Source: Thermoleophilia bacterium
GTDB lineage: Bacteria > Actinomycetota > Thermoleophilia > RBG-16-64-13
Reading direction: 5' to 3'
Assembly (NCBI GenBank): GCA_040772905.1
Contig: JAXGXJ010000005.1
Span: forward strand, 207,048-271,047
Length of the DNA stretch: 64,000 bases
Positions 1 to 64,000 of this stretch are shown here, in pieces. The stretch's first letter is position 1. Each line of letters begins with the position of its first letter. The position numbers were made by a program, and so were the translations under genes. The notes under the pieces are model-generated. The model ran no database searches. It was not told where the DNA came from and worked only from the letters and a program-made list of their open reading frames with translations.

Positions 1-1431
1 CGGGAACTACCCGCCCATACGGGGTTCGCGGTGGCAGCAGGGCTGGAACAGTTGCTCGATCTGGTGGAGGGGCTGCGCTTCACCCGGCAAGACCTCGCGT
101 ACCTTGCAGGACTGCGTACGTTCGACGATGCGTTCATCGACTATCTGCGCGACTTCAGGCCGCGCTGCACCATCCAAGCCGTGCCGGAAGGGACGGTGGT
201 CTTTCCGCACGAACCCGTGCTGCAGGTGGAGGGCCCGCTCATCGAGGCGCAGTTGCTGGAGACAGCCATCCTCAACATGCTCAACTACCCCACCCTCGTC
301 GCGACCAAGGCCGCGCGCATCCGCCAGGCGTGCGGCGGTGACAGGCTGGTGGAGTTCGGCCTGCGGCGGGCCCAGGGGCCGGACGGAGGTCTGAGCGGGA
401 GCCGCGCCGCATACATAGGCGGCGCCGACAGCACTTCCAACGTGCTGGCCGGCAAGGCGTACGGCATCCCGGTGACGGGCACCCACGCTCATTCCTGGGT
501 GATGAGCTTCGACGACGAGCTGACCGCCTTCCGCACCTACGCCCAGTGCTACCCCGAGCCCATCCTGCTGGTCGATACCTACGACACACTCACCTCGGGG
601 CTGCCCAATGCGGTCAAGGTGTTCCAGGAGCTGCGCGCGGCCGGACGGCCGGCGCGCGCCGCGGTGCGGCTCGATTCCGGCGACCTGGCCCGTCTGAGCA
701 AGGCGGCCTATCGCATGTTCACTGAGGCGGGCTTCGCAGACCCGCTCATCGTAGCCTCGAACGAGCTCACCGAGGACCTCATCGCCGATCTGAAGCGCCA
801 GGGCGCGCCCATCAACTCCTGGGGTGTGGGCACCCATCTCATCACCGCCTCCGACCATCCCGCGCTTGGCGGCGTCTACAAGCTGGTGGCGGTGAAGATG
901 GACGGCGACCCGCACTGGGAGCCGCGCATCAAGCTGTCGTCGAACCCGCTGAAGATGACCGACCCGGGCCGCAAGCGCCTCGTGCGCTACCGCGATGCAG
1001 CAGGCCGCTTCGTCGCCGACATCATCCGTTTGGCCGATGAGCCCCACGAGGCCGACGAGTGCTCCGGTCCGGTGCCCTTCGTCGAGCGACACGACGTCTC
1101 GTACCTGCGCGGAGTCGAGGGATGGACCGGCTGCGAGGACCTTCTGCAGGTGGTCATGCGCGAGGGGGAGCGAGTGGCGCCGAGCCCGTCGTTGGAGGAT
1201 GTCCGCGCGCGCGCCCGCACCCAGATCGCGGCGTTGCCCGAAGAGGTGCGGCGTCTGCGGAACCCCGAGTACTACACCGTGGGCCTGTCACCGGCGCTGG
1301 CTGCGGAACGGTTGCGCTTGGCCGGGCAGGCACCGGGCGTCATCGCCCCGGGACCCATCCCTTCCACTGGAAGCCCGTCCACCGGGGGCCCGTCCGCCGA
1401 AAGCCCCAGACCGGGCACTGCGCGCGCCTAA
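1..1431 (+). CDS. pncB: nicotinate phosphoribosyltransferase (5'-truncated by window edge)
   Basis: Frame open from base 1; motifs EFGLRRAQG, GTHAHSW, LVDTYD, VRLDSGDL, GGVYKLV. Confidence 0.93.
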   Translation, partial: RELPAHTGFAVAAGLEQLLDLVEGLRFTRQDLAYLAGLRTFDDAFIDYLRDFRPRCTIQAVPEGTVVFPHEPVLQVEGPLIEAQLLETAILNMLNYPTLVATKAARIRQACGGDRLVEFGLRRAQGPDGGLSGSRAAYIGGADSTSNVLAGKAYGIPVTGTHAHSWVMSFDDELTAFRTYAQCYPEPILLVDTYDTLTSGLPNAVKVFQELRAAGRPARAAVRLDSGDLARLSKAAYRMFTEAGFADPLIVASNELTEDLIADLKRQGAPINSWGVGTHLITASDHPALGGVYKLVAVKMDGDPHWEPRIKLSSNPLKMTDPGRKRLVRYRDAAGRFVADIIRLADEPHEADECSGPVPFVERHDVSYLRGVEGWTGCEDLLQVVMREGERVAPSPSLEDVRARARTQIAALPEEVRRLRNPEYYTVGLSPALAAERLRLAGQAPGVIAPGPIPSTGSPSTGGPSAESPRPGTARA

Positions 1432-1440
1432 GCGCCCCGC

Positions 1441-1860
1441 TCAGGCCTGAGCCCTCGTCCCCTCCACCGGGATGGCCGTCGCTTGTCCCTTGGCCAGCAC
1501 CCTGCCCTGATCGTTGGTCACCACCAACTCCACCACCCTCAGCCGCCGCCCTCCGTGCAGCAGGCGACATTCGGCGGTGAGACGTTCGCCCAGAGCGCCG
1601 GAGCGGAACTGACTGAGACTCCACTGCACGGCCACCGCGTCACTGCGCGCGTTGACCGTCAGCGCGAAAGCGGCGTCGGCCAATGTGAACACGAAGCCCC
1701 CGTGGGCGGTGTTGTGGCGGTTGAGATGCTCCTCCCGCACGACAGCCGTCACCCGAGACACGTCCTCCGACGCCTCCTCCACCTCTATGCCGAGGAGTTC
1801 GGCGAACCTGTCTTCCACGAAGACCCTCTCCTGGTGAGTCTTGCCCGGTTCCTCGTTCAT
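1441..1860 (-). CDS. PaaI-family hotdog-fold thioesterase
   Basis: HLNRHNTAHGGFVFTLADAAF motif; GAGGAG SD before ATG 1860. Confidence 0.85.
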   Translation of the reverse strand: MNEEPGKTHQERVFVEDRFAELLGIEVEEASEDVSRVTAVVREEHLNRHNTAHGGFVFTLADAAFALTVNARSDAVAVQWSLSQFRSGALGERLTAECRLLHGGRRLRVVELVVTNDQGRVLAKGQATAIPVEGTRAQA

Positions 1861-1970
1861 GCGCTCCTCCCCGCGCCGGTGTCGCCCCGGCATCTGCCAA
1901 TTGTGCCTCCCAGCGTTTACCATGGTACATGCACAGGCCGTGATTCGAGCGTGCGCGCAAGGAGGCGTGG

Positions 1971-2259
1971 ATGTACTGCCCACAGTGTGGGGGAACGAAC
2001 GACGATTCGCTCAGGTACTGTCGTACCTGCGGGCTCGACCTGGAAGAGTATCGCCGACAGTGGCAGGAGGGCCAGGGTCAGGGCCAGGGCCAGGGTCAGG
2101 ATCAGACCCCGCCCCAGCAGACGCCGCCCGGCGGCCAGTATCGGCAGGGCTACGCGCAGGGTCCCCAGCAAGACTATCAGCGCGCCCAACCCCCCTACCC
2201 CTACCAGACACAGCCCTACTCGAACCAGTACTACCAGCAGCCTCAGTATGGCTACGGAT
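1971..2259 (+). pseudogene. 5' part of zinc-ribbon / Q-Y-P-rich / CD225 (dispanin) membrane protein gene interrupted by IS256
   Basis: MYCPQCG...CRTCG zinc ribbon, Gln/Tyr/Pro linker; removing the IS and one TSD joins in frame to 3646-3914. Confidence 0.85.
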
Positions 2260-3637
2260 GGTAGTGTGCTGACTTGTGTGCAAAAGCTCTTGAGGGAAGG
2301 ACAAGAGAAAAGGTCATGGTATGCATGTGATGCCGAATCACCCCTACGAGAGGGAGCACACCATGACCCAGGACAAGAGTACTCAAGCACGGTCTAACCT
2401 TAAAGCGCTGATTGCCGAGGACAAGAACTTCTTGCGCGAGATCGTGCGCGAGGCGATGCAGCAGATTCTCGAAGCTGAGATGACCGACACCGTCGGTGCG
2501 GAACCTGGTGAGCGCACCGAGGGCCGCCTGGGCTACCGCGCGGGCTACTACCCCCGCACTCTTGTCACCCGGGTGGGCAAGCTGGAACTGAGAGTCCCCC
2601 GTGACCGCGACGGCCGCTTCTCCACGGAGCTCTTCGAGCGCTACCAACGCTCGGAGAAGGCCTTGGTCTCAGCTCTTGCCGAGATGTATGTCCAGGGGGT
2701 CTCCACCCGCAAGGTGAAGGCCATCACCGAGGAACTGTGCGGCCACAGCTTCTCCGCTTCGGCCATCAGCCAAATCAACAAGGGCCTCGATAAGAGCCTG
2801 CGGGAGTTCGCGACTAGGCGCCTGGAGGAACCCTACCCCTACCTGATCCTCGACGCCCGCTACGAGAAAGTGCGGGAAGGCGGCGTCATCCGTTCCCAGG
2901 CCGTCTTCATCGGCATCGGCATCAACCAGGAGGGTTACCGCCAGGTCTTGGGGGTGGAACTGGCCGGCAGGGAGAGCCAGACGAGCTGGCGGGACTTCCT
3001 CGCCTCCTTGAGAGACCGAGGACTCCACGGCGTCGAGTTCGTGGTCTCCGACGCCCACGAAGGACTGCGGAAGAGCCTTATGGAGATGCTCCCCGAAGCC
3101 GCCTGGCAACGCTGCTACGTGCATTTCCTGCGTAACGCTCTTGACCACCTGCCCCGGAAAGCCAACGACGACTGCCTGCAGGAGCTCCGGTGGCTCTACG
3201 ATCGCCGGGACGTGGCCGAAGCCCAGAAAGACCTCTCCGCCTGGCTCGCTCGTTGGCAGAAGACCTATCCCAAGCTCTGCGACTGGGTGGAGGAGAACAT
3301 CGCCGAGACCCTGACCTTTTACCGTCTGCCCCGCGGCCATCACAAGCATCTCAAGAGCACCAACATGCTGGAGAGGCTGAACGAGGAGATCAAGCGCCGG
3401 ACCCGGGTGGTGAGGATCTTCCCGAACGTCGACAGCTGCCTGAGGCTCATCCGGGCTCTCGCCGTCGAGACCCATGAAGGCTGGCTCGAGGAGCATCGCT
3501 ACCTCAACATGGATCTCCTTGACGAGCACAAGCGCGAACTACTGCGGCAACTGGAGGAGGCGGCCTAAGAAGAAGACGTCACGGAAGGACCAGCGTCATA
3601 CCGTGATCTGCTTTTGCACAGATTGACAAACACAACC
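2260..3637 (+). mobile_element. IS256-family insertion sequence, 1378 bp
   Basis: IRL GGTAGTGTGCTGACTTGTGTGCAAAAGC; reverse complement of right end GGTTGTGTTTGTCAATCTGTGCAAAAGC; 8-bp direct repeat CTACGGAT at 2252-2259 and 3638-3645. Confidence 0.95.
2363..3568 (+). CDS. IS256-family (Mutator-type DDE) transposase
   Basis: VPRDRDG.F, GVSTRKV, LDARYEKVR, VSDAHEGL, QRCYVHFLRN, STNMLERLNEEIKRR; intact ORF. Confidence 0.95.
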   Translation: MTQDKSTQARSNLKALIAEDKNFLREIVREAMQQILEAEMTDTVGAEPGERTEGRLGYRAGYYPRTLVTRVGKLELRVPRDRDGRFSTELFERYQRSEKALVSALAEMYVQGVSTRKVKAITEELCGHSFSASAISQINKGLDKSLREFATRRLEEPYPYLILDARYEKVREGGVIRSQAVFIGIGINQEGYRQVLGVELAGRESQTSWRDFLASLRDRGLHGVEFVVSDAHEGLRKSLMEMLPEAAWQRCYVHFLRNALDHLPRKANDDCLQELRWLYDRRDVAEAQKDLSAWLARWQKTYPKLCDWVEENIAETLTFYRLPRGHHKHLKSTNMLERLNEEIKRRTRVVRIFPNVDSCLRLIRALAVETHEGWLEEHRYLNMDLLDEHKRELLRQLEEAA

Positions 3638-3645
3638 CTACGGAT

Positions 3646-3914
3646 ATGGCAACGTCGAGCGCATACCCAGCTACATGGCCTGGGCCATCATCACACTCAT
3701 ACTCTGCTTCTGGCCCACGGGGATCGCGGCAGTGGTGTACGCCAGCCGCGTGGGCGACCGGCTGGCCATCGGCGATATTGCCGGTGCCCGCGAAGCGTCA
3801 CGCAAAGCCAAGATGTGGTCGTGGATCTCGTTCGGCATCGCGCTGGCCGGCGTCGTCATCGCCATCATCTTCTCGATCCTCGTGGCGGCGGTGTCGTTCA
3901 ATAGCATCTACTAA
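3646..3914 (+). pseudogene. 3' part (CD225/dispanin domain) of the IS-interrupted gene
   Basis: IPSYMAWAIITLILCFWPTGIAAVVYASRV...AREASRKAKMWSWI is typical CD225; internal ATG at 3675. Confidence 0.85.
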
Positions 3915-4056
3915 AGAACTGCTGCCCATCTATGACGGCGGGCGGGGGTCGGCGCACGGTGACCGACGAGCGACTATCGCAGGAAGCCCGCGTTGGCAGC
4001 CGCGCCGCGTCTCGGGCATACTGAGCGCCACCAGTCTGTCTCTTGACTGCACCCGT

Positions 4057-4143
4057 GGAGGGGTGGCGGAGTCTGGTTGATCGCACCGGTCTTGAAAACC
4101 GGCAGGCCGCAAGGTCTCGCGGGTTCGAATCCCGCCCCCTCCG
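4057..4143 (+). tRNA. tRNA-Ser, anticodon TGA (CCA not encoded)
   Basis: Acceptor stem GGAGGGG/CCCCTCC, anticodon arm CCGGT-CTTGAAA-ACCGG, long variable arm, GGTTCGAATCC T-loop, discriminator G. Confidence 0.95.
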
Positions 4144-4439
4144 TCTCATTGTCGGGCTTTTTCGTACCATTCGGAGGGGTAGCGGCATCACGGCATTCGG
4201 GCAGTTGCCGACATCCTGCCAGCGCTTGATGCGAACGCGCTTCCTGCCTGTTTGTCCCGGTCCTCGAGTTCGTGCGCGTTGCGAGGATCGTGAGGTCCTA
4301 TGGGCGGGAAACCAGGTGGTGCGACCCCATTCGCGTAGCTAAGGCCGACGCAGGAGTCTGTCGCTGCGTTTCGAATATTGCGTTTAGCGGAAGAAGTGCT
4401 ATAGTCGCGGCGATCGACGGACAGCAGAGGGAGACGACA

Positions 4440-4886
4440 ATGGCGCGGAGCGGCCTAGCATATTCACTGGAGCAAGAGCCGGTGTCGGCATCTCGAGAAG
4501 AGTCTGGAGACGTCGTCCTTCTCAAGGACTACCTGGAGAAGCAGCGACTCCCTGAACTCTGCACACCCGACGGCAAAAGAATCGCATTGCCCAACTCGGT
4601 GTACCAAGTCCTCATGAAGGTGCTCACTGAGATGTCGCAGGGCAATGCCGTCGCGGTCGTCCCCATCCATCACGAGCTGACCACCCAAGAGGCCGCTGAT
4701 CTCTTGAATGTATCCCGGCCTTTCCTTGTGAAGCTGCTCGAGGAAGGGCATATCCCTTTTAGAAAGACGGGGACCCACCGGCGTGTTCTGTTCCAAGACC
4801 TGATGGAGTACAGGCGTCGCCGGGATGTTAAAAGGGCCGCTGCGCTGGAAGAGCTTGCCACTGAAGATGCGCGACTGGGCATCTAG
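4440..4886 (+). CDS. excisionase-family HTH_17 DNA-binding protein (putative antitoxin partner of PIN)
   Basis: ELTTQEAADLLNVSRPFLVKLLEEGHIPFRKTGTHRRV; SD GAGGGAG; putative -10 TGCTATAGT upstream. Confidence 0.9.
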   Translation: MARSGLAYSLEQEPVSASREESGDVVLLKDYLEKQRLPELCTPDGKRIALPNSVYQVLMKVLTEMSQGNAVAVVPIHHELTTQEAADLLNVSRPFLVKLLEEGHIPFRKTGTHRRVLFQDLMEYRRRRDVKRAAALEELATEDARLGI

Positions 4887-4911
4887 ACAGGCAACCCACG
4901 AGTAGCTTCAC

Positions 4912-5452
4912 GTGGCTTTCCTCGCCGTCCTAGACGCCTGCGTCCTTTTTCCCTGTCGAACTGCGGAATCTCCTGCTCTGTGTTGCCGAACAGGGTCTCT
5001 ACAGACCCCTGTGGACCAAAAATATCCTCTCGGAGATGCGGCGCAGCATCCTGAGGCGGAACTCGCACTTGAGCAACAACCAATTGGATCATCTGGTGGC
5101 TCAGATGAAGATCGCCTTCCCGGAGGCCATGATCAGCGGCTATGAGCCGCTCGAATCCGCGATGACCAACGACCCCAAGGACAGGCACGTCCTCGCGGCG
5201 GCCGTCCGTGGGCGCGCCGATGTGATTGTCACGCTCAACCTGAAGCACTTCGAGCCGGAGCACTGTCTACCCTATGACGTCGACGTCCAGACACCGGATG
5301 ACTTCCTGGTCCACGCCTACCACCTCAGCCCAGCCCGTTTCTTGGCTGCGTTCGACAATCAGGTGTCACGTAACCGGAAGCCGCCGAACACCAGAGAAGG
5401 TCTCATCGACTCTCTCGCCAGCGTGCCTCCCGAGCTGACCAAGATGCTCTAG
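4912..5452 (+). pseudogene. PIN-domain (VapC-like) ribonuclease, frameshifted near 4946-4953
   Basis: N-term AVLDACVLFP in one frame; LRNLLL..GLYRPLW..DPKDRHVLAAAV..IVTLNLKHF in the next; removing 1 nt in TTTTTCCC restores 179 aa. Confidence 0.8.
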
Positions 5453-5572
5453 CACCTTGAGGTTGCCGACATTTTGCCGACACTCATCTCAAAATGCCGT
5501 TGATCCGGTTGGAGCCCCTGGCGACCGGTGAGCCGCCAGATGCCATGTATCCATGAATGCCCGGCCGGCCCG

Positions 5573-5875
5573 TCAGACCTCTGCCGGCGCTTGGGGCTCG
5601 TCCGGCAACTGCGAGTCGTGCCACACGCCGACCACCCAGATGACATCGCCTTGGACGCGATAGAACACTCGGTACGACCCGACCAAAACCTCACGAAACC
5701 CGAGCCTTTCGAACTCGGGGATCATGCGGCCTGACTCGGGGAAGTCAACCAGCCGCAACAAAGCGGCCTCCAACTGGATCCTGAAGTGTCGGGCGGCCGC
5801 GGGACGCTCCGCATAGATGTAGGCTGCGGCCGCAAGCAGTTGCGCCCGAGCCGACGGTGTGAACCGGATTCTCAC
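5573..5875 (-). CDS. RelE/ParE-family type II toxin
   Basis: MRIRFTPSA...FPESGRMIPE...REVLVGSYRVFYRV...VWH; overlaps antitoxin stop by 4 nt. Confidence 0.88.
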   Translation of the reverse strand: MRIRFTPSARAQLLAAAAYIYAERPAAARHFRIQLEAALLRLVDFPESGRMIPEFERLGFREVLVGSYRVFYRVQGDVIWVVGVWHDSQLPDEPQAPAEV

Positions 5876-6147
5876 TTGACCTCGAGCACTGCGTCTAGAT
5901 CGGCCATCACCACGTCCAGGTCGTACCCGACGCCCGCGGCGATCTCTACCTCGCCTCGTGCGAGGATGCGCAGGATCTCGAGCTCCCGCTGAGTGCGCTC
6001 GTAGGCAGCGGCGCTCACTAGGACGGCTGAAGCTCGGCCGTGCTGGGTAATGAAGACAGGATCGCCCGTGGCAGACGCACGTTTGACGATGGCGGAGGCA
6101 TCCTGACGTAGCTCACTGATGGGGATGATGATAGGCATCGCGCTCAT
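5872..6147 (-). CDS. Phd/YefM-family antitoxin
   Basis: IPISELRQDAS...PVFITQHGRASAVLVS; SD GGAGGTG. Confidence 0.9.
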   Translation of the reverse strand: MSAMPIIIPISELRQDASAIVKRASATGDPVFITQHGRASAVLVSAAAYERTQRELEILRILARGEVEIAAGVGYDLDVVMADLDAVLEVK

Positions 6148-6287
6148 ATATGGCACCTCCTTCGATAGTGAAGATGGTATCAAATATGTCCCCCCTCTGA
6201 CGCATTGAACGGTCCCGGCGCCAGTATGATTGGCCCACCTTGCCCCTCCATCCGACCTTGGTAGTAGCCAAAGGTTGAAGATAGGCT

Positions 6288-6335
6288 AAACCGGCAGGCC
6301 GCAAGGTCTCAGGGGTTCGAATCCCGTCCCCTCCG
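6288..6335 (+). repeat. att-like direct repeat of tRNA-Ser 3' half
   Basis: AAACCGGCAGGCCGCAAGGTCTCAGGGGTTCGAATCCCGTCCCCTCCG versus 4096-4143, 3 mismatches. Confidence 0.92.
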
Positions 6336-6348
6336 CCTTGTCCGGCCC

Positions 6349-8004
6349 CTACACCATTACCTCGATCAGCCGCGGGCTCCCCGAGCCCATGGCACTGCGC
6401 AGTGCATCGCCCAGCAGCTCCGGGTCGGAGATCCTCGTGCCCTCCACTCCCATGGAACGGGCCAGCGCGCTGAAGTCGATCACCGGTTGGTCCAGGTCCA
6501 TCCCATCGTGCTTCTCTTTGAGTGGGCCTTGCACACCAAGCACCGCCTGGCGCACCAACTTGACCTGCCCATACGTGGCATTGTTGGTGATTACATAGGT
6601 GACCGGGATCTGATAGCGCGCAGCCGTCCAGAGCGTCTGCATGGACCATGAGGCGCTGCCGTCACCGATGACCGCCAGCACGTCTTTGTCAGGCCGTCCC
6701 AACTTCACGCCCAGCGCCGACGGCAGGCCCTCACCGATGCTGCCACCGTTGCGCGAGCGGATGTAGCTGAGGGGGCGAGAGGGCGAGAGAGCCGCGCGGA
6801 GCGCCCTGGACGCGGACCAGCATTCATCCACCACCACGGTGTCGTCGTCGACCACGTTGCTGATCTCGGTCATCAGCCGTCCGATGGAGATGGGGACGGC
6901 GTCGCGACGGGCCTCTGTCTGCGTCCGCCAGGCTGCGTCCGCGGCAGCCTTCTGAGCCTGCACGTTCGCGGCCCGTCGGGCGGCACGCTCTCGGGCCTCG
7001 GAGGTCAAACACGCCTCCAGCGATGCATTCAGCTCTCGGAGCGTCGCTCTCACATCCCCTAGGAGACCGAACTCGGTGGGGAGGTTCTTGCCGATCTCCC
7101 AGGGATCGTCATCGACGTGGATGACTCTGGTAGTGCGCGGCAACGGGCAACACGTGTGCGTGAACCCTTCCGCGAACAAGGAGCACCCGATGCCCACCAG
7201 CACGTCGACCTCGGCCATGATCTCGGCCGCCTGGGGACTCGTGGGATCGAGGTCGCCTAGGTACTGAGGATGGGCGACCGGGAAGTTCACATCGGCCATC
7301 CAAGCCTGATACACCGGAGCCCCGATCGACTCCGCGAAGCGCACGACCTCTTCGAGGGCCCCCGACCGGGTCACTCCGCTCTCGACCATCACGAGAGGGT
7401 GACGGGCGGCAGCGAGTGCTTCGGCGGCTCGCTCGATCTCCGCGGCATCGGGACGAGAAGGTGCGCAGTGGGTGGCGCGGGGATCAGCGGTGTAGTCGAA
7501 CTCGCCCTGGAGCAGGTCCTGCGGCAACGAGACGACCACCGGGCCGGTGGGAGGCTGTGTGGCCATCTTGAAGGCCCTGTCGATCACGATGGGCAGATCC
7601 TCGGTACGCATCAGCTCGGTGCTCCACTTGCCGTGGATCTTGCCCAAGCCCACGATGTCGCCCGTCAGTTGCGGATCGCGCTGCAGCAAACGGCTGTCGT
7701 TCTGCCCCACCGTCACCACCAGCGGCACCTTGCCCAGCTGCGCGTTGTAGAGGAGCGCACCTCCGCCGGCTAGGCCCGAAGCTGTGTGCAGGTTCAGCAC
7801 CCCCGGCTTGCCCGAGGCGCGGGCGTAGCCCGCAGCCATGCCCACGCACACCACTTCGTGCAGCCCCAACATGTACCGGATGTCCGGGCACTTCTCCAGA
7901 GCATCCATAAAATGGATCTCCGTGGCTCCTGGGATGCCAAACACATAGTCGACATCGTGAGCCCGCAGCAACTCGATGAGGGCGCTCTTGCCCGTGGTCT
8001 TCAT
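6349..8004 (-). CDS. thiamine pyrophosphate enzyme (benzoylformate decarboxylase / acetolactate synthase-like)
   Basis: VFGIPGATE, LGLHEVV, GDGS...NNATY TPP motif. Confidence 0.85.
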   Translation of the reverse strand: MKTTGKSALIELLRAHDVDYVFGIPGATEIHFMDALEKCPDIRYMLGLHEVVCVGMAAGYARASGKPGVLNLHTASGLAGGGALLYNAQLGKVPLVVTVGQNDSRLLQRDPQLTGDIVGLGKIHGKWSTELMRTEDLPIVIDRAFKMATQPPTGPVVVSLPQDLLQGEFDYTADPRATHCAPSRPDAAEIERAAEALAAARHPLVMVESGVTRSGALEEVVRFAESIGAPVYQAWMADVNFPVAHPQYLGDLDPTSPQAAEIMAEVDVLVGIGCSLFAEGFTHTCCPLPRTTRVIHVDDDPWEIGKNLPTEFGLLGDVRATLRELNASLEACLTSEARERAARRAANVQAQKAAADAAWRTQTEARRDAVPISIGRLMTEISNVVDDDTVVVDECWSASRALRAALSPSRPLSYIRSRNGGSIGEGLPSALGVKLGRPDKDVLAVIGDGSASWSMQTLWTAARYQIPVTYVITNNATYGQVKLVRQAVLGVQGPLKEKHDGMDLDQPVIDFSALARSMGVEGTRISDPELLGDALRSAMGSGSPRLIEVMV

Positions 8005-8177
8005 GTCGATACACTCCCTGTCTTCTGGCTGTATGCAGCATGGTACACAAGTTCTCCGCCACGCCGCATGCGGCGCAACAGAGATGCTGTCTCCTGGTGA
8101 TGGAGTGTCGCGCTGATGCTATGCTCCGCTGGTACCATTCGCGACACCCGCCGAGAGATCGAAGCCCGAGGAGACTG

Positions 8178-8726
8178 ATGGAGACCTCCCCTCCTAATGC
8201 CGTCGCCGCCGTCTGCGGTCTGTATTGCGCCGCCTGCAGCTTCTACATCGGGTCGCACGAAGAGCCGGAGCGTCTCGCCGGCTTGGCAGACCGCTTCGGC
8301 CAGAGCGTGGATGCGGTGTACTGCGACGGCTGTCGCAGTGAACGACGCACCTTCTACTGCCAGACCTGCTCGCTCTTCCGCTGTGCGGTCGAGCGTGACC
8401 TGGACTTCTGCTCGGAATGCGCCGACTACCCCTGCGCCGATCTGAAGGCCTTTCAGGCTCAGTTGCCTCACCGTGCGGAACTCTGGAACTCGCTGGAGAC
8501 CATCCGCACGCGCGGTTGGGAGGCCTGGGAGCAGGAGATGGAGCAGCTCTACGCCTGCCCCGGCTGCGGCACCATCAACTCGGCCTACGACCTGGAATGC
8601 CGCGCCTGCGGGCACGCGCCCGGCAGCCGGTTCGCCCAGAGACACGGCGACGCGGTGCGCGCTCTCTTCGCCGCGGCGCACCCCGAGGGCTCATCGACGG
8701 CCGAAGGACCCCATGAGCAGTACTGA
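8178..8726 (+). CDS. DUF3795 Cys-rich protein with C-terminal zinc ribbon
   Basis: CGLYCAAC...CDGC...C..F.C...FCSECADYPC; CPGCG..CRACG. Confidence 0.75.
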   Translation: METSPPNAVAAVCGLYCAACSFYIGSHEEPERLAGLADRFGQSVDAVYCDGCRSERRTFYCQTCSLFRCAVERDLDFCSECADYPCADLKAFQAQLPHRAELWNSLETIRTRGWEAWEQEMEQLYACPGCGTINSAYDLECRACGHAPGSRFAQRHGDAVRALFAAAHPEGSSTAEGPHEQY

Positions 8727-9465
8727 CGGAGGGGCAAGACAGCTGAAGGACCCCTTCCTCACCGGGGTGGAGATCCGCGGGGACGAGTTCCCCCAGCGCG
8801 ACCGCTTTCCCTACAACATCGCATCCCTGAGCAGTCGTCAACGGCTGCATTTCACCAGCGCGGCGGTGTTCTTCGTGGGAGAGAACGGTTCCGGCAAGTC
8901 CACGCTCCTGCACGCTCTGGCCGCCAGGTGCGGTCTCCCCACCTGGGGACAACCCAAGCGTGATCGCCTGGCCGGTGAGCTGCCGGTCACCGCGCTCTGC
9001 GACCACGTGCTGCCCGCACGCGGCGAACGGACCATCCGTGGTGGTTTCTTCAGCGCCGAAGGTTTTCGCGACTGGGCCGCCTTCTTGGACAACGTCGCGC
9101 GCTTCGATCCCGGGCAGGCCCAGTATCACGGAGGTGCTGAACTGACGGCCAAGTCGCACGGTGAGGGTCTGCTGGGCTACTTCCACGAGCGTTATCGCAT
9201 CCCGGGGCTGTACTTCTTGGACGAGCCGGAGAGTGCACTCTCGCCGGCCAGCCAGATAGGACTGGTGCGTCTGCTCGCCGAATACGCGGGCTCCGGCGAC
9301 AGGCAGTTCGTCATCGCCACCCACTCCCCTATCCTCATGGCGCTGCCGGGGAGCCAGTTGTTCCACTTCGATGCGAGCGGCATCACTCAGACGAGCTACG
9401 AAGCGACGGCGCACTTCCAGCTCTATCGAGACTTCCTGGCCGACCCCGGTTCCTTCATGTCGTGA
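8713..9465 (+). CDS. standalone ABC/AAA-type ATPase (COG3910-like)
   Basis: Walker A GENGSGKS, SHGE signature, LDEPESALSP, ATHSPIL. Confidence 0.85.
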   Translation: MSSTDGGARQLKDPFLTGVEIRGDEFPQRDRFPYNIASLSSRQRLHFTSAAVFFVGENGSGKSTLLHALAARCGLPTWGQPKRDRLAGELPVTALCDHVLPARGERTIRGGFFSAEGFRDWAAFLDNVARFDPGQAQYHGGAELTAKSHGEGLLGYFHERYRIPGLYFLDEPESALSPASQIGLVRLLAEYAGSGDRQFVIATHSPILMALPGSQLFHFDASGITQTSYEATAHFQLYRDFLADPGSFMS

Positions 9466-9561
9466 CCCGGTCCGCCCAAGGCCGGCAGGCGCCGAGTCCC
9501 GCGACCTGCGCACGAGCCCGCTCAGCCAGTCCGCCCGTCTCGTGCAGACGCGGGTACGAGG

Positions 9562-10161
9562 CTACGGGATGAGTATCTCGTCCACGCTGTAGCGCCACTT
9601 GGGCAGCGGCGTGTCGGCGGCGTAGCCCAGCGGACAGAGCAACGCCGGCATGAGGTTCTCGGGCAGAGCAAGGATGCGGCTGTACTCCTCGGGCTGGAAA
9701 TGGGTCATGAGGCAGGAGTCGAAACCCAGGTCCTTCGCCATCAGCTGGGCAAGTAACGCGGGCAGATAGGTGTTGGCGATGGCATAGCCGGCCCAGACGT
9801 CGGCGGGCATGTGGCTCATGTCCTCCGCGATAGCCGCCACGATCGTGCGGTTCTCCTCGGGGACGCCCTCCTCTTCCATCCGCGCCAACAGCCGCGAGGC
9901 CAGGCCTTTGAAGTCGCCGTCGGCACAGAAGACCAGCAGGTGCGAGCAGGACTCGATCTGGGGTTCGCCATAAGTGGCGGCAGCCAGCTCCTTCTTCATC
10001 GCGGCATTGGTCACCACCTTCACCCGCCAGGGCTGGATGTTGAGCCCCGAGGGCGCCCAGCGGATGGTCTCCAGCAACTCGCGCACCTTCTCGTCGGGGA
10101 TGTGCGTGCCATCAAAATGCTTGGTCGCGTACCGCTCGGCGATCGCCTGCCGCAACTCCAT
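9562..10161 (-). CDS. nitroreductase family protein
   Basis: RYATKHF, APSGLNIQPW, LGFDSC, LGY...PKWR. Confidence 0.88.
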   Translation of the reverse strand: MELRQAIAERYATKHFDGTHIPDEKVRELLETIRWAPSGLNIQPWRVKVVTNAAMKKELAAATYGEPQIESCSHLLVFCADGDFKGLASRLLARMEEEGVPEENRTIVAAIAEDMSHMPADVWAGYAIANTYLPALLAQLMAKDLGFDSCLMTHFQPEEYSRILALPENLMPALLCPLGYAADTPLPKWRYSVDEILIP

Positions 10162-10492
10162 GGGTCTCTCCTCGTGCACAGGGGCGTGAGCCCGCAAGAA
10201 CAGGACTTCGCTCCACTATAGCGCTGAGCGCGGGCGCCGGCAGCGTGCCGGCCGTGTGGTCCGGTCGCAGCGGGCGTCGGCAGCAGGCAGGGTGCCGGCT
10301 GCCGCGAAGCCGGGCTCGCCGGCCAGTGTGAAGCCCCCGACGGATCGGAGCCTCCCGCTGCTCCCCGGGGCGGACACTCAGGCCTCTTTACACTCCGGCT
10401 GGACTGGGATAACGTCTGCCGCGAAGTGATGGGCCGCGACAGCGGCGCAGCTCATCGCGTCACGTCGATCAGGCCAGTGAGGGAGAACGGCG

Positions 10493-10780
10493 ATGACCTA
10501 CGTCCTCTTGCAGCACAGAGTGGAGAGCTACGAGGAGTTCCGCGACATCTACGACAGCGACATGCCACACCGCCGCCGGAGGGGCTGCAAAGGCGCGCGC
10601 CTGTTCCGGGCCGTGGACGATCCCAGCCTGATGGTCATGCTCATGAAGTGGGAGGACGTCGAGAGCGCGCGCCGCTTTGCGGACGGCTACGAACTTCATG
10701 AAGCCATGAAATGGGCCAGCGTGGTCGGCGACCAGTGGCGCATCGACGTGCTGGAGGAGATCGAGGAGACCGAGAGCTAG
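10493..10780 (+). CDS. small ABM/cyclase-like ferredoxin-fold protein
   Basis: HRVESYEEF...LFRAVDDPS.....W....AR.F pattern; SD GGGAG. Confidence 0.6.
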   Translation: MTYVLLQHRVESYEEFRDIYDSDMPHRRRRGCKGARLFRAVDDPSLMVMLMKWEDVESARRFADGYELHEAMKWASVVGDQWRIDVLEEIEETES

Positions 10781-10808
10781 AACCGGGCGTCCTCGCAGGC
10801 TTCGTGCG

Positions 10809-11939
10809 TCAGAGTCTGCGCTCTCCCGGAGCCGGTCCCTGCGCGGTCGGGTCGGGAGGCACAGGAGGCGTCCCCTCTTCCACGAAGCACACCGTCTCCA
10901 GACACAGCCGCCGCCGCACCGGGAAGAGGTCCACCAGCCGGCGCGCGATGAGACCCCACACTCCAGCGCGGGCGAACACCACCACCAACGCCGCCAACGC
11001 ACCGATGAGGATGAGATACCAGGTGCCATAGTCGGCCAGCAGCTGCTGCAGGGCGAAGAAGATGATGGCTCCGACGATGGGGCCCTCGATGGTCCCCAGG
11101 CCGCCGATGACCACGGCAAAGATCATGAGCGCGCTCCACTGCAGGCTGAAGCCGGCCTCAGGTTGGATGCGCAGCAGGTTGAGATAGATGACGGCCCCGG
11201 TGACCCCGGTGCCGAAGGCGGCAATGATGTACACCCACAGCTTGGTGCGCAGGATGTTCACGCCCAGCCCTCGCGCACCCGTCTCGTCGTCACGGATGGC
11301 CGTGAGCGCCAAGCCCATGCGCGAGCGCAGCAGCAGATAGACGAGGATGATGGAGCCTACGGCCACCGCCAGAGCCAGCCAGAAGACCGACGCCTCGCGC
11401 ACTCCCCTGTCGATGCCCACAGCGGTGTTTATGCTCACCCCGGAGCCGCCGCCCAGCCACGATATCTGGGTGATGAGCAGGCGGAACACCTCGGCGATGA
11501 CCCAGGTACCCACGGCGAAGTAGCCGCCGCGCAGGCGGAACGCCAAGCCGGCGGTGGGGATGGCGATGAGGGCCGCCACGATGCCGGCGATGGGCACACA
11601 CAGGAAGGGGTGGATGCCCGCCTTCTCGGAGAACACCCACAGAGCGTAGCCGCCGATACCCACGAAGGCCTGCTGGCCCACCGAGATGAGGCCGGCGTAG
11701 CCGGCCAGGAGGTTCCACATCTGTGCCAGAGCGAGCAGAGTGAGGAAGGTCACAGCCTGTTTCATGACGCTGGACGAACCCCACGCGGGGATGGTCCCGG
11801 CAGCGATGATGATCACGGCGGCCAACGGCAGCGCGAAGCGGCTGGCGCGCGTGTAGCGCTCGACCTTCACCGGCTCGTCAGGCGACACCGTGCCTCCGAC
11901 AGGCTGAGAAGCGCGAGGATCCAGGAGCTCGGCCATCAT
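10809..11939 (-). CDS. branched-chain amino acid-type ABC permease (LivM-like)
   Basis: WNLLAGYAGLISVGQQAF, RLRGGYFA, AIRDDE..A..LG, IGGLGT. Confidence 0.9.
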   Translation of the reverse strand: MMAELLDPRASQPVGGTVSPDEPVKVERYTRASRFALPLAAVIIIAAGTIPAWGSSSVMKQAVTFLTLLALAQMWNLLAGYAGLISVGQQAFVGIGGYALWVFSEKAGIHPFLCVPIAGIVAALIAIPTAGLAFRLRGGYFAVGTWVIAEVFRLLITQISWLGGGSGVSINTAVGIDRGVREASVFWLALAVAVGSIILVYLLLRSRMGLALTAIRDDETGARGLGVNILRTKLWVYIIAAFGTGVTGAVIYLNLLRIQPEAGFSLQWSALMIFAVVIGGLGTIEGPIVGAIIFFALQQLLADYGTWYLILIGALAALVVVFARAGVWGLIARRLVDLFPVRRRLCLETVCFVEEGTPPVPPDPTAQGPAPGERRL

Positions 11940-12802
11940 CCCACCTGCTTCGCGAAGAGACCCTGCGGCCTGAAGGCCAGGATGGCCAGGAACACCAGAT
12001 GTCCCACCAGGATGCCCCAACCTTGCTGGATGTGGTCGCCCATCACCTGGGCGATGCCCAGCACGATGCCACCCACCAACGTGCCCCACAACGAGCCCAG
12101 TCCACCGATGATGACCGCCTCATAGGCGAAGATCAGACGCATGGGACCCGCCGCGGGAGTGAAGGTGGTGCGGATGCCGATGAACACTCCGCCGATGGCC
12201 ACGATGGCCAGCGCGAAGGCCATGGCCATGCCGTACAGATGACGGTTGTCGATACCCATGAGCTGCGCCGCACGCTGGTTGTCGGCGGTGGCGCGGAAGG
12301 CCCGCCCCATGCGGGTTCGGCTGAGGAACACCTGCAGCCCCAGAAGCACGATCACCGACACGATGATGGTGATGAGCGGGAACCACCCGATGACCACCTG
12401 CTCGCTGATGCGGATGAAGGCGTTCTCGATGGCGCCCGCGTCGAGACCCTTGCTGTTGGCCGTGAAGCCCTCCAGCAACAGGTTCTGGATGATCATGGCG
12501 ATGCCGAAGGTGGCGAGGATGGCCTGCATGCCTCCGGCGTCCATGGCGAAGTTGAACAGGCCGCGCTGGATGGCATATCCGAACACGGCCATGACGATCA
12601 TCACCAGGATGAGGGTGTAGAAGGGGTTGATGCCCAGGGAGCCCACGATGGCCAACGAGATGTACGCCGCCAGGATGCTGAAGTCGCCGTGAGCCAGGTT
12701 GACCAGACGCATCACCCCGAAGACCAGCGACAGGCCGGCGGCGAACAAGGCGTACAACCCGCCCAGCAACACCCCTTGGATGACGTTGTTGACCCAGATC
12801 AT
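11936..12802 (-). CDS. branched-chain amino acid-type ABC permease (LivH-like)
   Basis: GLSLVFGVMRLVNLAHG, GRAFRA, IIGGLGS. Confidence 0.92.
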   Translation of the reverse strand: MIWVNNVIQGVLLGGLYALFAAGLSLVFGVMRLVNLAHGDFSILAAYISLAIVGSLGINPFYTLILVMIVMAVFGYAIQRGLFNFAMDAGGMQAILATFGIAMIIQNLLLEGFTANSKGLDAGAIENAFIRISEQVVIGWFPLITIIVSVIVLLGLQVFLSRTRMGRAFRATADNQRAAQLMGIDNRHLYGMAMAFALAIVAIGGVFIGIRTTFTPAAGPMRLIFAYEAVIIGGLGSLWGTLVGGIVLGIAQVMGDHIQQGWGILVGHLVFLAILAFRPQGLFAKQVG

Positions 12803-12805
12803 CCC

Positions 12806-13504
12806 CTAGACTCCGAAATAGGCTTTGACGATGTCGTCGTGGCTGATCTCATGGGGATCGCCCTCCAGCACCAGGCGCCCCTCGAGCATGCAGGTGATAC
12901 GGTCAGCGAACTGCATAGCCTGGCCCACATCCTGCTCCACCAAGAGGACGGTGGTGCCCGTGTTCACGATGGCAGGCATGGCCTGGTAGATCTTCTCCAC
13001 CACGACGGGCGCCAATCCCAGCGACACTTCGTCCAGAAGAAGGAGGCGAGGATTGGCCATGAGTCCGCGGCCGATGGCGAGTGCCTGTTGCTCACCACCC
13101 GAAAGCCCCAGCGCCTGCCGGTTCTTCAGCCGCGAGAGCAGCGGGAAGAGCTCATACACCTTGTCTATGCTCCAGATGCCTTTGCGCCGTGTGTGGCCGC
13201 CCACCATGAGGTTCTCGTGCACTGTGAGGCTGGGGAACACCCAACGCCCCTCGGGCACGTACGAGATGCCCAGGTTCACGCGCTTGTGCGGCGGCAGTTG
13301 GCCTATGGGCTGCCCATCGAAACGCACCCTCTCCGGCTCCGTGCGCAGCAGCCCGCAGATAGTGCGGAGCAGCGTGGACTTGCCCGCTCCGTTGGCCCCG
13401 ATGACGGCGTGGGTCTCGCCTTCCTCCAAGCGGAGGTTCACGTCGAACAGCGCCTGGAACGAGCCGTAGCCCGTGGAGATGTCGGTGAGTTCCAGCAGGC
13501 TCAT
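12806..13504 (-). CDS. ABC ATP-binding protein (LivF-like)
   Basis: GANGAGKS, LSGGEQQ, LLDE, VEQ. Confidence 0.92.
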   Translation of the reverse strand: MSLLELTDISTGYGSFQALFDVNLRLEEGETHAVIGANGAGKSTLLRTICGLLRTEPERVRFDGQPIGQLPPHKRVNLGISYVPEGRWVFPSLTVHENLMVGGHTRRKGIWSIDKVYELFPLLSRLKNRQALGLSGGEQQALAIGRGLMANPRLLLLDEVSLGLAPVVVEKIYQAMPAIVNTGTTVLLVEQDVGQAMQFADRITCMLEGRLVLEGDPHEISHDDIVKAYFGV

Positions 13505-14226
13505 ACCATCATGCTCCCCATGTACACATCGCGCACTTCAGGGCTGTTGATGACCGTGTTGGGGTCGCCTTCGGCGATGAGCTTGCCGAAATCGATGGCG
13601 ATCAGCCGATCGACCACAGCCAGCAGCGCATGGACGATGTGCTCGATCCAGATGATGCTGATGCCTTCATCGCGCAGACGCTTGATGGTGTCAATGAGCG
13701 AGTGCACCTCGGCGTCAGTCAGACCGCCGGCGATCTCGTCCAAGAGCAGCACCTTCGGTTCAGTGGCCAGTGCGCGCGCCAACTCCAGACGCTTGCGCTC
13801 CAAGAGGCTCAGATCACCGGCCAGCGCGTTGGCACGGGGCAGAAGCGACGCCCGGTGCAGCGCCGAGGCGCACAGTTGGTAAGAGGCCTTCTCCTTGGCC
13901 TTGCGTCCGTAGGTGGCTCCCACCAGCACGTTCTCGAACACGGTCATGCCCTCGAACGGTCTGGGGATCTGATAGGTGCGGCCTATGCCGGCCACAGCCC
14001 TATGCTCGGGGCTGCGTTTGCTGATGTCATGTCCGTCGAAATGCAGCGCGCCGGAGTCGGCGTGGACGACACCGGTGAGTAGATTGAGCATGGTGGTCTT
14101 TCCGGCGCCGTTTGGACCGACGACCCCGAGCGCCTCCCCCTGGTTGAGGGAGACGCTCAGGTCGTCAATCACCACCACGCCCCCGAAGGACTTGGTGAGA
14201 TGCTCGGCGCTCAGTATGACGGTCAC
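13501..14226 (-). CDS. ABC ATP-binding protein (LivG-like)
   Basis: GPNGAGKTT, RTYQ, LLDE..GL, IEH. Confidence 0.92.
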   Translation of the reverse strand: MTVILSAEHLTKSFGGVVVIDDLSVSLNQGEALGVVGPNGAGKTTMLNLLTGVVHADSGALHFDGHDISKRSPEHRAVAGIGRTYQIPRPFEGMTVFENVLVGATYGRKAKEKASYQLCASALHRASLLPRANALAGDLSLLERKRLELARALATEPKVLLLDEIAGGLTDAEVHSLIDTIKRLRDEGISIIWIEHIVHALLAVVDRLIAIDFGKLIAEGDPNTVINSPEVRDVYMGSMMV

Positions 14227-14275
14227 CGGCTGCCTCGTCTCGATGGCTGCTCGTTTAGACCGGACCGATCAGTCG

Positions 14276-15718
14276 CTAGAGAGTCTGCAGGTCGACGATG
14301 TCGCCCGTCTTCGGGATATCCGGGTAGCTGCCGTTGAAGACCACCTTGCGCTCCCACGAGCCCGTCTTGCCTATCCACTGACCGCCCACCAGCGGAGTGG
14401 CGGCGCAGTTGGGCAGCGCCGAACCGGCGAACTTCACCGGGCCGACGATGGTCTGCAGGTCGGTCGCCGCGATGGCTTCGGCGTAGGAGGCGGGATCGTC
14501 GAGGTCCGCCGTCCGCTTGACCACGTCGGTGACCACGTCGAAGCCGGCGCCGCCGGTGAGACCCAGTGCGGGGCTGTAGGGGCTGCTCTTCGCGGACTCC
14601 CACGCGGCCACGATGTCCTCGCAGCCTAGACCGGTGAGGGCCGACTTGAACGGATGGGTGCGCTCCCACCAGGTCTCGTTGCAGAGACCGTTGCCGATGT
14701 CGCCCACGGCGTCCATGTCGGGACGGGTGAGGATGGCCCGACCGATGTTGGTGACCTTGGGCACCCAGCCCTGCTGCTTGGCCTGCTTCCAGAAGTTCGC
14801 GAAATCAGGCGGGTTGAGGAGGGCGGTGAAGCACTCGCAGCCCTCGGCCTTGAACTGGTTGATGACGCTGGAGAAGTCCTCAGTGCCGGCAGTGACGAGA
14901 CCGGGGTTGAGCCAGGTGTAGCCGGCCGTCTTGAGCGCCGAGGGGAAACCGGTGGCTTCATCAGCCGTGGCGCTGCCGTCGGGATCGTTGGCCCACAGGC
15001 AAGCGACTTTCTTGTTGGTGGGCAGGCTCTCGAACAGACCGATGTAGACCCCGTTCAGGTCGGCGATGGACCAGAACACGTTGTAGGCCCACTTGAAACC
15101 GGTGGCAGGATCGCCGCCCATGCCGAAGAACCAGGGCTCCATGGGGCATCCATAAGTGATGCAGGGCACACCGTTGGCTTCGCACTGCTGGCCCACCGGG
15201 ATGTTGACCACGGGGGTCATGCCGGCGAACACGATATCAGGCTTGTCACTGGTGATGAGCTGGCCCGCCACCTCGGCCGCCCGGTTGCTGTCGGACTGGC
15301 TGTCTTTCACCACCCAGGTGATGGGGTGCACTTTGCCGTCGGCGCCCACGAGGCCCTCGCCGATGGTGTCTTTGGCCTGCTGCAGCAGGAATTCGTCGGG
15401 CTCGCTCAGGCCTGCGTAGATGCCGGTGGTCATGGTGACCCAGCCGATCTTGACTTCGCGCCCCTTCTCACCGCCAGCGGCCACCGTGGTGGTGGCACCG
15501 CCGGCCGTGGTGGTCGCGCCACCGGCGGTGGTGGTGGCACCGCCGGCCGTGGTGGTCGCCGGTTCCTCATCTCCGCCGCACGCGGCGATCAGTCCGCCGA
15601 GGCCGGCGCCCGCGCTGACGGCGAATCCGGCGACACCGGCGATCTTGAGGAACTGGCGGCGCGAGACGGTCTTGGCTATGCCGTCACTCTCGCGGCAGTC
15701 TTCAGGTTTCTCAATCAT
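14276..15718 (-). CDS. ABC substrate-binding protein (Leu-binding superfamily), Tat lipoprotein
   Basis: SRRQFLK twin-arginine motif, IAAC lipobox, (ATTTAGG)3 linker, first gene of ABC operon. Confidence 0.88.
   Translation of the reverse strand: MIEKPEDCRESDGIAKTVSRRQFLKIAGVAGFAVSAGAGLGGLIAACGGDEEPATTTAGGATTTAGGATTTAGGATTTVAAGGEKGREVKIGWVTMTTGIYAGLSEPDEFLLQQAKDTIGEGLVGADGKVHPITWVVKDSQSDSNRAAEVAGQLITSDKPDIVFAGMTPVVNIPVGQQCEANGVPCITYGCPMEPWFFGMGGDPATGFKWAYNVFWSIADLNGVYIGLFESLPTNKKVACLWANDPDGSATADEATGFPSALKTAGYTWLNPGLVTAGTEDFSSVINQFKAEGCECFTALLNPPDFANFWKQAKQQGWVPKVTNIGRAILTRPDMDAVGDIGNGLCNETWWERTHPFKSALTGLGCEDIVAAWESAKSSPYSPALGLTGGAGFDVVTDVVKRTADLDDPASYAEAIAATDLQTIVGPVKFAGSALPNCAATPLVGGQWIGKTGSWERKVVFNGSYPDIPKTGDIVDLQTL
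15481..15560. repeat. 21-bp imperfect tandem repeat encoding (ATTTAGG)n
   Basis: Repeated GTGGTGGT(G/C)GC.CC.CCGGC. units. Confidence 0.8.
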
Positions 15719-15944
15719 CGTAGCCCCCTTCGTCTGTGGTTCCCTGCCTGACTACTGTCCCCTGTCACTGCGGCATACCCCGAGGGGCTGCGCACATTGT
15801 GCGGGATTATCACACGACTGTGGCTTGTGCACTAGTGCCGTGTCCTCATTCCGTGCGCACGAGACCGGGCAGATATGGCATTACCGAAAACGAGCCAGAC
15901 GAAACCCGCTCCGCGAGGTTCTTCGTCCACTCGCGCAAGAGAGC

Positions 15945-16211
15945 CTAGTCGCCATCCCCAGCTTCCACATCATCCTCGAAGGAGAAGCTGGCCTTCACCG
16001 GGTGCGCCTCCCCCAAGACTTCCATGACACTGCGGCCGCTCAAGATGAGCCGGAACAGCCAGTAACCCAGATCCCACCCATCGGTGGCGTCATCCAGGCC
16101 CGACCGCCCTTCGGAGTCCTTGCGCACGGCCTCTTCGGCCATGGTCCGCAGTTTCGTCCACTGCTGAGGTTTAAGGTCGGGAAACTCGAGGGTGAGGTTG
16201 AAGCGTTGCAT
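15945..16211 (-). CDS. hypothetical protein (88 aa)
   Basis: Strong SD GGAGGGG before ATG; protein-like composition; no family recognised. Confidence 0.6.
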   Translation of the reverse strand: MQRFNLTLEFPDLKPQQWTKLRTMAEEAVRKDSEGRSGLDDATDGWDLGYWLFRLILSGRSVMEVLGEAHPVKASFSFEDDVEAGDGD

Positions 16212-16359
16212 GTCCCCTCCTTCGACGTCACGTGTGGCCTGGGAGCGCGCTGCCTCAAGCTGCGCTTGTATGGACTGCCTAGATTGTGACACGAACGCCG
16301 GTTCTGGCAAAATGCTGCCACACCGGTCCGCGTACACCGCGAAACGACTTGGAGTGACT

Positions 16360-17064
16360 ATGAGCACCAGGAAGATCATCGAGATCGACCGCGACCTCTG
16401 CGACGGCTGCGGGCTGTGCACCACGGCATGTGACGAGGGAGCCCTCGAGTTGGACGACCAGGGCAAAGCTGTGCTGGTGCGAGAACTCTATTGCGACGGC
16501 ATGGGCATGTGTCTGAACGTGTGCCCCACTGGTGCGTTGACCATCGTCGAGCGCGAGGGTGAGACCTATGACCCCGAGGCCACCCGCGAGCACGTGCGCC
16601 GCACCCGGGGCGAGGCGGCCGTGGCCGCCGTGCATCCCGGAGAAGACGAAGCCGCGGTCGACGATGCTCCCGGCGCGACGGTGTCGGCACGCTCGGAGCT
16701 CACTCAGTGGCCCATCCAGCTGCACCTCATCTCTCCGCACGCCCCCTACTTCCAGGGAGCTGACCTGCTCATCGCCGCCGACTGCACGGCCTTCACGCTC
16801 GGCCGTTTTCACGGTGAGTTGCTGAAGGGGCGCAAGCTGGTGATCGCCTGTCCCAAGCTGGACGACACCGACGGCTATCTGGAGAAGCTCACCGACCTCA
16901 TACGCATGAACGACCTGCGCTCCATCACCATCGCCATCATGACCGTTCCCTGCTGCAATGGGCTGGATAGGATGGTGCACATGGCGGTGGCGCAATCCGG
17001 GGTCGACCTGCCGGTCGAGACCGTGGTCATCGGCATCGACGGCGAGATCGCCGACCGCCGCTAG
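16360..17064 (+). CDS. 4Fe-4S dicluster iron-sulfur protein
   Basis: CDGCGLC..AC, CDGMGMC..VCP, QWPIQL, AADC, CPKLD, VPCC. Confidence 0.85.
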   Translation: MSTRKIIEIDRDLCDGCGLCTTACDEGALELDDQGKAVLVRELYCDGMGMCLNVCPTGALTIVEREGETYDPEATREHVRRTRGEAAVAAVHPGEDEAAVDDAPGATVSARSELTQWPIQLHLISPHAPYFQGADLLIAADCTAFTLGRFHGELLKGRKLVIACPKLDDTDGYLEKLTDLIRMNDLRSITIAIMTVPCCNGLDRMVHMAVAQSGVDLPVETVVIGIDGEIADRR

Positions 17065-17102
17065 GCCGGTCGGCTCGACCGCCTCGAAGGACGGACGACC
17101 TC

Positions 17103-17990
17103 ATGAGCATAGGAGACACGAAGGACTTCCCCGTCGCCTTGGGCGACATGCCGGTGGCCGAGTGGGCCGCCGCGATCGTGGTAAGACGCTCCACCCGCAC
17201 CTACGACGGCCGTGCGGCCGAGCCGGCGCTTCTGGACGGACTCGAGACCTTGGCCGCGTCCCTGCCCGGACAGGACACCGCTCGGGTAGCCATCGTGCGC
17301 GACCTGCCGAAGGATGTGTTCACCGGGGCCATCGGCAGCTACGGCAAAGTGGTCGGGGCCCGCTCCGGCCTCCTGGTGATCGGTCGCGAAGACGCGCCCG
17401 CCGTGCAGGAATCGGCGGGATACGTGGGTGAGGCTCTCATACTGGAAGCGACTGCCAAGGGTCTCGACTCCTGCTGGGTAGGCGGGTTCTTCGACAGGAA
17501 GGTGAGCGAGCGCTTGGTGGCGTTGGCCCCGCACGAACGCGTACTGGCCGTGTCTCCCCTGGGACACGCCGAGGCAAGGACCCGCGCCACCGAGAAGATG
17601 CTCAAGCGCATCGTGGGCGCCCACAAACGCCGGCCGCCCGAGGAGATCGCGGTCGGCTATGACGAAGAGGCCTGGCCGGCCTGGGCGGCCGAAGGCGTGC
17701 GGCTGGCCCGCTCGGCCCCCTCGGCCGTCAACAGGCAGCCCTGGCAGTTCCGCCTGGAGGACGACAGCACCCCCACCGGGTCATATGCCGGGCCCACGGG
17801 CGCCGTCACCCTCGCGGCCACGGGCAAGGGGCACGACGGCACGGTGTCGCGCCGCTTGGATTGCGGCATCGCCATGCTCCATTTCGAGGTGGGCGCGCGT
17901 CTGATGGGCGCCACCGGACACTGGGAGACCCTGGACCCGCCCGACGTGGCCCGCTATCGCATGGCGGCGACAGCCGACGCCCGCGTTTAG
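17103..17990 (+). CDS. nitroreductase family protein (two-domain)
   Basis: RRSTRTY, GLDSCWV, APSAVNRQPW, DCGIAMLHF. Confidence 0.85.
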   Translation: MSIGDTKDFPVALGDMPVAEWAAAIVVRRSTRTYDGRAAEPALLDGLETLAASLPGQDTARVAIVRDLPKDVFTGAIGSYGKVVGARSGLLVIGREDAPAVQESAGYVGEALILEATAKGLDSCWVGGFFDRKVSERLVALAPHERVLAVSPLGHAEARTRATEKMLKRIVGAHKRRPPEEIAVGYDEEAWPAWAAEGVRLARSAPSAVNRQPWQFRLEDDSTPTGSYAGPTGAVTLAATGKGHDGTVSRRLDCGIAMLHFEVGARLMGATGHWETLDPPDVARYRMAATADARV

Positions 17991-18000
17991 ACCCGCCGCC

Positions 18001-19209
18001 TTAGGAAGCCTGCGGCGGCCGGGAGCGGAAGAACACCAGAGCCGCCAGGGCGGCCACACCGAACGCGGCCAGCATCACATAGCCGGCGCTATAAGAGCCA
18101 CGCGATTGTCCCCCCAGGTCGAGGAACAGTCCGAACAACCATGGCGCGACCAGCGAGCCTGCGAAACCCATGAGACTGTTGAGCCCGGTGGCAGGGCCCA
18201 CCTGCTCCGGCCCGGACACCACCTCAGGAAGATAGGCCAGCATGGCGGGGAAGAAATACATGCTGAAGAATCCCGAGATGAGCACCAGGGTGATCGCGAG
18301 CGGCACTCCAGGCGTGACGCCCACGACGGCGGTCACCACCACCATGATGACCAGCGACACCACGATCACCCGAGGTTTGCCCCAGCGGGCCATCCCCAGC
18401 GCACCCAACGGGGTCCCCAAGACCTGGGCCGCGCCGAGCCCGGCCAGCAGGTAGACCGACACCGCCGCGGACGACCCGTGGGTGTCCTGCAGGAAGCTGG
18501 GGGTCCACGCCAGGGTGCCCACGCTCATGGCCAAGGCGGCTGTGTTGACGAAGGCCAGTATCATCACGCGCTTGTTGCTGAGCGCCCCCCAGAACGAGCG
18601 CCCCAGAGCGCGCGCATCCATGGCCCCCGCTGCATAACGGGGCTTGGTCCGCACCGCCTTCTGCAGCAACACCACCACACCCACCACGAAACCCAAGGCG
18701 GCGTCGGTGAGGAACACCGCTCTGTATCCGCCCGCACTCTGGATACTGGGCATGACGAGCAGCGCAGCCATGGTCCCGAGTCCCCAGCCCGCGCCCAGGA
18801 TGCCCCAGGCTCGTCCCAGCCAGCGAGGCGGCACAGAGTGGGCCAGCACCGGGCTGCAGGTGGCGATGACCATGCCCCCCGCCACTCCCTGGATGGCCCG
18901 CCCCACGAGGAACCCCGCGAAAGAGGAACTGAGCGCGAAGATGAGCGAGCCCAGCATGAAACAGCCACAACTGACAGCCAGCAGCCATCCGCCCCACCGG
19001 GCCGCCCCAATGCCCGAGACGATGCCGGCGACACCGTAGAAGCCCATGAAGACCGACGTGAGCAACCCTATCTGCGCGTCGCTGAGCTGCAACTCGCTGC
19101 GCAGCTCGTTGGTGATCACAGGCAGGAGCGACAGCGTCACCGCGGCGGTGACGAACACCAACATCAGCGACAACGCCAGCCCATCGGCCCCGCGGCGTGT
19201 GGTTATCAC
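18001..19209 (-). CDS. MFS transporter
   Basis: About 12 hydrophobic segments; GRAIQG motif. Confidence 0.85.
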   Translation of the reverse strand: MITTRRGADGLALSLMLVFVTAAVTLSLLPVITNELRSELQLSDAQIGLLTSVFMGFYGVAGIVSGIGAARWGGWLLAVSCGCFMLGSLIFALSSSFAGFLVGRAIQGVAGGMVIATCSPVLAHSVPPRWLGRAWGILGAGWGLGTMAALLVMPSIQSAGGYRAVFLTDAALGFVVGVVVLLQKAVRTKPRYAAGAMDARALGRSFWGALSNKRVMILAFVNTAALAMSVGTLAWTPSFLQDTHGSSAAVSVYLLAGLGAAQVLGTPLGALGMARWGKPRVIVVSLVIMVVVTAVVGVTPGVPLAITLVLISGFFSMYFFPAMLAYLPEVVSGPEQVGPATGLNSLMGFAGSLVAPWLFGLFLDLGGQSRGSYSAGYVMLAAFGVAALAALVFFRSRPPQAS

Positions 19210-19340
19210 GTACTCCTGCTCGTGCAGCTCAGGCTCCTTCCCGTCGCGACCTCGTATCCCACTGCCCCTGCGAGCCGTCCTGTCCGCGCCCTATACTATC
19301 GACATGCGGCAGGAAAAAAGTACAACTTCGTGAGCCCGAC

Positions 19341-19724
19341 GTGGTGAGCTTCCTCATCCGCTGGGGCGTCAATGCAGGAGCCGTGGCCGTAGCCGCGTGG
19401 CTGGTGCCCGGCATCTACGTGGAGGAGCCCAACGGCGTCTGGGCGGTGCTGCTCGTCGCGCTGGTGCTGGGCCTGGTGAACGCCTTCATCCGTCCGCTCA
19501 TCTCGGCTCTTTCGTGCGGGCTCATCGTGCTGACACTAGGCTTGTTCACCTTTGTCATAAACGCCCTCATGTTCTGGCTGGCGTCCTGGGTGACCACCGA
19601 CCTGTTGGGGTTCGGCTTCCACGTGGACGGGTTCTGGAACGCCCTGCTCGGCTCCCTCATCGTCAGCATAGTGTCGGCTCTCGCCACCACGTTCGTGGGC
19701 AGGGGACGACTGAAAAGACGCTAG
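19341..19724 (+). CDS. 4-TMS phage-holin-family (YvlD-like) membrane protein; start uncertain
   Basis: LGLVNAFIRP...LTLGLFTFVINALM...GFWNALLGSLIVS. Confidence 0.85.
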   Translation: MVSFLIRWGVNAGAVAVAAWLVPGIYVEEPNGVWAVLLVALVLGLVNAFIRPLISALSCGLIVLTLGLFTFVINALMFWLASWVTTDLLGFGFHVDGFWNALLGSLIVSIVSALATTFVGRGRLKRR

Positions 19725-20374
19725 CAGGCGGCTCCGTCGCAGCCTTGCAGATAGACCGAAGTGATATAGACGAGGTTCTCGGTCAACTCTTCGTCCGAGT
19801 AGCCGCCGGCCAGCGGCGCCGACTCGCCGAAGATCACCCGCTCCCTTATGAGCAGGTTCACCACGGTGAAGGCCCAGTCGACAGCAGCCACCGGGTTGGG
19901 ATGCCGGACTTGGTCGGCATGCACCAGCAGGGCTTCGCGGAACAACTGGCGCCGCCGCTCGTCGCCCTTCTCGCACCGTCCGGAGAACTCCGCGGAGTCG
20001 GCACATTCGAGGATGAAGGCGCGGAACATGGCCGGTTCGGAGAGGAAGTGGCGTACGAAGAGCTCCACCATCCGACGGATGGCCCCGTCCAGTGAGGCAT
20101 CGCTGTCGCGCCCGGCCTCGAACTCCGCTCGGATGGAGGCCTCCATCCGGTTGAGGAACCGTTCCCGCACCGCGCCCAGGAGCGCCAGCTTGTTGGGAAA
20201 GCGTGAGTAGAGCCCTCCCACCGAGAACCCCGCCAGCCTGGCGACATCAGCAACACTCAGATCGTCGAACCCCTGCTCGCGGATGAGGGTCTCGGCCGCG
20301 TCGAGATAGCGGTCGAACGACTCTCGACTTCTCTTCTGGCGAGGCGGACTGTATGTGGATGCGCGCGAGTCCAT
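19721..20374 (-). CDS. TetR/AcrR transcriptional regulator
   Basis: PRQKRS...LSVADVARLAGFSVGGLYSRFPNK; SD AAGGAG. Confidence 0.92.
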   Translation of the reverse strand: MDSRASTYSPPRQKRSRESFDRYLDAAETLIREQGFDDLSVADVARLAGFSVGGLYSRFPNKLALLGAVRERFLNRMEASIRAEFEAGRDSDASLDGAIRRMVELFVRHFLSEPAMFRAFILECADSAEFSGRCEKGDERRRQLFREALLVHADQVRHPNPVAAVDWAFTVVNLLIRERVIFGESAPLAGGYSDEELTENLVYITSVYLQGCDGAAC

Positions 20375-20427
20375 GGACTCCTTATTGTACAAATGTTCTG
20401 TCACGCAGAACAGACGGCGTTGTAATG

Positions 20428-20466
20428 CGGCTGCGTGGGTGACCGGCCCTCTCGCCCACGCAGCCG
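20428..20466. terminator. GC-rich hairpin after the Fe-S subunit gene
   Basis: CGGCTGCGTGGGTGA / TCGCCCACGCAGCCG inverted repeat; no U-tract. Confidence 0.5.
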
Positions 20467-20473
20467 ACGTATA

Positions 20474-21127
20474 TCAGCGCGGCTGGTGAGGGTCTTTTCT
20501 CACCTCTTCATCTATGTGATCGCGCAGCCCTTCGGGAAAACTGTAGGTGACCTTGGGTGACGTGCCGGCGTCGGCGCGCAATGCTCCCGCCCGGCGGGCC
20601 GCATGACTGATCGCGCTCTGGGGGTCGTCCAGGTCGCCGAACACCATGGCCCGAGAAGGGCATCCAGCAACACAGGCGGGCACGCCGCCCTCATCGACCC
20701 GGTGTACGCAGAGGGTGCACATGGAGGCCTGACCGGGCACATGCCTGCGGTGCGCGGGAGCCGACTCAGCGTAGGGACGAGCCTCTTCCGTGAAATACTC
20801 AGCCTCGGGATTCAGGATCATCACCTGATACGGGCAGGCTTTGACACAGGCCCCCACTCCCTTGCACCGATCTTTGTCCACCAACACGATCCCGTCGGCG
20901 CGCTGGTAGACAGCCTGGTTCGGACAGGCCTTCACGCACGGTGGGTTCTCACAATGCATGCAGGCGTAGCGCACGTAGGTGATGCGCTGCGACGCCTCAT
21001 GCTCCACCTGGAGGATCTGGTTCCACCAGACCCCCGGAGGAGTGAGGTTCTCCTCCTTGCAGCTAATGACGCAGGTCATACAACCCACGCAGCGGTCAAG
21101 ATCGACGACGATCCCGTATCTGGCCAT
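20474..21127 (-). CDS. DmsB-like 4Fe-4S subunit of molybdopterin oxidoreductase
   Basis: CVGCMTC..C, CMHCENPPC..CP, C.G.GAC..CPY, CTLC...C..CP. Confidence 0.9.
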   Translation of the reverse strand: MARYGIVVDLDRCVGCMTCVISCKEENLTPPGVWWNQILQVEHEASQRITYVRYACMHCENPPCVKACPNQAVYQRADGIVLVDKDRCKGVGACVKACPYQVMILNPEAEYFTEEARPYAESAPAHRRHVPGQASMCTLCVHRVDEGGVPACVAGCPSRAMVFGDLDDPQSAISHAARRAGALRADAGTSPKVTYSFPEGLRDHIDEEVRKDPHQPR

Positions 21128-21155
21128 TATCTGATCTCCCTCTCCGCTACTCGGC

Positions 21156-23270
21156 TCACTGCGCCTTGACCGCTTGGCAGGGCGTCTCTTTGAAGGGCGG
21201 ATATCCTGATATCGGATCGAACTGTCGGGGGATGAGATCGTTCACGTTGGCTTTGGCCCAGCCGTGCATGATGCCCACCGTGCCCTTGCTCATCATGATG
21301 GTGGGCTTGGCCTTCACACGGATCTCGCCTAGAGCAGTGCTGAGGATCACATCATCGCCCCTCTCCAGATCGCGGGCGGCCGCATCGGCGGGATTCATCA
21401 TCAGCATGGGATCCTTCTCCAGCTCCAACAGCCAGGGAGAATCCTGGCGCCACTTGCTGTGCGTGACAAAGGGCAGCCTCGAGCCGGAGATAAGCACCAA
21501 CGGGAACTCCTCCGAGGTGGGCAGGGGATCCTTGTACTCGCACAAGGCTGGATAGCCGTGCTTGGCCAGGACTGTGGACACGGCCTCGATCTTGCCCGTG
21601 GCGGTGGGGAAGCCGGGTGTGCCGTCGGGACGGTTGAGACCCTTCTCGTGCTTGGCGAAGGACTCGGGGTTCTTCGCAGGCACGGTGACACCGGTCTCGA
21701 TGTTCGCACGCAGCGTGGCGTAGTCGAGGTCCCACAGCTTGAGGATGTCGTCACAGGCGGCCTCGACATCCCCGTGATAGAAGGTCTCGGCATGGCCCAG
21801 CCGGACCCCGATGTCCAAGGCGATCTTCCAGTCCTCGCGGCACTCGCCTCGCGGCGGGACCGGCGTACGGCCGTAGACAGTGCGTCCCATGACCGCGAAG
21901 GGCGCCTGCCGTTCGAAGTTCATGGCGGCCGGCAACAGGATGTCCACGTAGTCGTGGGTCCAGGGCCTGTAGAAGTAGTCCACCGCCATGCTGAACTCCA
22001 GTGAACCGATGGCCTCCTGGTACTCCTTGGTGTGCGCCCAGATCATGGTGTTGAGACCCCAGCCCAAGAGCGCCTTGACCTTGCCCTCTTTGATCCACTC
22101 CACCAGCGAACTGGTCATGACCTCGAAGAGGAACTCCGCCCACGCCGGATACTCGTGCAGATCGAGACGGCGGTCGCGCATGTCGAGCAGGCCCTGCCTC
22201 AGCGTAAAGGTAGGCGGTCCGTCGGCCCAGTGCCCTCCGAGACCCTCCAGCGGGTTGGTGGGCTTGGCGATGCCCCCGGGCACATCTATGTAGCCGCAGA
22301 CGGCCGGGACCATCAGAAGCGCCCGGTGGTTGTTGGTGGCATTGGTGTTGTGCGTGGTGCCCTGCGACCCGGTGAGCAGACCGCCGGGTCGCGCGGTCGC
22401 GTAGAGCCGGGCCGCCTCCACGATCTTATCGGCCGGGACCCAGGTGAGGTCCTCCACTCTCTCGGGCGGAAAATCGGCCACGTAGGCCTTCAACTCCTCC
22501 AAACCATGGATCCAATCCCGGCAGAAGTCCTTGTCTTCCAGGCCCTCTTTGAAGATGACGTGCATCATGCCCGCGGCGAGAGCGGCGTCGGTGCCGGGGC
22601 GAGGGGCAAGATGGATGTCGGCCAGCGTCCCCACCATGGGAGTGTTGCGGGGGTCGATGACGATGAACTTCACACCCCGGGCTTTGGCGTCGGCCAGAGC
22701 ACCGTGACACATGTAGGGCTGACCCGAGTAGGCCGGGTTGGTTCCCCAGATGAGCATCACCTTGGTGTCGGCCGAAGGCAGGTTGCCGGTGGTGGGGAAC
22801 CCGTAGGTGAGCATCTCGGCCAACTGCGCGGCACGCCTGCAGGCGGTGGAGCTCTCGCACCCGTAGTTGGGCGAGCCGTACGTGACGGCCAAGCGCTGCA
22901 CCGCCGCCCGCGGCTCTTTGGGATCTCCCACGTAGAAGAACACCGACTCGGGACCGCTCTCCGTCTTGATGCGCTCGAGGTGGCCCACGATGGTGTCATA
23001 GGCCTCCTCCCAGGTGATGCGCGTGAAGCCCGGGTCGCCCGGACCTTTCGGGTTGGTGCGCTTCATGGGATAGAGAAGGCGATCGGGATGATAGAGGCGC
23101 TGCAAAGTGGCATACCCCTTGGAGCAGATGGGCCCCGCGGGATAGCCGGGCCAGGGCTCCACCTTGGTCACCACGTCCCCCTCGCGCGTGAACCGGATGC
23201 CGCAGAAGGGCACTTCGTTACAGCCGTCGCAGAAGGTGTATCCGTAGTTGTCTCTGGTTCCTTCGGTCAT
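21156..23270 (-). CDS. bis-MGD molybdo/tungstoenzyme catalytic subunit (DMSO reductase superfamily), no Tat signal
   Basis: CDGC....C...C.KG Fe-S motif, DRLLYP, WGTNP, IDPR, PGTDAAL, C-terminal MNPADA binding domain. Confidence 0.9.
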   Translation of the reverse strand: MTEGTRDNYGYTFCDGCNEVPFCGIRFTREGDVVTKVEPWPGYPAGPICSKGYATLQRLYHPDRLLYPMKRTNPKGPGDPGFTRITWEEAYDTIVGHLERIKTESGPESVFFYVGDPKEPRAAVQRLAVTYGSPNYGCESSTACRRAAQLAEMLTYGFPTTGNLPSADTKVMLIWGTNPAYSGQPYMCHGALADAKARGVKFIVIDPRNTPMVGTLADIHLAPRPGTDAALAAGMMHVIFKEGLEDKDFCRDWIHGLEELKAYVADFPPERVEDLTWVPADKIVEAARLYATARPGGLLTGSQGTTHNTNATNNHRALLMVPAVCGYIDVPGGIAKPTNPLEGLGGHWADGPPTFTLRQGLLDMRDRRLDLHEYPAWAEFLFEVMTSSLVEWIKEGKVKALLGWGLNTMIWAHTKEYQEAIGSLEFSMAVDYFYRPWTHDYVDILLPAAMNFERQAPFAVMGRTVYGRTPVPPRGECREDWKIALDIGVRLGHAETFYHGDVEAACDDILKLWDLDYATLRANIETGVTVPAKNPESFAKHEKGLNRPDGTPGFPTATGKIEAVSTVLAKHGYPALCEYKDPLPTSEEFPLVLISGSRLPFVTHSKWRQDSPWLLELEKDPMLMMNPADAAARDLERGDDVILSTALGEIRVKAKPTIMMSKGTVGIMHGWAKANVNDLIPRQFDPISGYPPFKETPCQAVKAQ

Positions 23271-23363
23271 CTCTCATCCTTCTCTCTTGCGGAAAAGCGG
23301 CGCGTCGGGGGGGGGGGGCCCCCCCCCCCCCCGCCTCCACTCCCTGCCGAGAAAGGATGGGCT

Positions 23364-24314
23364 GTGCCTCGGGGCCACCCCCACAGACTAGTACTTGCTC
23401 TTTACCTCCTGGGGGCGAACGCCCTCTGGGGCACGAGTTTCGTGGCCACGAAGATCGCTCTCAGCGGCTTCCCGCCCATGACCGTCATGTGGATGCGCTG
23501 GATGGTGGCCACACTCGTCTTCCTTCCCTTCTGGCGCCGCGTGCCCCGTCCTCAGTACCGCCGGGGGGACTGGAAGCTGCTGCTGCTCGCAGCCGCCTTC
23601 ATCCCCTGTCTCTACTACCTGCTTGAGGGCTATGCCCTGCGCTACACCACCTCGGGTCAGGCCGGTGTCATCTCGGCGGTCTACCCGCTGCTGGTAGGGG
23701 TGGGCGCGTGGATCTTCCTGAAAGAGCGGCTGAGCCGGCGGGGAGCCGTAGGCATCGTGCTGTCTCTGGCGGGAGTGGTGCTGCTGACCCTCAGCGGCCC
23801 AGTACAGGAGACAGCCTCGAACCCTGTCCTGGGGAACCTGCTCGAATTCCTGGCCATGCTCAGTGGCGCCGGTTCGGCGCTCGCCATCAAACGCTTGAGC
23901 GTCCGTTACAGCGCGTGGTTCCTCACCGGCATGCAGGCCGCAGTGGGCTGCGTGTTCTTCCTGCCCTTCGCCCTCGCCTCGGGCTCCGGCGCCTGGACGG
24001 AGGCTCCGCTCTCGGCCTGGGCGAGTGTCCTCTACCTGGGCACCTTGGTGAGTCTGGGCTCCTGGGGACTCTACAACTCAGCACTGGTGCGCATGCCCGC
24101 CAACAAGGCCGCGCTCACCGTCAACCTCATCCCTGGTATCGCGCTACTGGCCGGATGGGCCCTGCGCGGGGAGACGATCTCGTTGGCACAGCTGGGCGCC
24201 TGCGTCTTGATCGTGGCCGCGGTCGTCTACGCCGAGACGGGCAAGGATGAGTCCACGCGCAACGGCGGACCACTCGGCAGCGAGACCTCGCGACCGACCG
24301 ACGCGCCCACCTAG
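23364..24314 (+). CDS. EamA/DMT family transporter
   Basis: LWGTSFVATK, duplicated EamA halves, LKERL and GE motifs. Confidence 0.88.
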   Translation: MPRGHPHRLVLALYLLGANALWGTSFVATKIALSGFPPMTVMWMRWMVATLVFLPFWRRVPRPQYRRGDWKLLLLAAAFIPCLYYLLEGYALRYTTSGQAGVISAVYPLLVGVGAWIFLKERLSRRGAVGIVLSLAGVVLLTLSGPVQETASNPVLGNLLEFLAMLSGAGSALAIKRLSVRYSAWFLTGMQAAVGCVFFLPFALASGSGAWTEAPLSAWASVLYLGTLVSLGSWGLYNSALVRMPANKAALTVNLIPGIALLAGWALRGETISLAQLGACVLIVAAVVYAETGKDESTRNGGPLGSETSRPTDAPT

Positions 24315-25925
24315 TTCGAGAAGCACTTTGCGACTGCGGCCGCCTCTTGATCCACGGTGGCCGTGTCCACCAAGTCTGCCGCCTGTTCCTTCAAGAGGAC
24401 CACCCAAGTGCCGAGGATCTCAGCCGCCGACCCGCTCTCGAAGAGTCTGCTCTTGAGCTGAGCGCTTCTCCTCATACAGCTGCTGCCACTCCGGATTGGC
24501 CTTGAACCGCTCCACCAGAATGTTCGACCTCGCACGCCCCAGCTGGACCCCGCCCCGCGCTGGGGCTCCTGCGTCAGGGATGGCGGCGTCGGGCGCGGCT
24601 GCGTCGGGCGCGGCTGTGTCGGGCGCCGGGACATCGGGTAACCGATCGGTGCTAAGGCCCGGTCGGGCAATCCCACCCGGAGGCTCCGTACCCTCCGGCG
24701 CTTGACCAGCGGACTGCGTCTGACCGCTCTGTGTCGTCGGACGGTCGCCACCGCCCATGCCACCCATCATGCCGAAGGCCAGGTTGTGATCCCACGCCAC
24801 CACCTTGAACTTCTCGACGATAGGATCGTAGTAGAGATAGGAATTGTTACCCATCCCATCGATATCGTCGGCGTTGGCGATGAGATCCTCGAAAGCGAGA
24901 TAAGTGGCGAACGCCTCGATGTCAAGCCGGTTGGGCAACTCGGCGTCGAAGGTAGCGTCGTCGGAGTTGTTGATGAAGTCCAGGAATCCGATGAGCGGCG
25001 TGAGGTCGGCGTTGGTCTTGCCCGCTTCCTGATCGAACACCTCTTCGTACGAATCAGGATCCTCACCGCGGTAGCTGTAATCCCCGGTGCTCTCGGCCTT
25101 GTAGAGCGCACCTTTGACGTCGAATTCTCTGGCCATCCAGACATCGTCCAGATTCTCAACGACCAAGCGCAGATGTGGATCACTGCCGTTCACGCTGAAG
25201 CGCACCGCGATCGCCTGTTCGGACTCCAGCCCTGCGATCTCGAGCAGATCCAGGGCTACGGCCTCGTTCAAGGCGGTCTCAGTCGTGTTGGAGCGCACAC
25301 ACAACTCCACCACACCTTGGTGGTTCTGGCCGTCGACGTTCCGATCGAGGTCGATTAGCCAAGGCAGGCCGGCGGGATCGTCAAAGGATGCGTCGCCGCC
25401 GGGACCACCGAAGCCCTGCCGTTCGCGCCAGCCGTCGCGCGCCGCGACCCGGGTGGTGGTCGTGGTGGCCGCCCCCGCACCAGCAGTGGACGTTCCAGTC
25501 GCTGATGTGTCGCCGAAGGCGGGCACAGTCGAGGCCCCGGCCGCACGACGCAGATTCATCAACGACGAATTGCCCTTGAGGCGCAATCCCACGTTGTCAT
25601 AGATCGCGCCATCGATGATGACGGTGGCCTCTATCCACTCCTTCTCTCCGCTCTCCTCATAGGCTGCGGCCATGCCCGCGTAGTCTTCCTGCTCGTACGA
25701 GACGCTGATCTCGTGGATGAGAGAACTGTCGAGAAGTCCACTCCCCTCCACGGTCTTGGAGCCGCCATGGGTCTCAGCCGATCCCTTGTCGCCGGCGGTG
25801 GTGGCGAAGCCGGAGACAGTACCCGATGATGTGCAACCCGAAGCCACCAGCGTAAGAGCTGAGAGCGCGGCCAAGAGCATCAACCTCATCAGTCCACGCG
25901 AGCGACGACTCGAGACGCTTCTCAT
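24311..25925 (-). pseudogene. CotH kinase-family lipoprotein with apparent frameshift near 24465
   Basis: VASGC lipobox, GLRLKGNSS, NNSYLY, WDHNLAFG; plausible C-terminus continues in another frame to 24311. Confidence 0.75.
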
Positions 25926-26161
25926 CTATCCTCCTGGCTCGACGGCGCAACACCACTCGGGAAGCATAGCGACGCGTCCCTAAGCTGGGCGTAAGAAGAT
26001 GCCGAGCTGAGAGGCGCTCTTTTCTGACCAAGGCCCCACCAGGCCGGCCACGTTCTCGCGGGCGTTAACACCTCCGTGGGCTGACGCATTATCATGGGAC
26101 TCTACCCAAAGGGGCTGGGCACGGTGCCCACGTCTTTTGTCACCGGCACAAGAGGGAACAG

Positions 26162-27598
26162 ATGATCAAGTTCAGCGAGCAGCAACTCAAGGCGCCCAAG
26201 TACCTGCGGCCCGTCTATCTGGTGACGGCCGGCCAATCGAAGTACGGTCGGGCCATCCCCGAGAAGAGGACGGAAGAGCTCTGCATAGACGCCTTCACCA
26301 TGGCGGCCGAGCTTCTGGGCAAGACCCCGGCGGAGCTCAAGCGCTACATCCACTCCTGCTATTACGGCCACTTCGCCGACCACTTCGGCGACCAACTCCT
26401 GGGCGAAGCGGTCATCCACGACCGTCTGGGCCTCGATCCGCTGGGCAACGTGGGCATCAAGTCGGGCGGCGCCACCGGCGGCTCGACGCTGTGGGAAGCG
26501 GCCAAGGCCGTGGCTTCCGGCTACTCCGACTGCGTGCTCGCCATGGGCTGGGAGCGCATGGACGAGGTGCCCACCGACGAGGGCAACTTCCTCATCGCCT
26601 CCGCCGCCGACCGTGACTGGGAATCGCCCATGGGCCAGATCTACACGGGCTACTACGCTGTCATGGCGCAGAAGTACTGGCAGGTGTTCGGCAAAGCCGA
26701 GGCCTCGTTCCGCCGTACCCTGGCCGAGATCTCCGTGAAGCATCACGGCTACGCGCGCTTCAACCCCTTCGCTCACGGCGGCATGGACATCACGGTGGAC
26801 GACGTGCTCATGTCGCCGCTGGTGGCCGATCCGCTGCGCGCCCTCGATGCCTGCCTCATGAGCGTGGGCGCGGCCTGCGCCATCCTCTGCGACGAGCCGA
26901 CCGCCATGGAGCTCACCAAGAACAGCAAGAACCGGCCTCTGCGCATCTGGGTGACCGCGGGGTCCCATACTCTCCGTCCCGCCGACCGGCGTGACATGGA
27001 CATCCCCCTGCTGCCCCACGAGTCCCCCGACCAGTACAAGGATCTGGCCAAGGAGTTCCCGGGTGGCGACCGCTATCCCGGCTTCACCGGCTTCCTCGCC
27101 GCCCGCATGGCTGCCTATTACGGCTACAACATGACCGGCGTCACCGATCCCACCGAGGACTTCGACGTCATCGAGCTTCACGACGCCTTCACCATCAGCG
27201 ACGTGCAGACCTACGAGGACATCGGCATCCGCCCCTACGGCTACGGCCGCGACTACGTGGAGTCGGGCGACTGCTACCACACCAATCCCAAGACGGGCAA
27301 GCCCGGCAAGCTGCCCTCGAACCTCTCCGGCGGCCTGATCGGCTGCATGCACGCGGTGGGGGCCAGTGGCATCATGCAAGTGTTCGAGATCGCCACGCAT
27401 ATCTGGAACCGCTGGGCCGAAGTCCACGGCGACGAGAAGCGGTGGCAGGAATTCGGTCGCCGGAAGCCCGACGATTGGACCGACCTGCAGGTGCAGGGCG
27501 CAAAGCGGGGTCTCTCCATCAGCCACGCCGGCGTGGGGTCGCACGTGACTGCGACCATCCTCATGGATCCCGATCATCTGCTCAAAGAAGACGCGTGA
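26162..27598 (+). CDS. thiolase-fold (SCP2-type) protein lacking the nucleophilic Cys; putative retro-aldolase
   Basis: KSGGATGG where thiolases have xxACASG; NPFAH, ELHDAF, NLSGGL, HAVGASG. Confidence 0.85.
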   Translation: MIKFSEQQLKAPKYLRPVYLVTAGQSKYGRAIPEKRTEELCIDAFTMAAELLGKTPAELKRYIHSCYYGHFADHFGDQLLGEAVIHDRLGLDPLGNVGIKSGGATGGSTLWEAAKAVASGYSDCVLAMGWERMDEVPTDEGNFLIASAADRDWESPMGQIYTGYYAVMAQKYWQVFGKAEASFRRTLAEISVKHHGYARFNPFAHGGMDITVDDVLMSPLVADPLRALDACLMSVGAACAILCDEPTAMELTKNSKNRPLRIWVTAGSHTLRPADRRDMDIPLLPHESPDQYKDLAKEFPGGDRYPGFTGFLAARMAAYYGYNMTGVTDPTEDFDVIELHDAFTISDVQTYEDIGIRPYGYGRDYVESGDCYHTNPKTGKPGKLPSNLSGGLIGCMHAVGASGIMQVFEIATHIWNRWAEVHGDEKRWQEFGRRKPDDWTDLQVQGAKRGLSISHAGVGSHVTATILMDPDHLLKEDA

Positions 27599-27611
27599 GA
27601 GAGGCCCACTC

Positions 27612-28202
27612 ATGAGCTCATACGGACAAGTACAGGTCGTCGACGGTCGCTACAAATTCCGCGGTGATTTCCATCGGCTCGAACAGCACATGCCCATCCG
27701 AGACGCCAACAACGGCTACAAGCTCCTGGGCGTGACCAAGCCGCGGGATATGACCTACGTACACACCTACGGTGGCGAGGCCCCCTTCTTCGAAGCGCTC
27801 TCCCAGGGCAAGCTGCTGGCCACCAAGTGTGAGAACCCCGACTGCGAAGCCAACGGCACCGTCTACCAGCCCTTCCGCATCCATTGCCCCGATTGCCTGG
27901 GTAAGAACACCATCATCGACATGACCCGTCTGGCCAAAGAGACGGGGACGGTGCACACCTTCATGGTGTGCGCCCGGTCCGGCGCGTTCAACGTTCTCGA
28001 CACTCCCATCCGCTTCATCAACGTGCAGTTCGAGAACGTGTCGACCATCCTGATGAGCTACCTGCTCATGGGAGAGCCTTACATCGGGATGCGCGTGAAA
28101 CCGGTGTTCAAGGTATGGAACCCCACCTACACCATCCTCGATCTGTCCTGGGTGCCGGCCGAGACGGCCGCAGATTCGCTGCCGGAGGGCTTCGCCTTCT
28201 GA
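27612..28202 (+). CDS. DUF35 Zn-ribbon/OB-fold partner protein
   Basis: FFEAL..GKLLATKC...C...HCPDC, GTVHTF, IGMRVKPVF. Confidence 0.85.
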   Translation: MSSYGQVQVVDGRYKFRGDFHRLEQHMPIRDANNGYKLLGVTKPRDMTYVHTYGGEAPFFEALSQGKLLATKCENPDCEANGTVYQPFRIHCPDCLGKNTIIDMTRLAKETGTVHTFMVCARSGAFNVLDTPIRFINVQFENVSTILMSYLLMGEPYIGMRVKPVFKVWNPTYTILDLSWVPAETAADSLPEGFAF

Positions 28203-28236
28203 TGCTCAGCGACCCAGGGGGCCGACGGGGCATCAC

Positions 28237-28262
28237 CGACTCCTGCGGGTACGCAGATGTCG
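28237..28262. repeat. 26-bp palindromic repeat, copy 1
   Basis: CGACTCCTGCGGGTACGCAGATGTCG, nested in outer stem 28213-28224/28276-28287. Confidence 0.85.
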
Positions 28263-28433
28263 GCTCAAACCCTGCCGGCCCCCTGGGCGACACTGCGCTT
28301 CAGGTCTTCGTCTGGGGAGGTGTCCCTCTTGCGCCGCTCCCGCGATAGACTGTGATGAAGGCATCGAGGTGGCCGCGCCGTGTCCGGCGTGGCGCGGCCG
28401 GGCCGTCACACTGCCGGACTCACGGAGGGGCGC

Positions 28434-29417
28434 ATGTTGCGGAACTACGAGGCACTCAGCAATGAGGTCAACCTTCTTGGGGTCATCAAGGCGCGAGGGG
28501 TCATCGGCCGCTACCTCAACCGGACCAACCTCACCTACTACTCGGAACTCTCCCGGCTGATGGGGTGTGACGTCTACGTCAAGCACGAGAACCACAACCC
28601 CACCGGGTCGTTCAAGATCCGCGGCGCGCTCAACTTCATCCAGCACATGTCGGGTGAGGAGCTGCAGAGCGGCGTACTGGTGGCTACGCGGGGCAATCAC
28701 GGGCTGGCCATGGCCTGCGCCGGACGTTGGTTCGACGTGCCCATGACCGTAGTGGTCCCGGAAGGCAACAACCCAGAGATCAACCGCATCGTGCAAAGCT
28801 TCGGCGCCGAGCTCATCGTGCACGGCAGCGACTTCTACGAAGCCCAGTCGTACTGTGACGAACTGGTCGACACGGCGGGCTTCTACTACGTGGAGCAGGG
28901 CAACGAACCCGCCATCCTCAACGGTCTGGGCACCATGGGCTTGGAGATCTTCGAATCTCTTCCCGATGTCGATACCATCATCTGCCCCATCGGTGGCGGC
29001 GCAGGTTGCGCCTCGCTCATCAAAGTGGCGCAGGCCCTGGCTCCGAACGTGGAGATCATCGGCGTGCAGCCCGAGCAGGCAGCCGCCTTCCACGCTTCGT
29101 GGAAACAGGGGGAACGCGTGATACTGGAGAGCTCCGCCTCCATCGCCGACGGACTTGCGGCGCGGAGCCCCTTCCAGCTCCCCTATCTCATCATGAAAGA
29201 CCACATAAGCGACGTGGTGCTCGTCTCCGAGGACGAGATCCTCGAGGGCATCCGTCTCTCCCTCCAGGTGACACACAACCTGGCTGAAGGCGCCGGCGCC
29301 GCCGCGCTCGCCGGGGCACTCAAGATCAGCGACCGGCTGGCCGGCAAGAAGGTGGCGATCATCATGTCCGGGGGGAACCTCGATCAGGAGCATCTGCGAC
29401 TGGCGCTCAGTCAGTGA
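28434..29417 (+). CDS. PLP-dependent threonine/serine dehydratase (no ACT domain)
   Basis: KHENHNPTGSFKIRGA, TRGNHG, PIGGGAG, ADGLA, SGGN. Confidence 0.88.
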   Translation: MLRNYEALSNEVNLLGVIKARGVIGRYLNRTNLTYYSELSRLMGCDVYVKHENHNPTGSFKIRGALNFIQHMSGEELQSGVLVATRGNHGLAMACAGRWFDVPMTVVVPEGNNPEINRIVQSFGAELIVHGSDFYEAQSYCDELVDTAGFYYVEQGNEPAILNGLGTMGLEIFESLPDVDTIICPIGGGAGCASLIKVAQALAPNVEIIGVQPEQAAAFHASWKQGERVILESSASIADGLAARSPFQLPYLIMKDHISDVVLVSEDEILEGIRLSLQVTHNLAEGAGAAALAGALKISDRLAGKKVAIIMSGGNLDQEHLRLALSQ

Positions 29418-29444
29418 CCCCGCGAGACGGAGCAGGGCCCTCGG

Positions 29445-29470
29445 CGACTCCTGCGGGTACGCAGATGTCG
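29445..29470. repeat. 26-bp palindromic repeat, copy 2
   Basis: Identical to 28237-28262. Confidence 0.85.
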
Positions 29471-29488
29471 CTCAAGGCGTCGCTGCGG

Positions 29489-29923
29489 CTAGATATGGGT
29501 GAGTCGCGGCCGCGGTAAGAGCAGTTCGGCGCGCCCGGTCTGCACCGTGGTGCCGTCCTGGTTGGTCCAGGTCGACGCGATGACCATGCGGCGCTTGTCG
29601 TCGATCTTCTCCGCCACCTCTGAGACCACCGTGATGGTGTCGCCGATGTGGACCGGGGCCATGAACGAGACCTCCTGGCTCACCTGCACGGCGCCGTCGC
29701 CGCCGATGGCCGACAGGGTACGCGTGATCATGCCCGCCACCAGCAGACCGTGGGCGATGCGCCCGCCCCAGCGAGTGCCGCGCGCGTAGACCTCATCGAC
29801 GTGGATGGGGTTGAAGTCGCCGGCGATGCCGCAGAAGGCGAAGATGTCGGCCTCGGTGATGGTCTTGCTGAACGAACTGCGATCACCGACACGGATCTCG
29901 TCGTATTCGCGCTGCACCGCCAT
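29489..29923 (-). CDS. MaoC-family (R)-specific enoyl-CoA hydratase
   Basis: GDFNPIHVD, RIAHGLL, F.APV.IGD. Confidence 0.9.
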   Translation of the reverse strand: MAVQREYDEIRVGDRSSFSKTITEADIFAFCGIAGDFNPIHVDEVYARGTRWGGRIAHGLLVAGMITRTLSAIGGDGAVQVSQEVSFMAPVHIGDTITVVSEVAEKIDDKRRMVIASTWTNQDGTTVQTGRAELLLPRPRLTHI

Positions 29924-29946
29924 GCTGGATCTCCCTTCGCTGCCGA

Positions 29947-30876
29947 TCACTCAGTGGCTGCCGCCGTTACCGCCTGCTCAGCCGCCTGCCAGTACCGAGC
30001 CCACTTCTCGTCCACCTGCGCCTGGATCTGCTCCACCTGCTCGTCGCCCAGCAAGCGAAAACGCGACTGCGTCTTCAGGTAATCACGCACCGGGGTGAGC
30101 TTTCGTTTCTCCAGCAGCTTCTCCGAGGCACCAGTGAGCCGGAACTGGCCCTTCTCCACCTCGTACAGATCGAAGTAGCCGCTCTCCACGGCCAGTCTAC
30201 CGATCTTGATGCTGTAGCGCGTCTCGAACCCCCATCCGGGCGGGCACGGGGTGTGGATGTGGATGTACTTGGTGCCCTCCAGCGTGAGCGCCTTCTTGAT
30301 CTTGTCGTAGAGATCCAAGGGATAGGCGGCCGAAGCCGTCGCCACGTAGTCGATGCCATGCGCAGCCATGATGGCGGGCACGTCCTTCTTCTGCTGCAGC
30401 TTGCCCTTGATGGGCGTGGTGGTGGTGACGGCGCCGATGGGCGTGGTGCCCGAACGCTGCACGCCCGTGTTCATGTAGCCCTCGTTGTCGTAGCACATGA
30501 ACAGGAATTCGTCGCCGCGCTCGGCCGCGCCAGAGAGCGCCTGGATGCCGATGTCGCTGGTGCCGCCGTCGCCGGCCCAACCCACGACCTTGGTGTGCTC
30601 ACGACCCTGCGCCTTGAGAGCGCTCAGAACCCCGGTAGCGGCGGAGGCCGTGGAGGCGAAAGTGACGTTCAACACCGGCAGCTTGGTGGAACAGACGGGG
30701 AACAACCCCTGCAGTACGGTGAGGCAGCTGGGGGGCACCACCAGGATGGTGTCGGGCCCCAGGGCCTTCACGCCGATGCGATAGGCGATGCTGAGGCCGC
30801 AGCCGGTGCAGGCCCGGTTGCCCGGATGCACCAGCTCTTCTTTGGGCAGGGTGAGGATGGTGGTCTTGGTGCTCAT
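29947..30876 (-). CDS. porB: 2-oxoacid:ferredoxin oxidoreductase beta subunit
   Basis: ACTGCG, GDGG..DIG.QALSGA, DNEGYMNTG.QRS, PCPPGW; substrate not resolved. Confidence 0.88.
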   Translation of the reverse strand: MSTKTTILTLPKEELVHPGNRACTGCGLSIAYRIGVKALGPDTILVVPPSCLTVLQGLFPVCSTKLPVLNVTFASTASAATGVLSALKAQGREHTKVVGWAGDGGTSDIGIQALSGAAERGDEFLFMCYDNEGYMNTGVQRSGTTPIGAVTTTTPIKGKLQQKKDVPAIMAAHGIDYVATASAAYPLDLYDKIKKALTLEGTKYIHIHTPCPPGWGFETRYSIKIGRLAVESGYFDLYEVEKGQFRLTGASEKLLEKRKLTPVRDYLKTQSRFRLLGDEQVEQIQAQVDEKWARYWQAAEQAVTAAATE

Positions 30877-30887
30877 GCGTGCGGCTC

Positions 30888-32087
30888 CTACAGCTTGATC
30901 CCGACCCAGTCGGGACGCTCGTCGGGCGCGCTCGCGATAGCGGCGCGCAGGTCGGCGATGAGGTCGGCGGTGCGGATCTCGCGCCCGCCGATGCCGGCGA
31001 TCATGCCCTTCACGAACGGCACCGGGCCCTTGCCGGCCAGATGCTCGTACAGCGCCGACTTGGTGTCGGACACCAGCGCGCCCTCGTAGCCGTAGGACAG
31101 CGCCTTCTCCATGACCATGACGCCGCGCTTGCCGTCCAGCGCCCGCGCCAGGGCGGCGTCGGGGAAGGGCCGGTACAGACGGACGCCCATGACGCCCACA
31201 GCAATGCCTTCCTCACGCAGCCGATCGATCACATCGTGCAGCTGATAGGTGAGCGAGCCTAACCCCACCACCACATACTCGGCGTCGTCACAGCGATAGG
31301 GCTCGAGCAGGGCATCGCCGCCCCGCCCGAATATCTCCTTGAAACTGTCCTCGGTCTCCTGCGCCACCCGCAGTACGTCACGCAGATCCTCCTGCAAGAG
31401 GTAGCGGATCTCCATGTAGCCATGCGCCATCTCGCCCATGATGTCCATGCGCACATCGGGCAGGGTCACGGTGTTCAGGCTGGCGGGATCCTCGGGATCC
31501 AGCGCGTACGCCGGCTGGAAGGGCTTGATGAAACGAGCCACCTTGTCCTCGTCCGGCACCTCGAAGGGCATGTAGGTGTGCGAGAGCAGATACCCGTCGT
31601 AACACACCATCACCGGGATGCTCACCGTCTCGGCGATGACGAACGCTTTGAGCACGGTATCGATGATCTGCTGATGGTCGCAGCAGTACATCTGTATCCA
31701 CCCCGTGTCGCGCTGCGAGATGGAGTCCTGGTGGTCGTTCCAGATACACCAGGGCGCACCCACGGCGCGGTTGACCACGCACATGACGATGGGCAGCCGG
31801 GCGCCCGCCGCCCAGTGGATCTGCTCGTGCATATAGAGCAGGCCGTTGGCGCTGGTGGCGGTGAAGGCCCGGGCGCCGGTGGAACTGGCCGCGATGCACG
31901 TGGCCAGAGCCGAATGCTCGCTCTCCACGGGTACGTACTGGGCCGTCATCTGACCCGACTCCACGTACTGCGAGAGCTTCTCGGTGAGCGGCGTCTGCGG
32001 CGTGATGGGGTAGGCGGCGATGACTTGAGCGCCGGCCAGCTTCACGCCCATGGCGGCGGCGACGTTGCCGTCTTCGATCACGTGCAC
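30888..32087 (-). CDS. porA: 2-oxoacid:ferredoxin oxidoreductase alpha subunit
   Basis: AAYPITPQT, VESEHSA, TATS..GL, IWNDHQD, RPFP. Confidence 0.88.
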   Translation of the reverse strand: MHVIEDGNVAAAMGVKLAGAQVIAAYPITPQTPLTEKLSQYVESGQMTAQYVPVESEHSALATCIAASSTGARAFTATSANGLLYMHEQIHWAAGARLPIVMCVVNRAVGAPWCIWNDHQDSISQRDTGWIQMYCCDHQQIIDTVLKAFVIAETVSIPVMVCYDGYLLSHTYMPFEVPDEDKVARFIKPFQPAYALDPEDPASLNTVTLPDVRMDIMGEMAHGYMEIRYLLQEDLRDVLRVAQETEDSFKEIFGRGGDALLEPYRCDDAEYVVVGLGSLTYQLHDVIDRLREEGIAVGVMGVRLYRPFPDAALARALDGKRGVMVMEKALSYGYEGALVSDTKSALYEHLAGKGPVPFVKGMIAGIGGREIRTADLIADLRAAIASAPDERPDWVGIKL

Positions 32088-32425
32088 GGACGCACCCCCT
32101 CCACCGAGCAGGCCTCGGCCTCGTCGGCATCGACCACGTACTCGGCCTCGTCGATCATGCTGATGGCCTTGGTGGGGCATTCCTCGGCACAGATGCCGCA
32201 GCCCTTGCAGTACTCGTAGTCGATGGTGGGCGGGACGGTGCGCGAGATCACACAATCCGGGCAGTAGAGCCAGCAGATGAAGCAGGCTTCGGTGCCGCGC
32301 CGCGCCGGCGTGCACTTCTCCAGGTCGATCACCGGGCGCTGCACGCGCCACGAGCCCGTCTTGCCACCGTCGCCGGGCCCGGACAGGCTGTGCGACGTCT
32401 TGTATCGGTATCCTCTGGTGCCCAT
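32078..32425 (-). CDS. porD: 2-oxoacid:ferredoxin oxidoreductase delta (ferredoxin) subunit
   Basis: TGSWR..RPVID..KC, C..C..YCPD, YCKGCGICAEECP. Confidence 0.88.
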   Translation of the reverse strand: MGTRGYRYKTSHSLSGPGDGGKTGSWRVQRPVIDLEKCTPARRGTEACFICWLYCPDCVISRTVPPTIDYEYCKGCGICAEECPTKAISMIDEAEYVVDADEAEACSVEGVRPCT

Positions 32426-32976
32426 CAGGCCTCTCCCACGATGGTGTGCTCGTACGCAAGCCGGGCCGCCTGAGCGTTGGCCTGCGCGTTCTTGCCCTTG
32501 AACTCCGCCTCGATGCCGGCCACCACCAGGTCGAAAGGCACCTCGTCGAAGGCGCGGCACAGCACCCCGATGATGCCCGCGTTCACGCGGCCGTGCGGCA
32601 GCCCCGCCTGCACCGAGAGGGCCGTCACATCGGCCACGGCCAGGCGGGCGTCGCCGAAGTCGTACGCGGACGGCTGTTTCGGCGTGTTGAGGACGATCAG
32701 CCCGCCCGGCTTGAGGCCGGCGGCCACGTCCACCTCGGTCAAGAGCAGATGGTCGAGTACCACCACCATGTCGGGGGTCTCGATGGGTGAGATGTCGTAG
32801 ATCTTCTCCTTCGCCAGCTTCAGCGAGGTGAAGACGGGAGCTCCGCGGCGCTCAGTGCCGAAGGTGGGAGCCATCACCACCCCGGTGTACCCTGACTTGA
32901 AGGCGGCCGCGGCGAAGATCTTCGCCGCCGTGATCGCCCCCTGCCCGCCTCTGCCGTGCCATCTGATCTCGATCAT
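32425..32976 (-). CDS. porG: 2-oxoacid:ferredoxin oxidoreductase gamma subunit
   Basis: EIRWHGRGGQG, FGTERRGAPV. Confidence 0.9.
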   Translation of the reverse strand: MIEIRWHGRGGQGAITAAKIFAAAAFKSGYTGVVMAPTFGTERRGAPVFTSLKLAKEKIYDISPIETPDMVVVLDHLLLTEVDVAAGLKPGGLIVLNTPKQPSAYDFGDARLAVADVTALSVQAGLPHGRVNAGIIGVLCRAFDEVPFDLVVAGIEAEFKGKNAQANAQAARLAYEHTIVGEA

Positions 32977-33084
32977 TCGCTCTTCCTACCGTGTCGCAAA
33001 CTACGCGTGCAGGGTATTCTACTTCCTCTGCGAGTATTTCGGCGCCTGCAGGTGACAGACGGAACTAGAAGAAAGCGGGAGAAC

Positions 33085-34224
33085 GTGGATTTCAAGCTCA
33101 CAGACGACCAACGCATGATCAGGGACATGGTGCGCGACTTCGCCCAGAGCGAGATAGCCCCCGTGGCCGCCGAGATCGACCGCACCGGCGCCTTCCCGGT
33201 GGACATCCTCAAGAAGATGAGCGAGCTGGGCCTCATGGGCCTGCCCATCGCCGAGGAGTACGGTGGGGCGGGCGGCGACTACACCAGCTACTGCCTGGCG
33301 CTGGAGGAGATCACCCGGGCCTGCGGCTCGACCGGTCTCACCTACGAAGCCCACATCTCGCTGGGCTGCATGCCCATCTACTACTTCGGTACCGAGGAGC
33401 AGAAGCAGGAGTACCTGCCGCAACTCTGCAGCGGCGAGAGTATGGGCTCCTTCGGCCTCACCGAGCCCGAGGCAGGCTCCGACGCCGGCGGCACCAAGAC
33501 CACCGCGGTGCTGGAGAACGGCGAGTGGGTCATCAACGGATCGAAGATCTACATCACCAACGCCAGCTACGCCAAGTTCGTCACCATCACCGCGGTCACC
33601 GACAAGGGCAAGGGCACCCGAGGCATCAGCGACATCATCGTGCCCACCGATGCCCCCGGTTTCACGGTGACGGCGGGCTTCGAGAAGATGGGTCTCCATG
33701 GCTCGAACACCACCGAACTCTACTTCGACGACGTGCGCGTGCCCGAGAAGAACCTGGTGGGCGTGCGCGGCGAAGGCTTCAAGCAGTTCCTGGTGGTACT
33801 GGACGGCGGCCGTATCGCCATCGGCGCCATGGGCGTGGGCATCGCCCAGGCCTGCCTGGATGCCTCGCTCAAGTACGCCAAGGAGCGGCAGCAGTTCGGC
33901 CGGCCCATCGGCACGTTCCAGGCCATCCAGTTCAAGCTGGCCGACATGGCCATGAACATCGAGCTGGCGCGGAACATGGTGCTCAAGGCGGCCTGGCTCA
34001 AAGACACGGGCCAGCCTTACGCGCTCGAGGCCAACTATGCCAAGCTCTTCGGCTCGGAGATCGCCACCAAAGCAGCCTTGGAGGCCATACAGATCCACGG
34101 CGGCTACGGCTACATCAACGAGTTCCCGGTGGAGCGCTACCTGCGTGACGCCAAACTGCTCGAGATCGGTGAAGGCACCTCGGAGATCATCCGCCTGGTC
34201 ATCGCCAGGTGTCTGGGGCTGTAG
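33085..34224 (+). CDS. acyl-CoA dehydrogenase (short/branched-chain type)
   Basis: FGLTEPEAGSD, NGSKIYITN, RQQFGRPI, QIHGGYG, IGEGT. Confidence 0.93.
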   Translation: MDFKLTDDQRMIRDMVRDFAQSEIAPVAAEIDRTGAFPVDILKKMSELGLMGLPIAEEYGGAGGDYTSYCLALEEITRACGSTGLTYEAHISLGCMPIYYFGTEEQKQEYLPQLCSGESMGSFGLTEPEAGSDAGGTKTTAVLENGEWVINGSKIYITNASYAKFVTITAVTDKGKGTRGISDIIVPTDAPGFTVTAGFEKMGLHGSNTTELYFDDVRVPEKNLVGVRGEGFKQFLVVLDGGRIAIGAMGVGIAQACLDASLKYAKERQQFGRPIGTFQAIQFKLADMAMNIELARNMVLKAAWLKDTGQPYALEANYAKLFGSEIATKAALEAIQIHGGYGYINEFPVERYLRDAKLLEIGEGTSEIIRLVIARCLGL

Positions 34225-34311
34225 GGACTGACAGGGACCCGGGCTCCCACGCGTTCACCGTGGCAGCCCGGGCGCCCGGGCGCAAGGACGTGCCATCGCG
34301 AAGGAGAGACC

Positions 34312-34443
34312 ATGACGTCGGTGCATGTGGGTTCACGTGACGATCTGCCGGCAGGCGCCATGAAGGCCGTTCAAGCCGGCAGTCACCAGGTGCGCGTCGA
34401 CGCCGACTCCGTTTTCGTGGATGTGGACGATCCCGCCACGTGA
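34312..34443 (+). pseudogene. 43-aa Rieske-ferredoxin-like remnant lacking the cluster-binding core
   Basis: VGSRDDLPAGAMKAV joined directly to VRVDADSVFVDV; SD AAGGAG. Confidence 0.6.
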
Positions 34444-34491
34444 CCGGGTGGCGCGGCGCGGCGTGGGCGCCGACGGTGCGCCGGGCCGCTG

Positions 34492-34851
34492 CTAGAAATC
34501 CATGGGGCAGATATGCCCCTCACGGAGTGCGCGAGCGAAACCGTCGCACGACTCCCTGAACACCTGGTGGTCCAGATACTCCGCCATCTCCTCCATGTGC
34601 TGGCTGGCTTCGTCCAAGATGTTGTGGAAGAGACCAACCTGCTCCTGCGTCATGTGGATGATGCCCACGCCGAAGCACTCCGGGCAACGGAGCAGAACGC
34701 GCCACTCGTCAACGTCGACGCGCTCCCATTCCAAAGGCTGGACGAGGGTCGACGAGCATTCTCCGCAGCTGAAGTCGCCGCGCGTTGTGAGGGCCCAGAG
34801 GCGGGTCTGATCTGACGGCATGTCTGTCCTCGTGGCTCGATAGGCGTCCAC
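34492..34851 (-). CDS. hypothetical CxxC...CxxC zinc-binding protein
   Basis: CGEC...LRCPEC, C-terminal PMDF; SD AAGGAG before GTG. Confidence 0.7.
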   Translation of the reverse strand: MDAYRATRTDMPSDQTRLWALTTRGDFSCGECSSTLVQPLEWERVDVDEWRVLLRCPECFGVGIIHMTQEQVGLFHNILDEASQHMEEMAEYLDHQVFRESCDGFARALREGHICPMDF

Positions 34852-35066
34852 TTCTCCTTGTCGGCAAGACATGCGGATGACCTGAGCGCGGTCTCATCCG
34901 CGGTCTCATCGCGACTCCATGGTTGTAGGAAGGCGCGGTGGGCGCAGGCAGGAACCGTCCAGCTCCGCGCGAACTCATTCCCGTAGGGTCTCTTTGGCAG
35001 CCCCTTCCGTCGGATTTCCACGCTATCCGTACGAACACCGTGTGCTCGTTGCGTCAGGAGGTGGAC

Positions 35067-36332
35067 GTGCTCGATTTCATGCGCGAGTTACTCTCGGTCG
35101 ATGCGAGTCAGGAAGAGACGACCTTCGACAACGTGAGGCTGCTCCTCAGCCACATCCGGGAGCATGGCCTCTACCCTCACTTCCTGACCATCAACGGAGG
35201 CGTCAACGAGCCAGAATTCGAGGCCGAGGGGAGGACGCTCCTTCAATTCGGGGCCAACAACTACCTGAGCATGTCGGAGGATCCGACGGTCAAGGCGGCC
35301 GCCATCCGAGCCATCGAAGAGCACGGGGTCGGCCCCGGAGGCTCACGTCTCATGAGTGGGAACATCGCCATCATCGAAGAGGCTGAGCGCCGGATCGCGC
35401 GTCTGACCGGCATGGAGGACTGTCTCACCTTCCCCACCGGCTACATGGCTAACGTCACCGTATTCCAGACCGTGATGACCCCGTTCATCGGGCGTCTGCC
35501 CTATCGGGTCCAGGATGGGGCCATCTTCATCGACGAGTTCGTGCACGGCTCCATCACCGACGGATGCAAGCTCTCCGGCGCGCGCGTGGTCAAGTTCAAG
35601 CACAACGACCTGAGAGATCTGCGAGCCAAACTCGATCAGAACGAGAGCGCCTCCAACAAGCTCATTGTCACCGAAGGCGTCTACTGCCTGGAAGGCGAGA
35701 TCATCGACATCCCCGCCTACATCGAAGTGGCCCGCGCGCACGAAGCCAAGCTCATGGTGGACGACGCCCACGCCATCGGCGTGATCGGGACGCGAGGCGG
35801 AGGGTCGCCCGACCATCATGACTGTGCCGACGGCATCGACATCCTCATGGGCTGCATGGACAAGGCCATGGGCGGCACCGGCGGGTATCTGTGCGGCCGC
35901 AGAGACCTAGTGGACTTCTTGCGCATCGCCGCCAGCTCGAGCGTGCTCTCCTCGGCCCTCACCTGTGCCATGGCCGGAGCCATGATCGCCGCCATCGATC
36001 TCATCGAGACGGCGCAGGAACGGCGTGAAGGCTTGGCCCAGAAATCACGCTACCTGCGCGAAGGACTGCAGCGCCACGGTCTCACCGTGCTCGGCCCCGA
36101 TTTCCTGCCGTCTGTGCCTCTGTTGGTGGGAGACGAAGCTCTTGGAGTAGCCTTCGCCCACGGGCTGCGAGAGCGAGGCATCTTCTGTCCGGTCATGCGC
36201 TGGCCGGCGGTCCCGGTGGGTAAGGCCCGCCTGCGCCTGAGCCTCATGGCCCGGCATGAACAGCACCATCTGGACGCCCTCATCAAGGCCTGCGGTGAGG
36301 TGGGCCGCGAACTGGGAGTGAGCATCGGCTGA
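35067..36332 (+). CDS. PLP alpha-oxoamine synthase family (AONS/KBL/SPT-like)
   Basis: FGANNYL, GSRLMSG, TGYMAN, FKHND, DDAH, DKAMGGTGG, ARLRLS. Confidence 0.85.
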   Translation: MLDFMRELLSVDASQEETTFDNVRLLLSHIREHGLYPHFLTINGGVNEPEFEAEGRTLLQFGANNYLSMSEDPTVKAAAIRAIEEHGVGPGGSRLMSGNIAIIEEAERRIARLTGMEDCLTFPTGYMANVTVFQTVMTPFIGRLPYRVQDGAIFIDEFVHGSITDGCKLSGARVVKFKHNDLRDLRAKLDQNESASNKLIVTEGVYCLEGEIIDIPAYIEVARAHEAKLMVDDAHAIGVIGTRGGGSPDHHDCADGIDILMGCMDKAMGGTGGYLCGRRDLVDFLRIAASSSVLSSALTCAMAGAMIAAIDLIETAQERREGLAQKSRYLREGLQRHGLTVLGPDFLPSVPLLVGDEALGVAFAHGLRERGIFCPVMRWPAVPVGKARLRLSLMARHEQHHLDALIKACGEVGRELGVSIG

Positions 36333-36472
36333 ACGCCATGAGGACGCGGCCGTCACTCCTGATCTCGCGACACAGCCCGCGCTCAAGCTAAGTCACCCCT
36401 GGGCCGAAACACTCCATGAGGGACATTTTCGGCGGCGCCCCTGGGCACCGACCGCGTCGATAGGTGTTGCCC

Positions 36473-39235
36473 ATGGCATGGCAGTCCAATCCGTACGTGT
36501 ATCTCATGCTCGCGGCCGGCTTCTTCTCCGTGGGTGTGGCCTACTTCACTGTGCGCCGGCCGCGGGTGCCGGGATCCATCCCGCTGGTGGTCATCACCTG
36601 CGTGGGAGCCTTCTGGGCCTGGACCGCGGGCCTCGAGCTCGCCTCAGCCGGCTTCGCGAATGCGGTCTTCTTCCACAAGCTGTCGTTCTTCGCCATGGAG
36701 GCGGTCGGCATCGCGTGGTTCGTCTTCGCCGCCGAGTATTCGGGCCGCGACCGTTGGATGACCTCACGCAGGCTGCTGGGCATGATGGCTCTCCCTCTCG
36801 TCACCCTGGTGTTGGTGTGGACCAACGGATGGCACGGGCTGATGTTCGAATCGTTACGCATGGAGGCGGCGGGCGACTACATGCTCCTGCGCAAGGGTCC
36901 CGGCATCTGGTGGTGGATCGACTCCGTCTACACCTACGGCCTTCTGCTGAGCGGCGTCGCCATATTGGGCCACATGTTCATCCGCGAGTACGGTCTCTAT
37001 CGCCGTCAGATCCTGGCCCTGCTGGCGGGCGTGGTGGTACCCATGGCCGCCGATGCCTTCTACGTGGGCACGCAGGGGGCGGAGCCCGTGAACATCGCTC
37101 CCGCGCTGTTCGCTTGGGTGGGGCTCGCCCTCTATTGGGGCTTCACCCGCTATCAGCTGCTCGACGTCACCCCTGTGGCGCGGGAGTTCGTGGCCGAGCA
37201 CATGGGTGACGCCCTCCTCGTCACCGACACCGAGGACCGGATCACGTACTTCAACCCCGTGGCCGAGGAGCTCTTGGGAACAGACCTCCGCGCCGCGGTG
37301 GGCAGACCCGTGGCCAGCATCATGGCCGACCTCCCCGGCATGTTCCCCGTCTACGAAAGAGCCCGCTGGGCCAGAGAGGGGATGTCGCAGGAATGGGAGT
37401 ATCTCGGTCGCTACTACGACGGCAAGATCTCTGCACTTCGCGACAGCCGCGGCCGCATCCGCGGGACCATCCTGGTACTGCGCGACACCACCGACCGCAA
37501 GACCGCCGAACTGGCCCTGGACGAGGCTCGGCGTGAGCTGGAAGACCGAGTGGTGGAGCGGACCGCCGAGCTGGCGGCTGAGAAGGAGCACTTGGCCCGA
37601 CTCAACACCCTGGCCGTGGAGATAGCCCGGTGCGGCACCAGTACCGACGTGCTCAACGCCGGCGTGCGCCTGGCCTGCGAAGCCGTGGGGTGCAACGAGG
37701 GTACTCTGTGGCTTCGCTCCCGCAAGGGGAAGATGCAGCTCCTACGCAACCACAGCCTGGGCCGCGTCACCTGGCAGGCCCTGGAGGAACTCTTGCAGAC
37801 CTCGCACGAGGTGGAGATCGCCATGGCAGAGGGCACGGCTGTGTGTGTGGGAGTCGAGCGGCAGGCTCAGGCCGAGTCCGGCGGTGAGGGCGGCGTGGCA
37901 CTGGTGAAGCTCTCGAAGCATCCTGGGTTCAGCCGCGTGCTGGTGGTGCCGTTGATCTCGCGAGGGCTCAATCTTGGGGCCCTGTGCCTATTGAGTTCCG
38001 ACCCGCTGTTCGGGACCCACGGCGAGACCACGCTTCTGGCCGGCGCGGTGGCCTCGCAGATCGCGGTCGCGCTGGAGAACGCCCGGCGTTACGAGGACGC
38101 CCAGTTCCTGGCCGAGCGCGACTCACTCACCCGCCTGCTCAACCATCGTGGCATCAGCAAGCGACTGGACGAAGAGGTGGCTCTTTGCGAGGGCACGGGC
38201 GGTGTCTTCGGCTTGGTCATGATCGACGTTGACAACTTCAAGCTCTTCAACGACGCCTACGGGCACGTGGTGGGCGACCGGGTGCTCCAGGGCGTGGCCC
38301 GCATCCTCACGACCTCGTTGCGCCGCTCGGACGTGGTCGCCCGTTACGGCGGCGACGAGTTCATCGCCGTCCTGCCCGACACCGACGCCGAAGCAGCCGT
38401 GCAGCTGGTGGAGCGGGTACGCAACTCACTGGAAGACAGCCCGTTCCTGGTAGATGACGGCCGCACCATCCCCCTCAAGATGAGCTACGGCGTGGCAACC
38501 TACCCCTACGACGGCCACAGCGCCGCTGAACTCCTTGCCGCCGCCGACGCCAACCTCTACCGCTCCAAGCGGCACGGAGGCGACTTCATCACCGTCTCGG
38601 GCAGCGACGACAGTCATCGCCCTGTCAGCATGGGCTCGTTCTCGGTGCTCGACGGTCTGGTGACCACCGTGGACAACAAGGACCACTACACCCGTCGACA
38701 CTCCGACAACGTGACCGAGTACTCGCTTGCTCTCGCCTCCAAGATGGGCATGTCATTGGACACCCAGCGCTCGTTGCGGGTGGCGGCACTCCTGCACGAC
38801 GTGGGCAAGCTGGGCGTGCCCGACCACATACTGCGCAAACCATCGAACCTCACCGAGGAAGAGTTCGAGATCATCAAGAACCACGTGACTCTGGGCGAGC
38901 TCATCATCCAAGGGATCCCCAACCAGGAGGAGGTGCTGAGCGCCGTCAGCACCCACCACGAGCGCTGGGACGGGAAAGGCTACCCCCGCGGCCTCAAAGC
39001 CGAGCAGATCCCGCTGCTGGGCCGGATACTGGCCGTCACCGACGCGTACTCGGCCATGACCACCGATCGCCCCTACCGCAAGGCCCTTACTCCGCAGGAT
39101 GCCAAGGCCGAACTGAAGCGGGCATCAGGCACGCAACTCGATCCCGAGATAGTCAGCGTGTTCCTGGAAGTGCTGGAGGACGAGGAAGCCCGTCACGAGT
39201 CGCGCGTCGCCGTCTTCGCCTCGGGTCGCTTCTAG
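36473..39235 (+). CDS. HisKA_7TM-PAS-GAF-GGDEF-HD-GYP c-di-GMP enzyme
   Basis: 7TM N-terminus (TNGWHGL), RRSD I-site plus YGGDEF, LHDVGK and HHERWDGKGYP. Confidence 0.9.
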   Translation: MAWQSNPYVYLMLAAGFFSVGVAYFTVRRPRVPGSIPLVVITCVGAFWAWTAGLELASAGFANAVFFHKLSFFAMEAVGIAWFVFAAEYSGRDRWMTSRRLLGMMALPLVTLVLVWTNGWHGLMFESLRMEAAGDYMLLRKGPGIWWWIDSVYTYGLLLSGVAILGHMFIREYGLYRRQILALLAGVVVPMAADAFYVGTQGAEPVNIAPALFAWVGLALYWGFTRYQLLDVTPVAREFVAEHMGDALLVTDTEDRITYFNPVAEELLGTDLRAAVGRPVASIMADLPGMFPVYERARWAREGMSQEWEYLGRYYDGKISALRDSRGRIRGTILVLRDTTDRKTAELALDEARRELEDRVVERTAELAAEKEHLARLNTLAVEIARCGTSTDVLNAGVRLACEAVGCNEGTLWLRSRKGKMQLLRNHSLGRVTWQALEELLQTSHEVEIAMAEGTAVCVGVERQAQAESGGEGGVALVKLSKHPGFSRVLVVPLISRGLNLGALCLLSSDPLFGTHGETTLLAGAVASQIAVALENARRYEDAQFLAERDSLTRLLNHRGISKRLDEEVALCEGTGGVFGLVMIDVDNFKLFNDAYGHVVGDRVLQGVARILTTSLRRSDVVARYGGDEFIAVLPDTDAEAAVQLVERVRNSLEDSPFLVDDGRTIPLKMSYGVATYPYDGHSAAELLAAADANLYRSKRHGGDFITVSGSDDSHRPVSMGSFSVLDGLVTTVDNKDHYTRRHSDNVTEYSLALASKMGMSLDTQRSLRVAALLHDVGKLGVPDHILRKPSNLTEEEFEIIKNHVTLGELIIQGIPNQEEVLSAVSTHHERWDGKGYPRGLKAEQIPLLGRILAVTDAYSAMTTDRPYRKALTPQDAKAELKRASGTQLDPEIVSVFLEVLEDEEARHESRVAVFASGRF

Positions 39236-40101
39236 CGGCGGCGCAGCCGCCTCCAGAGGGAGGTTCGGCCCGCCGGTTCCTGCAGGTCGTCGCGCAACAG
39301 CGGATGGGGGACGTACTCACCGGGCCAGACCATGAGCGTCGAAGGCCACGCATGCCGAGCCAACTCGGGTCCCGAGATGCGCCGGCTCACCAGTCCCACA
39401 TACCCCAGGTAGCGCCCGTCGTCCTGCCTCAGCGCCTCGCGATACCAGACAGCTGAGTCGGTGGCAGCCGCCCACTCCTGCCACAGCCGGTGGCCATCCT
39501 CCAAGATCCCGGAGAACGTCACCTCGAACAGCCCGGTCTTGCTCACGTGGTCGCGCCACCAGTCGGCGGTATGCAGGGTCCAGTAATCCCCCGTCCATAA
39601 CCGCTTCAGATGGCTCGGCACCCTCGGCCCTGTGTCGTTCATCAACCCCGCCGAGGCGAAGGCGAAGATGCCATCTTGGCGCACGAAATGCGCCAGGTAG
39701 TTGAGATAGAGATCGTCGGTACCGAAGAAGTTGAACGAGTCGACACAGAACACGGCATCGAAGGACTCTTCAGCGAACGGCAGATGGCGGGCATCGGCGT
39801 GGAAGGGGTACACGCGGTCCGATAGGCCGGCGTCCTCGATGCGCCTGAGGTTCTCGTCGGCCCCGGTCCACAGATCGACGGCCCACACCTCCACCCCGAA
39901 CTCGCGGGCCAGGAAGATGGACGACTTCGCCTTGCCGCAGCCCAGGTCGAGCACCCGCATGTCGGGCTCCAACGTCACCATGCCGGTCAGCCACTCGGTC
40001 AACCAAAGCGGATGAGCGGCCATGGGACTCTCCGCGATCCAATCGGGGTTGTAGGCGTTGGACCGAGTGAAGCGGTCGTTCTGTAGAGGTGCGATCTTCA
40101 T
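39232..40101 (-). CDS. class I SAM-dependent methyltransferase
   Basis: VLDLGCGK, VWAVDLW, DARHLPF...FDAV. Confidence 0.88.
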   Translation of the reverse strand: MKIAPLQNDRFTRSNAYNPDWIAESPMAAHPLWLTEWLTGMVTLEPDMRVLDLGCGKAKSSIFLAREFGVEVWAVDLWTGADENLRRIEDAGLSDRVYPFHADARHLPFAEESFDAVFCVDSFNFFGTDDLYLNYLAHFVRQDGIFAFASAGLMNDTGPRVPSHLKRLWTGDYWTLHTADWWRDHVSKTGLFEVTFSGILEDGHRLWQEWAAATDSAVWYREALRQDDGRYLGYVGLVSRRISGPELARHAWPSTLMVWPGEYVPHPLLRDDLQEPAGRTSLWRRLRRR

Positions 40102-40218
40102 GCACCACTCCCAGTGGAGAGCCGCGCCCGGCGCATGCTCCACAGATGTCGATACAGCTCAGGCGTGAGACAATACCCCAGATCACGCTTCTCCGATACT
40201 GACAAGGAGAGTATTCGG

Positions 40219-40488
40219 ATGCCTAGTTGGTTGGGCCCCTGGGAAATCCTTATCGTCGTCGTCATCATCTTGCTCATCTTCGGAGGCAAGCTGATACCGC
40301 GGCTGGGTTCGTCCTTGGGACGTTCGCTGCTCGGGCTCAAGAAGGGCCTCAAAGAGGGCGAAGAGGGCTTCAAAGAAGCCATCAAGGAAGAGGAAGCGGA
40401 GGCGGCCAAACTCAACGCCGCCGCCGCCGCCGCCGACGAGACCGCCTCTCAGTCCACGACCGCCTCCAAGAAGACCGACGACGCCTGA
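40219..40488 (+). CDS. tatA: twin-arginine translocase TatA/E
   Basis: LGPWEILIV..LLIFGGK.IP.LG..LG amphipathic helix. Confidence 0.9.
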   Translation: MPSWLGPWEILIVVVIILLIFGGKLIPRLGSSLGRSLLGLKKGLKEGEEGFKEAIKEEEAEAAKLNAAAAAADETASQSTTASKKTDDA

Positions 40489-40505
40489 GACCTACGCTTA
40501 GACGA

Positions 40506-40537
40506 GCGCCCCGGCGGCCGTGCAGCCGCCGGGGCGC
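40506..40537. terminator. 13-bp perfect hairpin between convergent tatA and ADH genes
   Basis: GCGCCCCGGCGGC-CGTGCA-GCCGCCGGGGCGC. Confidence 0.65.
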
Positions 40538-40561
40538 AGCATTCTCGATCGCGTCCGTCGC

Positions 40562-41644
40562 TCAGTCGAACAGTATGATGTTGCGCAGGGCCTCCCCGCG
40601 CTCCACCGTCGCCATGGCCTCGTTGATCTCTTCCAGCCGGTAATACTTGGTGATGAGTTCATCGAGCTTCAGTCTGCCCGCCTTGTAGAGGTTCACCAAC
40701 TTGGGGATGTCGTTCTTGAGGTTGGTGCTCCCCATCCAACACCCGGCCACCGACCGCTCTTCCCGGAACAGGGCGAAGGGCGACACCGGAACGGTGTCGG
40801 TGACTTTGGGGATGCCCACCCACACGACCTGACCGCGCGCCGCCGCCATGGCGATGCTCTCCTCCATGGCTTTCGTCGATCCCACGGTCACGAACACGTA
40901 GTCGGCGGCACGGCCGCCCGTCATCTCCCTGACCGTCTGGATAGCGTCCACCTTGGTGCTGTTGATGGTGTGCGTGGCCCCGAACGTCTTGGCCGCCTCG
41001 AGTTTCTCGTCGTTGACGTCCACGGCGATGATGGGATATGCGCTCACCGACGCCGCCCCCTGGACCGCGTTCAGCCCCACACCACCGACGCCCACCACCA
41101 CCACGCTGGAGCCAAGTTCCACTTTGGCGCGCCACACCACGGCACCGAACCCGGTGATCACCCCGCACGCCAGCAGACTGGCACGGTCGAGAGGCATGTC
41201 GTCGGGCAGTTTGACCAGCTGAGACTTGTGCACCACTGTGTACTCGGCGAACGTCCCGGTGAGGAAGGCCTGGTCGAGCGCCTGGCCGTCTTTGTTCTTG
41301 TAGGGGGAGGAGACACCGCGCTCCCAGGGATACTCACAGAGACTAGGCCGTCCGGTGGTGCACATCACACACTCGCCGCACGAGATGAGAAGTGACACCA
41401 ACACCCGGTCGCCGGGCTGGAAACCGTTGACGCCCTCGCCGACCTCCTCCACGAACCCGGCCGTCTCGTGACCGCCCACCGTCGGCGCCCCAAAGGGGAG
41501 TTCACCCCTCACCAGATGGATGTCGCTGTGGCAGATGGCGGTGGCGGAGCACTTGACCTTCACTTCGCCCGGACCCGGGGAGCGGATCTCGATGTCCTCG
41601 ATGACGAGGGGTTTGCCGAACTCGTAGCACACTGCTGCCTTCAT
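40562..41644 (-). CDS. Zn-dependent alcohol dehydrogenase
   Basis: ICHSD, GHETAG, CGECVMC...C, LACGV.TG, GVGGVG. Confidence 0.92.
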   Translation of the reverse strand: MKAAVCYEFGKPLVIEDIEIRSPGPGEVKVKCSATAICHSDIHLVRGELPFGAPTVGGHETAGFVEEVGEGVNGFQPGDRVLVSLLISCGECVMCTTGRPSLCEYPWERGVSSPYKNKDGQALDQAFLTGTFAEYTVVHKSQLVKLPDDMPLDRASLLACGVITGFGAVVWRAKVELGSSVVVVGVGGVGLNAVQGAASVSAYPIIAVDVNDEKLEAAKTFGATHTINSTKVDAIQTVREMTGGRAADYVFVTVGSTKAMEESIAMAAARGQVVWVGIPKVTDTVPVSPFALFREERSVAGCWMGSTNLKNDIPKLVNLYKAGRLKLDELITKYYRLEEINEAMATVERGEALRNIILFD

Positions 41645-41753
41645 GGGCCCCTCCCTGTGGTGTGTGAGTGACTACACCGTAGGTCGTGGTGTCAGAGCTT
41701 GTCAAATGCTATGACCGACACGTATGGGAACCGAGCGCCATTCCCGGCTGGTA

Positions 41754-42209
41754 TCAGTAGCGCGGCTCCTCCAGCGACTCGCGGTAGGCCTGTTCCACTC
41801 CCACATCTCGCATGCGGTCGTTCATGGCCCGCCAGCGCGCGGCCAAGTTCTCGGGATAGGCATTGCGATCGCAGGGGTACTCCACGCACTGGAAGCAGAA
41901 GTCCACGCCCTTCTCGGGCGCACAGGTGCGCGCCGCGCAGAAGGGAAGTGGAGGGCCACCCGCGCGGCATCCTGCACACGATGCGCCGGTGAAGAACTGC
42001 AGGACCTCCTGGAACTGCGAGTAGCCGGCCAGAGACGGGTTCCTGTCGGCCACGCGCTCAGCCATCTTTTCGAAGCCTGCCAGCGCGGCCCGGAGTTCCG
42101 TGGCCAGCCTGCGCACGCGCCCCTCCTCCGCCATGACGCAGCGTTCGCAATCGACGCCGCACGGAGCAAGGCGCGACACCACCTGTCCATAGGTCACAGC
42201 CCCATCCAT
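41754..42209 (-). CDS. DUF3795 Cys-rich protein
   Basis: APCGVDCERC...CAGCR...C...C...FCFQC.EYPC. Confidence 0.8.
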   Translation of the reverse strand: MDGAVTYGQVVSRLAPCGVDCERCVMAEEGRVRRLATELRAALAGFEKMAERVADRNPSLAGYSQFQEVLQFFTGASCAGCRAGGPPLPFCAARTCAPEKGVDFCFQCVEYPCDRNAYPENLAARWRAMNDRMRDVGVEQAYRESLEEPRY

Positions 42210-42227
42210 GCGCCTCCTCCTTCAGAC

Positions 42228-42257
42228 GCGCAGCCGCGGCTCACGCCGCGGCTGCGC
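42228..42257. terminator. 13-bp perfect hairpin
   Basis: GCGCAGCCGCGGC-TCAC-GCCGCGGCTGCGC between co-oriented genes. Confidence 0.5.
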
Positions 42258-42283
42258 CCACCAGTCCGACGTGTCGGCGCCGG

Positions 42284-43138
42284 CTAGTCCTCTTCGCGCC
42301 AATGCCAGTCGCGGCCGCCTTTGAACACGTTGGCGTTCATCTCGTTGCTGAGATGCAGCAGATGCGCGTGGGGGAAGCGCTCGGCCATAGCGTAGTAGAA
42401 GCCGGCCACGGTGTCCTGGCGGGCCAACTCCTCCTCGGTCACATGGAGGTACTCACGCGTGAACCTGACCGCGCTCAGATCGAACTGCATGCCGGGCTTG
42501 GCGTGGCCGGGGATGATGACCTCCGCCCCCATGCCTTCGATGCGATCGAGTTCGGCCAGCCACTGCTGCCGTTCCTGGGCCGTGATCTCACAGGTGAAAG
42601 GATGCGCCTCGTTGAAGAGGACGTCACTCGCGTACAGCGTCTTGATGGAGGGGATCCACACCATGGTGTTGTAGCGCATGTCACCCAGGACCTTGGAGAT
42701 GATCTCCAGGCGCTGACCTTCCAGCTCGATGTAGTCCTCCTGCAGGGTCTCCACGTGGACGGTCTTACGGCAGACGTTGTGTGCGCCGATGACGCTCTCC
42801 CAGATCTCGACCTTGCCGAAGAACTGCGAGTTGATGATGTCGGCCTCAGAGGGGACCGCCACCACCCGCGCGTTGGGGAAGGCCTCAGCGATGGTGCCTG
42901 CCCCGAAGTAGTGGTCGGGATGAGCGTGTGTGAGATAGATGGTGGTGAGGTTCTTCCCGGTATCGAGGATCTCGGCGATCACACGATGGGCATTGGACAG
43001 GGTCCACTGGGCGTCGATGAGCACGGCGTCCTTCTCACCCATGACGATGACCGACGCGACCTCGAACCCCTCTTCGTCACAGAAGAAGACCTTGGTCGAA
43101 AGTGGCTCGTTCCCATTGGCGTTCAGTCGGATCTCCAT
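42284..43138 (-). CDS. metallo-beta-lactamase-fold hydrolase
   Basis: THAHPDHYFG, ASD, IPGH. Confidence 0.88.
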   Translation of the reverse strand: MEIRLNANGNEPLSTKVFFCDEEGFEVASVIVMGEKDAVLIDAQWTLSNAHRVIAEILDTGKNLTTIYLTHAHPDHYFGAGTIAEAFPNARVVAVPSEADIINSQFFGKVEIWESVIGAHNVCRKTVHVETLQEDYIELEGQRLEIISKVLGDMRYNTMVWIPSIKTLYASDVLFNEAHPFTCEITAQERQQWLAELDRIEGMGAEVIIPGHAKPGMQFDLSAVRFTREYLHVTEEELARQDTVAGFYYAMAERFPHAHLLHLSNEMNANVFKGGRDWHWREED

Positions 43139-43287
43139 GCAGGCACTCCCCCCGGCCTTGGGTTTTTCTTGAGTCTAGCACCGTGAAACGAGCCGGGCCG
43201 ACACGCATCCACCTCGATGCGCGGGAAGGAATAGAAAAGCGGCTTCATGCGCAAACAGCATGGGAGCGCCCGCACTCAACCACCGTC

Positions 43288-43888
43288 TTACCGCCGGGGT
43301 TCGTCGAACTCACGCAGCAACAGCCGCCAATCAGCGTCGTGGATACAACGCGGATCACACAGCGCGGGAAGGTACACCAGACGCTCGTCGCACACTTCCA
43401 ACCGGTCATCCGCAGTCGGTGCGACGCCGCCGTCACCGTGCTCGCGCAGCCACGGCGCTACCTCCACGAAGCGGCTGAGAGTACGGGCATCCTGTCTGCC
43501 CAGGAGTATCTGCGAGAAGAGCCGGGCATCGGCTGCGGCCGTAGACCCTGGATGCTGAGGGAACTCCAGGGCCACGAGCGCTGGAGCCTTCTGCGTGAGC
43601 CGCACCCCCAGACGTTCCACCACAGACCTGGCGAGCGAGAAGGCGGGCACGAAGATGCGCCTCCGCCGATCGCCGGCGAATGACACCAGCACTTCCCACA
43701 CGGCCAGATAGCTCTCTGGAGTGCGCTCAGCCGTCTGGCTGGTGACGGCGGCCACCAGCGGCGGCACCCGCCGCAGCCCCTCAGCCGTAGGCTCATGCAC
43801 CAGCCCGCAGCACGGGCAGACGAAGAGCACAGCCTCGGCCTCAGCCCTCAACTTGGAGCCGCAGTCGGCGCAGACCAGTGGGATGAGT
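43288..43888 (-). CDS. zinc-ribbon hypothetical protein; no in-frame start found, possibly frameshifted continuation of upstream gene
   Basis: ELIPLVCADCGSKL...FVCPCCG, YLAVW. Confidence 0.55.
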
Positions 43889-44902
43889 TCAGCTTGCGAA
43901 AGGGTCGTGATACGTCACCATCCCTTCCCGGCGCCGGCCCACGAGAGCGCCGAATTCCTCCTGCAACCGCCGCGCGGCCCCCAGAGGAGCGGCGGCGGCG
44001 TGAACCGCGGCCTCATACCCGTTCACCACCATCATGTACGGATGGCCCGCCACCTCGTAGTCCAACCGCCACAGGGGATAGAAGAGCAGGGTCAGCGATT
44101 CGCGCAACGTGAAGAAGCGGGTCTCAGCCCTTTGCACGTCTGAGAGCGGATCCATCGTCAGTGCGCGTCCGCGCTCGAGGACCTCGTCCGCGGACGTCTG
44201 CGGGGGGAGTACCACACAGTCATCCAAGTCACCTGCAAGAACGGGGAGAAGAGGCTCCCTACCGGTCACCCGCGGCCTGGCCGCACCCACAGAGGCTGGA
44301 TCGGAGGCGGTCTGATAGTGGCGTCTCTCGCTCAGCCTGCCGTCCCGCACGGGCTCACGCACCTGCCGCAACTCCATGCGCGGGTTCTGTTCGTCACCAG
44401 AGAACTCCGCCCGAATCCGCCGGCGATAGCCGAACTCCCAGCCCGCCACCAAAGCGCTGTACTCCCAGATGGGCAGGTAGATGAGCCGAGTGGACCGGAA
44501 GGGAGCGGTGCGCGCAGCTCGAGCGACACCGGGGTGACGCCGCAACCAGGCGCGGGCGATGGACCCGGCCTCATCCGCGGACACTCGCTGCGGCAGACGC
44601 CGGCGGTCGAAGCCCCCGTGGGCTGCGACCAACACGTGGACGCCACAATGGCAACAGGCCAGCAGCCGAGAGCCACCGACGACGGCGAGTGAGCCCGCGC
44701 ATTGCGGGCAGCGGACGGCGCGCAGCGCAGCGTCGGCCGCCAAGGTGGAACCGCACGACGGGCACACCACTACATCGGCGTACGCCGGCCAGGTGAGCCC
44801 GGCCGCGCACTGCGGGCAGATGCTTCCGTTGGCAGGGTCTCGGTCCACGACGATGCTCATCCGCGATCGTGGCACTCCTTGGCTGGTGACGACACGCATC
44901 AT
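43889..44902 (-). CDS. double zinc-ribbon hypothetical protein
   Basis: CPQC..CPSC, CPQC..CHC, YLPIW, FYPLW. Confidence 0.7.
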   Translation of the reverse strand: MMRVVTSQGVPRSRMSIVVDRDPANGSICPQCAAGLTWPAYADVVVCPSCGSTLAADAALRAVRCPQCAGSLAVVGGSRLLACCHCGVHVLVAAHGGFDRRRLPQRVSADEAGSIARAWLRRHPGVARAARTAPFRSTRLIYLPIWEYSALVAGWEFGYRRRIRAEFSGDEQNPRMELRQVREPVRDGRLSERRHYQTASDPASVGAARPRVTGREPLLPVLAGDLDDCVVLPPQTSADEVLERGRALTMDPLSDVQRAETRFFTLRESLTLLFYPLWRLDYEVAGHPYMMVVNGYEAAVHAAAAPLGAARRLQEEFGALVGRRREGMVTYHDPFAS

Positions 44903-44960
44903 CTGTAGCTATCGCCTCGAGGAGGCCTCCGCTTGAGCGCCGGGTCTCATGCGACGCATC

Positions 44961-46241
44961 CTACGGCACCGACGGCTGAGTCACGGTCAGACCACGGACG
45001 GCGCGCGGCGCCCACACCAGGAAGCCGCTCAGCAGGATGAGCCCGCCCGAGAGGGCGAACCAGGGCGCGACGCCGGTCCTCTCCGCCAGTGGTCCGGCCA
45101 GCAGAAGCCCGGGCGCGGCCACTAGGAGCGAGATGGTGGTGTAGAGAGACAGCACTCGACCCAGACGCGACGGTTCCACAAGCGTCTGGAAGAGAGCCGT
45201 CAGCGGAGCCGCGAACAGCGGCACCGATACACCCATGAACACGCACAGGCCCACGAACGCCCAGAACCCCGAACCGGGGAGCAGGCCCGCGCCCGCCAGT
45301 AAGGCCCCTTCGCAGACGATCCCCACGCCGATGAGGCGCACCGGTGTGACACGGGACGACAGCCTCCCCATGAGAAGAGACCCCACCAGCATCCCCCCGC
45401 CGAAGGCGAGTTCCACCACACTGGCTCCCAAAGCCCCACCCTTGAAATGCTCGAACGTCATGAGGGGGAACAGCGCGTTCAGCGGCATGTAGAGCAGCGT
45501 CACCAGCGTGAGCACCATGGTCAGATAGAAGAGCGCACGGTGTCGCAGCAATTCGCGCCAGCCCTCGACGAACTCGGCCAGCAGACCCTCGGCCACGGCG
45601 TCCCCGATCGGCCGTTGCGGGTGCGGGATCCGGACCAGCAGCAACGTCACCACGGCGATGACGGCCCCCACGATATCCACCGACAGCACAGCGGTCATGG
45701 GTGCCACTCCCATGAGAAAGGCTCCCAACACCGGCCCAGCCATGGCCACGCCCGACCCCAAGAAGAAGTTCCAGCCTGCCACCCGCATCAAGTGCTCCTG
45801 AGGCACATACATGGGCACCGCCGCCTGGCTGGCCGGAGTGTGGAAACCGGCGCCCAACGAACGCAGGGCCACGATGGCGATGATGGCTCCCACAGACGCG
45901 CGGCCGAAGGCGAAGAGCGCGATGAGACCCAGACTGGTGACCGCGATGCAGAGATCCACCACCATCATGGTGATCCGTCGGTCCCAGCGATCGATGAAGG
46001 TACCGGCCACCGGCCCTATGACGGCCTGGGGCATAAGACCGGCGATGGAGGCGTAGGCCAGGATGCTGGCCGAGCCGGTGGTGGCGGTCAACCACCAGAC
46101 GAGCGCGAAGTTCACGGCGCTGCTGCCCAGCAGAGAGAAAGCCTGACCGGAGAAGATGATGAGGAAGGTGCGAAGCCAGCCATCCCCCCGGGAGGCTGCG
46201 AGTCCGTCGGACGACGCGGTTTCGTCGTTAGCCATCCGCAC
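44961..46241 (-). CDS. MFS transporter, DHA3 / Mef(A)-like efflux family
   Basis: GQAFSLLGS..WWLT..TGSA, GP.AG..IDRWDRR, FHTPA, LGRV. Confidence 0.85.
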   Translation of the reverse strand: MRMANDETASSDGLAASRGDGWLRTFLIIFSGQAFSLLGSSAVNFALVWWLTATTGSASILAYASIAGLMPQAVIGPVAGTFIDRWDRRITMMVVDLCIAVTSLGLIALFAFGRASVGAIIAIVALRSLGAGFHTPASQAAVPMYVPQEHLMRVAGWNFFLGSGVAMAGPVLGAFLMGVAPMTAVLSVDIVGAVIAVVTLLLVRIPHPQRPIGDAVAEGLLAEFVEGWRELLRHRALFYLTMVLTLVTLLYMPLNALFPLMTFEHFKGGALGASVVELAFGGGMLVGSLLMGRLSSRVTPVRLIGVGIVCEGALLAGAGLLPGSGFWAFVGLCVFMGVSVPLFAAPLTALFQTLVEPSRLGRVLSLYTTISLLVAAPGLLLAGPLAERTGVAPWFALSGGLILLSGFLVWAPRAVRGLTVTQPSVP

Positions 46242-46265
46242 ATGGTAGCGTACGAGCCTGATTGT

Positions 46266-46311
46266 TTTTATCCGGGTGATATTGACAGGGATAATTTTAT
46301 CCGGGTATTAT
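46266..46311 (+). promoter_or_regulatory. sigma70-type promoter with tandem operator-like repeats
   Basis: TTGACA 46282-46287, 18 nt, TATTAT 46306-46311; TTTTATCCGGGT at 46266-46277 and 46295-46306. Confidence 0.75.
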
Positions 46312-46369
46312 TGTGCTCGCGCAGGCCAAGGCAGCGCGGTGGAACACAACCGGACTTGAGGAGTGGGAC

Positions 46370-47014
46370 GTGAGTATGGAGGAGGCAGCAGGGGAACGCG
46401 CGTTCATCGGTTGGGCAGGGACCGAGTGCGTGGCCCATGGCACGCTGACGGAGGTCGCCCGGGCCGCAAAGCACGTCCTCGACAGCGACCGCACGGCGAC
46501 GGTGACGGTGATCGATGCCGAGACCGCCCAGACGGTGGACATAGACTTCAGCGGCACCCCCGACGAGGTGGTGGCACGCCTGCGGTCACGCCGTGCGCAG
46601 GGCGCGGACGGCCGCGGCCAGGCGGTCGACGCCGGCGGTGCGACATGGGCTGACTCCGGCCAGGCTCAGCCCCGTAGCCCGGGACGTCCTCGCCTGGGAG
46701 TGGTGGCGAGAGAGGTCACCCTGCTGCCGCGGCACTGGGAGTGGCTGAAAGCACAGCCGGGAGGAGCCTCGGTCACGCTGCGCAAGCTGGTGGAGGAGGC
46801 GCGACGGACGAGGGCGGGCGACGAACGGGCTCGTCAGGCACGCGACACGTGCTATGCCTTCCTGCAGAAGATAGCGGGCGACGAGCCCGGCTACGAAGAG
46901 GTGCTCCGCGCCCTCTACGCCGGCGACAAGACGCGCTTCGAGCAGCTGACGGAGGAATGGTCCCCCGACCTGTGCCATCATGCCCGGCGACTGGCGGAGG
47001 CGAGTTTCGAATGA
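46370..47014 (+). CDS. DUF2239 family protein
   Basis: PGRPRLGVVAREVTLLPRHWEWL..QPGGASVTLRKLVE, AGD.PGYEE..RALYA. Confidence 0.88.
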   Translation: MSMEEAAGERAFIGWAGTECVAHGTLTEVARAAKHVLDSDRTATVTVIDAETAQTVDIDFSGTPDEVVARLRSRRAQGADGRGQAVDAGGATWADSGQAQPRSPGRPRLGVVAREVTLLPRHWEWLKAQPGGASVTLRKLVEEARRTRAGDERARQARDTCYAFLQKIAGDEPGYEEVLRALYAGDKTRFEQLTEEWSPDLCHHARRLAEASFE

Positions 47015-47124
47015 CGGTGACGCGGGGGGGGGGGGGCCGCGCGGGGGGGGGGGCGCCCCCCCCCCGGCCCCGTCGATGTTCCGCTGCGGTGTCATCGAGC
47101 TCCAGGATATAGAATCGATTCGTC

Positions 47125-48339
47125 ATGGTCGCACATACTTTGCACGCGGCGCGGCCCGGTCTGCGGGTCTGGGCGCTCGAACCCTATTGTGGCGGGTCGC
47201 ACAAGCACTTCTTGCGTGGCTTGGCCCTGGCCTCTGAGCACGAGTTCAGGGTCTTCGCTCTCCCGGGGCGACACTGGAAATGGCGTATGCACGGGGGTGC
47301 GCTGGCGTTGGCGGCACAGACGGCGGAAGGACTTCGCGGGCGCCGCAGCGCTGAACAGCTCCGCCTTCCGGATGTGCTCTTCGTCTCCGACATGCTCGAC
47401 CTGCCCACGTTCCGCGGCTTGGCCGGGCCTCCTCTCGACCGTGTCCCGACACTGCTCTACTTCCACGAGAACCAACTCACGTACCCACTGCCCGAGGGGG
47501 TGGAGCGGGATCTGGGCTATGGCATGCGCAACCTGTTGTCGGCCGCAGCGGCGACGCGGGTGCTCTTCAACAGCGACTACCACCGGCTGGAGTTCCTCTC
47601 CGCCGCTGAAGAGCTGCTGGCCTCCCTGCCCGATGAAGTGCCGCCCGGGCTTCTCGACGGGGTGAGGGCGAAGTCGGGCGTGCTCCCGGTAGGCTGCGAC
47701 CTGCGCCGCTTCGACGAGCACCGCGAACGGGCGCTCGCCGAAGCGGCGCAAGGGCGGTGGGGGGACCCGGCACAGGGTCCGCTGCTGGTGTGGAATCAGC
47801 GCTGGGAGTACGACAAGGCCCCTGGTGCGCTGTTCGCCGGCGTGCGCGCCCTCAGGGAGAGGGGTGTGTCGTTCCGTCTGGCTGTGGCGGGATCGGGGGA
47901 AGGGGTGCCTACGCAGGAGTTCCTCCGTGCGCGAGAAGACCTGGCCGATCACATCGTCCACTGGGGTAGGGCGGCCAAGGATTCGGACTACGCTGCTCTG
48001 CTGTGGGCGGCGGACGTGGTGGTATCCACTGCCATACACGAGTTCTTCGGCATCGCCGTGGTCGAAGCCATCTACTGCGGCTGCCGTCCGGTCTTGCCGC
48101 GCCGCCTGAGTTACCCCGGACTCATCCCCCTCTCGGCGCATGATGACGTCCTCTATGGGGAAGGAGGACTGGTGGAGGCCCTGGTGAAGGCGCTCGACCG
48201 TCCCCACGCCTGGTCGGAGGAATGGCAGCGGACCTGGGTGGCCCGGTTCGATTGGGCTGCGCTGGGACCGCGCTACGACGCGGAGATCAGGCGCTGCCGG
48301 GATTCCGGGCTGGACGCGACGGCGTTGGGGAAGCGGTAG
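47125..48339 (+). CDS. DUF3524 / GTDC1-like GT4 glycosyltransferase
   Basis: EPY.GGSH, WKWRMHG, YFHENQLTYP, FNS.YH, RWEYDK, HEFFGIA..EA, RLSYP. Confidence 0.85.
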   Translation: MVAHTLHAARPGLRVWALEPYCGGSHKHFLRGLALASEHEFRVFALPGRHWKWRMHGGALALAAQTAEGLRGRRSAEQLRLPDVLFVSDMLDLPTFRGLAGPPLDRVPTLLYFHENQLTYPLPEGVERDLGYGMRNLLSAAAATRVLFNSDYHRLEFLSAAEELLASLPDEVPPGLLDGVRAKSGVLPVGCDLRRFDEHRERALAEAAQGRWGDPAQGPLLVWNQRWEYDKAPGALFAGVRALRERGVSFRLAVAGSGEGVPTQEFLRAREDLADHIVHWGRAAKDSDYAALLWAADVVVSTAIHEFFGIAVVEAIYCGCRPVLPRRLSYPGLIPLSAHDDVLYGEGGLVEALVKALDRPHAWSEEWQRTWVARFDWAALGPRYDAEIRRCRDSGLDATALGKR

Positions 48340-48376
48340 CATGAGACACGCGTGCTGACGTCGTGAAGGAGGGACG

Positions 48377-49741
48377 GTGGAGAGACTCGCCATCGACATA
48401 GAGCGGTGTACGAGCGGTGTGCTGGGCGAAGGCGGCCTCACCCCGGAGATGCTGGACGAGTTGCGGCCTCGGCTGAAGTACGCGCGCAAGAACGTCTTGC
48501 AGGCAGCTGGTTCGGGCATGTTGGGCTTCATGGAGTTGCCCGGCAAAGACCCGGGCCCCTTGCTGCGCTTCGCCGAGGATATCCATGGACGCTACGACGC
48601 GCTGCTGGTGATCGGCATCGGGGGCTCGGCCTTGGGTACCACGGCGTTGGCCACCGCGTTACTGCCCTTTTTTCGCAACGAGCTCTCAGCGGTGGAGCGG
48701 GGCGGGTACCCTCGTCTCTATGTGCTCGACAACGTCGACCCCGATGAGACCGAGGCTCTGTTCTCTCACCTCGACCTGACCAGGACCCTGGTGAACGTCA
48801 TCTCCAAGTCGGGGACCACGGGCGAATCCATGGCCTCGTATCTGCTGGTGCGCGAACGGCTGGAGAAGGCGGTGGGAGCCGGGCGGTTGCGTGACCATCT
48901 GGTCTTCACCACCGACCCGGCCAAGGGCACGCTGCGCAAGATAGGCACCTCCCTGGACGTGCCCATGTTCGACATACCCCCAGGGGTGGGAGGTCGTTTT
49001 TCGGTGCTCAGCGCGGTGGGGCTGCTGCCCGCGGCCCTCACAGGCATGGACGTGCGAGGCCTGCTCGACGGAGCGCAGGACATGGCCGAGTGGATCGGCC
49101 GCACCGATGGATGGGAGAACCCGGCTGCCGCGTTCGCGGGGGTGCAGTACCTCGAGGATGTGCGCTTCCAGCGACGGGTGAGCGTGATGATGCCCTACTC
49201 GGCGCGTCTGCGCGACGTAGCCGATTGGTATCGCCAGCTGTGGGCCGAGAGCCTGGGCAAGGAGGTCGACCGTCAGGGCCGTGCCGTGAACGTGGGGCCG
49301 ACGCCGGTGAAGTCCCTGGGCGTGACCGATCAGCACTCCCAGCTGCAGCTCTACGCCGAGGGGCCCGATGACAAGATCATCACCTTCTTGGGGGTGGGCG
49401 AGTTCGAGCACGAGCTGATCATCCCGGCGCCGGGCGCCGACGCCGAGGCGCTCGCCTATCTGGGCGGGCACTCGCTGGGCGGGTTGATGTGGGCCGAGCA
49501 GCGGGGCACCACCTGGGCTCTGGGGCAGAAAGGGCGTCCGTCGCTCACCATCACGCTGCCGCGGGTGGATGCCTTCCAGGTGGGCGCCTTGCTCTACCTG
49601 CTGGAGATCGCCACCGCCATCGCCGGTGAGCTCTACGATATCGATGCTTTCGACCAACCCGGGGTGGAACTCAGCAAGGAAGCCACCTATGCCCTCATGG
49701 GCCGACCCGGGTATGAGGCTTTGGCCCAGGAGATTGGGTAG
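48377..49741 (+). CDS. pgi: glucose-6-phosphate isomerase
   Basis: GIGGSALG, SKSGTT.E, VGGRFS, QLWAESLGK, DQHS, FDQPGVE. Confidence 0.93.
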   Translation: MERLAIDIERCTSGVLGEGGLTPEMLDELRPRLKYARKNVLQAAGSGMLGFMELPGKDPGPLLRFAEDIHGRYDALLVIGIGGSALGTTALATALLPFFRNELSAVERGGYPRLYVLDNVDPDETEALFSHLDLTRTLVNVISKSGTTGESMASYLLVRERLEKAVGAGRLRDHLVFTTDPAKGTLRKIGTSLDVPMFDIPPGVGGRFSVLSAVGLLPAALTGMDVRGLLDGAQDMAEWIGRTDGWENPAAAFAGVQYLEDVRFQRRVSVMMPYSARLRDVADWYRQLWAESLGKEVDRQGRAVNVGPTPVKSLGVTDQHSQLQLYAEGPDDKIITFLGVGEFEHELIIPAPGADAEALAYLGGHSLGGLMWAEQRGTTWALGQKGRPSLTITLPRVDAFQVGALLYLLEIATAIAGELYDIDAFDQPGVELSKEATYALMGRPGYEALAQEIG

Positions 49742-49827
49742 AAGGCTCGCGTAGGGCCGAGCTGCCGGTCGCATACGCGGTGCGGGCCCGCGCTGCAGAT
49801 GGAGCCGGCGGGCGCAGCCCCACCTAC

Positions 49828-49856
49828 TTGCGAACGAACATATGTTCGTATATGCT
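49828..49856 (+). promoter_or_regulatory. promoter with LexA (Cheo-type) SOS box in the spacer
   Basis: TTGCGA-17-TATGCT; palindrome ACGAACATATGTTCGT at 49834-49849. Confidence 0.88.
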
Positions 49857-49862
49857 GTCATC

Positions 49863-51107
49863 ATGTGCGGAGACAGGGAAAGCATCCGGCCGAGGGCTGA
49901 GCATCGCGTGGTGGCGCATCTCGATTTCGACGCGTTCTTCGCCGCGGTGGAGGAGAACCTCGACCCGTCGCTGCGAGGCAAGCCGGTCATCGTGGGGGGC
50001 GGCGAACGGGGCGTGGTGGCCACCGCCAACTACGTGGCCCGGCGCTACGGTGTGCACTCCGCCATGCCGCTTCGTACCGCCCACCGTCTGTGCCCGCACG
50101 GTGTCTACCTCAACGGGCATCACGGGTTGTATCGAGAGTACTCCCAGCGGCTCATGAACATCCTCGACCAGTATTCGCCGCTGGTTGAGCAGGTGAGTCT
50201 CGACGAAGCCTATGTGGACCTCACCGGCACCGAGCGTCTGTTCGGTCCGCCGGTGGAGACGGCGGCGCTCATCCAGAGGCGGGTGAAGGATGAGTTGGCG
50301 CTCAGCATCTCGGTGGGGGTGGCGAGCAACAAGCTGGTGGCCAAGGTGGCTTCCGACTATCGCAAGCCGGCCGGCTTCACTGTGGTGTCTGCTGGGGAGG
50401 AAGCCGCGTTCCTTGCGCCTCTTCCGGTGGAGCGCATCCCTGGGGTGGGTTCCGTGCTTTTGGCGCAACTCCATGACCGGGGGGTAGTGACCGTGGGAGA
50501 TCTGGCCCGTGTGCCCGCCCATCTGCTGCGGCTGTCGTTCGGGGAGTGGGGAGAGGTGCTGGCTCATCGCGCCCGGGGTGAGGATGTACGTCCGGTCACC
50601 CCGCATGAAGAGGTGAAGTCCATCTCCCGCGAGCACACCTTCGACGAAGATGTATCCGACGTGAGCCTGCTGGAATCGACCCTCGTCTCACTCACAGAAG
50701 ACGTATGCCGCCGTCTGCGGCACAAACGCCTGGAGGCACGTACGGTCACGGTGAAGATCCGCTACTCGGATTTTGTCACCCACACCTGTTCCCATACTCT
50801 GTCGCGTGCGTGCGATGTGGACGAGGTGTTCTTCGAAGAAGTGCTGGACCTCTTCCGCCAGGGGCGGCGCCGTCGCTATCACCTGCGCCTGCTGGGCGTG
50901 GGAGTGAGCAACCTGGTGCCGCGCATGTGGCAGGACGATCTCTTCGACCAGGAACTACCGCTTTTGCGCGAACTCGACCTGAAGCTCGATGCCATCCGGG
51001 CCAAGTATGGTCCCGGCGCGGTCCGGCGCGGGGCGGCCCTGCCCTCTCATTGGGTGGCGGCTTCGAACAATCGCACCTCCGAAAGGGCAGCGTCCTCCCA
51101 TATGTAA
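49863..51107 (+). CDS. dinB: DNA polymerase IV (Y family)
   Basis: HLDFDAFFAAVE, ANY.AR.YGV.SAM, SLDEAY.D, NKLVAK.AS. Confidence 0.93.
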   Translation: MCGDRESIRPRAEHRVVAHLDFDAFFAAVEENLDPSLRGKPVIVGGGERGVVATANYVARRYGVHSAMPLRTAHRLCPHGVYLNGHHGLYREYSQRLMNILDQYSPLVEQVSLDEAYVDLTGTERLFGPPVETAALIQRRVKDELALSISVGVASNKLVAKVASDYRKPAGFTVVSAGEEAAFLAPLPVERIPGVGSVLLAQLHDRGVVTVGDLARVPAHLLRLSFGEWGEVLAHRARGEDVRPVTPHEEVKSISREHTFDEDVSDVSLLESTLVSLTEDVCRRLRHKRLEARTVTVKIRYSDFVTHTCSHTLSRACDVDEVFFEEVLDLFRQGRRRRYHLRLLGVGVSNLVPRMWQDDLFDQELPLLRELDLKLDAIRAKYGPGAVRRGAALPSHWVAASNNRTSERAASSHM

Positions 51108-51724
51108 TCCGGATAGACGGAGAGGATGGTGAGCTTCAACCACTCCGTGGGCCGGGAGCGCGCGGTGATAGACTGGGGCTCCTTGCTGTCGTGCAGGTCG
51201 ATTATCTGTGTCGACCCGTAGGAATACTCCAGCTTGATCTGCTTCACTCGGATGTTGCCCTCGAAGCGCTCGTCGTCCGCCTGATAGCCGTTGAGGATCT
51301 CGATACGGGTGAGACTCACCGGCTCTAGGAAGTCGAATCGCACCCATTCACCTATGCCGGGCCCCTCGACGCCTTCGTTCCACGCGGTGGCGAGGTCCTC
51401 GTCCAAGAGGTTGGGCGCGCGGAAGTCCTGCGTGGAGGTGGGCTTGAGCGCCGACGAGGCCGATGCGGCCTGAGGTCTGATCGGACGCCCACGAGCTTGG
51501 GTGGTGCCCGTGCTCCCGGGTGACTGCCCCTCCTGGGCCATGGTCGTGGCGGTGGTGCCCGGGCGCCCCGCGAGAGGATCGAGTGACGGGGCCTCGGTGG
51601 TCATGGTGGTGCGGTACACGACGGCGCCCAGAGCGAAGACGGTGGCCAGCAGCAGCACGAACAAGGCGACGCCCAGAGCGGCGCTGGTGGCGGTGACGCG
51701 TCGTCTGCGGTATGCGGGGCTCAT
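51047..51724 (-). CDS. membrane-anchored discoidin / NADase-type glycan-binding domain protein
   Basis: N-terminal TM, Thr-rich linker, ASS...NLLD.D..TAW.EG..G.GIGEW, NGY, SEV. Confidence 0.75.
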   Translation of the reverse strand: MSPAYRRRRVTATSAALGVALFVLLLATVFALGAVVYRTTMTTEAPSLDPLAGRPGTTATTMAQEGQSPGSTGTTQARGRPIRPQAASASSALKPTSTQDFRAPNLLDEDLATAWNEGVEGPGIGEWVRFDFLEPVSLTRIEILNGYQADDERFEGNIRVKQIKLEYSYGSTQIIDLHDSKEPQSITARSRPTEWLKLTILSVYPDYIWEDAALSEVRLFEAATQ

Positions 51725-51879
51725 GTCCTCCAACCACTGGGCGGTATGGTCCGACTGTTCACGCCATTATTGCAGGAGATGGGTCGCACCCACAGTACAC
51801 CGTGTCCACCTGCTGAGCCCTCTGCGCCCTCTGGTAGAATCACAACGTCCGTCTCAGCCAGCCCACGTGGAGAGTAGCG

Positions 51880-52764
51880 ATGCCCGACGCCGATAGCATC
51901 AAGGAAAGCAAGCAGTACTACCTGGACATCCCCCCGCGCAAGGAAGCCTTCTTCGTCAAGGGAGCCAATGCGCTCGACTGGGGCATGCAGAACAGGCTCT
52001 CGCGCATCTTCCGGCCGGAGAGCGGCCGCACCGTCATGCTGGCCGTGGACCACGGCTATTTCCAGGGTCCCACCTCGGGACTGGAGCGGGTGGACGTCAA
52101 CATCCTGCCCATCGCTCCCTACGCCGACGCCCTCATGCTCACGCGCGGCATGTTGCGCACCACGGTGCCGCCCACCTACGAGCGCGGCGTGGTGGTCCGC
52201 GCCAGCGGCGGTCCCAGCGTGCTCAAGGATCTCTCCAACGAGCAGCTGGCGGTGGACATCGAAGATGCCGTGCGCATGAACGTATCCGCCCTGGCAGTGC
52301 AGGTGTTCATCGGGGGCGAGTGCGAGACGCAGTCCATCTACAACCTGACTCGTCTGGTCGACATGGGCAACCGCTACGGCATCCCCATCCTGGGGGTCAC
52401 CGCCGTGGGCAAAGACATGGCCCGCAACGCCCGCTACTTCCGCCTGGCCTGCCGCATCGCGGCCGAACTGGGCGCACACTTCGTCAAGACCTACTACGTG
52501 GAAGAGGAGTTCGAGACCATCACCGCTTCCTGCCCTGTGCCCATCGTCATGGCCGGCGGCAAGAAGCTGCCCGAGCTCGACGCCCTCACCATGGCCTACA
52601 AGGCTGTGAGCGAAGGCGCGGCCGGTGTGGATATGGGTCGCAACATCTTCCAGTCCGACGCACCCATCGCCATGATCCAGGCCGTCAACAAGGTCGTGCA
52701 CGAGAACATGAAGCCCGAGGACGCGTACGAGCTCTTCCAGACCCTCAGGGCCGAGCAGAAGTAG
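51880..52764 (+). CDS. lsrF: LsrF-type class I aldolase/thiolase
   Basis: [45 protein letters not shown]. Confidence 0.88.
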
Positions 52765-52811
52765 GCTGCCGTGAGCCGAGCGGCGGAACGCGGAGCGGCT
52801 GAAGACGGGAC

Positions 52812-53576
52812 GTGGATGAGATCTCGGACGTCGCGGATGCGTGGCGGGCGGCCATGAGCGCTGCCCGCTCGGCCATCCTGCAACGTCTGCGCGCGCTGTG
52901 TCCGGCGCTGAGCGTGGGCGTGCTGAGCGCCGACCTCATGCGTCTCGGCGACGAGTTGTCCCGGCTGGAGCAGACCGGCGTGGGTGTGGCCCACGTGGAT
53001 GTCATGGACGGCTGCTTCTGCCCGGCACTCACCGTGGGTCCCGGCTTTGTGAAGGGGCTGCGGACGCCGCTGCTCAAAGACGTGCATCTCATGATCAGGG
53101 AGCCACTCGATGCGCTGCCCGACTACGCGGCGGCGGGTGCCGACATCATCACCGTGCAGGTGGAATCGGCTGTGCACATCCATCGTGTGTTGCAGCGCCT
53201 GGGCGGCCTGGAGAGTATCAACCACCCGGGTTCCCCGGTCGTGCGCGGGTTGGCGCTGGGTCCGGCCACGCCGCTGGAGTGGCTCACCGAGCCCCTCTTG
53301 GCCGAGGTGGACATGATCGTGGTGTTGGCGGTCGACCCGGGCTACAGCGGTCAGACCTTCGACGCTGCTGCGCCGGCGCGCGTGGCTCGGGTGAAGGAGA
53401 TCATCCGGAGCAGAGGCCGGGACATCCTCACCTGTATCGACGGCGGCGTCACGCGCGAGAACATCGGCATGGTGGCGGCGGCGGGGGCCGATCTGGTGGT
53501 CACCGGCAGTGCCGCCTTTGCCGACGGGGAGGTCGAGCGGAATATATCGGCTATGACGGCGGCGATCCGCGGCTAG
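52812..53576 (+). CDS. ribulose-phosphate 3-epimerase family (LsrE/SgcE-like); start uncertain
   Basis: HVDVMDG.F, DVHLM, V.PG..GQ, IDGGV, GSA. Confidence 0.82.
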   Translation: MDEISDVADAWRAAMSAARSAILQRLRALCPALSVGVLSADLMRLGDELSRLEQTGVGVAHVDVMDGCFCPALTVGPGFVKGLRTPLLKDVHLMIREPLDALPDYAAAGADIITVQVESAVHIHRVLQRLGGLESINHPGSPVVRGLALGPATPLEWLTEPLLAEVDMIVVLAVDPGYSGQTFDAAAPARVARVKEIIRSRGRDILTCIDGGVTRENIGMVAAAGADLVVTGSAAFADGEVERNISAMTAAIRG

Positions 53577-53604
53577 CGGACACGACGCGGGAGGCGGTCA
53601 GAGC

Positions 53605-55848
53605 ATGCGTTCCAGATGGTCCGACGACGAGGCGGCTGCGTTCGTCGCACGCTACGGTGACGAGTGGGGCGAAGATCTGGCTCTCCGCACCTACGCGTCT
53701 CGTCTTCTGGGCAGGGAACCTGCTCTGGTACTGCACGGGGGCGGCAACTCCTCGGTGAAGAGCTCGTGGCGGACCGTCCTGGGCGAGACGGTCGCCGCTC
53801 TTTTTGTCAAGGGCTCTGGTCTGGATATGGCGGTGATCGAGCCGGATGGGCATCCCGGACTCGATCTGACCTACCTTCGGCGGCTGCGGGCGTTGGCGGC
53901 ACTGGACGACGCGACGATGGTCGACCAACTGCGTACGCATCTGCTGCGTGCCGACAGTCCGACACCCTCCATCGAGGCCTTGGTCCACGCATTCCTGCCG
54001 CCTGTGTTCATCGATCACACTCACGCCGACGCTGTGCTTGCGCTCACCAACCGGGCTGGCGGAGAGACTCTGGCACAAGAGGCGCTGGGCGACAGAGTCA
54101 TCGTGCTGCCCTACCTGACTCCGGGGTTCGCCCTGGCGCAGGCCGCCGCCGAGGCTCTCGAGGAAAGGCCCGATGCCGAGGGCATGGTGTGGAGCTATCA
54201 CGGCGTGGTCTCCTGGGGTGAGACGGCGCGGGAGTCGTACGAGGCCATGATCGCTCTGGTGACCAAAGCGGAACGGTTCCTGGAAGAGCGGCGCGGCGCG
54301 CGCGCGCCGCGCCCGGCACAGCGTGCGGCGGACCATGCGGCTGCTGCTGAGGCCGGTGCGCCGTCACAGGCGGCTCTCATCGCGCCCGTGCTGCGCGGGC
54401 TCTTGGCCGCCCGCACGGGAGACTGCGAGCGCCCCTACGAGCGGGTAGTCCTCCTCTCGCTCACCGATGACGCCACTCTCGCGGCGCTGGAGGCCCCCGG
54501 GGCGCGGGACAACCTGGTGACCCCTCCGCTCACGACCGACCATCTCATCCGCACCAAGTCGTTGCCTCTCTGGGTGGAGGGGTCTCCTTTCTCAGAAGGC
54601 GAGGAGTCGCGCCTTCGGCTCGCAGAGCGTGTGGAGGAGTATTGCCGGCAGTACGAGGAGTATCTGGCTCGGCAGGCCGCCCATATGCCCGAAGGTGTCG
54701 AGCCCTTCGATTCGCGACCTCGAGTGGTGCTGGTCCCGGGTGTGGGGGCCTTCTGCGCAGGTCCCGACCTGCGCGAGGCAGCCATCGTGCGTGATATCAC
54801 CGCCCATACGCTCGCAGTGAAGACTCTGGTGGCCGAGACGGCCTCCGCCGGTGGCACGAGCGTGTCCGCCGCGTGCGTCGCGACGGACCGCTCCGACGGG
54901 GGTCCCCCGTACTGGGGGCTTCCCGAGAGCGACCTGTTCAAGATGGAGTACCGCACCTTGCAGCACGCCAAGTTGGCTCTGGGCGGGTCGGGCGAAGCGA
55001 ACCCGGCCGTGCGGGGGCCGTGGCCGGGCAGGCGCGACGCACTTCCTCTGCGTGGCCACGTGGCGCTGGTCACTGGTGCTGCCGGGGCCATCGGCACGGG
55101 CATCTGCACGGGACTGCTCCGGGCGGGCTGTCTGGTGGCTGCCACCGATCTGCCCGGTGAGCCGCTCGAGAGGCTGGTCGCCGACCTGGGGGCGGCCTAT
55201 CCGGATTCCATCACCGGCGTATCGCTCGACGTCACCGATCCGCGGTCGGTTGCGGCGGCGTTTTGCCGCGTGGCCGAGTTGTGGGGCGGCCTGGATCTGG
55301 TGGTACCCAACGCCGGCATCGCTGCCGTCGCCCCGCTCACCGAACTCGATCTGGGACGTTATCGCCGCTTGGAGCAGGTGAACGTGGAAGGCACTCTGAC
55401 CGTGCTCGCCGAAGCGGGGCGGTTCTTCCGGCGGCAGGGCATCGGGGGTGACATCGTGTTGGTGTCGACCAAGAACGTGTTCGCGCCGGGGGCGAACTTC
55501 GGCGCCTACAGTTCCACCAAAGCGGCGGCACATCAGTTGGCCCGCATCGCCAGCCTCGAGTTCGCCTGCGACGACGTGCGCGTCAACATGGTGGCGCCGG
55601 ACGCGGTCTTCTCGCACGGCGCCTGCCGCTCGGGTCTCTGGGCCGAGGTGGGCCCCGACCGCATGAAGGCCAGGGGGTTGGATGAGGCCGGTCTGGAATC
55701 GTACTACCAGAGCCGGAATCTGTTGAAGGCGCGTGTGACCGCGGAGCATGTGGCCAACGGGGTCGTCTTCTTCGCCACTCGCCAGACTCCCACCACGGGA
55801 GCCACCATCCCCATCGACGGTGGGTTGCCCGACTCCACTCCCCGCTAA
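53605..55848 (+). CDS. bifunctional class II aldolase / short-chain dehydrogenase
   Basis: GGGNSS.K, KGSG, PSIE..H, DHTHAD, DHLIRTK; [19 protein letters not shown]. Confidence 0.9.
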
Positions 55849-55858
55849 GGAGGACGCC

Positions 55859-56932
55859 ATGACACTGTCCCGGCCGGTGGATCTGCGCAGCGACACCGTC
55901 ACGAGGCCCAGCCCGGAGATGCGCCGGGTCATGGCCGAGGCGGAGGTGGGGGACGACGTCTACCGCGAGGACCCCACCGTCGAACGTCTGCAGGAGGCTG
56001 TCGCCGCTCTGCTGGCCAAGGAGGCGGCCCTGTTCGTGCCTTCCGGCACTATGAGCAACCAACTGTGTCTGCGGACGCTGACCCGCATCGGTGATGAGGT
56101 GATCGTGCATGAAGACGCGCATGTGCTCCACTACGAAGGAGGTTCGGCGGCGGCCTTGGCTGGGCTCCAGCTGCGGCCCCTGCCTGGAGCGCTGGGAGTG
56201 CTCGATGCGCTGTCCGTGGAAGCTGCGGTGCGTCCCGCGGGCGAGGGCTTCGCCCGCACAGGAGCGGTGGAGATGGAGAACACCCACAACCGCTGCGGCG
56301 GCACCATGTGGACCGTGGAGCAGATGCGGGCTGTGGCCGAGGTCGCGGCCCGTCATCGCATAGGCGTGCATCTGGACGGAGCCCGCATCTGGAACGCGCA
56401 CGTGGCGAGCGGGGTGTCGCCCGCCGACTACGCCGCTCATGCCGACAGCGTGTCGGTGTGCTTCTCGAAAGGACTGGGAGCGCCGGTGGGGTCGGCTCTG
56501 GCCGGGTCGCGCGCCTTCATCGAGGAAGCGCGTCTTCACCGCAAGCGGTACGGCGGGGCCATGCGCCAAGCCGGCATCATCGCCGCCGCCGCGCTCTACG
56601 CCCTGGAACACAACGTCCAGCGTTTGGCCGAAGACCATCAGAATGCGCAGGTCTTGGCCGATCTGCTGCGCACGGTCCCAGGCGTCGAGCTCATCCATCC
56701 GGTGCAGACCAACATCGTCATCGCCCGCGTGAGCGGCGCGGGCTTCACCGCGCAACAGGCTCTGCACACCCTGAAGCAGAACGGAGTACTGTGCGGCGCC
56801 TCGGGGCCCGACACCATCCGCTTCGTGACCCATCTGGACGTGGGCACGTCGGAGGTACGGGAGGCGGCCGAGACGGCTGCGCGTGTGCTGGCTGCGGGCC
56901 CGGCGGTGGGCGCGACGCAGAGGCCGGTGTGA
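55859..56932 (+). CDS. ltaE: low-specificity L-threonine aldolase
   Basis: [40 protein letters not shown]. Confidence 0.92.
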
Positions 56933-57408
56933 CTTCGTCGGCTGCGGACCCGCGGGCGCCCTACGTCCGTCTGGCCGCAGGCGGTCTGATCGCACGGGCC
57001 GACCCTGAAGTCGCCGGGAAGCACCTCTGGCTCCTCCTGCGCCGACCCGGACCGGAGGGATGCTGGGATCCACCCGGGGGACGCCTGGAGCAAGGCGAGG
57101 ATCTGACGGAGGGCGTACGCAGGGAGGTCGCGGAGGAGACGGGCCTCTCCGTCGAGGTGGCCGGCCCCTGCTACGCTTATCTCACATTCTACAAGGGCGA
57201 ACGTCTGCTGGCCGTGAGCATGGCCTGCCGTCTGGCGGACGGGACGGATGCTCGTGAGGTGCATCTGGGGGAGGAACACGTGGCGTGGGCGTGGCGGACG
57301 GCGGAGGAGTGGGAGGCTCTGGCGGCGGAGGGCAGGAGCACGTGGACGCCGGATGATGTGCGCAAGGTCACGCGCCTGGCTGTGGAGATCTGGGAGGTGA
57401 CGTCATGA
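56929..57408 (+). CDS. NUDIX hydrolase
   Basis: PGG.LEQGE......REVAEETGL Nudix box. Confidence 0.88.
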
Positions 57409-57959
57409 CTCGAGACGAGGCTCTGGCCTTGGTGAAGACGAATGTGGCCGCCGACAATCTGGTGAAACACATGCTCGCCACCGAGGCGGTCATGGGAGCG
57501 CTGGCACGTCGCTTGGGCGAAGACGAGGAACGCTGGCGCCTGGCTGGCCTGCTGCACGATCTGGATGTGGAGAAGACGGCCGAGACGATGGCGGTGCATG
57601 GGCTGCGGACCGTGGAGATGCTGCGCGAGGCCGGGCTGGACGATGAGTCTGTCCTGCAGGCCATCGCCGCTCATAACCCGGCCAACGGGTCGAGTGTACA
57701 GACGCTCATGGATAGAGCGCTCTTCGCCTGCGATCCACTCACGGGGCTGGTGACCGCCGCCGCGCTCATCCGGCCGGAGAAACGTCTGGAGTTGGTGGCG
57801 CTCAAGAGTCTAAAGAAGCGTTTTCGGGAACCGTCCTTTGCGAAAGGCGCCCGCAGGGAGGACATGCTCACCTGTGCGGAACTCGGCCTGGAGTTGGACG
57901 AGTTCCTGGCCATCGGTCTGGAAGCGATGCAGGAGGTGAGTGATGAGCTCGGGCTCTGA
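57405..57959 (+). CDS. HD/HDIG-domain hydrolase
   Basis: LVKH, GLLHDLD, HG, ACD..TGL, F...A.R. Confidence 0.85.
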   Translation: MTRDEALALVKTNVAADNLVKHMLATEAVMGALARRLGEDEERWRLAGLLHDLDVEKTAETMAVHGLRTVEMLREAGLDDESVLQAIAAHNPANGSSVQTLMDRALFACDPLTGLVTAAALIRPEKRLELVALKSLKKRFREPSFAKGARREDMLTCAELGLELDEFLAIGLEAMQEVSDELGL

Positions 57960-58179
57960 TGACGGAGGCGGCCCCGTTCTGCTGGTGACCGTGTACGATC
58001 CGGTGGAGGGCGAGATCATCCTCTCCAAGCTGCGGAGCGCGGGCATCGAGGCTTGGGCGCGGCACGAGGCTGCGTCGGTGGTGTACGGGTTGACTGTGGA
58101 CGGCTTTGGACAACAAGACATCATGGTGCGAGAAGAAGACCTGGCGGTGGCACAGGCGGCGTTGGAGCCGGGGGAGTAG
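57943..58179 (+). CDS. DUF2007-like small signalling protein
   Basis: E.EII.SKL...GI.A...IMV.EED...A. Confidence 0.7.
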   Translation: MSSGSDDGGGPVLLVTVYDPVEGEIILSKLRSAGIEAWARHEAASVVYGLTVDGFGQQDIMVREEDLAVAQAALEPGE

Positions 58180-58188
58180 GCGGAAGTC

Positions 58189-59763
58189 GTGAGCGGCCGA
58201 CCCGATGCCCGATGCGCCGCTGCGTACGACCAGCGCTTTCAGCCTCTGGTGGGGCTGTGGCGTGGAGAGGCTGTGGAGTGCGTGCACCGCGGGGTGATCG
58301 CCGTCGTCGACAGCGAAGGCCGCCCCCGCGGAGGCTTCGGGGACCCTGCTACTGCCGTACCCCTGCGCTCCGCGGCGAAGCCGTTCCAGGCGGCTGCTGT
58401 AGTGCAGAGTGGGGCTGTCGACGCCTTCGGCGTCACGCTGGAGGAGCTCGCCGTGATGGCCGGCTCTCACGCCGGCCAGGCTCAACACGTGCGCGCTGTC
58501 CGCTCGCTCCTGGCGCGGGCGGAGGCGGCCGAGGACGTGCTGGTGTGCGGTCCCCCTGTCCACATGTGCTCGGGCAAGCACGCGGGGATGATCCTGCTGG
58601 CGCGACAGCTGGGCGTGCCCGTGGATGGATACGAGCAGCCGGAGCATCCTGTGCAGCAGTACATCGGCGCCTTCGTGGCCCGGCTGCTGGCAGCCCCTGC
58701 CGGTGACCGGGACAGCCTGAGCAGCCTCGTCGAGTTCGACGGCGCCGCGAGTCCCGGCAGTCCCGCACACCCCGGGAGCCCGGCGCCATCGCTCTTCGTC
58801 GGTATCGACGGGTGCGGGGTCCCTGTGCTGCGACTGAGGGCTGAGCAGGTGGCATGGCTGTTCGCACGTCTCGCCGCGGGCGCTCTCCCGGCTCTTGCGC
58901 GCGTGCGCGACGCGATGTTGGCCCACCCCGAGATGGTGGCCGGCAGGTCGCGGTTGGATACGCGCCTCATGTGCGCCGCCCCGGGCAAGGTGATAGCGAA
59001 AGGGGGCGCGGAGGGAGTGCAGGGCTTGGCGCTCAGCGTCGGGGTCGACGGCGCGGCGGTCCTGGGATGGGCCATCAAGATCGAAGATGGGTCCGGCCGC
59101 CCGCTCCCCCTGCTCATCCGCGCCTGCCTGCAGGCGGGGGGAATCGATCTTCCTCCTCATGCCCTCGAACAGACCCTGCCCCGCGACGAGTGGACCGTGC
59201 GCTCCTTGGCTCCGGCGGTGGAGCATCTGCTGGTCGATCCAGCGGCGTTGGGGACGGCGGATCCGCGAGAGCCTCAGTCGGGCGGCGAGAGACCGCCGGT
59301 CCTGTTGGATGTCGGGCGGCTCGAGCTGGTGACCGGCCACGGCGATGAGAAGGAGCTGGTCCGTTTCCTTCGCGAGGAATGGCCGCTCTCCGATGAAGAA
59401 GTGTTCGGCAGGCCCACCGAGTGGATCGCCGATCCGTTCGCACTCATCTTGAAACACAAGCGCAAGGTCTTGGGCGTGCTCAAGGGGCATTTCCTGGGGG
59501 GCTTGGCCTCCATCGACGAGTTCATCGTGGGGCACGAGTATCGCGGGCAGGGCCTTGGGGCCAAGATGCTCGCTCGCTTCGAGCAGGAGGCCCGCAGCCG
59601 TGGTTGTCGCCGTGTGGTGCTGCGGTCGGTGAAAGGAGGAAGGGCGGAGTCCTTCTATCGCCGCTACGGTTACGTGACCGAGTGTGTGCAGTTGGACTAC
59701 GAGTTCGGCGAGGATTTCATCCGGATGTCTCACCGCATCGATCGTCCTGAGAGGGAGGGTTAG
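58189..59763 (+). CDS. class 3 (Rhizobium AnsA-type) asparaginase fused to C-terminal GNAT domain
   Basis: RSAAKPFQ, SH, CSGKH, DGCG, KGGAEG; then V..EYRGQGLG, FYRRYGY. Confidence 0.8.
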   Translation: MSGRPDARCAAAYDQRFQPLVGLWRGEAVECVHRGVIAVVDSEGRPRGGFGDPATAVPLRSAAKPFQAAAVVQSGAVDAFGVTLEELAVMAGSHAGQAQHVRAVRSLLARAEAAEDVLVCGPPVHMCSGKHAGMILLARQLGVPVDGYEQPEHPVQQYIGAFVARLLAAPAGDRDSLSSLVEFDGAASPGSPAHPGSPAPSLFVGIDGCGVPVLRLRAEQVAWLFARLAAGALPALARVRDAMLAHPEMVAGRSRLDTRLMCAAPGKVIAKGGAEGVQGLALSVGVDGAAVLGWAIKIEDGSGRPLPLLIRACLQAGGIDLPPHALEQTLPRDEWTVRSLAPAVEHLLVDPAALGTADPREPQSGGERPPVLLDVGRLELVTGHGDEKELVRFLREEWPLSDEEVFGRPTEWIADPFALILKHKRKVLGVLKGHFLGGLASIDEFIVGHEYRGQGLGAKMLARFEQEARSRGCRRVVLRSVKGGRAESFYRRYGYVTECVQLDYEFGEDFIRMSHRIDRPEREG

Positions 59764-59767
59764 CGTG

Positions 59768-60748
59768 ATGGTGCAGGGTGAAGGTGCGGTGTTGGGCGTA
59801 GACGTGGGGGGCACGAAGATCGCTCTTGCGCCGGTCGATCGAATGGGGCGGATGACGGCTCCGGTGCTGACCGAGTCGAGCCGGACCGACAGTACTGAGG
59901 CCTTCCTGGCCGGCCTCGAGGCCGCGTTGCGACACGCGCTCCACACTTTCGCAGAGGTGGACGTCCGGGCCATCGGGTTGGCGTGTGCCGGTACTGTAGA
60001 CAGCGAGCACGGCATAGTGGTCACGTCTCCCAACCTGCCCCTGCGCGAGGTGCCTGTCGCCGCCCGTGTGCAGAAGGTCCTGGGTCTGCCGGTGGTGCTG
60101 GAGAACGATGCCAACGCGGCAGCCTTGGGGGAGGTCGTGTGCGGAGCCGCAGTCGGTCATCGCCACGTGGTGATGGTGACGCTGGGGACCGGCATCGGCG
60201 GCGGCCTCATACTCGACGGCCGGCCCTATCACGGGGCCGGAGGGGGTGCGGCCGAATTGGGCCACACCATCGTGTGCCGCGACGGCGAGCTCTGCGCCTG
60301 CGGGGCGCGGGGTTGCTGGGAGATGTATGCCTCGGGCAAGGCATTGGAACGCTTCGCGCGCGACAGGGCGGGCTCCAGCCGGGATGACCCCGACGGACTG
60401 CTGGCGGGCCTGCACGCGCAGGGGGCTCTCGACGGCAAAGCTGTGTCGGGCTTGGCTTCCGAGGGGCACCTCGGTGCGCTGGCTGCCGTCGCCGAGTTGG
60501 CCGGCTGGCTGGGTACCGGACTGGTGGGACTGGTGAACGCCTTCAACCCTGAGGTCGTAGTCGTCGGGGGAGGGGTCAGTCGGCTGGGAGACCTCATCCT
60601 GGAGCCGGCAGCGCGAATGGTGCGCGAGACTGCGCTGGCTCCCAACCGCGACCAGGTGCGGGTGGTGCCGGCCGCGCTGGGCAACCACGCCGGCTTGGTG
60701 GGCGGCGCGCTTGCCGCCTGGGACCGGCTCGCCGACCCCGAGGACTAG
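59768..60748 (+). CDS. ROK family sugar kinase (glucokinase-like)
   Basis: GVDVGGTK, ENDANAAA.GE, GTGIGGG, ELGH, CACG..GCWE. Confidence 0.92.
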   Translation: MVQGEGAVLGVDVGGTKIALAPVDRMGRMTAPVLTESSRTDSTEAFLAGLEAALRHALHTFAEVDVRAIGLACAGTVDSEHGIVVTSPNLPLREVPVAARVQKVLGLPVVLENDANAAALGEVVCGAAVGHRHVVMVTLGTGIGGGLILDGRPYHGAGGGAAELGHTIVCRDGELCACGARGCWEMYASGKALERFARDRAGSSRDDPDGLLAGLHAQGALDGKAVSGLASEGHLGALAAVAELAGWLGTGLVGLVNAFNPEVVVVGGGVSRLGDLILEPAARMVRETALAPNRDQVRVVPAALGNHAGLVGGALAAWDRLADPED

Positions 60749-60755
60749 AGCGGGC

Positions 60756-61676
60756 ATGCTCTACGTCTGCCCGACCCCCATCGGAAATCTGGGCGATGTG
60801 ACCCTGCGGGTGCTCGAGGTGCTGAAGAACGCCGACCTGGTGGCCTGCGAAGACACCCGTCGCACCCGCATCCTGCTCGATCGGTATGGAGTCAGCGCGC
60901 GACTGCTGAGCTTCCACGGGCACAACGAGCAGCAGCGGGTGGAGTCGCTGCTGCCCAGGTTGCGCGAGGGCGAGGATGTGGCTCTGGTCTCCGACGCGGG
61001 CATGCCCGGGCTCTCCGACCCCGGGTTCCTGCTGGTGCGGGCCTGCGCGGCCGAGGGCCTGCCGGTGACCGTGTTGCCCGGCCCGTCCGCCATCGGGACG
61101 GCGCTGGTCCTGTCGGGACTGCCCTGCGATCGTTTCGCTTTTGTGGGCTTCCTGCCCCGTGCCCGGCAGAAGCTGGTTGACACCCTGGCGCAGTTCGAGG
61201 GCACGGGTGCGGCGCTGGTGGCGTTCGAGTCGCCGCGTCGCATACGAGCTGCACTGGGGGTGGTGGCTGGGCGCTGGCCCGACCGGCGGGTGGCTGTCTG
61301 CCGGGAACTCACCAAGATCCACGAGGAGGTGGTCCGCGGCAGGGCCGCCGAAGTGGCGGCGAAGTTGGTGGAGCCGGTGCGGGGCGAGATCGTTGTGGTG
61401 CTGGAGCCGTCGGGGGCAGGGCCGGCGGCCGAAGGGGCGGCCGGCGAGGGGACGACGGACGCGCGACGACCCGCCGACGCGCGACGTGAGGGTGCCGGCT
61501 TGCCTGCGACTGCGGTGGAGGAGCGCGCGGTGCAGGCCCTCGGCGAACTCGCCCGTCTGGGGGTCAAGACCAAGAAAGCCTCCGCCATCGTGGCGTCTCT
61601 CACGGGACTGCCCGCGCGGCGTGCCTACGAGCTCGCCCTGACAGCCCGCGACGCTGACGGCGAAGACTCCGGATGA
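60756..61676 (+). CDS. rsmI: 16S rRNA (C1402) 2'-O-methyltransferase
   Basis: TPIGNLGD, CEDTR, SDAGMP..SDPG, FESP, RELTKIHEE. Confidence 0.93.
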   Translation: MLYVCPTPIGNLGDVTLRVLEVLKNADLVACEDTRRTRILLDRYGVSARLLSFHGHNEQQRVESLLPRLREGEDVALVSDAGMPGLSDPGFLLVRACAAEGLPVTVLPGPSAIGTALVLSGLPCDRFAFVGFLPRARQKLVDTLAQFEGTGAALVAFESPRRIRAALGVVAGRWPDRRVAVCRELTKIHEEVVRGRAAEVAAKLVEPVRGEIVVVLEPSGAGPAAEGAAGEGTTDARRPADARREGAGLPATAVEERAVQALGELARLGVKTKKASAIVASLTGLPARRAYELALTARDADGEDSG

Positions 61677-61931
61677 CTGGAGGCCGGTCTCTGGAGCCGG
61701 CCTCCGTTCGGTCGCGAGGGGCGCTGGGATCGAGACGATCCCGCGTCTCCGATCCCGCCGGCAGGGCCCCACACGCGCGATTACGACAGGACGTCAATGC
61801 GCCCCGGACTTCACTTGTCACTCGACCTATCGCTAGGTCGATACCGAGCCACAGGCTGGTCGGCGGGCGGGGTGAGCGGGGCCCGGCGCAGGGCCGGGAG
61901 GAGTGTGGTCATCTGTTAGAATAGCCCGGCT

Positions 61932-63515
61932 ATGGGCCGCTTCTACATCACCACACCTATCTACTATGTGAACGACGTGCCGCATATCGGGCATGCGTAC
62001 ACCACGTCGGCAGCCGACGTGGCGGCGCGCTTCCACAGGCAACTGGGCGACGACGTCTTCTTCCTCACCGGCACCGACGAGCATGGCACAAAGGTCGAGC
62101 AGGCCGCCGCTGCCCGCGGGCTGGCTCCCAAGGAGCACGTGGACGAGGTGGTGCAGAAGTTCAAGGAGGTGGCGCAGAAGGTGGGCGCCACCAACGATTT
62201 CTTCATCCGCACCACCGACCCTGAGCACGAGCGCTTCGTCCAAGAGTTGGTGCAGCGCTGCTACGACGCCGGCGACATCTACAAGAGTTCTTATTCGGGC
62301 CTCTACTGCGGGGCGTGCGAGGCTTACTACACCGAAGAGAACCTGGTGGACGGGCTCTGCCCCGACCATGGCACCGCGCCGGTGCACATGGAGGAGGAGA
62401 ACTACTTCTTCCGGCTCTCGGCCTTCCAGGACCGCCTCACCGCACTCTATCGCGGCGATCCCGACTTCGTTCGTCCGCGTCACCGCTACAACGAGGCGCT
62501 GTCGTTCATCGAGCAGGGGCTTGAGGATATCTCCATCTCTCGCGCCACGCTCAAATGGGGCATCAGCGTGCCCTGGGATCCCTCGCAGGTGATCTACGTG
62601 TGGGTGGACGCGCTCATCAACTACCTGAGCGCACTGCATTATGCTCCCGGCGAAGATCTGATGGACCGCTTCTGGCCGCCGAGCTACCACCTCATGGCCC
62701 AGGACATCCTCAAGTTCCACGGCATCATCTGGCCGGCGCTGCTCATGTCGGCCGGATATGAGCTGCCCGAGCATCTGTTCGTGCACGGCTACTTGAAGCT
62801 GGGCGGCGAGAAGATGTCGAAGACGCGGGGCAACGTCATGGATCCGTTCCCGCTCATCGAGCAGTACGGGGCCGACCCGTTCCGCTTCTACTGCCTGCGC
62901 GAGGTGAGTTTCGGGCAGGACGGCATGGTGAGCGAGGAGGGCTTCAAGTCGCGCTATAACACCGAGTTGGCCAACGAACTGGGCAACCTAGTGTCGCGGA
63001 CCACCTCCATGATCAGCAAGTACCGGGGCGGCGCCGTCCCGGCGCCGCCCGCCGGTCGCGCAGCGGCCGATTCTCCGCTGGCCGCCGAGGCCGCCGGTAT
63101 GGCTGACATCGCCCGTGGCCAACTGGAAGAGATGGAGCTCAGCAACGCCCTCGACACCATCTGGGTCTTCGTGCGCCGACTCAATCGTTATGTGGAGGAG
63201 CAGGCTCCTTGGAAGCAGGCCAAGGAGGAGGCGGCGGCTCTCGCCGCAGCTGGTGACGATCCGCAGCGTGTGGCGGCCGCCCGCGCGCCCCTCGATGGCA
63301 CCCTCTGGGATCTCGCCGAGGGCCTGCGTCTGCTCACCGTGGTCCTTCATCCCTTCATCCCGGCCACCACCGCGTCCATGCGGGTGCGGCTGGGGCTGGA
63401 GCCGGAGCCGGATGCGTCTGCCGGCCCAGCCTGGAGTGAGGCGACCTGGGGTCTGCTGCCCGCCGGCCTCGTGGTGGCGGCGGGGGCTCCGCTGTTCCCC
63501 CGCATAGAGGAGTAG
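61932..63515 (+). CDS. metG: methionine--tRNA ligase (short form, no C-terminal OB domain)
   Basis: TTPIYY, HIGH, TGTDEHG, YVWVDAL, KMSK, LFPRIE. Confidence 0.95.
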   Translation: MGRFYITTPIYYVNDVPHIGHAYTTSAADVAARFHRQLGDDVFFLTGTDEHGTKVEQAAAARGLAPKEHVDEVVQKFKEVAQKVGATNDFFIRTTDPEHERFVQELVQRCYDAGDIYKSSYSGLYCGACEAYYTEENLVDGLCPDHGTAPVHMEEENYFFRLSAFQDRLTALYRGDPDFVRPRHRYNEALSFIEQGLEDISISRATLKWGISVPWDPSQVIYVWVDALINYLSALHYAPGEDLMDRFWPPSYHLMAQDILKFHGIIWPALLMSAGYELPEHLFVHGYLKLGGEKMSKTRGNVMDPFPLIEQYGADPFRFYCLREVSFGQDGMVSEEGFKSRYNTELANELGNLVSRTTSMISKYRGGAVPAPPAGRAAADSPLAAEAAGMADIARGQLEEMELSNALDTIWVFVRRLNRYVEEQAPWKQAKEEAAALAAAGDDPQRVAAARAPLDGTLWDLAEGLRLLTVVLHPFIPATTASMRVRLGLEPEPDASAGPAWSEATWGLLPAGLVVAAGAPLFPRIEE

Positions 63516-63570
63516 AGCGCGACCGGGCAGCCTTGTGGCGGCCGCCAGGACTGGGCTCCCATACTGCACA

Positions 63571-64000
63571 GTGTTCATCGACTCGCACACCCATCTGGAC
63601 CACACTGACACCGACCCGGCCGACCTGGTGTCCGACGCGACGGCTGCGGGAGTGGGGCTGATCATCCAATCGGGCACCGACCTTGAGTCGTCCCGGTATG
63701 CTCTCTCTCTTGCCGAGCGCTTCCCTCAGGTCTACTGCACCGTGGGCATCCATCCCCAGGAGGCCGGATCGATGCAGGAGAGCGATGTCGCTTCCTTGGC
63801 GCGGCTTGTTCTCGAGCCCCGCGTGGTGGGCGTGGGGGAGACAGGCTTCGACTTCTATCACGACAAGTGGCCCCATGACCTGCAGGAGCGGGTGTTCGTA
63901 CGTCAGCTCGACCTCGCCCGGGAGGCGGATCTGCCCGTTGTCATCCACACACGCGACGCCGCTGCGAGGACGCTCGAGGTGCTTGCCCGGCACGGCGAGG
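63571..64000 (+). CDS. tatD: TatD family nuclease (3'-truncated by window edge)
   Basis: IDSHTHL, GIHP, GETGFD, IH.RDA; follows metG as is common. Confidence 0.9.
   Translation, partial: MFIDSHTHLDHTDTDPADLVSDATAAGVGLIIQSGTDLESSRYALSLAERFPQVYCTVGIHPQEAGSMQESDVASLARLVLEPRVVGVGETGFDFYHDKWPHDLQERVFVRQLDLAREADLPVVIHTRDAAARTLEVLARHGE

Follow-up and report, generated by a model that had tools for sequence, protein, structure and literature searches.

A cysteine-less thiolase-like protein and its DUF35 partner in a short-chain acyl-CoA gene cluster of an anaerobic sludge bacterium: a candidate for aldol/retro-aldol chemistry

Background

According to PMC12329534, Ltp2 and Sal are retro-aldolases that exhibit the thiolase fold with a glycine at the position of the nucleophile and have a DUF35 partner. 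The residues assigned there to the aldol chemistry lie in the motif YDHF in Ltp2 and YDCY in Sal, with tyrosine as the base and, in Sal, cysteine as the acid. The same text quotes a third Cys-less relative, TbSLP, which decarboxylates malonyl-CoA at a very low rate, an activity given as absent from Sal. In Sulfolobus, a KT/DUF35 pair has been described, in bioRxiv 10.1101/2024.07.05.601840, to bind a MaoC dehydratase.

Here we analyze a gene cluster around a Cys-less thiolase-like protein from an anaerobic sludge bacterium; the window, i.e. the whole stretch of DNA that was analyzed, comprises 64,000 nucleotides. An initial annotation of this DNA had named a thiolase-like gene, a DUF35 gene, a 2-oxoacid:ferredoxin oxidoreductase (OFOR), an acyl-CoA dehydrogenase (ACAD), a MaoC hydratase and a threonine/serine dehydratase, all of which are present in the window as judged from the gene map and profile matches. 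Full-text literature searches found no paper on the Cys-less thiolase-like family.

Results

The thiolase-like protein (478 aa; positions 26162-27598, + strand) matches the Pfam models Thiolase_N and Thiolase_C_1, scores 681.7 bits against NCBIfam NF004982 (cut-off 695) and yields a structure model with a pLDDT of 94.6. In HMMER alignments to the true thiolases 7yvy, 6esq and 6hsj, the column of the nucleophilic cysteine falls on Gly103 of the KSGGATGG motif, and HDAF lines up with HDCF of thiolases. Gly103 in place of the nucleophile rules out an ordinary thiolase, as the initial annotation had maintained. HDAF, to which the annotation had also pointed, is indeed there, but it is not diagnostic alone, as the Pyrococcus thiolase 7yvy and several other Cys-bearing representatives in our tree have it as well. 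Among the active-site loops (Gly103, H340-D-A-F343, His397 and S454-H455-A-G), Gly103, H340-D-A-F343, His397 and His455 are each present in 195 of 195 members of the close family. The stretches GGATGG, ELHDAFTISD, SGGL...H.VGA.GIMQ and SHAGVGSHVT vary hardly or not at all, and these loops are the most conserved parts of a protein that shows conservation of 98% or more at 233 of its 478 positions. The 194 sequences compared with the query come from several phyla and are ~76-92% identical to it, and the family has been found in genomes of at least 411 species.

In a quick tree (80 of 86 rows), all 46 Cys-bearing rows belong to a clade with 99% support, outside which the Cys-less proteins branch off as several deep lineages; the loss of the cysteine is therefore old and selected rather than a sign of decay. 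The family is part of an ancient Cys-less clade that neighbors the true thiolases of the DUF35 type. A 41%-identical Cys-less paralogous subfamily exists as well, for instance in the relative G151. In a Foldseek comparison the fold is closer to archaeal DUF35-type thiolases than to Ltp2 or Sal, which rank 33rd and 31st, respectively, both behind true thiolases. Since the protein reads HDAF where Ltp2 and Sal have the motifs reported in the text cited above, it lacks both their tyrosine base and the cysteine acid of Sal; the initially suggested kinship to Ltp2-type aldolases therefore does not extend to the catalytic residues of either enzyme.

The next gene (27612-28202, +) encodes a 196-aa protein that scores 23.1 bits against the DUF35 model PF01796, below the cut-off of 27.1, and is matched to the DUF35 proteins of known structure 3irb_A (E 3.4e-5) and 6esq_E (E 0.023). 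Besides a zinc ribbon of the Cys4 type (C73, C78, C92 and C95) and an OB fold, this stand-alone protein has an N-terminal extension (~50 aa) that is conserved; all 26 aligned partner sequences keep the four cysteines and share 71 invariant columns. The adjacency recognized in the initial annotation is kept in 77 of 80 loci, where the DUF35 gene directly follows the thiolase-like gene, and the DUF35 protein is an obligatory partner with which the thiolase-like protein may form a physical complex. A consensus scan identified a promoter-like element (TTAACA, a 16-17 nt spacer, CATTAT/TATCAT; 26065-26095, +) ~70 nt 5' of the thiolase-like gene, and a TATCATA/TATTATA-type box lies within 120 nt 5' of this gene in all 19 actinobacterial loci scored, two of the 21 having been set aside with no start found.

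The threonine/serine dehydratase-like PLP enzyme (28434-29417, +; PALP 255.9 bits) lies in an ORF open from 28380, with a likely start at the ATG at 28434, preceded by GGAGGGG. It lacks an ACT domain and belongs to the catabolic type represented by TdcB (best PDB match TdcB 2gn0; NF004771 291 bits, cut-off 317). It is the sole threonine dehydratase-like gene found in the genome with the window query, and in the relative G022 it persists alone at another locus, with the rest of the cluster gone, so its role may be no more than isoleucine synthesis; the genome also has ilvC and ilvD.

The OFOR is encoded on the opposite strand by porG (gamma; 32425-32976, -; PF01558; TIGR02175 148.7 bits, above the cut-off of 81.1), porD (delta; 32078-32425, -), a ferredoxin with two [4Fe-4S] motifs in its translation (CFICWLYCPDC and CKGCGICAEECP), porA (alpha; 30888-32081, -; POR_N and PFOR_II), whose GTG start overlaps the stop codon of porD in the sequence GTGA, and porB (TPP-binding beta; 29947-30876, -; PF02775), which scores 397.7 bits against the VOR beta-type model NF008818 (cut-off 405) and 365 bits against NF008819 PorB. 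A 91-aa ORF at 32973-33248 (-) was considered for porD and rejected as a shadow of the 5' end of the ACAD gene. POR_N is matched eight times in the genome (by two frames of single-chain PFOR size, by four alphas of multi-subunit enzymes, among them that of the window, and by two weak candidates), so that the OFOR of the window is one of many. The gene map agrees with the earlier description of MaoC (29489-29950, -; PF01575) as the last gene of this operon; it overlaps the porB stop by 4 nt and encodes an (R)-specific enoyl-CoA hydratase of the PhaJ type (5cpg and 1iq6 being the best PDB matches) with the hydratase motif Asp45/His50 invariant in 6 of 6 sequences. The window query detected a single copy in the genome.

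The 379-aa ACAD (33085-34224, +; three ACAD domains) is, as previously stated, divergent from porG, from which it is separated by 108 bp, and it probably starts at the GTG at 33085 rather than at 32956. It is of the Bcd/SCAD type, with the best PDB match to 5ol2_C (422.8 bits, versus 283 bits for human IVD 1ivh) and the catalytic Glu in IGEGTSE. The canonical motif IGEGTS is carried by 45 of 50 ACADs linked to thiolase-like genes, in addition to the window's own. The linked ACADs score 402-464 bits against the acryloyl-/butyryl-CoA type and 293-337 bits against the model of non-decarboxylating glutaryl-CoA dehydrogenase (cut-off 470). A domain search of the window revealed neither a 3HCDH nor an SDR domain from 24.4 to 36.3 kb, in agreement with the initial remark that the cluster contains no 3-hydroxyacyl-CoA dehydrogenase.

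We compared 41 genomes from the family to which the window belongs. The thiolase-like, DUF35 and dehydratase genes occur together with porGDAB, MaoC and ACAD in 15 of them, from four genera and with an intact thiolase-like gene (16 if the frameshifted G124 is counted). The ACAD ortholog (identity at least 84%) is found in all 15 and, in pieces, in G124, but not in the remaining 25. MaoC was detected in 11 of the 15, after porB, after the dehydratase gene or directly before ACAD, and is missing at E <= 1e-30 in four. The four genera may be one clade, so this co-occurrence may reflect a single inheritance event. The linkage by which the initial annotation proposed to judge the cluster is conserved: the trio of thiolase-like, DUF35 and ACAD genes recurs in other phyla and in the paralogous subfamily, but OFOR, MaoC and dehydratase belong to the actinobacterial lineage only. 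Homologs of at least 61% identity near the thiolase-like gene (PALP in 18, PorB in 10 and MaoC in 7 of 80 loci) are all actinobacterial; elsewhere there are three weak matches (28-32%) in loci L041 and L057. Outside Actinomycetota only two genes are frequent neighbors, one for an XRE-cupin regulator (34 loci) and ACAD. The latter lies right next to the thiolase-like gene at 38 of the 59 non-actinobacterial loci and is arranged in two ways; no hydratase of the conserved operon was found outside this lineage in the survey of 80 loci. A two-subunit CoA-transferase with weak matches to 3-oxoacid CoA-transferases is added in 7 of 80 loci. The Cys-less paralog of G151 is again located beside DUF35, ACAD and OFOR, and one such cluster adds two class-IV aminotransferases and a crotonase. 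In G152, a genome without the thiolase-like gene, a PorB ortholog is present.

Discussion

The strong conservation, the missing cysteine, the zinc-ribbon partner and the surrounding short-chain acyl-CoA genes suggest that the thiolase-like/DUF35 pair probably splits or joins carbon chains. The protein keeps the fold, the histidines that activate the CoA thioester and the partner of DUF35-type thiolases, and with no nucleophilic cysteine it would most likely operate through a CoA-thioester enolate, with no covalent acyl-enzyme. Our tentative preference, which we rate somewhat short of an even chance, is that the pair represents a two-protein aldol/retro-aldol enzyme acting on short 3-hydroxyacyl-CoA and not a thiolase; with Ltp2 and Sal as precedents, the retro-aldol idea of the initial annotation is plausible. 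The best-fitting reaction would be reversible, on a C4-C5 3-hydroxyacyl-CoA, with a carbonyl compound (most simply acetaldehyde) and acetyl- or propionyl-CoA as the putative products. Aldehydes can be handled in this organism, whose genome has six genes for aldehyde:ferredoxin oxidoreductases of the tungsten type. The pair would act with the butyryl-CoA-dehydrogenase-type ACAD, the PhaJ-type (R)-hydratase would join the pathway in this lineage, and the VOR-like OFOR and threonine dehydratase may feed 2-oxoacid-derived acyl-CoA into the pool or draw from it, the direction of flux, like the chain length, being a prediction. This proposal is weakened by HDAF, which lacks the residues demonstrated for aldol chemistry, by the Foldseek ranks of Sal and Ltp2, by the hydratase-free operon outside this lineage, by the four genomes in which MaoC is missing and by the possible role of the dehydratase in isoleucine synthesis.

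Some of the same observations would suit mere neighbors rather than one pathway, with a self-contained thiolase-like/DUF35/ACAD trio and with OFOR, MaoC and dehydratase engaged in ordinary amino-acid fermentation and isoleucine synthesis. The restriction of the close homologs of these three to actinobacterial loci, the PorB ortholog of G152, the solitary dehydratase of G022 and the several OFORs of the genome point that way; however, the genes stay clustered through rearrangement, with MaoC in three operon positions, and the G151 paralog cluster has independently joined OFOR, ACAD, a hydratase and aminotransferases, so we consider such a separation rather unlikely. Less likely again is another enolate chemistry, namely a decarboxylase (of malonyl-, methylmalonyl- or glutaconyl-CoA) or an isomerase/epimerase of a short acyl- or enoyl-CoA made or used by ACAD. 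The loss of the nucleophile with kept histidines fits it too, as does the operon without hydratase outside Actinomycetota, and the occasional CoA-transferase would be in keeping with a dicarboxylate, for example glutarate. However, the linked ACADs score higher for the acryloyl-/butyryl-CoA type than for glutaryl-CoA dehydrogenase, and a hydratase, which a decarboxylase would not need, is kept both in this lineage and in the paralog cluster of G151. The precedent of the Cys-less TbSLP is countered by its very low rate and by the inactivity of Sal on malonyl-CoA (both from PMC12329534).

It is very improbable that the protein is still a thiolase or acyltransferase with a different cysteine as its nucleophile. 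Cys371 and Cys231 are present in 195 of 195 close members, and Cys395 of GCMH, two residues before the catalytic-loop His397, in 189; but Cys395 is replaced by Asn or Thr in the other six, and in the wider Cys-less clade its place is taken by Gly, Met, Gln, Val, Phe, Ala or Tyr, which leaves the known catalytic loops with no conserved substitute nucleophile. Moreover, Cys371 is missing from the G151 paralogs, the Cys231 column holds Cys in 6esq and 6hsj, where it is not a known catalytic residue, and Ala in 7yvy, and the nucleophile position is invariably Gly. Comparably faint are the prospects of a leucine shortcut, in which cleavage of 3-hydroxyisovaleryl-CoA to acetone and acetyl-CoA, the example given initially, would replace methylcrotonyl-CoA carboxylase and HMG-CoA lyase. 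A tertiary alcohol is not oxidizable, as in the substrate of Ltp2, which leaves a lyase as the only way on; the OFOR beta subunit is nearest to the VOR model, and no candidate for either replaced enzyme was found in the genome, whose HMGL-like matches are two in 582- and 615-aa frames, probably LeuA-type synthases, and a further one beside the single large carboxyltransferase. Isovaleryl-CoA dehydrogenases, however, carry the catalytic Glu elsewhere, and the canonical Glu and Bcd/SCAD affinity of the linked ACADs make this example a poor fit; leucine-pathway genes are not among the frequent neighbors in the 80 loci, and a full-text search found no paper combining 3-hydroxyisovaleryl-CoA, acetone and acetyl-CoA. 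We see hardly any likelihood that the protein has no catalytic function and acts as a scaffold or a regulatory subunit, for instance of ACAD: it retains no known catalytic Cys or Tyr, DUF35 proteins serve as scaffolds in several complexes, and between the same loci it is far more conserved (~82%) than ACAD (~54%), but its most conserved parts are the active-site loops, and a mere scaffold needs no such invariance.

In the aldol/retro-aldol proposal, the succession of acyl-CoA dehydrogenase, hydratase and aldolase would mirror that of steroid side-chain cleavage, with no 3-hydroxyacyl-CoA dehydrogenase involved.

Gene content and setting of the cluster

The window has a G+C content of 65% and comes from a 2.64-Mb, 99%-complete genome, whose closest relatives among public genomes are uncultured anaerobic Actinomycetota; near-identical DNA has been found in wastewater, sludge and biogas-fermenter runs from 12 studies. 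The domain map of the 26.1-34.3 kb region agrees with the gene list of the initial annotation, with two changes: the start of the acyl-CoA dehydrogenase (ACAD) was moved and the true delta subunit of the 2-oxoacid:ferredoxin oxidoreductase (OFOR) was placed. On the forward strand lie the gene of the thiolase-like protein (26162-27598, 478 aa), a DUF35 gene that starts 14 nt past it (27612-28202, a separate protein of 196 aa) and a gene for a TdcB-like threonine/serine dehydratase (28434-29417, the start being the likely one). The OFOR operon on the reverse strand comprises porG (32425-32976), porD (32078-32425), porA (30888-32081), porB (29947-30876) and, as its last gene, the MaoC hydratase (29489-29950, a separate protein of 153 aa), while the ACAD gene (33085-34224, forward strand) diverges from porG at a distance of 108 bp. 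A 91-aa ORF (32973-33248, reverse strand) was considered as porD and rejected; it lacks Cys motifs and lies as a shadow ORF over the 5' region of the ACAD gene. Such shadow ORFs are numerous in the window because of its high G+C content. No 3-hydroxyacyl-CoA dehydrogenase domain was found between 24.4 and 36.3 kb, which bears out the earlier claim that the cluster lacks this enzyme, and no HMG-CoA synthase domain was found among the window genes or among the genes that often neighbour the thiolase-like gene in the 80 loci retrieved for its relatives.

A consensus scan of the region upstream of the thiolase-like gene (26065-26161) revealed a promoter-like element (TTAACA-N16/17-TATCAT), with a leader of some 65 nt between it and the ribosome-binding site; the leader contains a perfect 7-bp inverted repeat (TGGGCAC-G-GTGCCCA, 26116-26130). 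A TATCATA-type box precedes the gene in all 19 actinobacterial loci with a placeable start; the sequence of the inverted repeat is not conserved. The Rfam search over 25800-34600 returned nothing notable (its single match is a miRNA family with E 0.73), and terminator-like structures are no more numerous than in shuffled sequences. Metatranscriptome contigs from two runs of one study cover parts of every gene between 24.3 and 36 kb at a word depth of 2-6, for which DNA carry-over is a possible source; one of them spans the junction of the thiolase-like and DUF35 genes (27564-27780), the same runs also cover the upstream CotH gene, and a third RNA run yielded merely 18-31-letter or poorly matching pieces.

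The CotH kinase-family protein (501 aa, 24420-25925, reverse strand) is encoded on the opposite strand, as the immediate upstream neighbour of the thiolase-like gene, and was found beside this gene in none of the 80 loci. A PLP-dependent acyltransferase of the BioF/Kbl family (34938-36332, forward strand), whose best NCBIfam matches, bioF and glycine C-acetyltransferase, are both below the cut-off, is located 0.7 kb past the ACAD gene and was likewise found near the thiolase-like gene in none of the 80 loci. About 10 kb upstream of the cluster, there is an ABC transporter of the branched-chain amino-acid type (binding protein, permease and two ATPases; 10809-15718, reverse strand), which may be relevant to the substrate of the cluster. 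The window also encodes a Mutator-family (IS256-like) transposase (2321-3568, forward strand, 489 bits to PF00872) and a sensor protein of 923 aa that combines a 7TM receptor domain with PAS, GAF, GGDEF and HD-GYP-type HD domains (36464-39235, forward strand).

A thiolase-fold family without the nucleophilic cysteine

The best 120 database matches of the thiolase-like protein are 76-85% identical to it over the full length and come from several phyla, and a relative is encoded in 411 stretches of the species-representative genome set, i.e. in the genomes of at least 411 species. At least 98% conservation was found at 233 of the 478 positions and, with about 82% identity across phyla, the family appears to be among the most conserved acyl-CoA proteins that we have met. 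The DUF35 partner, too, is conserved from end to end, its N-terminal extension of roughly 50 aa included, and carries a Cys4 zinc ribbon. The two-domain thiolase fold is indicated by the Pfam matches to Thiolase_N and Thiolase_C_1 and by an AlphaFold model with pLDDT 94.6 and pTM 0.94, whose 30 best Foldseek matches are without exception chains of the thiolase fold. The archaeal DUF35-type thiolases 6et9/6esq and 7yvy come first (TM 0.91-0.93 on the target), followed by the Cys-less protein ST0096 and then by SCP2-thiolase, BbsB and PhlC, with the aldolases Sal and Ltp2 at ranks 31 and 33. In the source databases the relatives are annotated as acetyl-CoA acetyltransferase or "thiolase domain-containing protein", and the ESM Atlas returned only thiolase-named clusters. 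The NCBIfam model NF004982 (PRK06365, 'thiolase domain-containing protein') is matched along its entire length (1-430 of 430, E 4.5e-205) with 681.7 bits, 13 bits short of the curated cut-off of 695. By this profile score the protein is a close relative, not a certified member, of NF004982, an annotation family of this protein or its near relatives that carries no function.

HMMER alignments place Gly103 in the column of the nucleophilic Cys of the Pyrococcus and Methanothermococcus thiolases and the zebrafish SCP2-thiolase (7yvy, 6esq and 6hsj), and HDAF at the counterpart of the HDCF motif. The family alignment was built from 115 database proteins and the proteins of the 80 loci, of which 195 of 201 were left after a length filter. 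Gly103, His340-Asp-Ala-Phe343, His397 (in the position of the GHP-type catalytic-loop His of thiolases) and His455 are each present in 195/195 sequences, and His397 is near-invariant also in a separate alignment of 54 sequences. The initial annotation had pointed to both the Gly and the HDAF motif as departures from thiolases; the former stands, whereas the latter is not diagnostic, since the acid/base Cys of HDCF is not universal among thiolases: 7yvy has HDAF together with its nucleophilic Cys, and HDAF alone therefore proves little.

A search of 1.84 billion cluster representatives returned 3286 relatives at E <= 0.001. Among 86 full-length representatives from the best 150, the Cys-bearing thiolases are distinct from a group that carries GG(A)TGG and, in most of its members, HDA(F/Y) and a His at position 455. 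In a quick maximum-likelihood tree of 80 rows (six odd rows were dropped), all 46 Cys-bearing rows form one clade with 99% support, outside of which fall the clade of the query and several other Gly-type lineages; this placement argues that the Cys-less state is ancient and not that of a decayed gene. As judged from these alignments, the absence of the cysteine is real and selected.

Linkage to an acyl-CoA dehydrogenase outside the lineage of the window

The initial annotation had proposed neighbourhood conservation as a check on the association of these genes, and in this respect it held up. The DUF35 gene comes next after the thiolase-like gene in 77 of the 80 loci, the three exceptions being loci cut by contig ends. 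Fifty-nine loci belong to other phyla, and in 38 of them an ACAD gene, whose product is about 53-56% identical to that of the window, directly adjoins the pair, either downstream in the same direction (20) or upstream and divergent (18); seven other-phyla loci with room on both sides have no ACAD. The IGEGTS motif of the window ACAD recurs in 45 of 50 linked ACADs. An XRE-cupin regulator is encoded upstream in 34 loci, and a two-subunit CoA-transferase follows in seven. The remaining neighbours in other phyla are unrelated housekeeping genes.

Linkage inside the family of the window

The same 41 genomes of the taxonomic family of the window were searched with each protein of the cluster. The thiolase-like gene was found whole or nearly so in 15 genomes from four genera and in pieces in the genome G124, and it is absent at E <= 1e-40 in 24, while the genome G151 has two paralogs at 41% identity. 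Elsewhere in the class it was found in none of the 124 genomes outside the family. An ACAD ortholog (at least 84% identical) occurs in the same 15 genomes and, in pieces, in G124, and in none of the other 25; the PorB ortholog occurs in the same 16 and one more genome (G152), as does the dehydratase (G022, there in a different syntenic context). The four genera possibly form one clade, so these counts do not represent independent events. MaoC, present in 11 of the 15 genomes and in G124, is found in three placements, namely after porB, after the dehydratase in the operon of the thiolase-like gene, or directly before the ACAD gene, and such shuffling inside a cluster that holds together is a stronger sign of linkage than the counts.

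In G124, which belongs to the same genus, the whole cluster is present (locus L085, G124:C1:96000-114000), with the ACAD, porG, porA, dehydratase and thiolase-like genes each split over two to four frames and with porB, porD, MaoC and DUF35 whole. These splits may be assembly indels or real decay; the idea that the thiolase-like gene had decayed jointly with the ACAD was dropped, because frameshifts affect many genes alike and assembly error is as likely. A short-chain dehydrogenase (SDR) gene found after the ACAD gene in one relative (L084/L021) was considered as the missing dehydrogenase, but its ortholog lies on another contig in the genome of the window and it is absent from the other loci; therefore it is not part of the cluster.

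Both paralogs in G151 are Cys-less (GGGATGG, HDAY and HAGTG), each with a DUF35 relative encoded just downstream. Downstream of one of them, an ACAD and OFOR subunits are encoded. The other (41% identical; L082, G151:C1:2068000-2087999, 6043-19525) is accompanied by two class-IV aminotransferases, PanB, a GltD-like oxidoreductase (Fe-S flavoprotein), porA/porB, a crotonase, an ACAD and a 426-aa protein without a Pfam match (16183-17463). No 3-hydroxyacyl-CoA dehydrogenase was found in the G151 paralog clusters. The L082 cluster has the appearance of a module for branched-chain amino acids that lacks a hydroxyacyl-CoA dehydrogenase, and it repeats the linkage pattern of the window cluster.

Partner enzymes and metabolic context

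In a comparison with PDB sequences, the ACAD is closest to Clostridioides Bcd (5ol2_C, 422.8 bits) and to short-chain acyl-CoA dehydrogenases (SCADs); its sequence contains three ACAD domains, and its catalytic Glu is located in the C-terminal loop xEGTSE, which here reads IGEGTSE. The nearest matches of MaoC, which retains the Asp/His motif, are 5cpg and 1iq6, both of them PhaJ (R)-hydratases, and the dehydratase, the only such gene in the genome, is closest to catabolic TdcB. The genome also encodes two EtfAB pairs and one Cys-bearing SCP2-type thiolase, adjoining a 3-hydroxyacyl-CoA dehydrogenase. Six matches to tungsten-type aldehyde:ferredoxin oxidoreductases (AOR-type) and eight to POR_N were found, the latter comprising two single-chain frames of PFOR size, four multi-subunit alpha subunits (including that of the window) and two weak matches; together they fit a ferredoxin-centred, amino-acid fermenting lifestyle. 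AOR-type and POR_N matches are located on contigs C4 and C6 of this genome. A new isoleucine route (threonine to propionyl-CoA, aldol addition with acetaldehyde, 2-methylbutyryl-CoA and reductive carboxylation) was considered and rejected as a necessity in view of ilvC and ilvD, which the genome has.

Predicted reaction and alternative explanations

The family retains the fold, the histidines and the DUF35 partner of a thiolase with the nucleophile gone, so that covalent thiolysis is out and enolate chemistry on a CoA thioester remains. According to PMC12329534, Ltp2 and Sal are the only characterised Gly-type thiolase-fold enzymes with a DUF35 partner, and both are retro-aldolases acting after an ACAD and a MaoC hydratase. 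The window cluster has the same order of enzymes, also without a dehydrogenase. On the strength of this precedent and of the matching order, we tentatively rate an aldol or retro-aldol reaction on a short 3-hydroxyacyl-CoA as the likeliest function, with C4-C5 substrates favoured in view of an ACAD of the Bcd type and a hydratase of the PhaJ type. The Tyr base and the Cys/Tyr acid of the known enzymes are replaced by His340 and Ala342, and the catalytic residues of such an aldolase would be new; the candidates, His340, His397 and His455, are suggested by loop positions in alignments, not by coordinates.

Other enolate reactions would also be compatible with a missing nucleophile, and it is the Ltp2/Sal precedent that gives preference to aldol chemistry among them. 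The protein might alternatively be a cryptic thiolase: Cys371 is present in 195/195 members of the family and Cys395 of the GCMH motif in 189/195, to be set beside the invariant Gly103. A pure scaffold is a further alternative, for which the lost nucleophile speaks and against which the invariant active-site histidines speak. Another alternative is that the OFOR, MaoC and dehydratase genes are an unrelated neighbourhood. Against this, in the family of the window the cluster holds together while MaoC changes its place. The leucine/acetone shortcut, in which, by an example of the initial annotation, 3-hydroxyisovaleryl-CoA would be cleaved to acetone and acetyl-CoA, found no support in this analysis. 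It would suit an OFOR beta subunit that is nearest to the VOR model (slightly below its cut-off) and a genome in which no candidate for HMG-CoA lyase or methylcrotonyl-CoA carboxylase was found, but the ACAD, which is more distant from isovaleryl-, 2-methylbutyryl- and isobutyryl-CoA dehydrogenases than from Bcd, speaks against it.

Extending the aldol reading, we can formulate a wider proposal, which we regard as unlikely: a thiolase-independent aldol route in many anaerobes, by which (R)-3-hydroxyacyl-CoA would be interconverted with acetyl- or propionyl-CoA and an aldehyde at a new active site based on the three candidate histidines. In the forward direction, 3-hydroxybutyryl-CoA derived from crotonyl-CoA would be cleaved to acetaldehyde and acetyl-CoA, and electrons would exit at the ferredoxin level via aldehyde:ferredoxin oxidoreductase, not as NADH. 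In the backward direction, C4-C5 chains would be built from an aldehyde and an acyl-CoA, with no uphill Claisen step and no 3-hydroxyacyl-CoA dehydrogenase.

The family is tied to a butyryl-CoA-dehydrogenase-type enzyme, and its function is a prediction from sequence and analogy; the window shows the pair embedded in a full set of genes for 2-oxoacid, acyl-CoA, enoyl-CoA and hydroxyacyl-CoA conversion in one actinobacterial lineage, kept together through rearrangements. Since the relatives are annotated as thiolases, metabolic reconstructions of sludge, sediment and peat anaerobes would count a thiolase that cannot be one. A short-chain acyl-CoA aldol-lyase would bring a new reaction at carbon-carbon bonds into the anaerobic metabolism of fatty acids and amino acids, alter the balance of butyrate formation, chain elongation and syntrophic oxidation, and offer a small soluble aldolase to make or cut 3-hydroxyacyl-CoAs.

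Comparison with known systems

The best sequence and fold matches are the acetoacetyl-CoA thiolase from the thiolase/HMG-CoA synthase/DUF35 complex of Methanothermococcus thermolithotrophicus (6esq/6et9) and the thiolase 7yvy from Pyrococcus furiosus, with E-values of 9.4e-30 and 5.9e-31 and 26-27% identity. They have in common with the thiolase-like protein the four active-site loops, the GH-loop His, the HDxF His-Asp and a stand-alone DUF35 partner. However, the archaeal enzymes possess the nucleophilic Cys in place of the Gly, lack the last-loop His455 and are about 90 aa shorter, without the conserved insertions near 253-307 and 412-445, and the Methanothermococcus complex includes HMG-CoA synthase, for which the window cluster has no gene. 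In the 'archaeal fatty acid synthase complex' of Sulfolobus acidocaldarius, a ketothiolase/DUF35 pair acts with a ketoacyl-CoA reductase and a MaoC dehydratase; that ketothiolase catalyses a Claisen condensation and depends on the reductase, whereas here both the Cys and a reductase gene in the cluster are absent. The study bioRxiv 10.1101/2024.07.05.601840 describes this DUF35-type pair as recruiting a MaoC-family (R)-hydratase/dehydratase for short acyl-CoAs. ST0096 of Sulfolobus tokodaii (4yzo, no function in the entry title; Foldseek ranks 6-10) also has a solved thiolase-fold structure and lacks the nucleophilic Cys, its Ser aligning with Gly103 and its HDMA with HDAF, but it is shorter (373 aa) and about 22-23% identical.

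The functional model for our preferred aldolase reading is Ltp2-ChsH2(DUF35) of Thermomonospora curvata (6ok1), a steroid C3 side-chain retro-aldolase, which also combines a thiolase fold without the catalytic cysteines with a DUF35 partner, and whose pathway likewise leads from an ACAD via a MaoC hydratase to the lyase without a 3-hydroxyacyl-CoA dehydrogenase. Ltp2 matches our protein distantly (E 7e-7, 19% identity); its base Tyr294 of YDHF corresponds to His340 of HDAF in our protein, the second catalytic residue of Ltp2 being Tyr344, and its DUF35 domain is fused to the C-terminus of the hydratase ChsH2, in contrast to the separate DUF35 and MaoC proteins of the window. Its context is steroid catabolism, unlike that of an anaerobe with OFOR, ACAD and PLP dehydratase genes as neighbours. 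The bile-acid C5 side-chain aldolase Sal-Shy(DUF35) of Comamonas testosteroni (9myr; E 3.9e-15) and TbSLP share with our protein the DUF35 partner and the Gly at the nucleophile position, reported for CtSal in PMC12329534, which also equates the motifs YDHF, YDCY and HDCF. Sal nevertheless depends on Tyr302 and Cys304 of YDCY (YDCF in SLP), the equivalents of which are His340 and Ala342 in 195/195 members of the present family, and its DUF35 zinc site is Cys3His instead of Cys4.

Among the full texts searched there was no paper on the family; those that surfaced concern the steroid aldolases, PhlABC, the archaeal complexes or an HMGS/ACAT/DUF35 complex from a streptococcus. By its residue pattern the thiolase-like protein is outside both aldolase families, and the proposed histidine-based site would differ from the dyads, Tyr/Tyr and Tyr/Cys, on which the two known thiolase-fold aldolases rely. 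What appears to be new is a Cys-less enzyme of the thiolase fold that has a DUF35 partner, lies outside steroid catabolism and has a predicted active site different from theirs.
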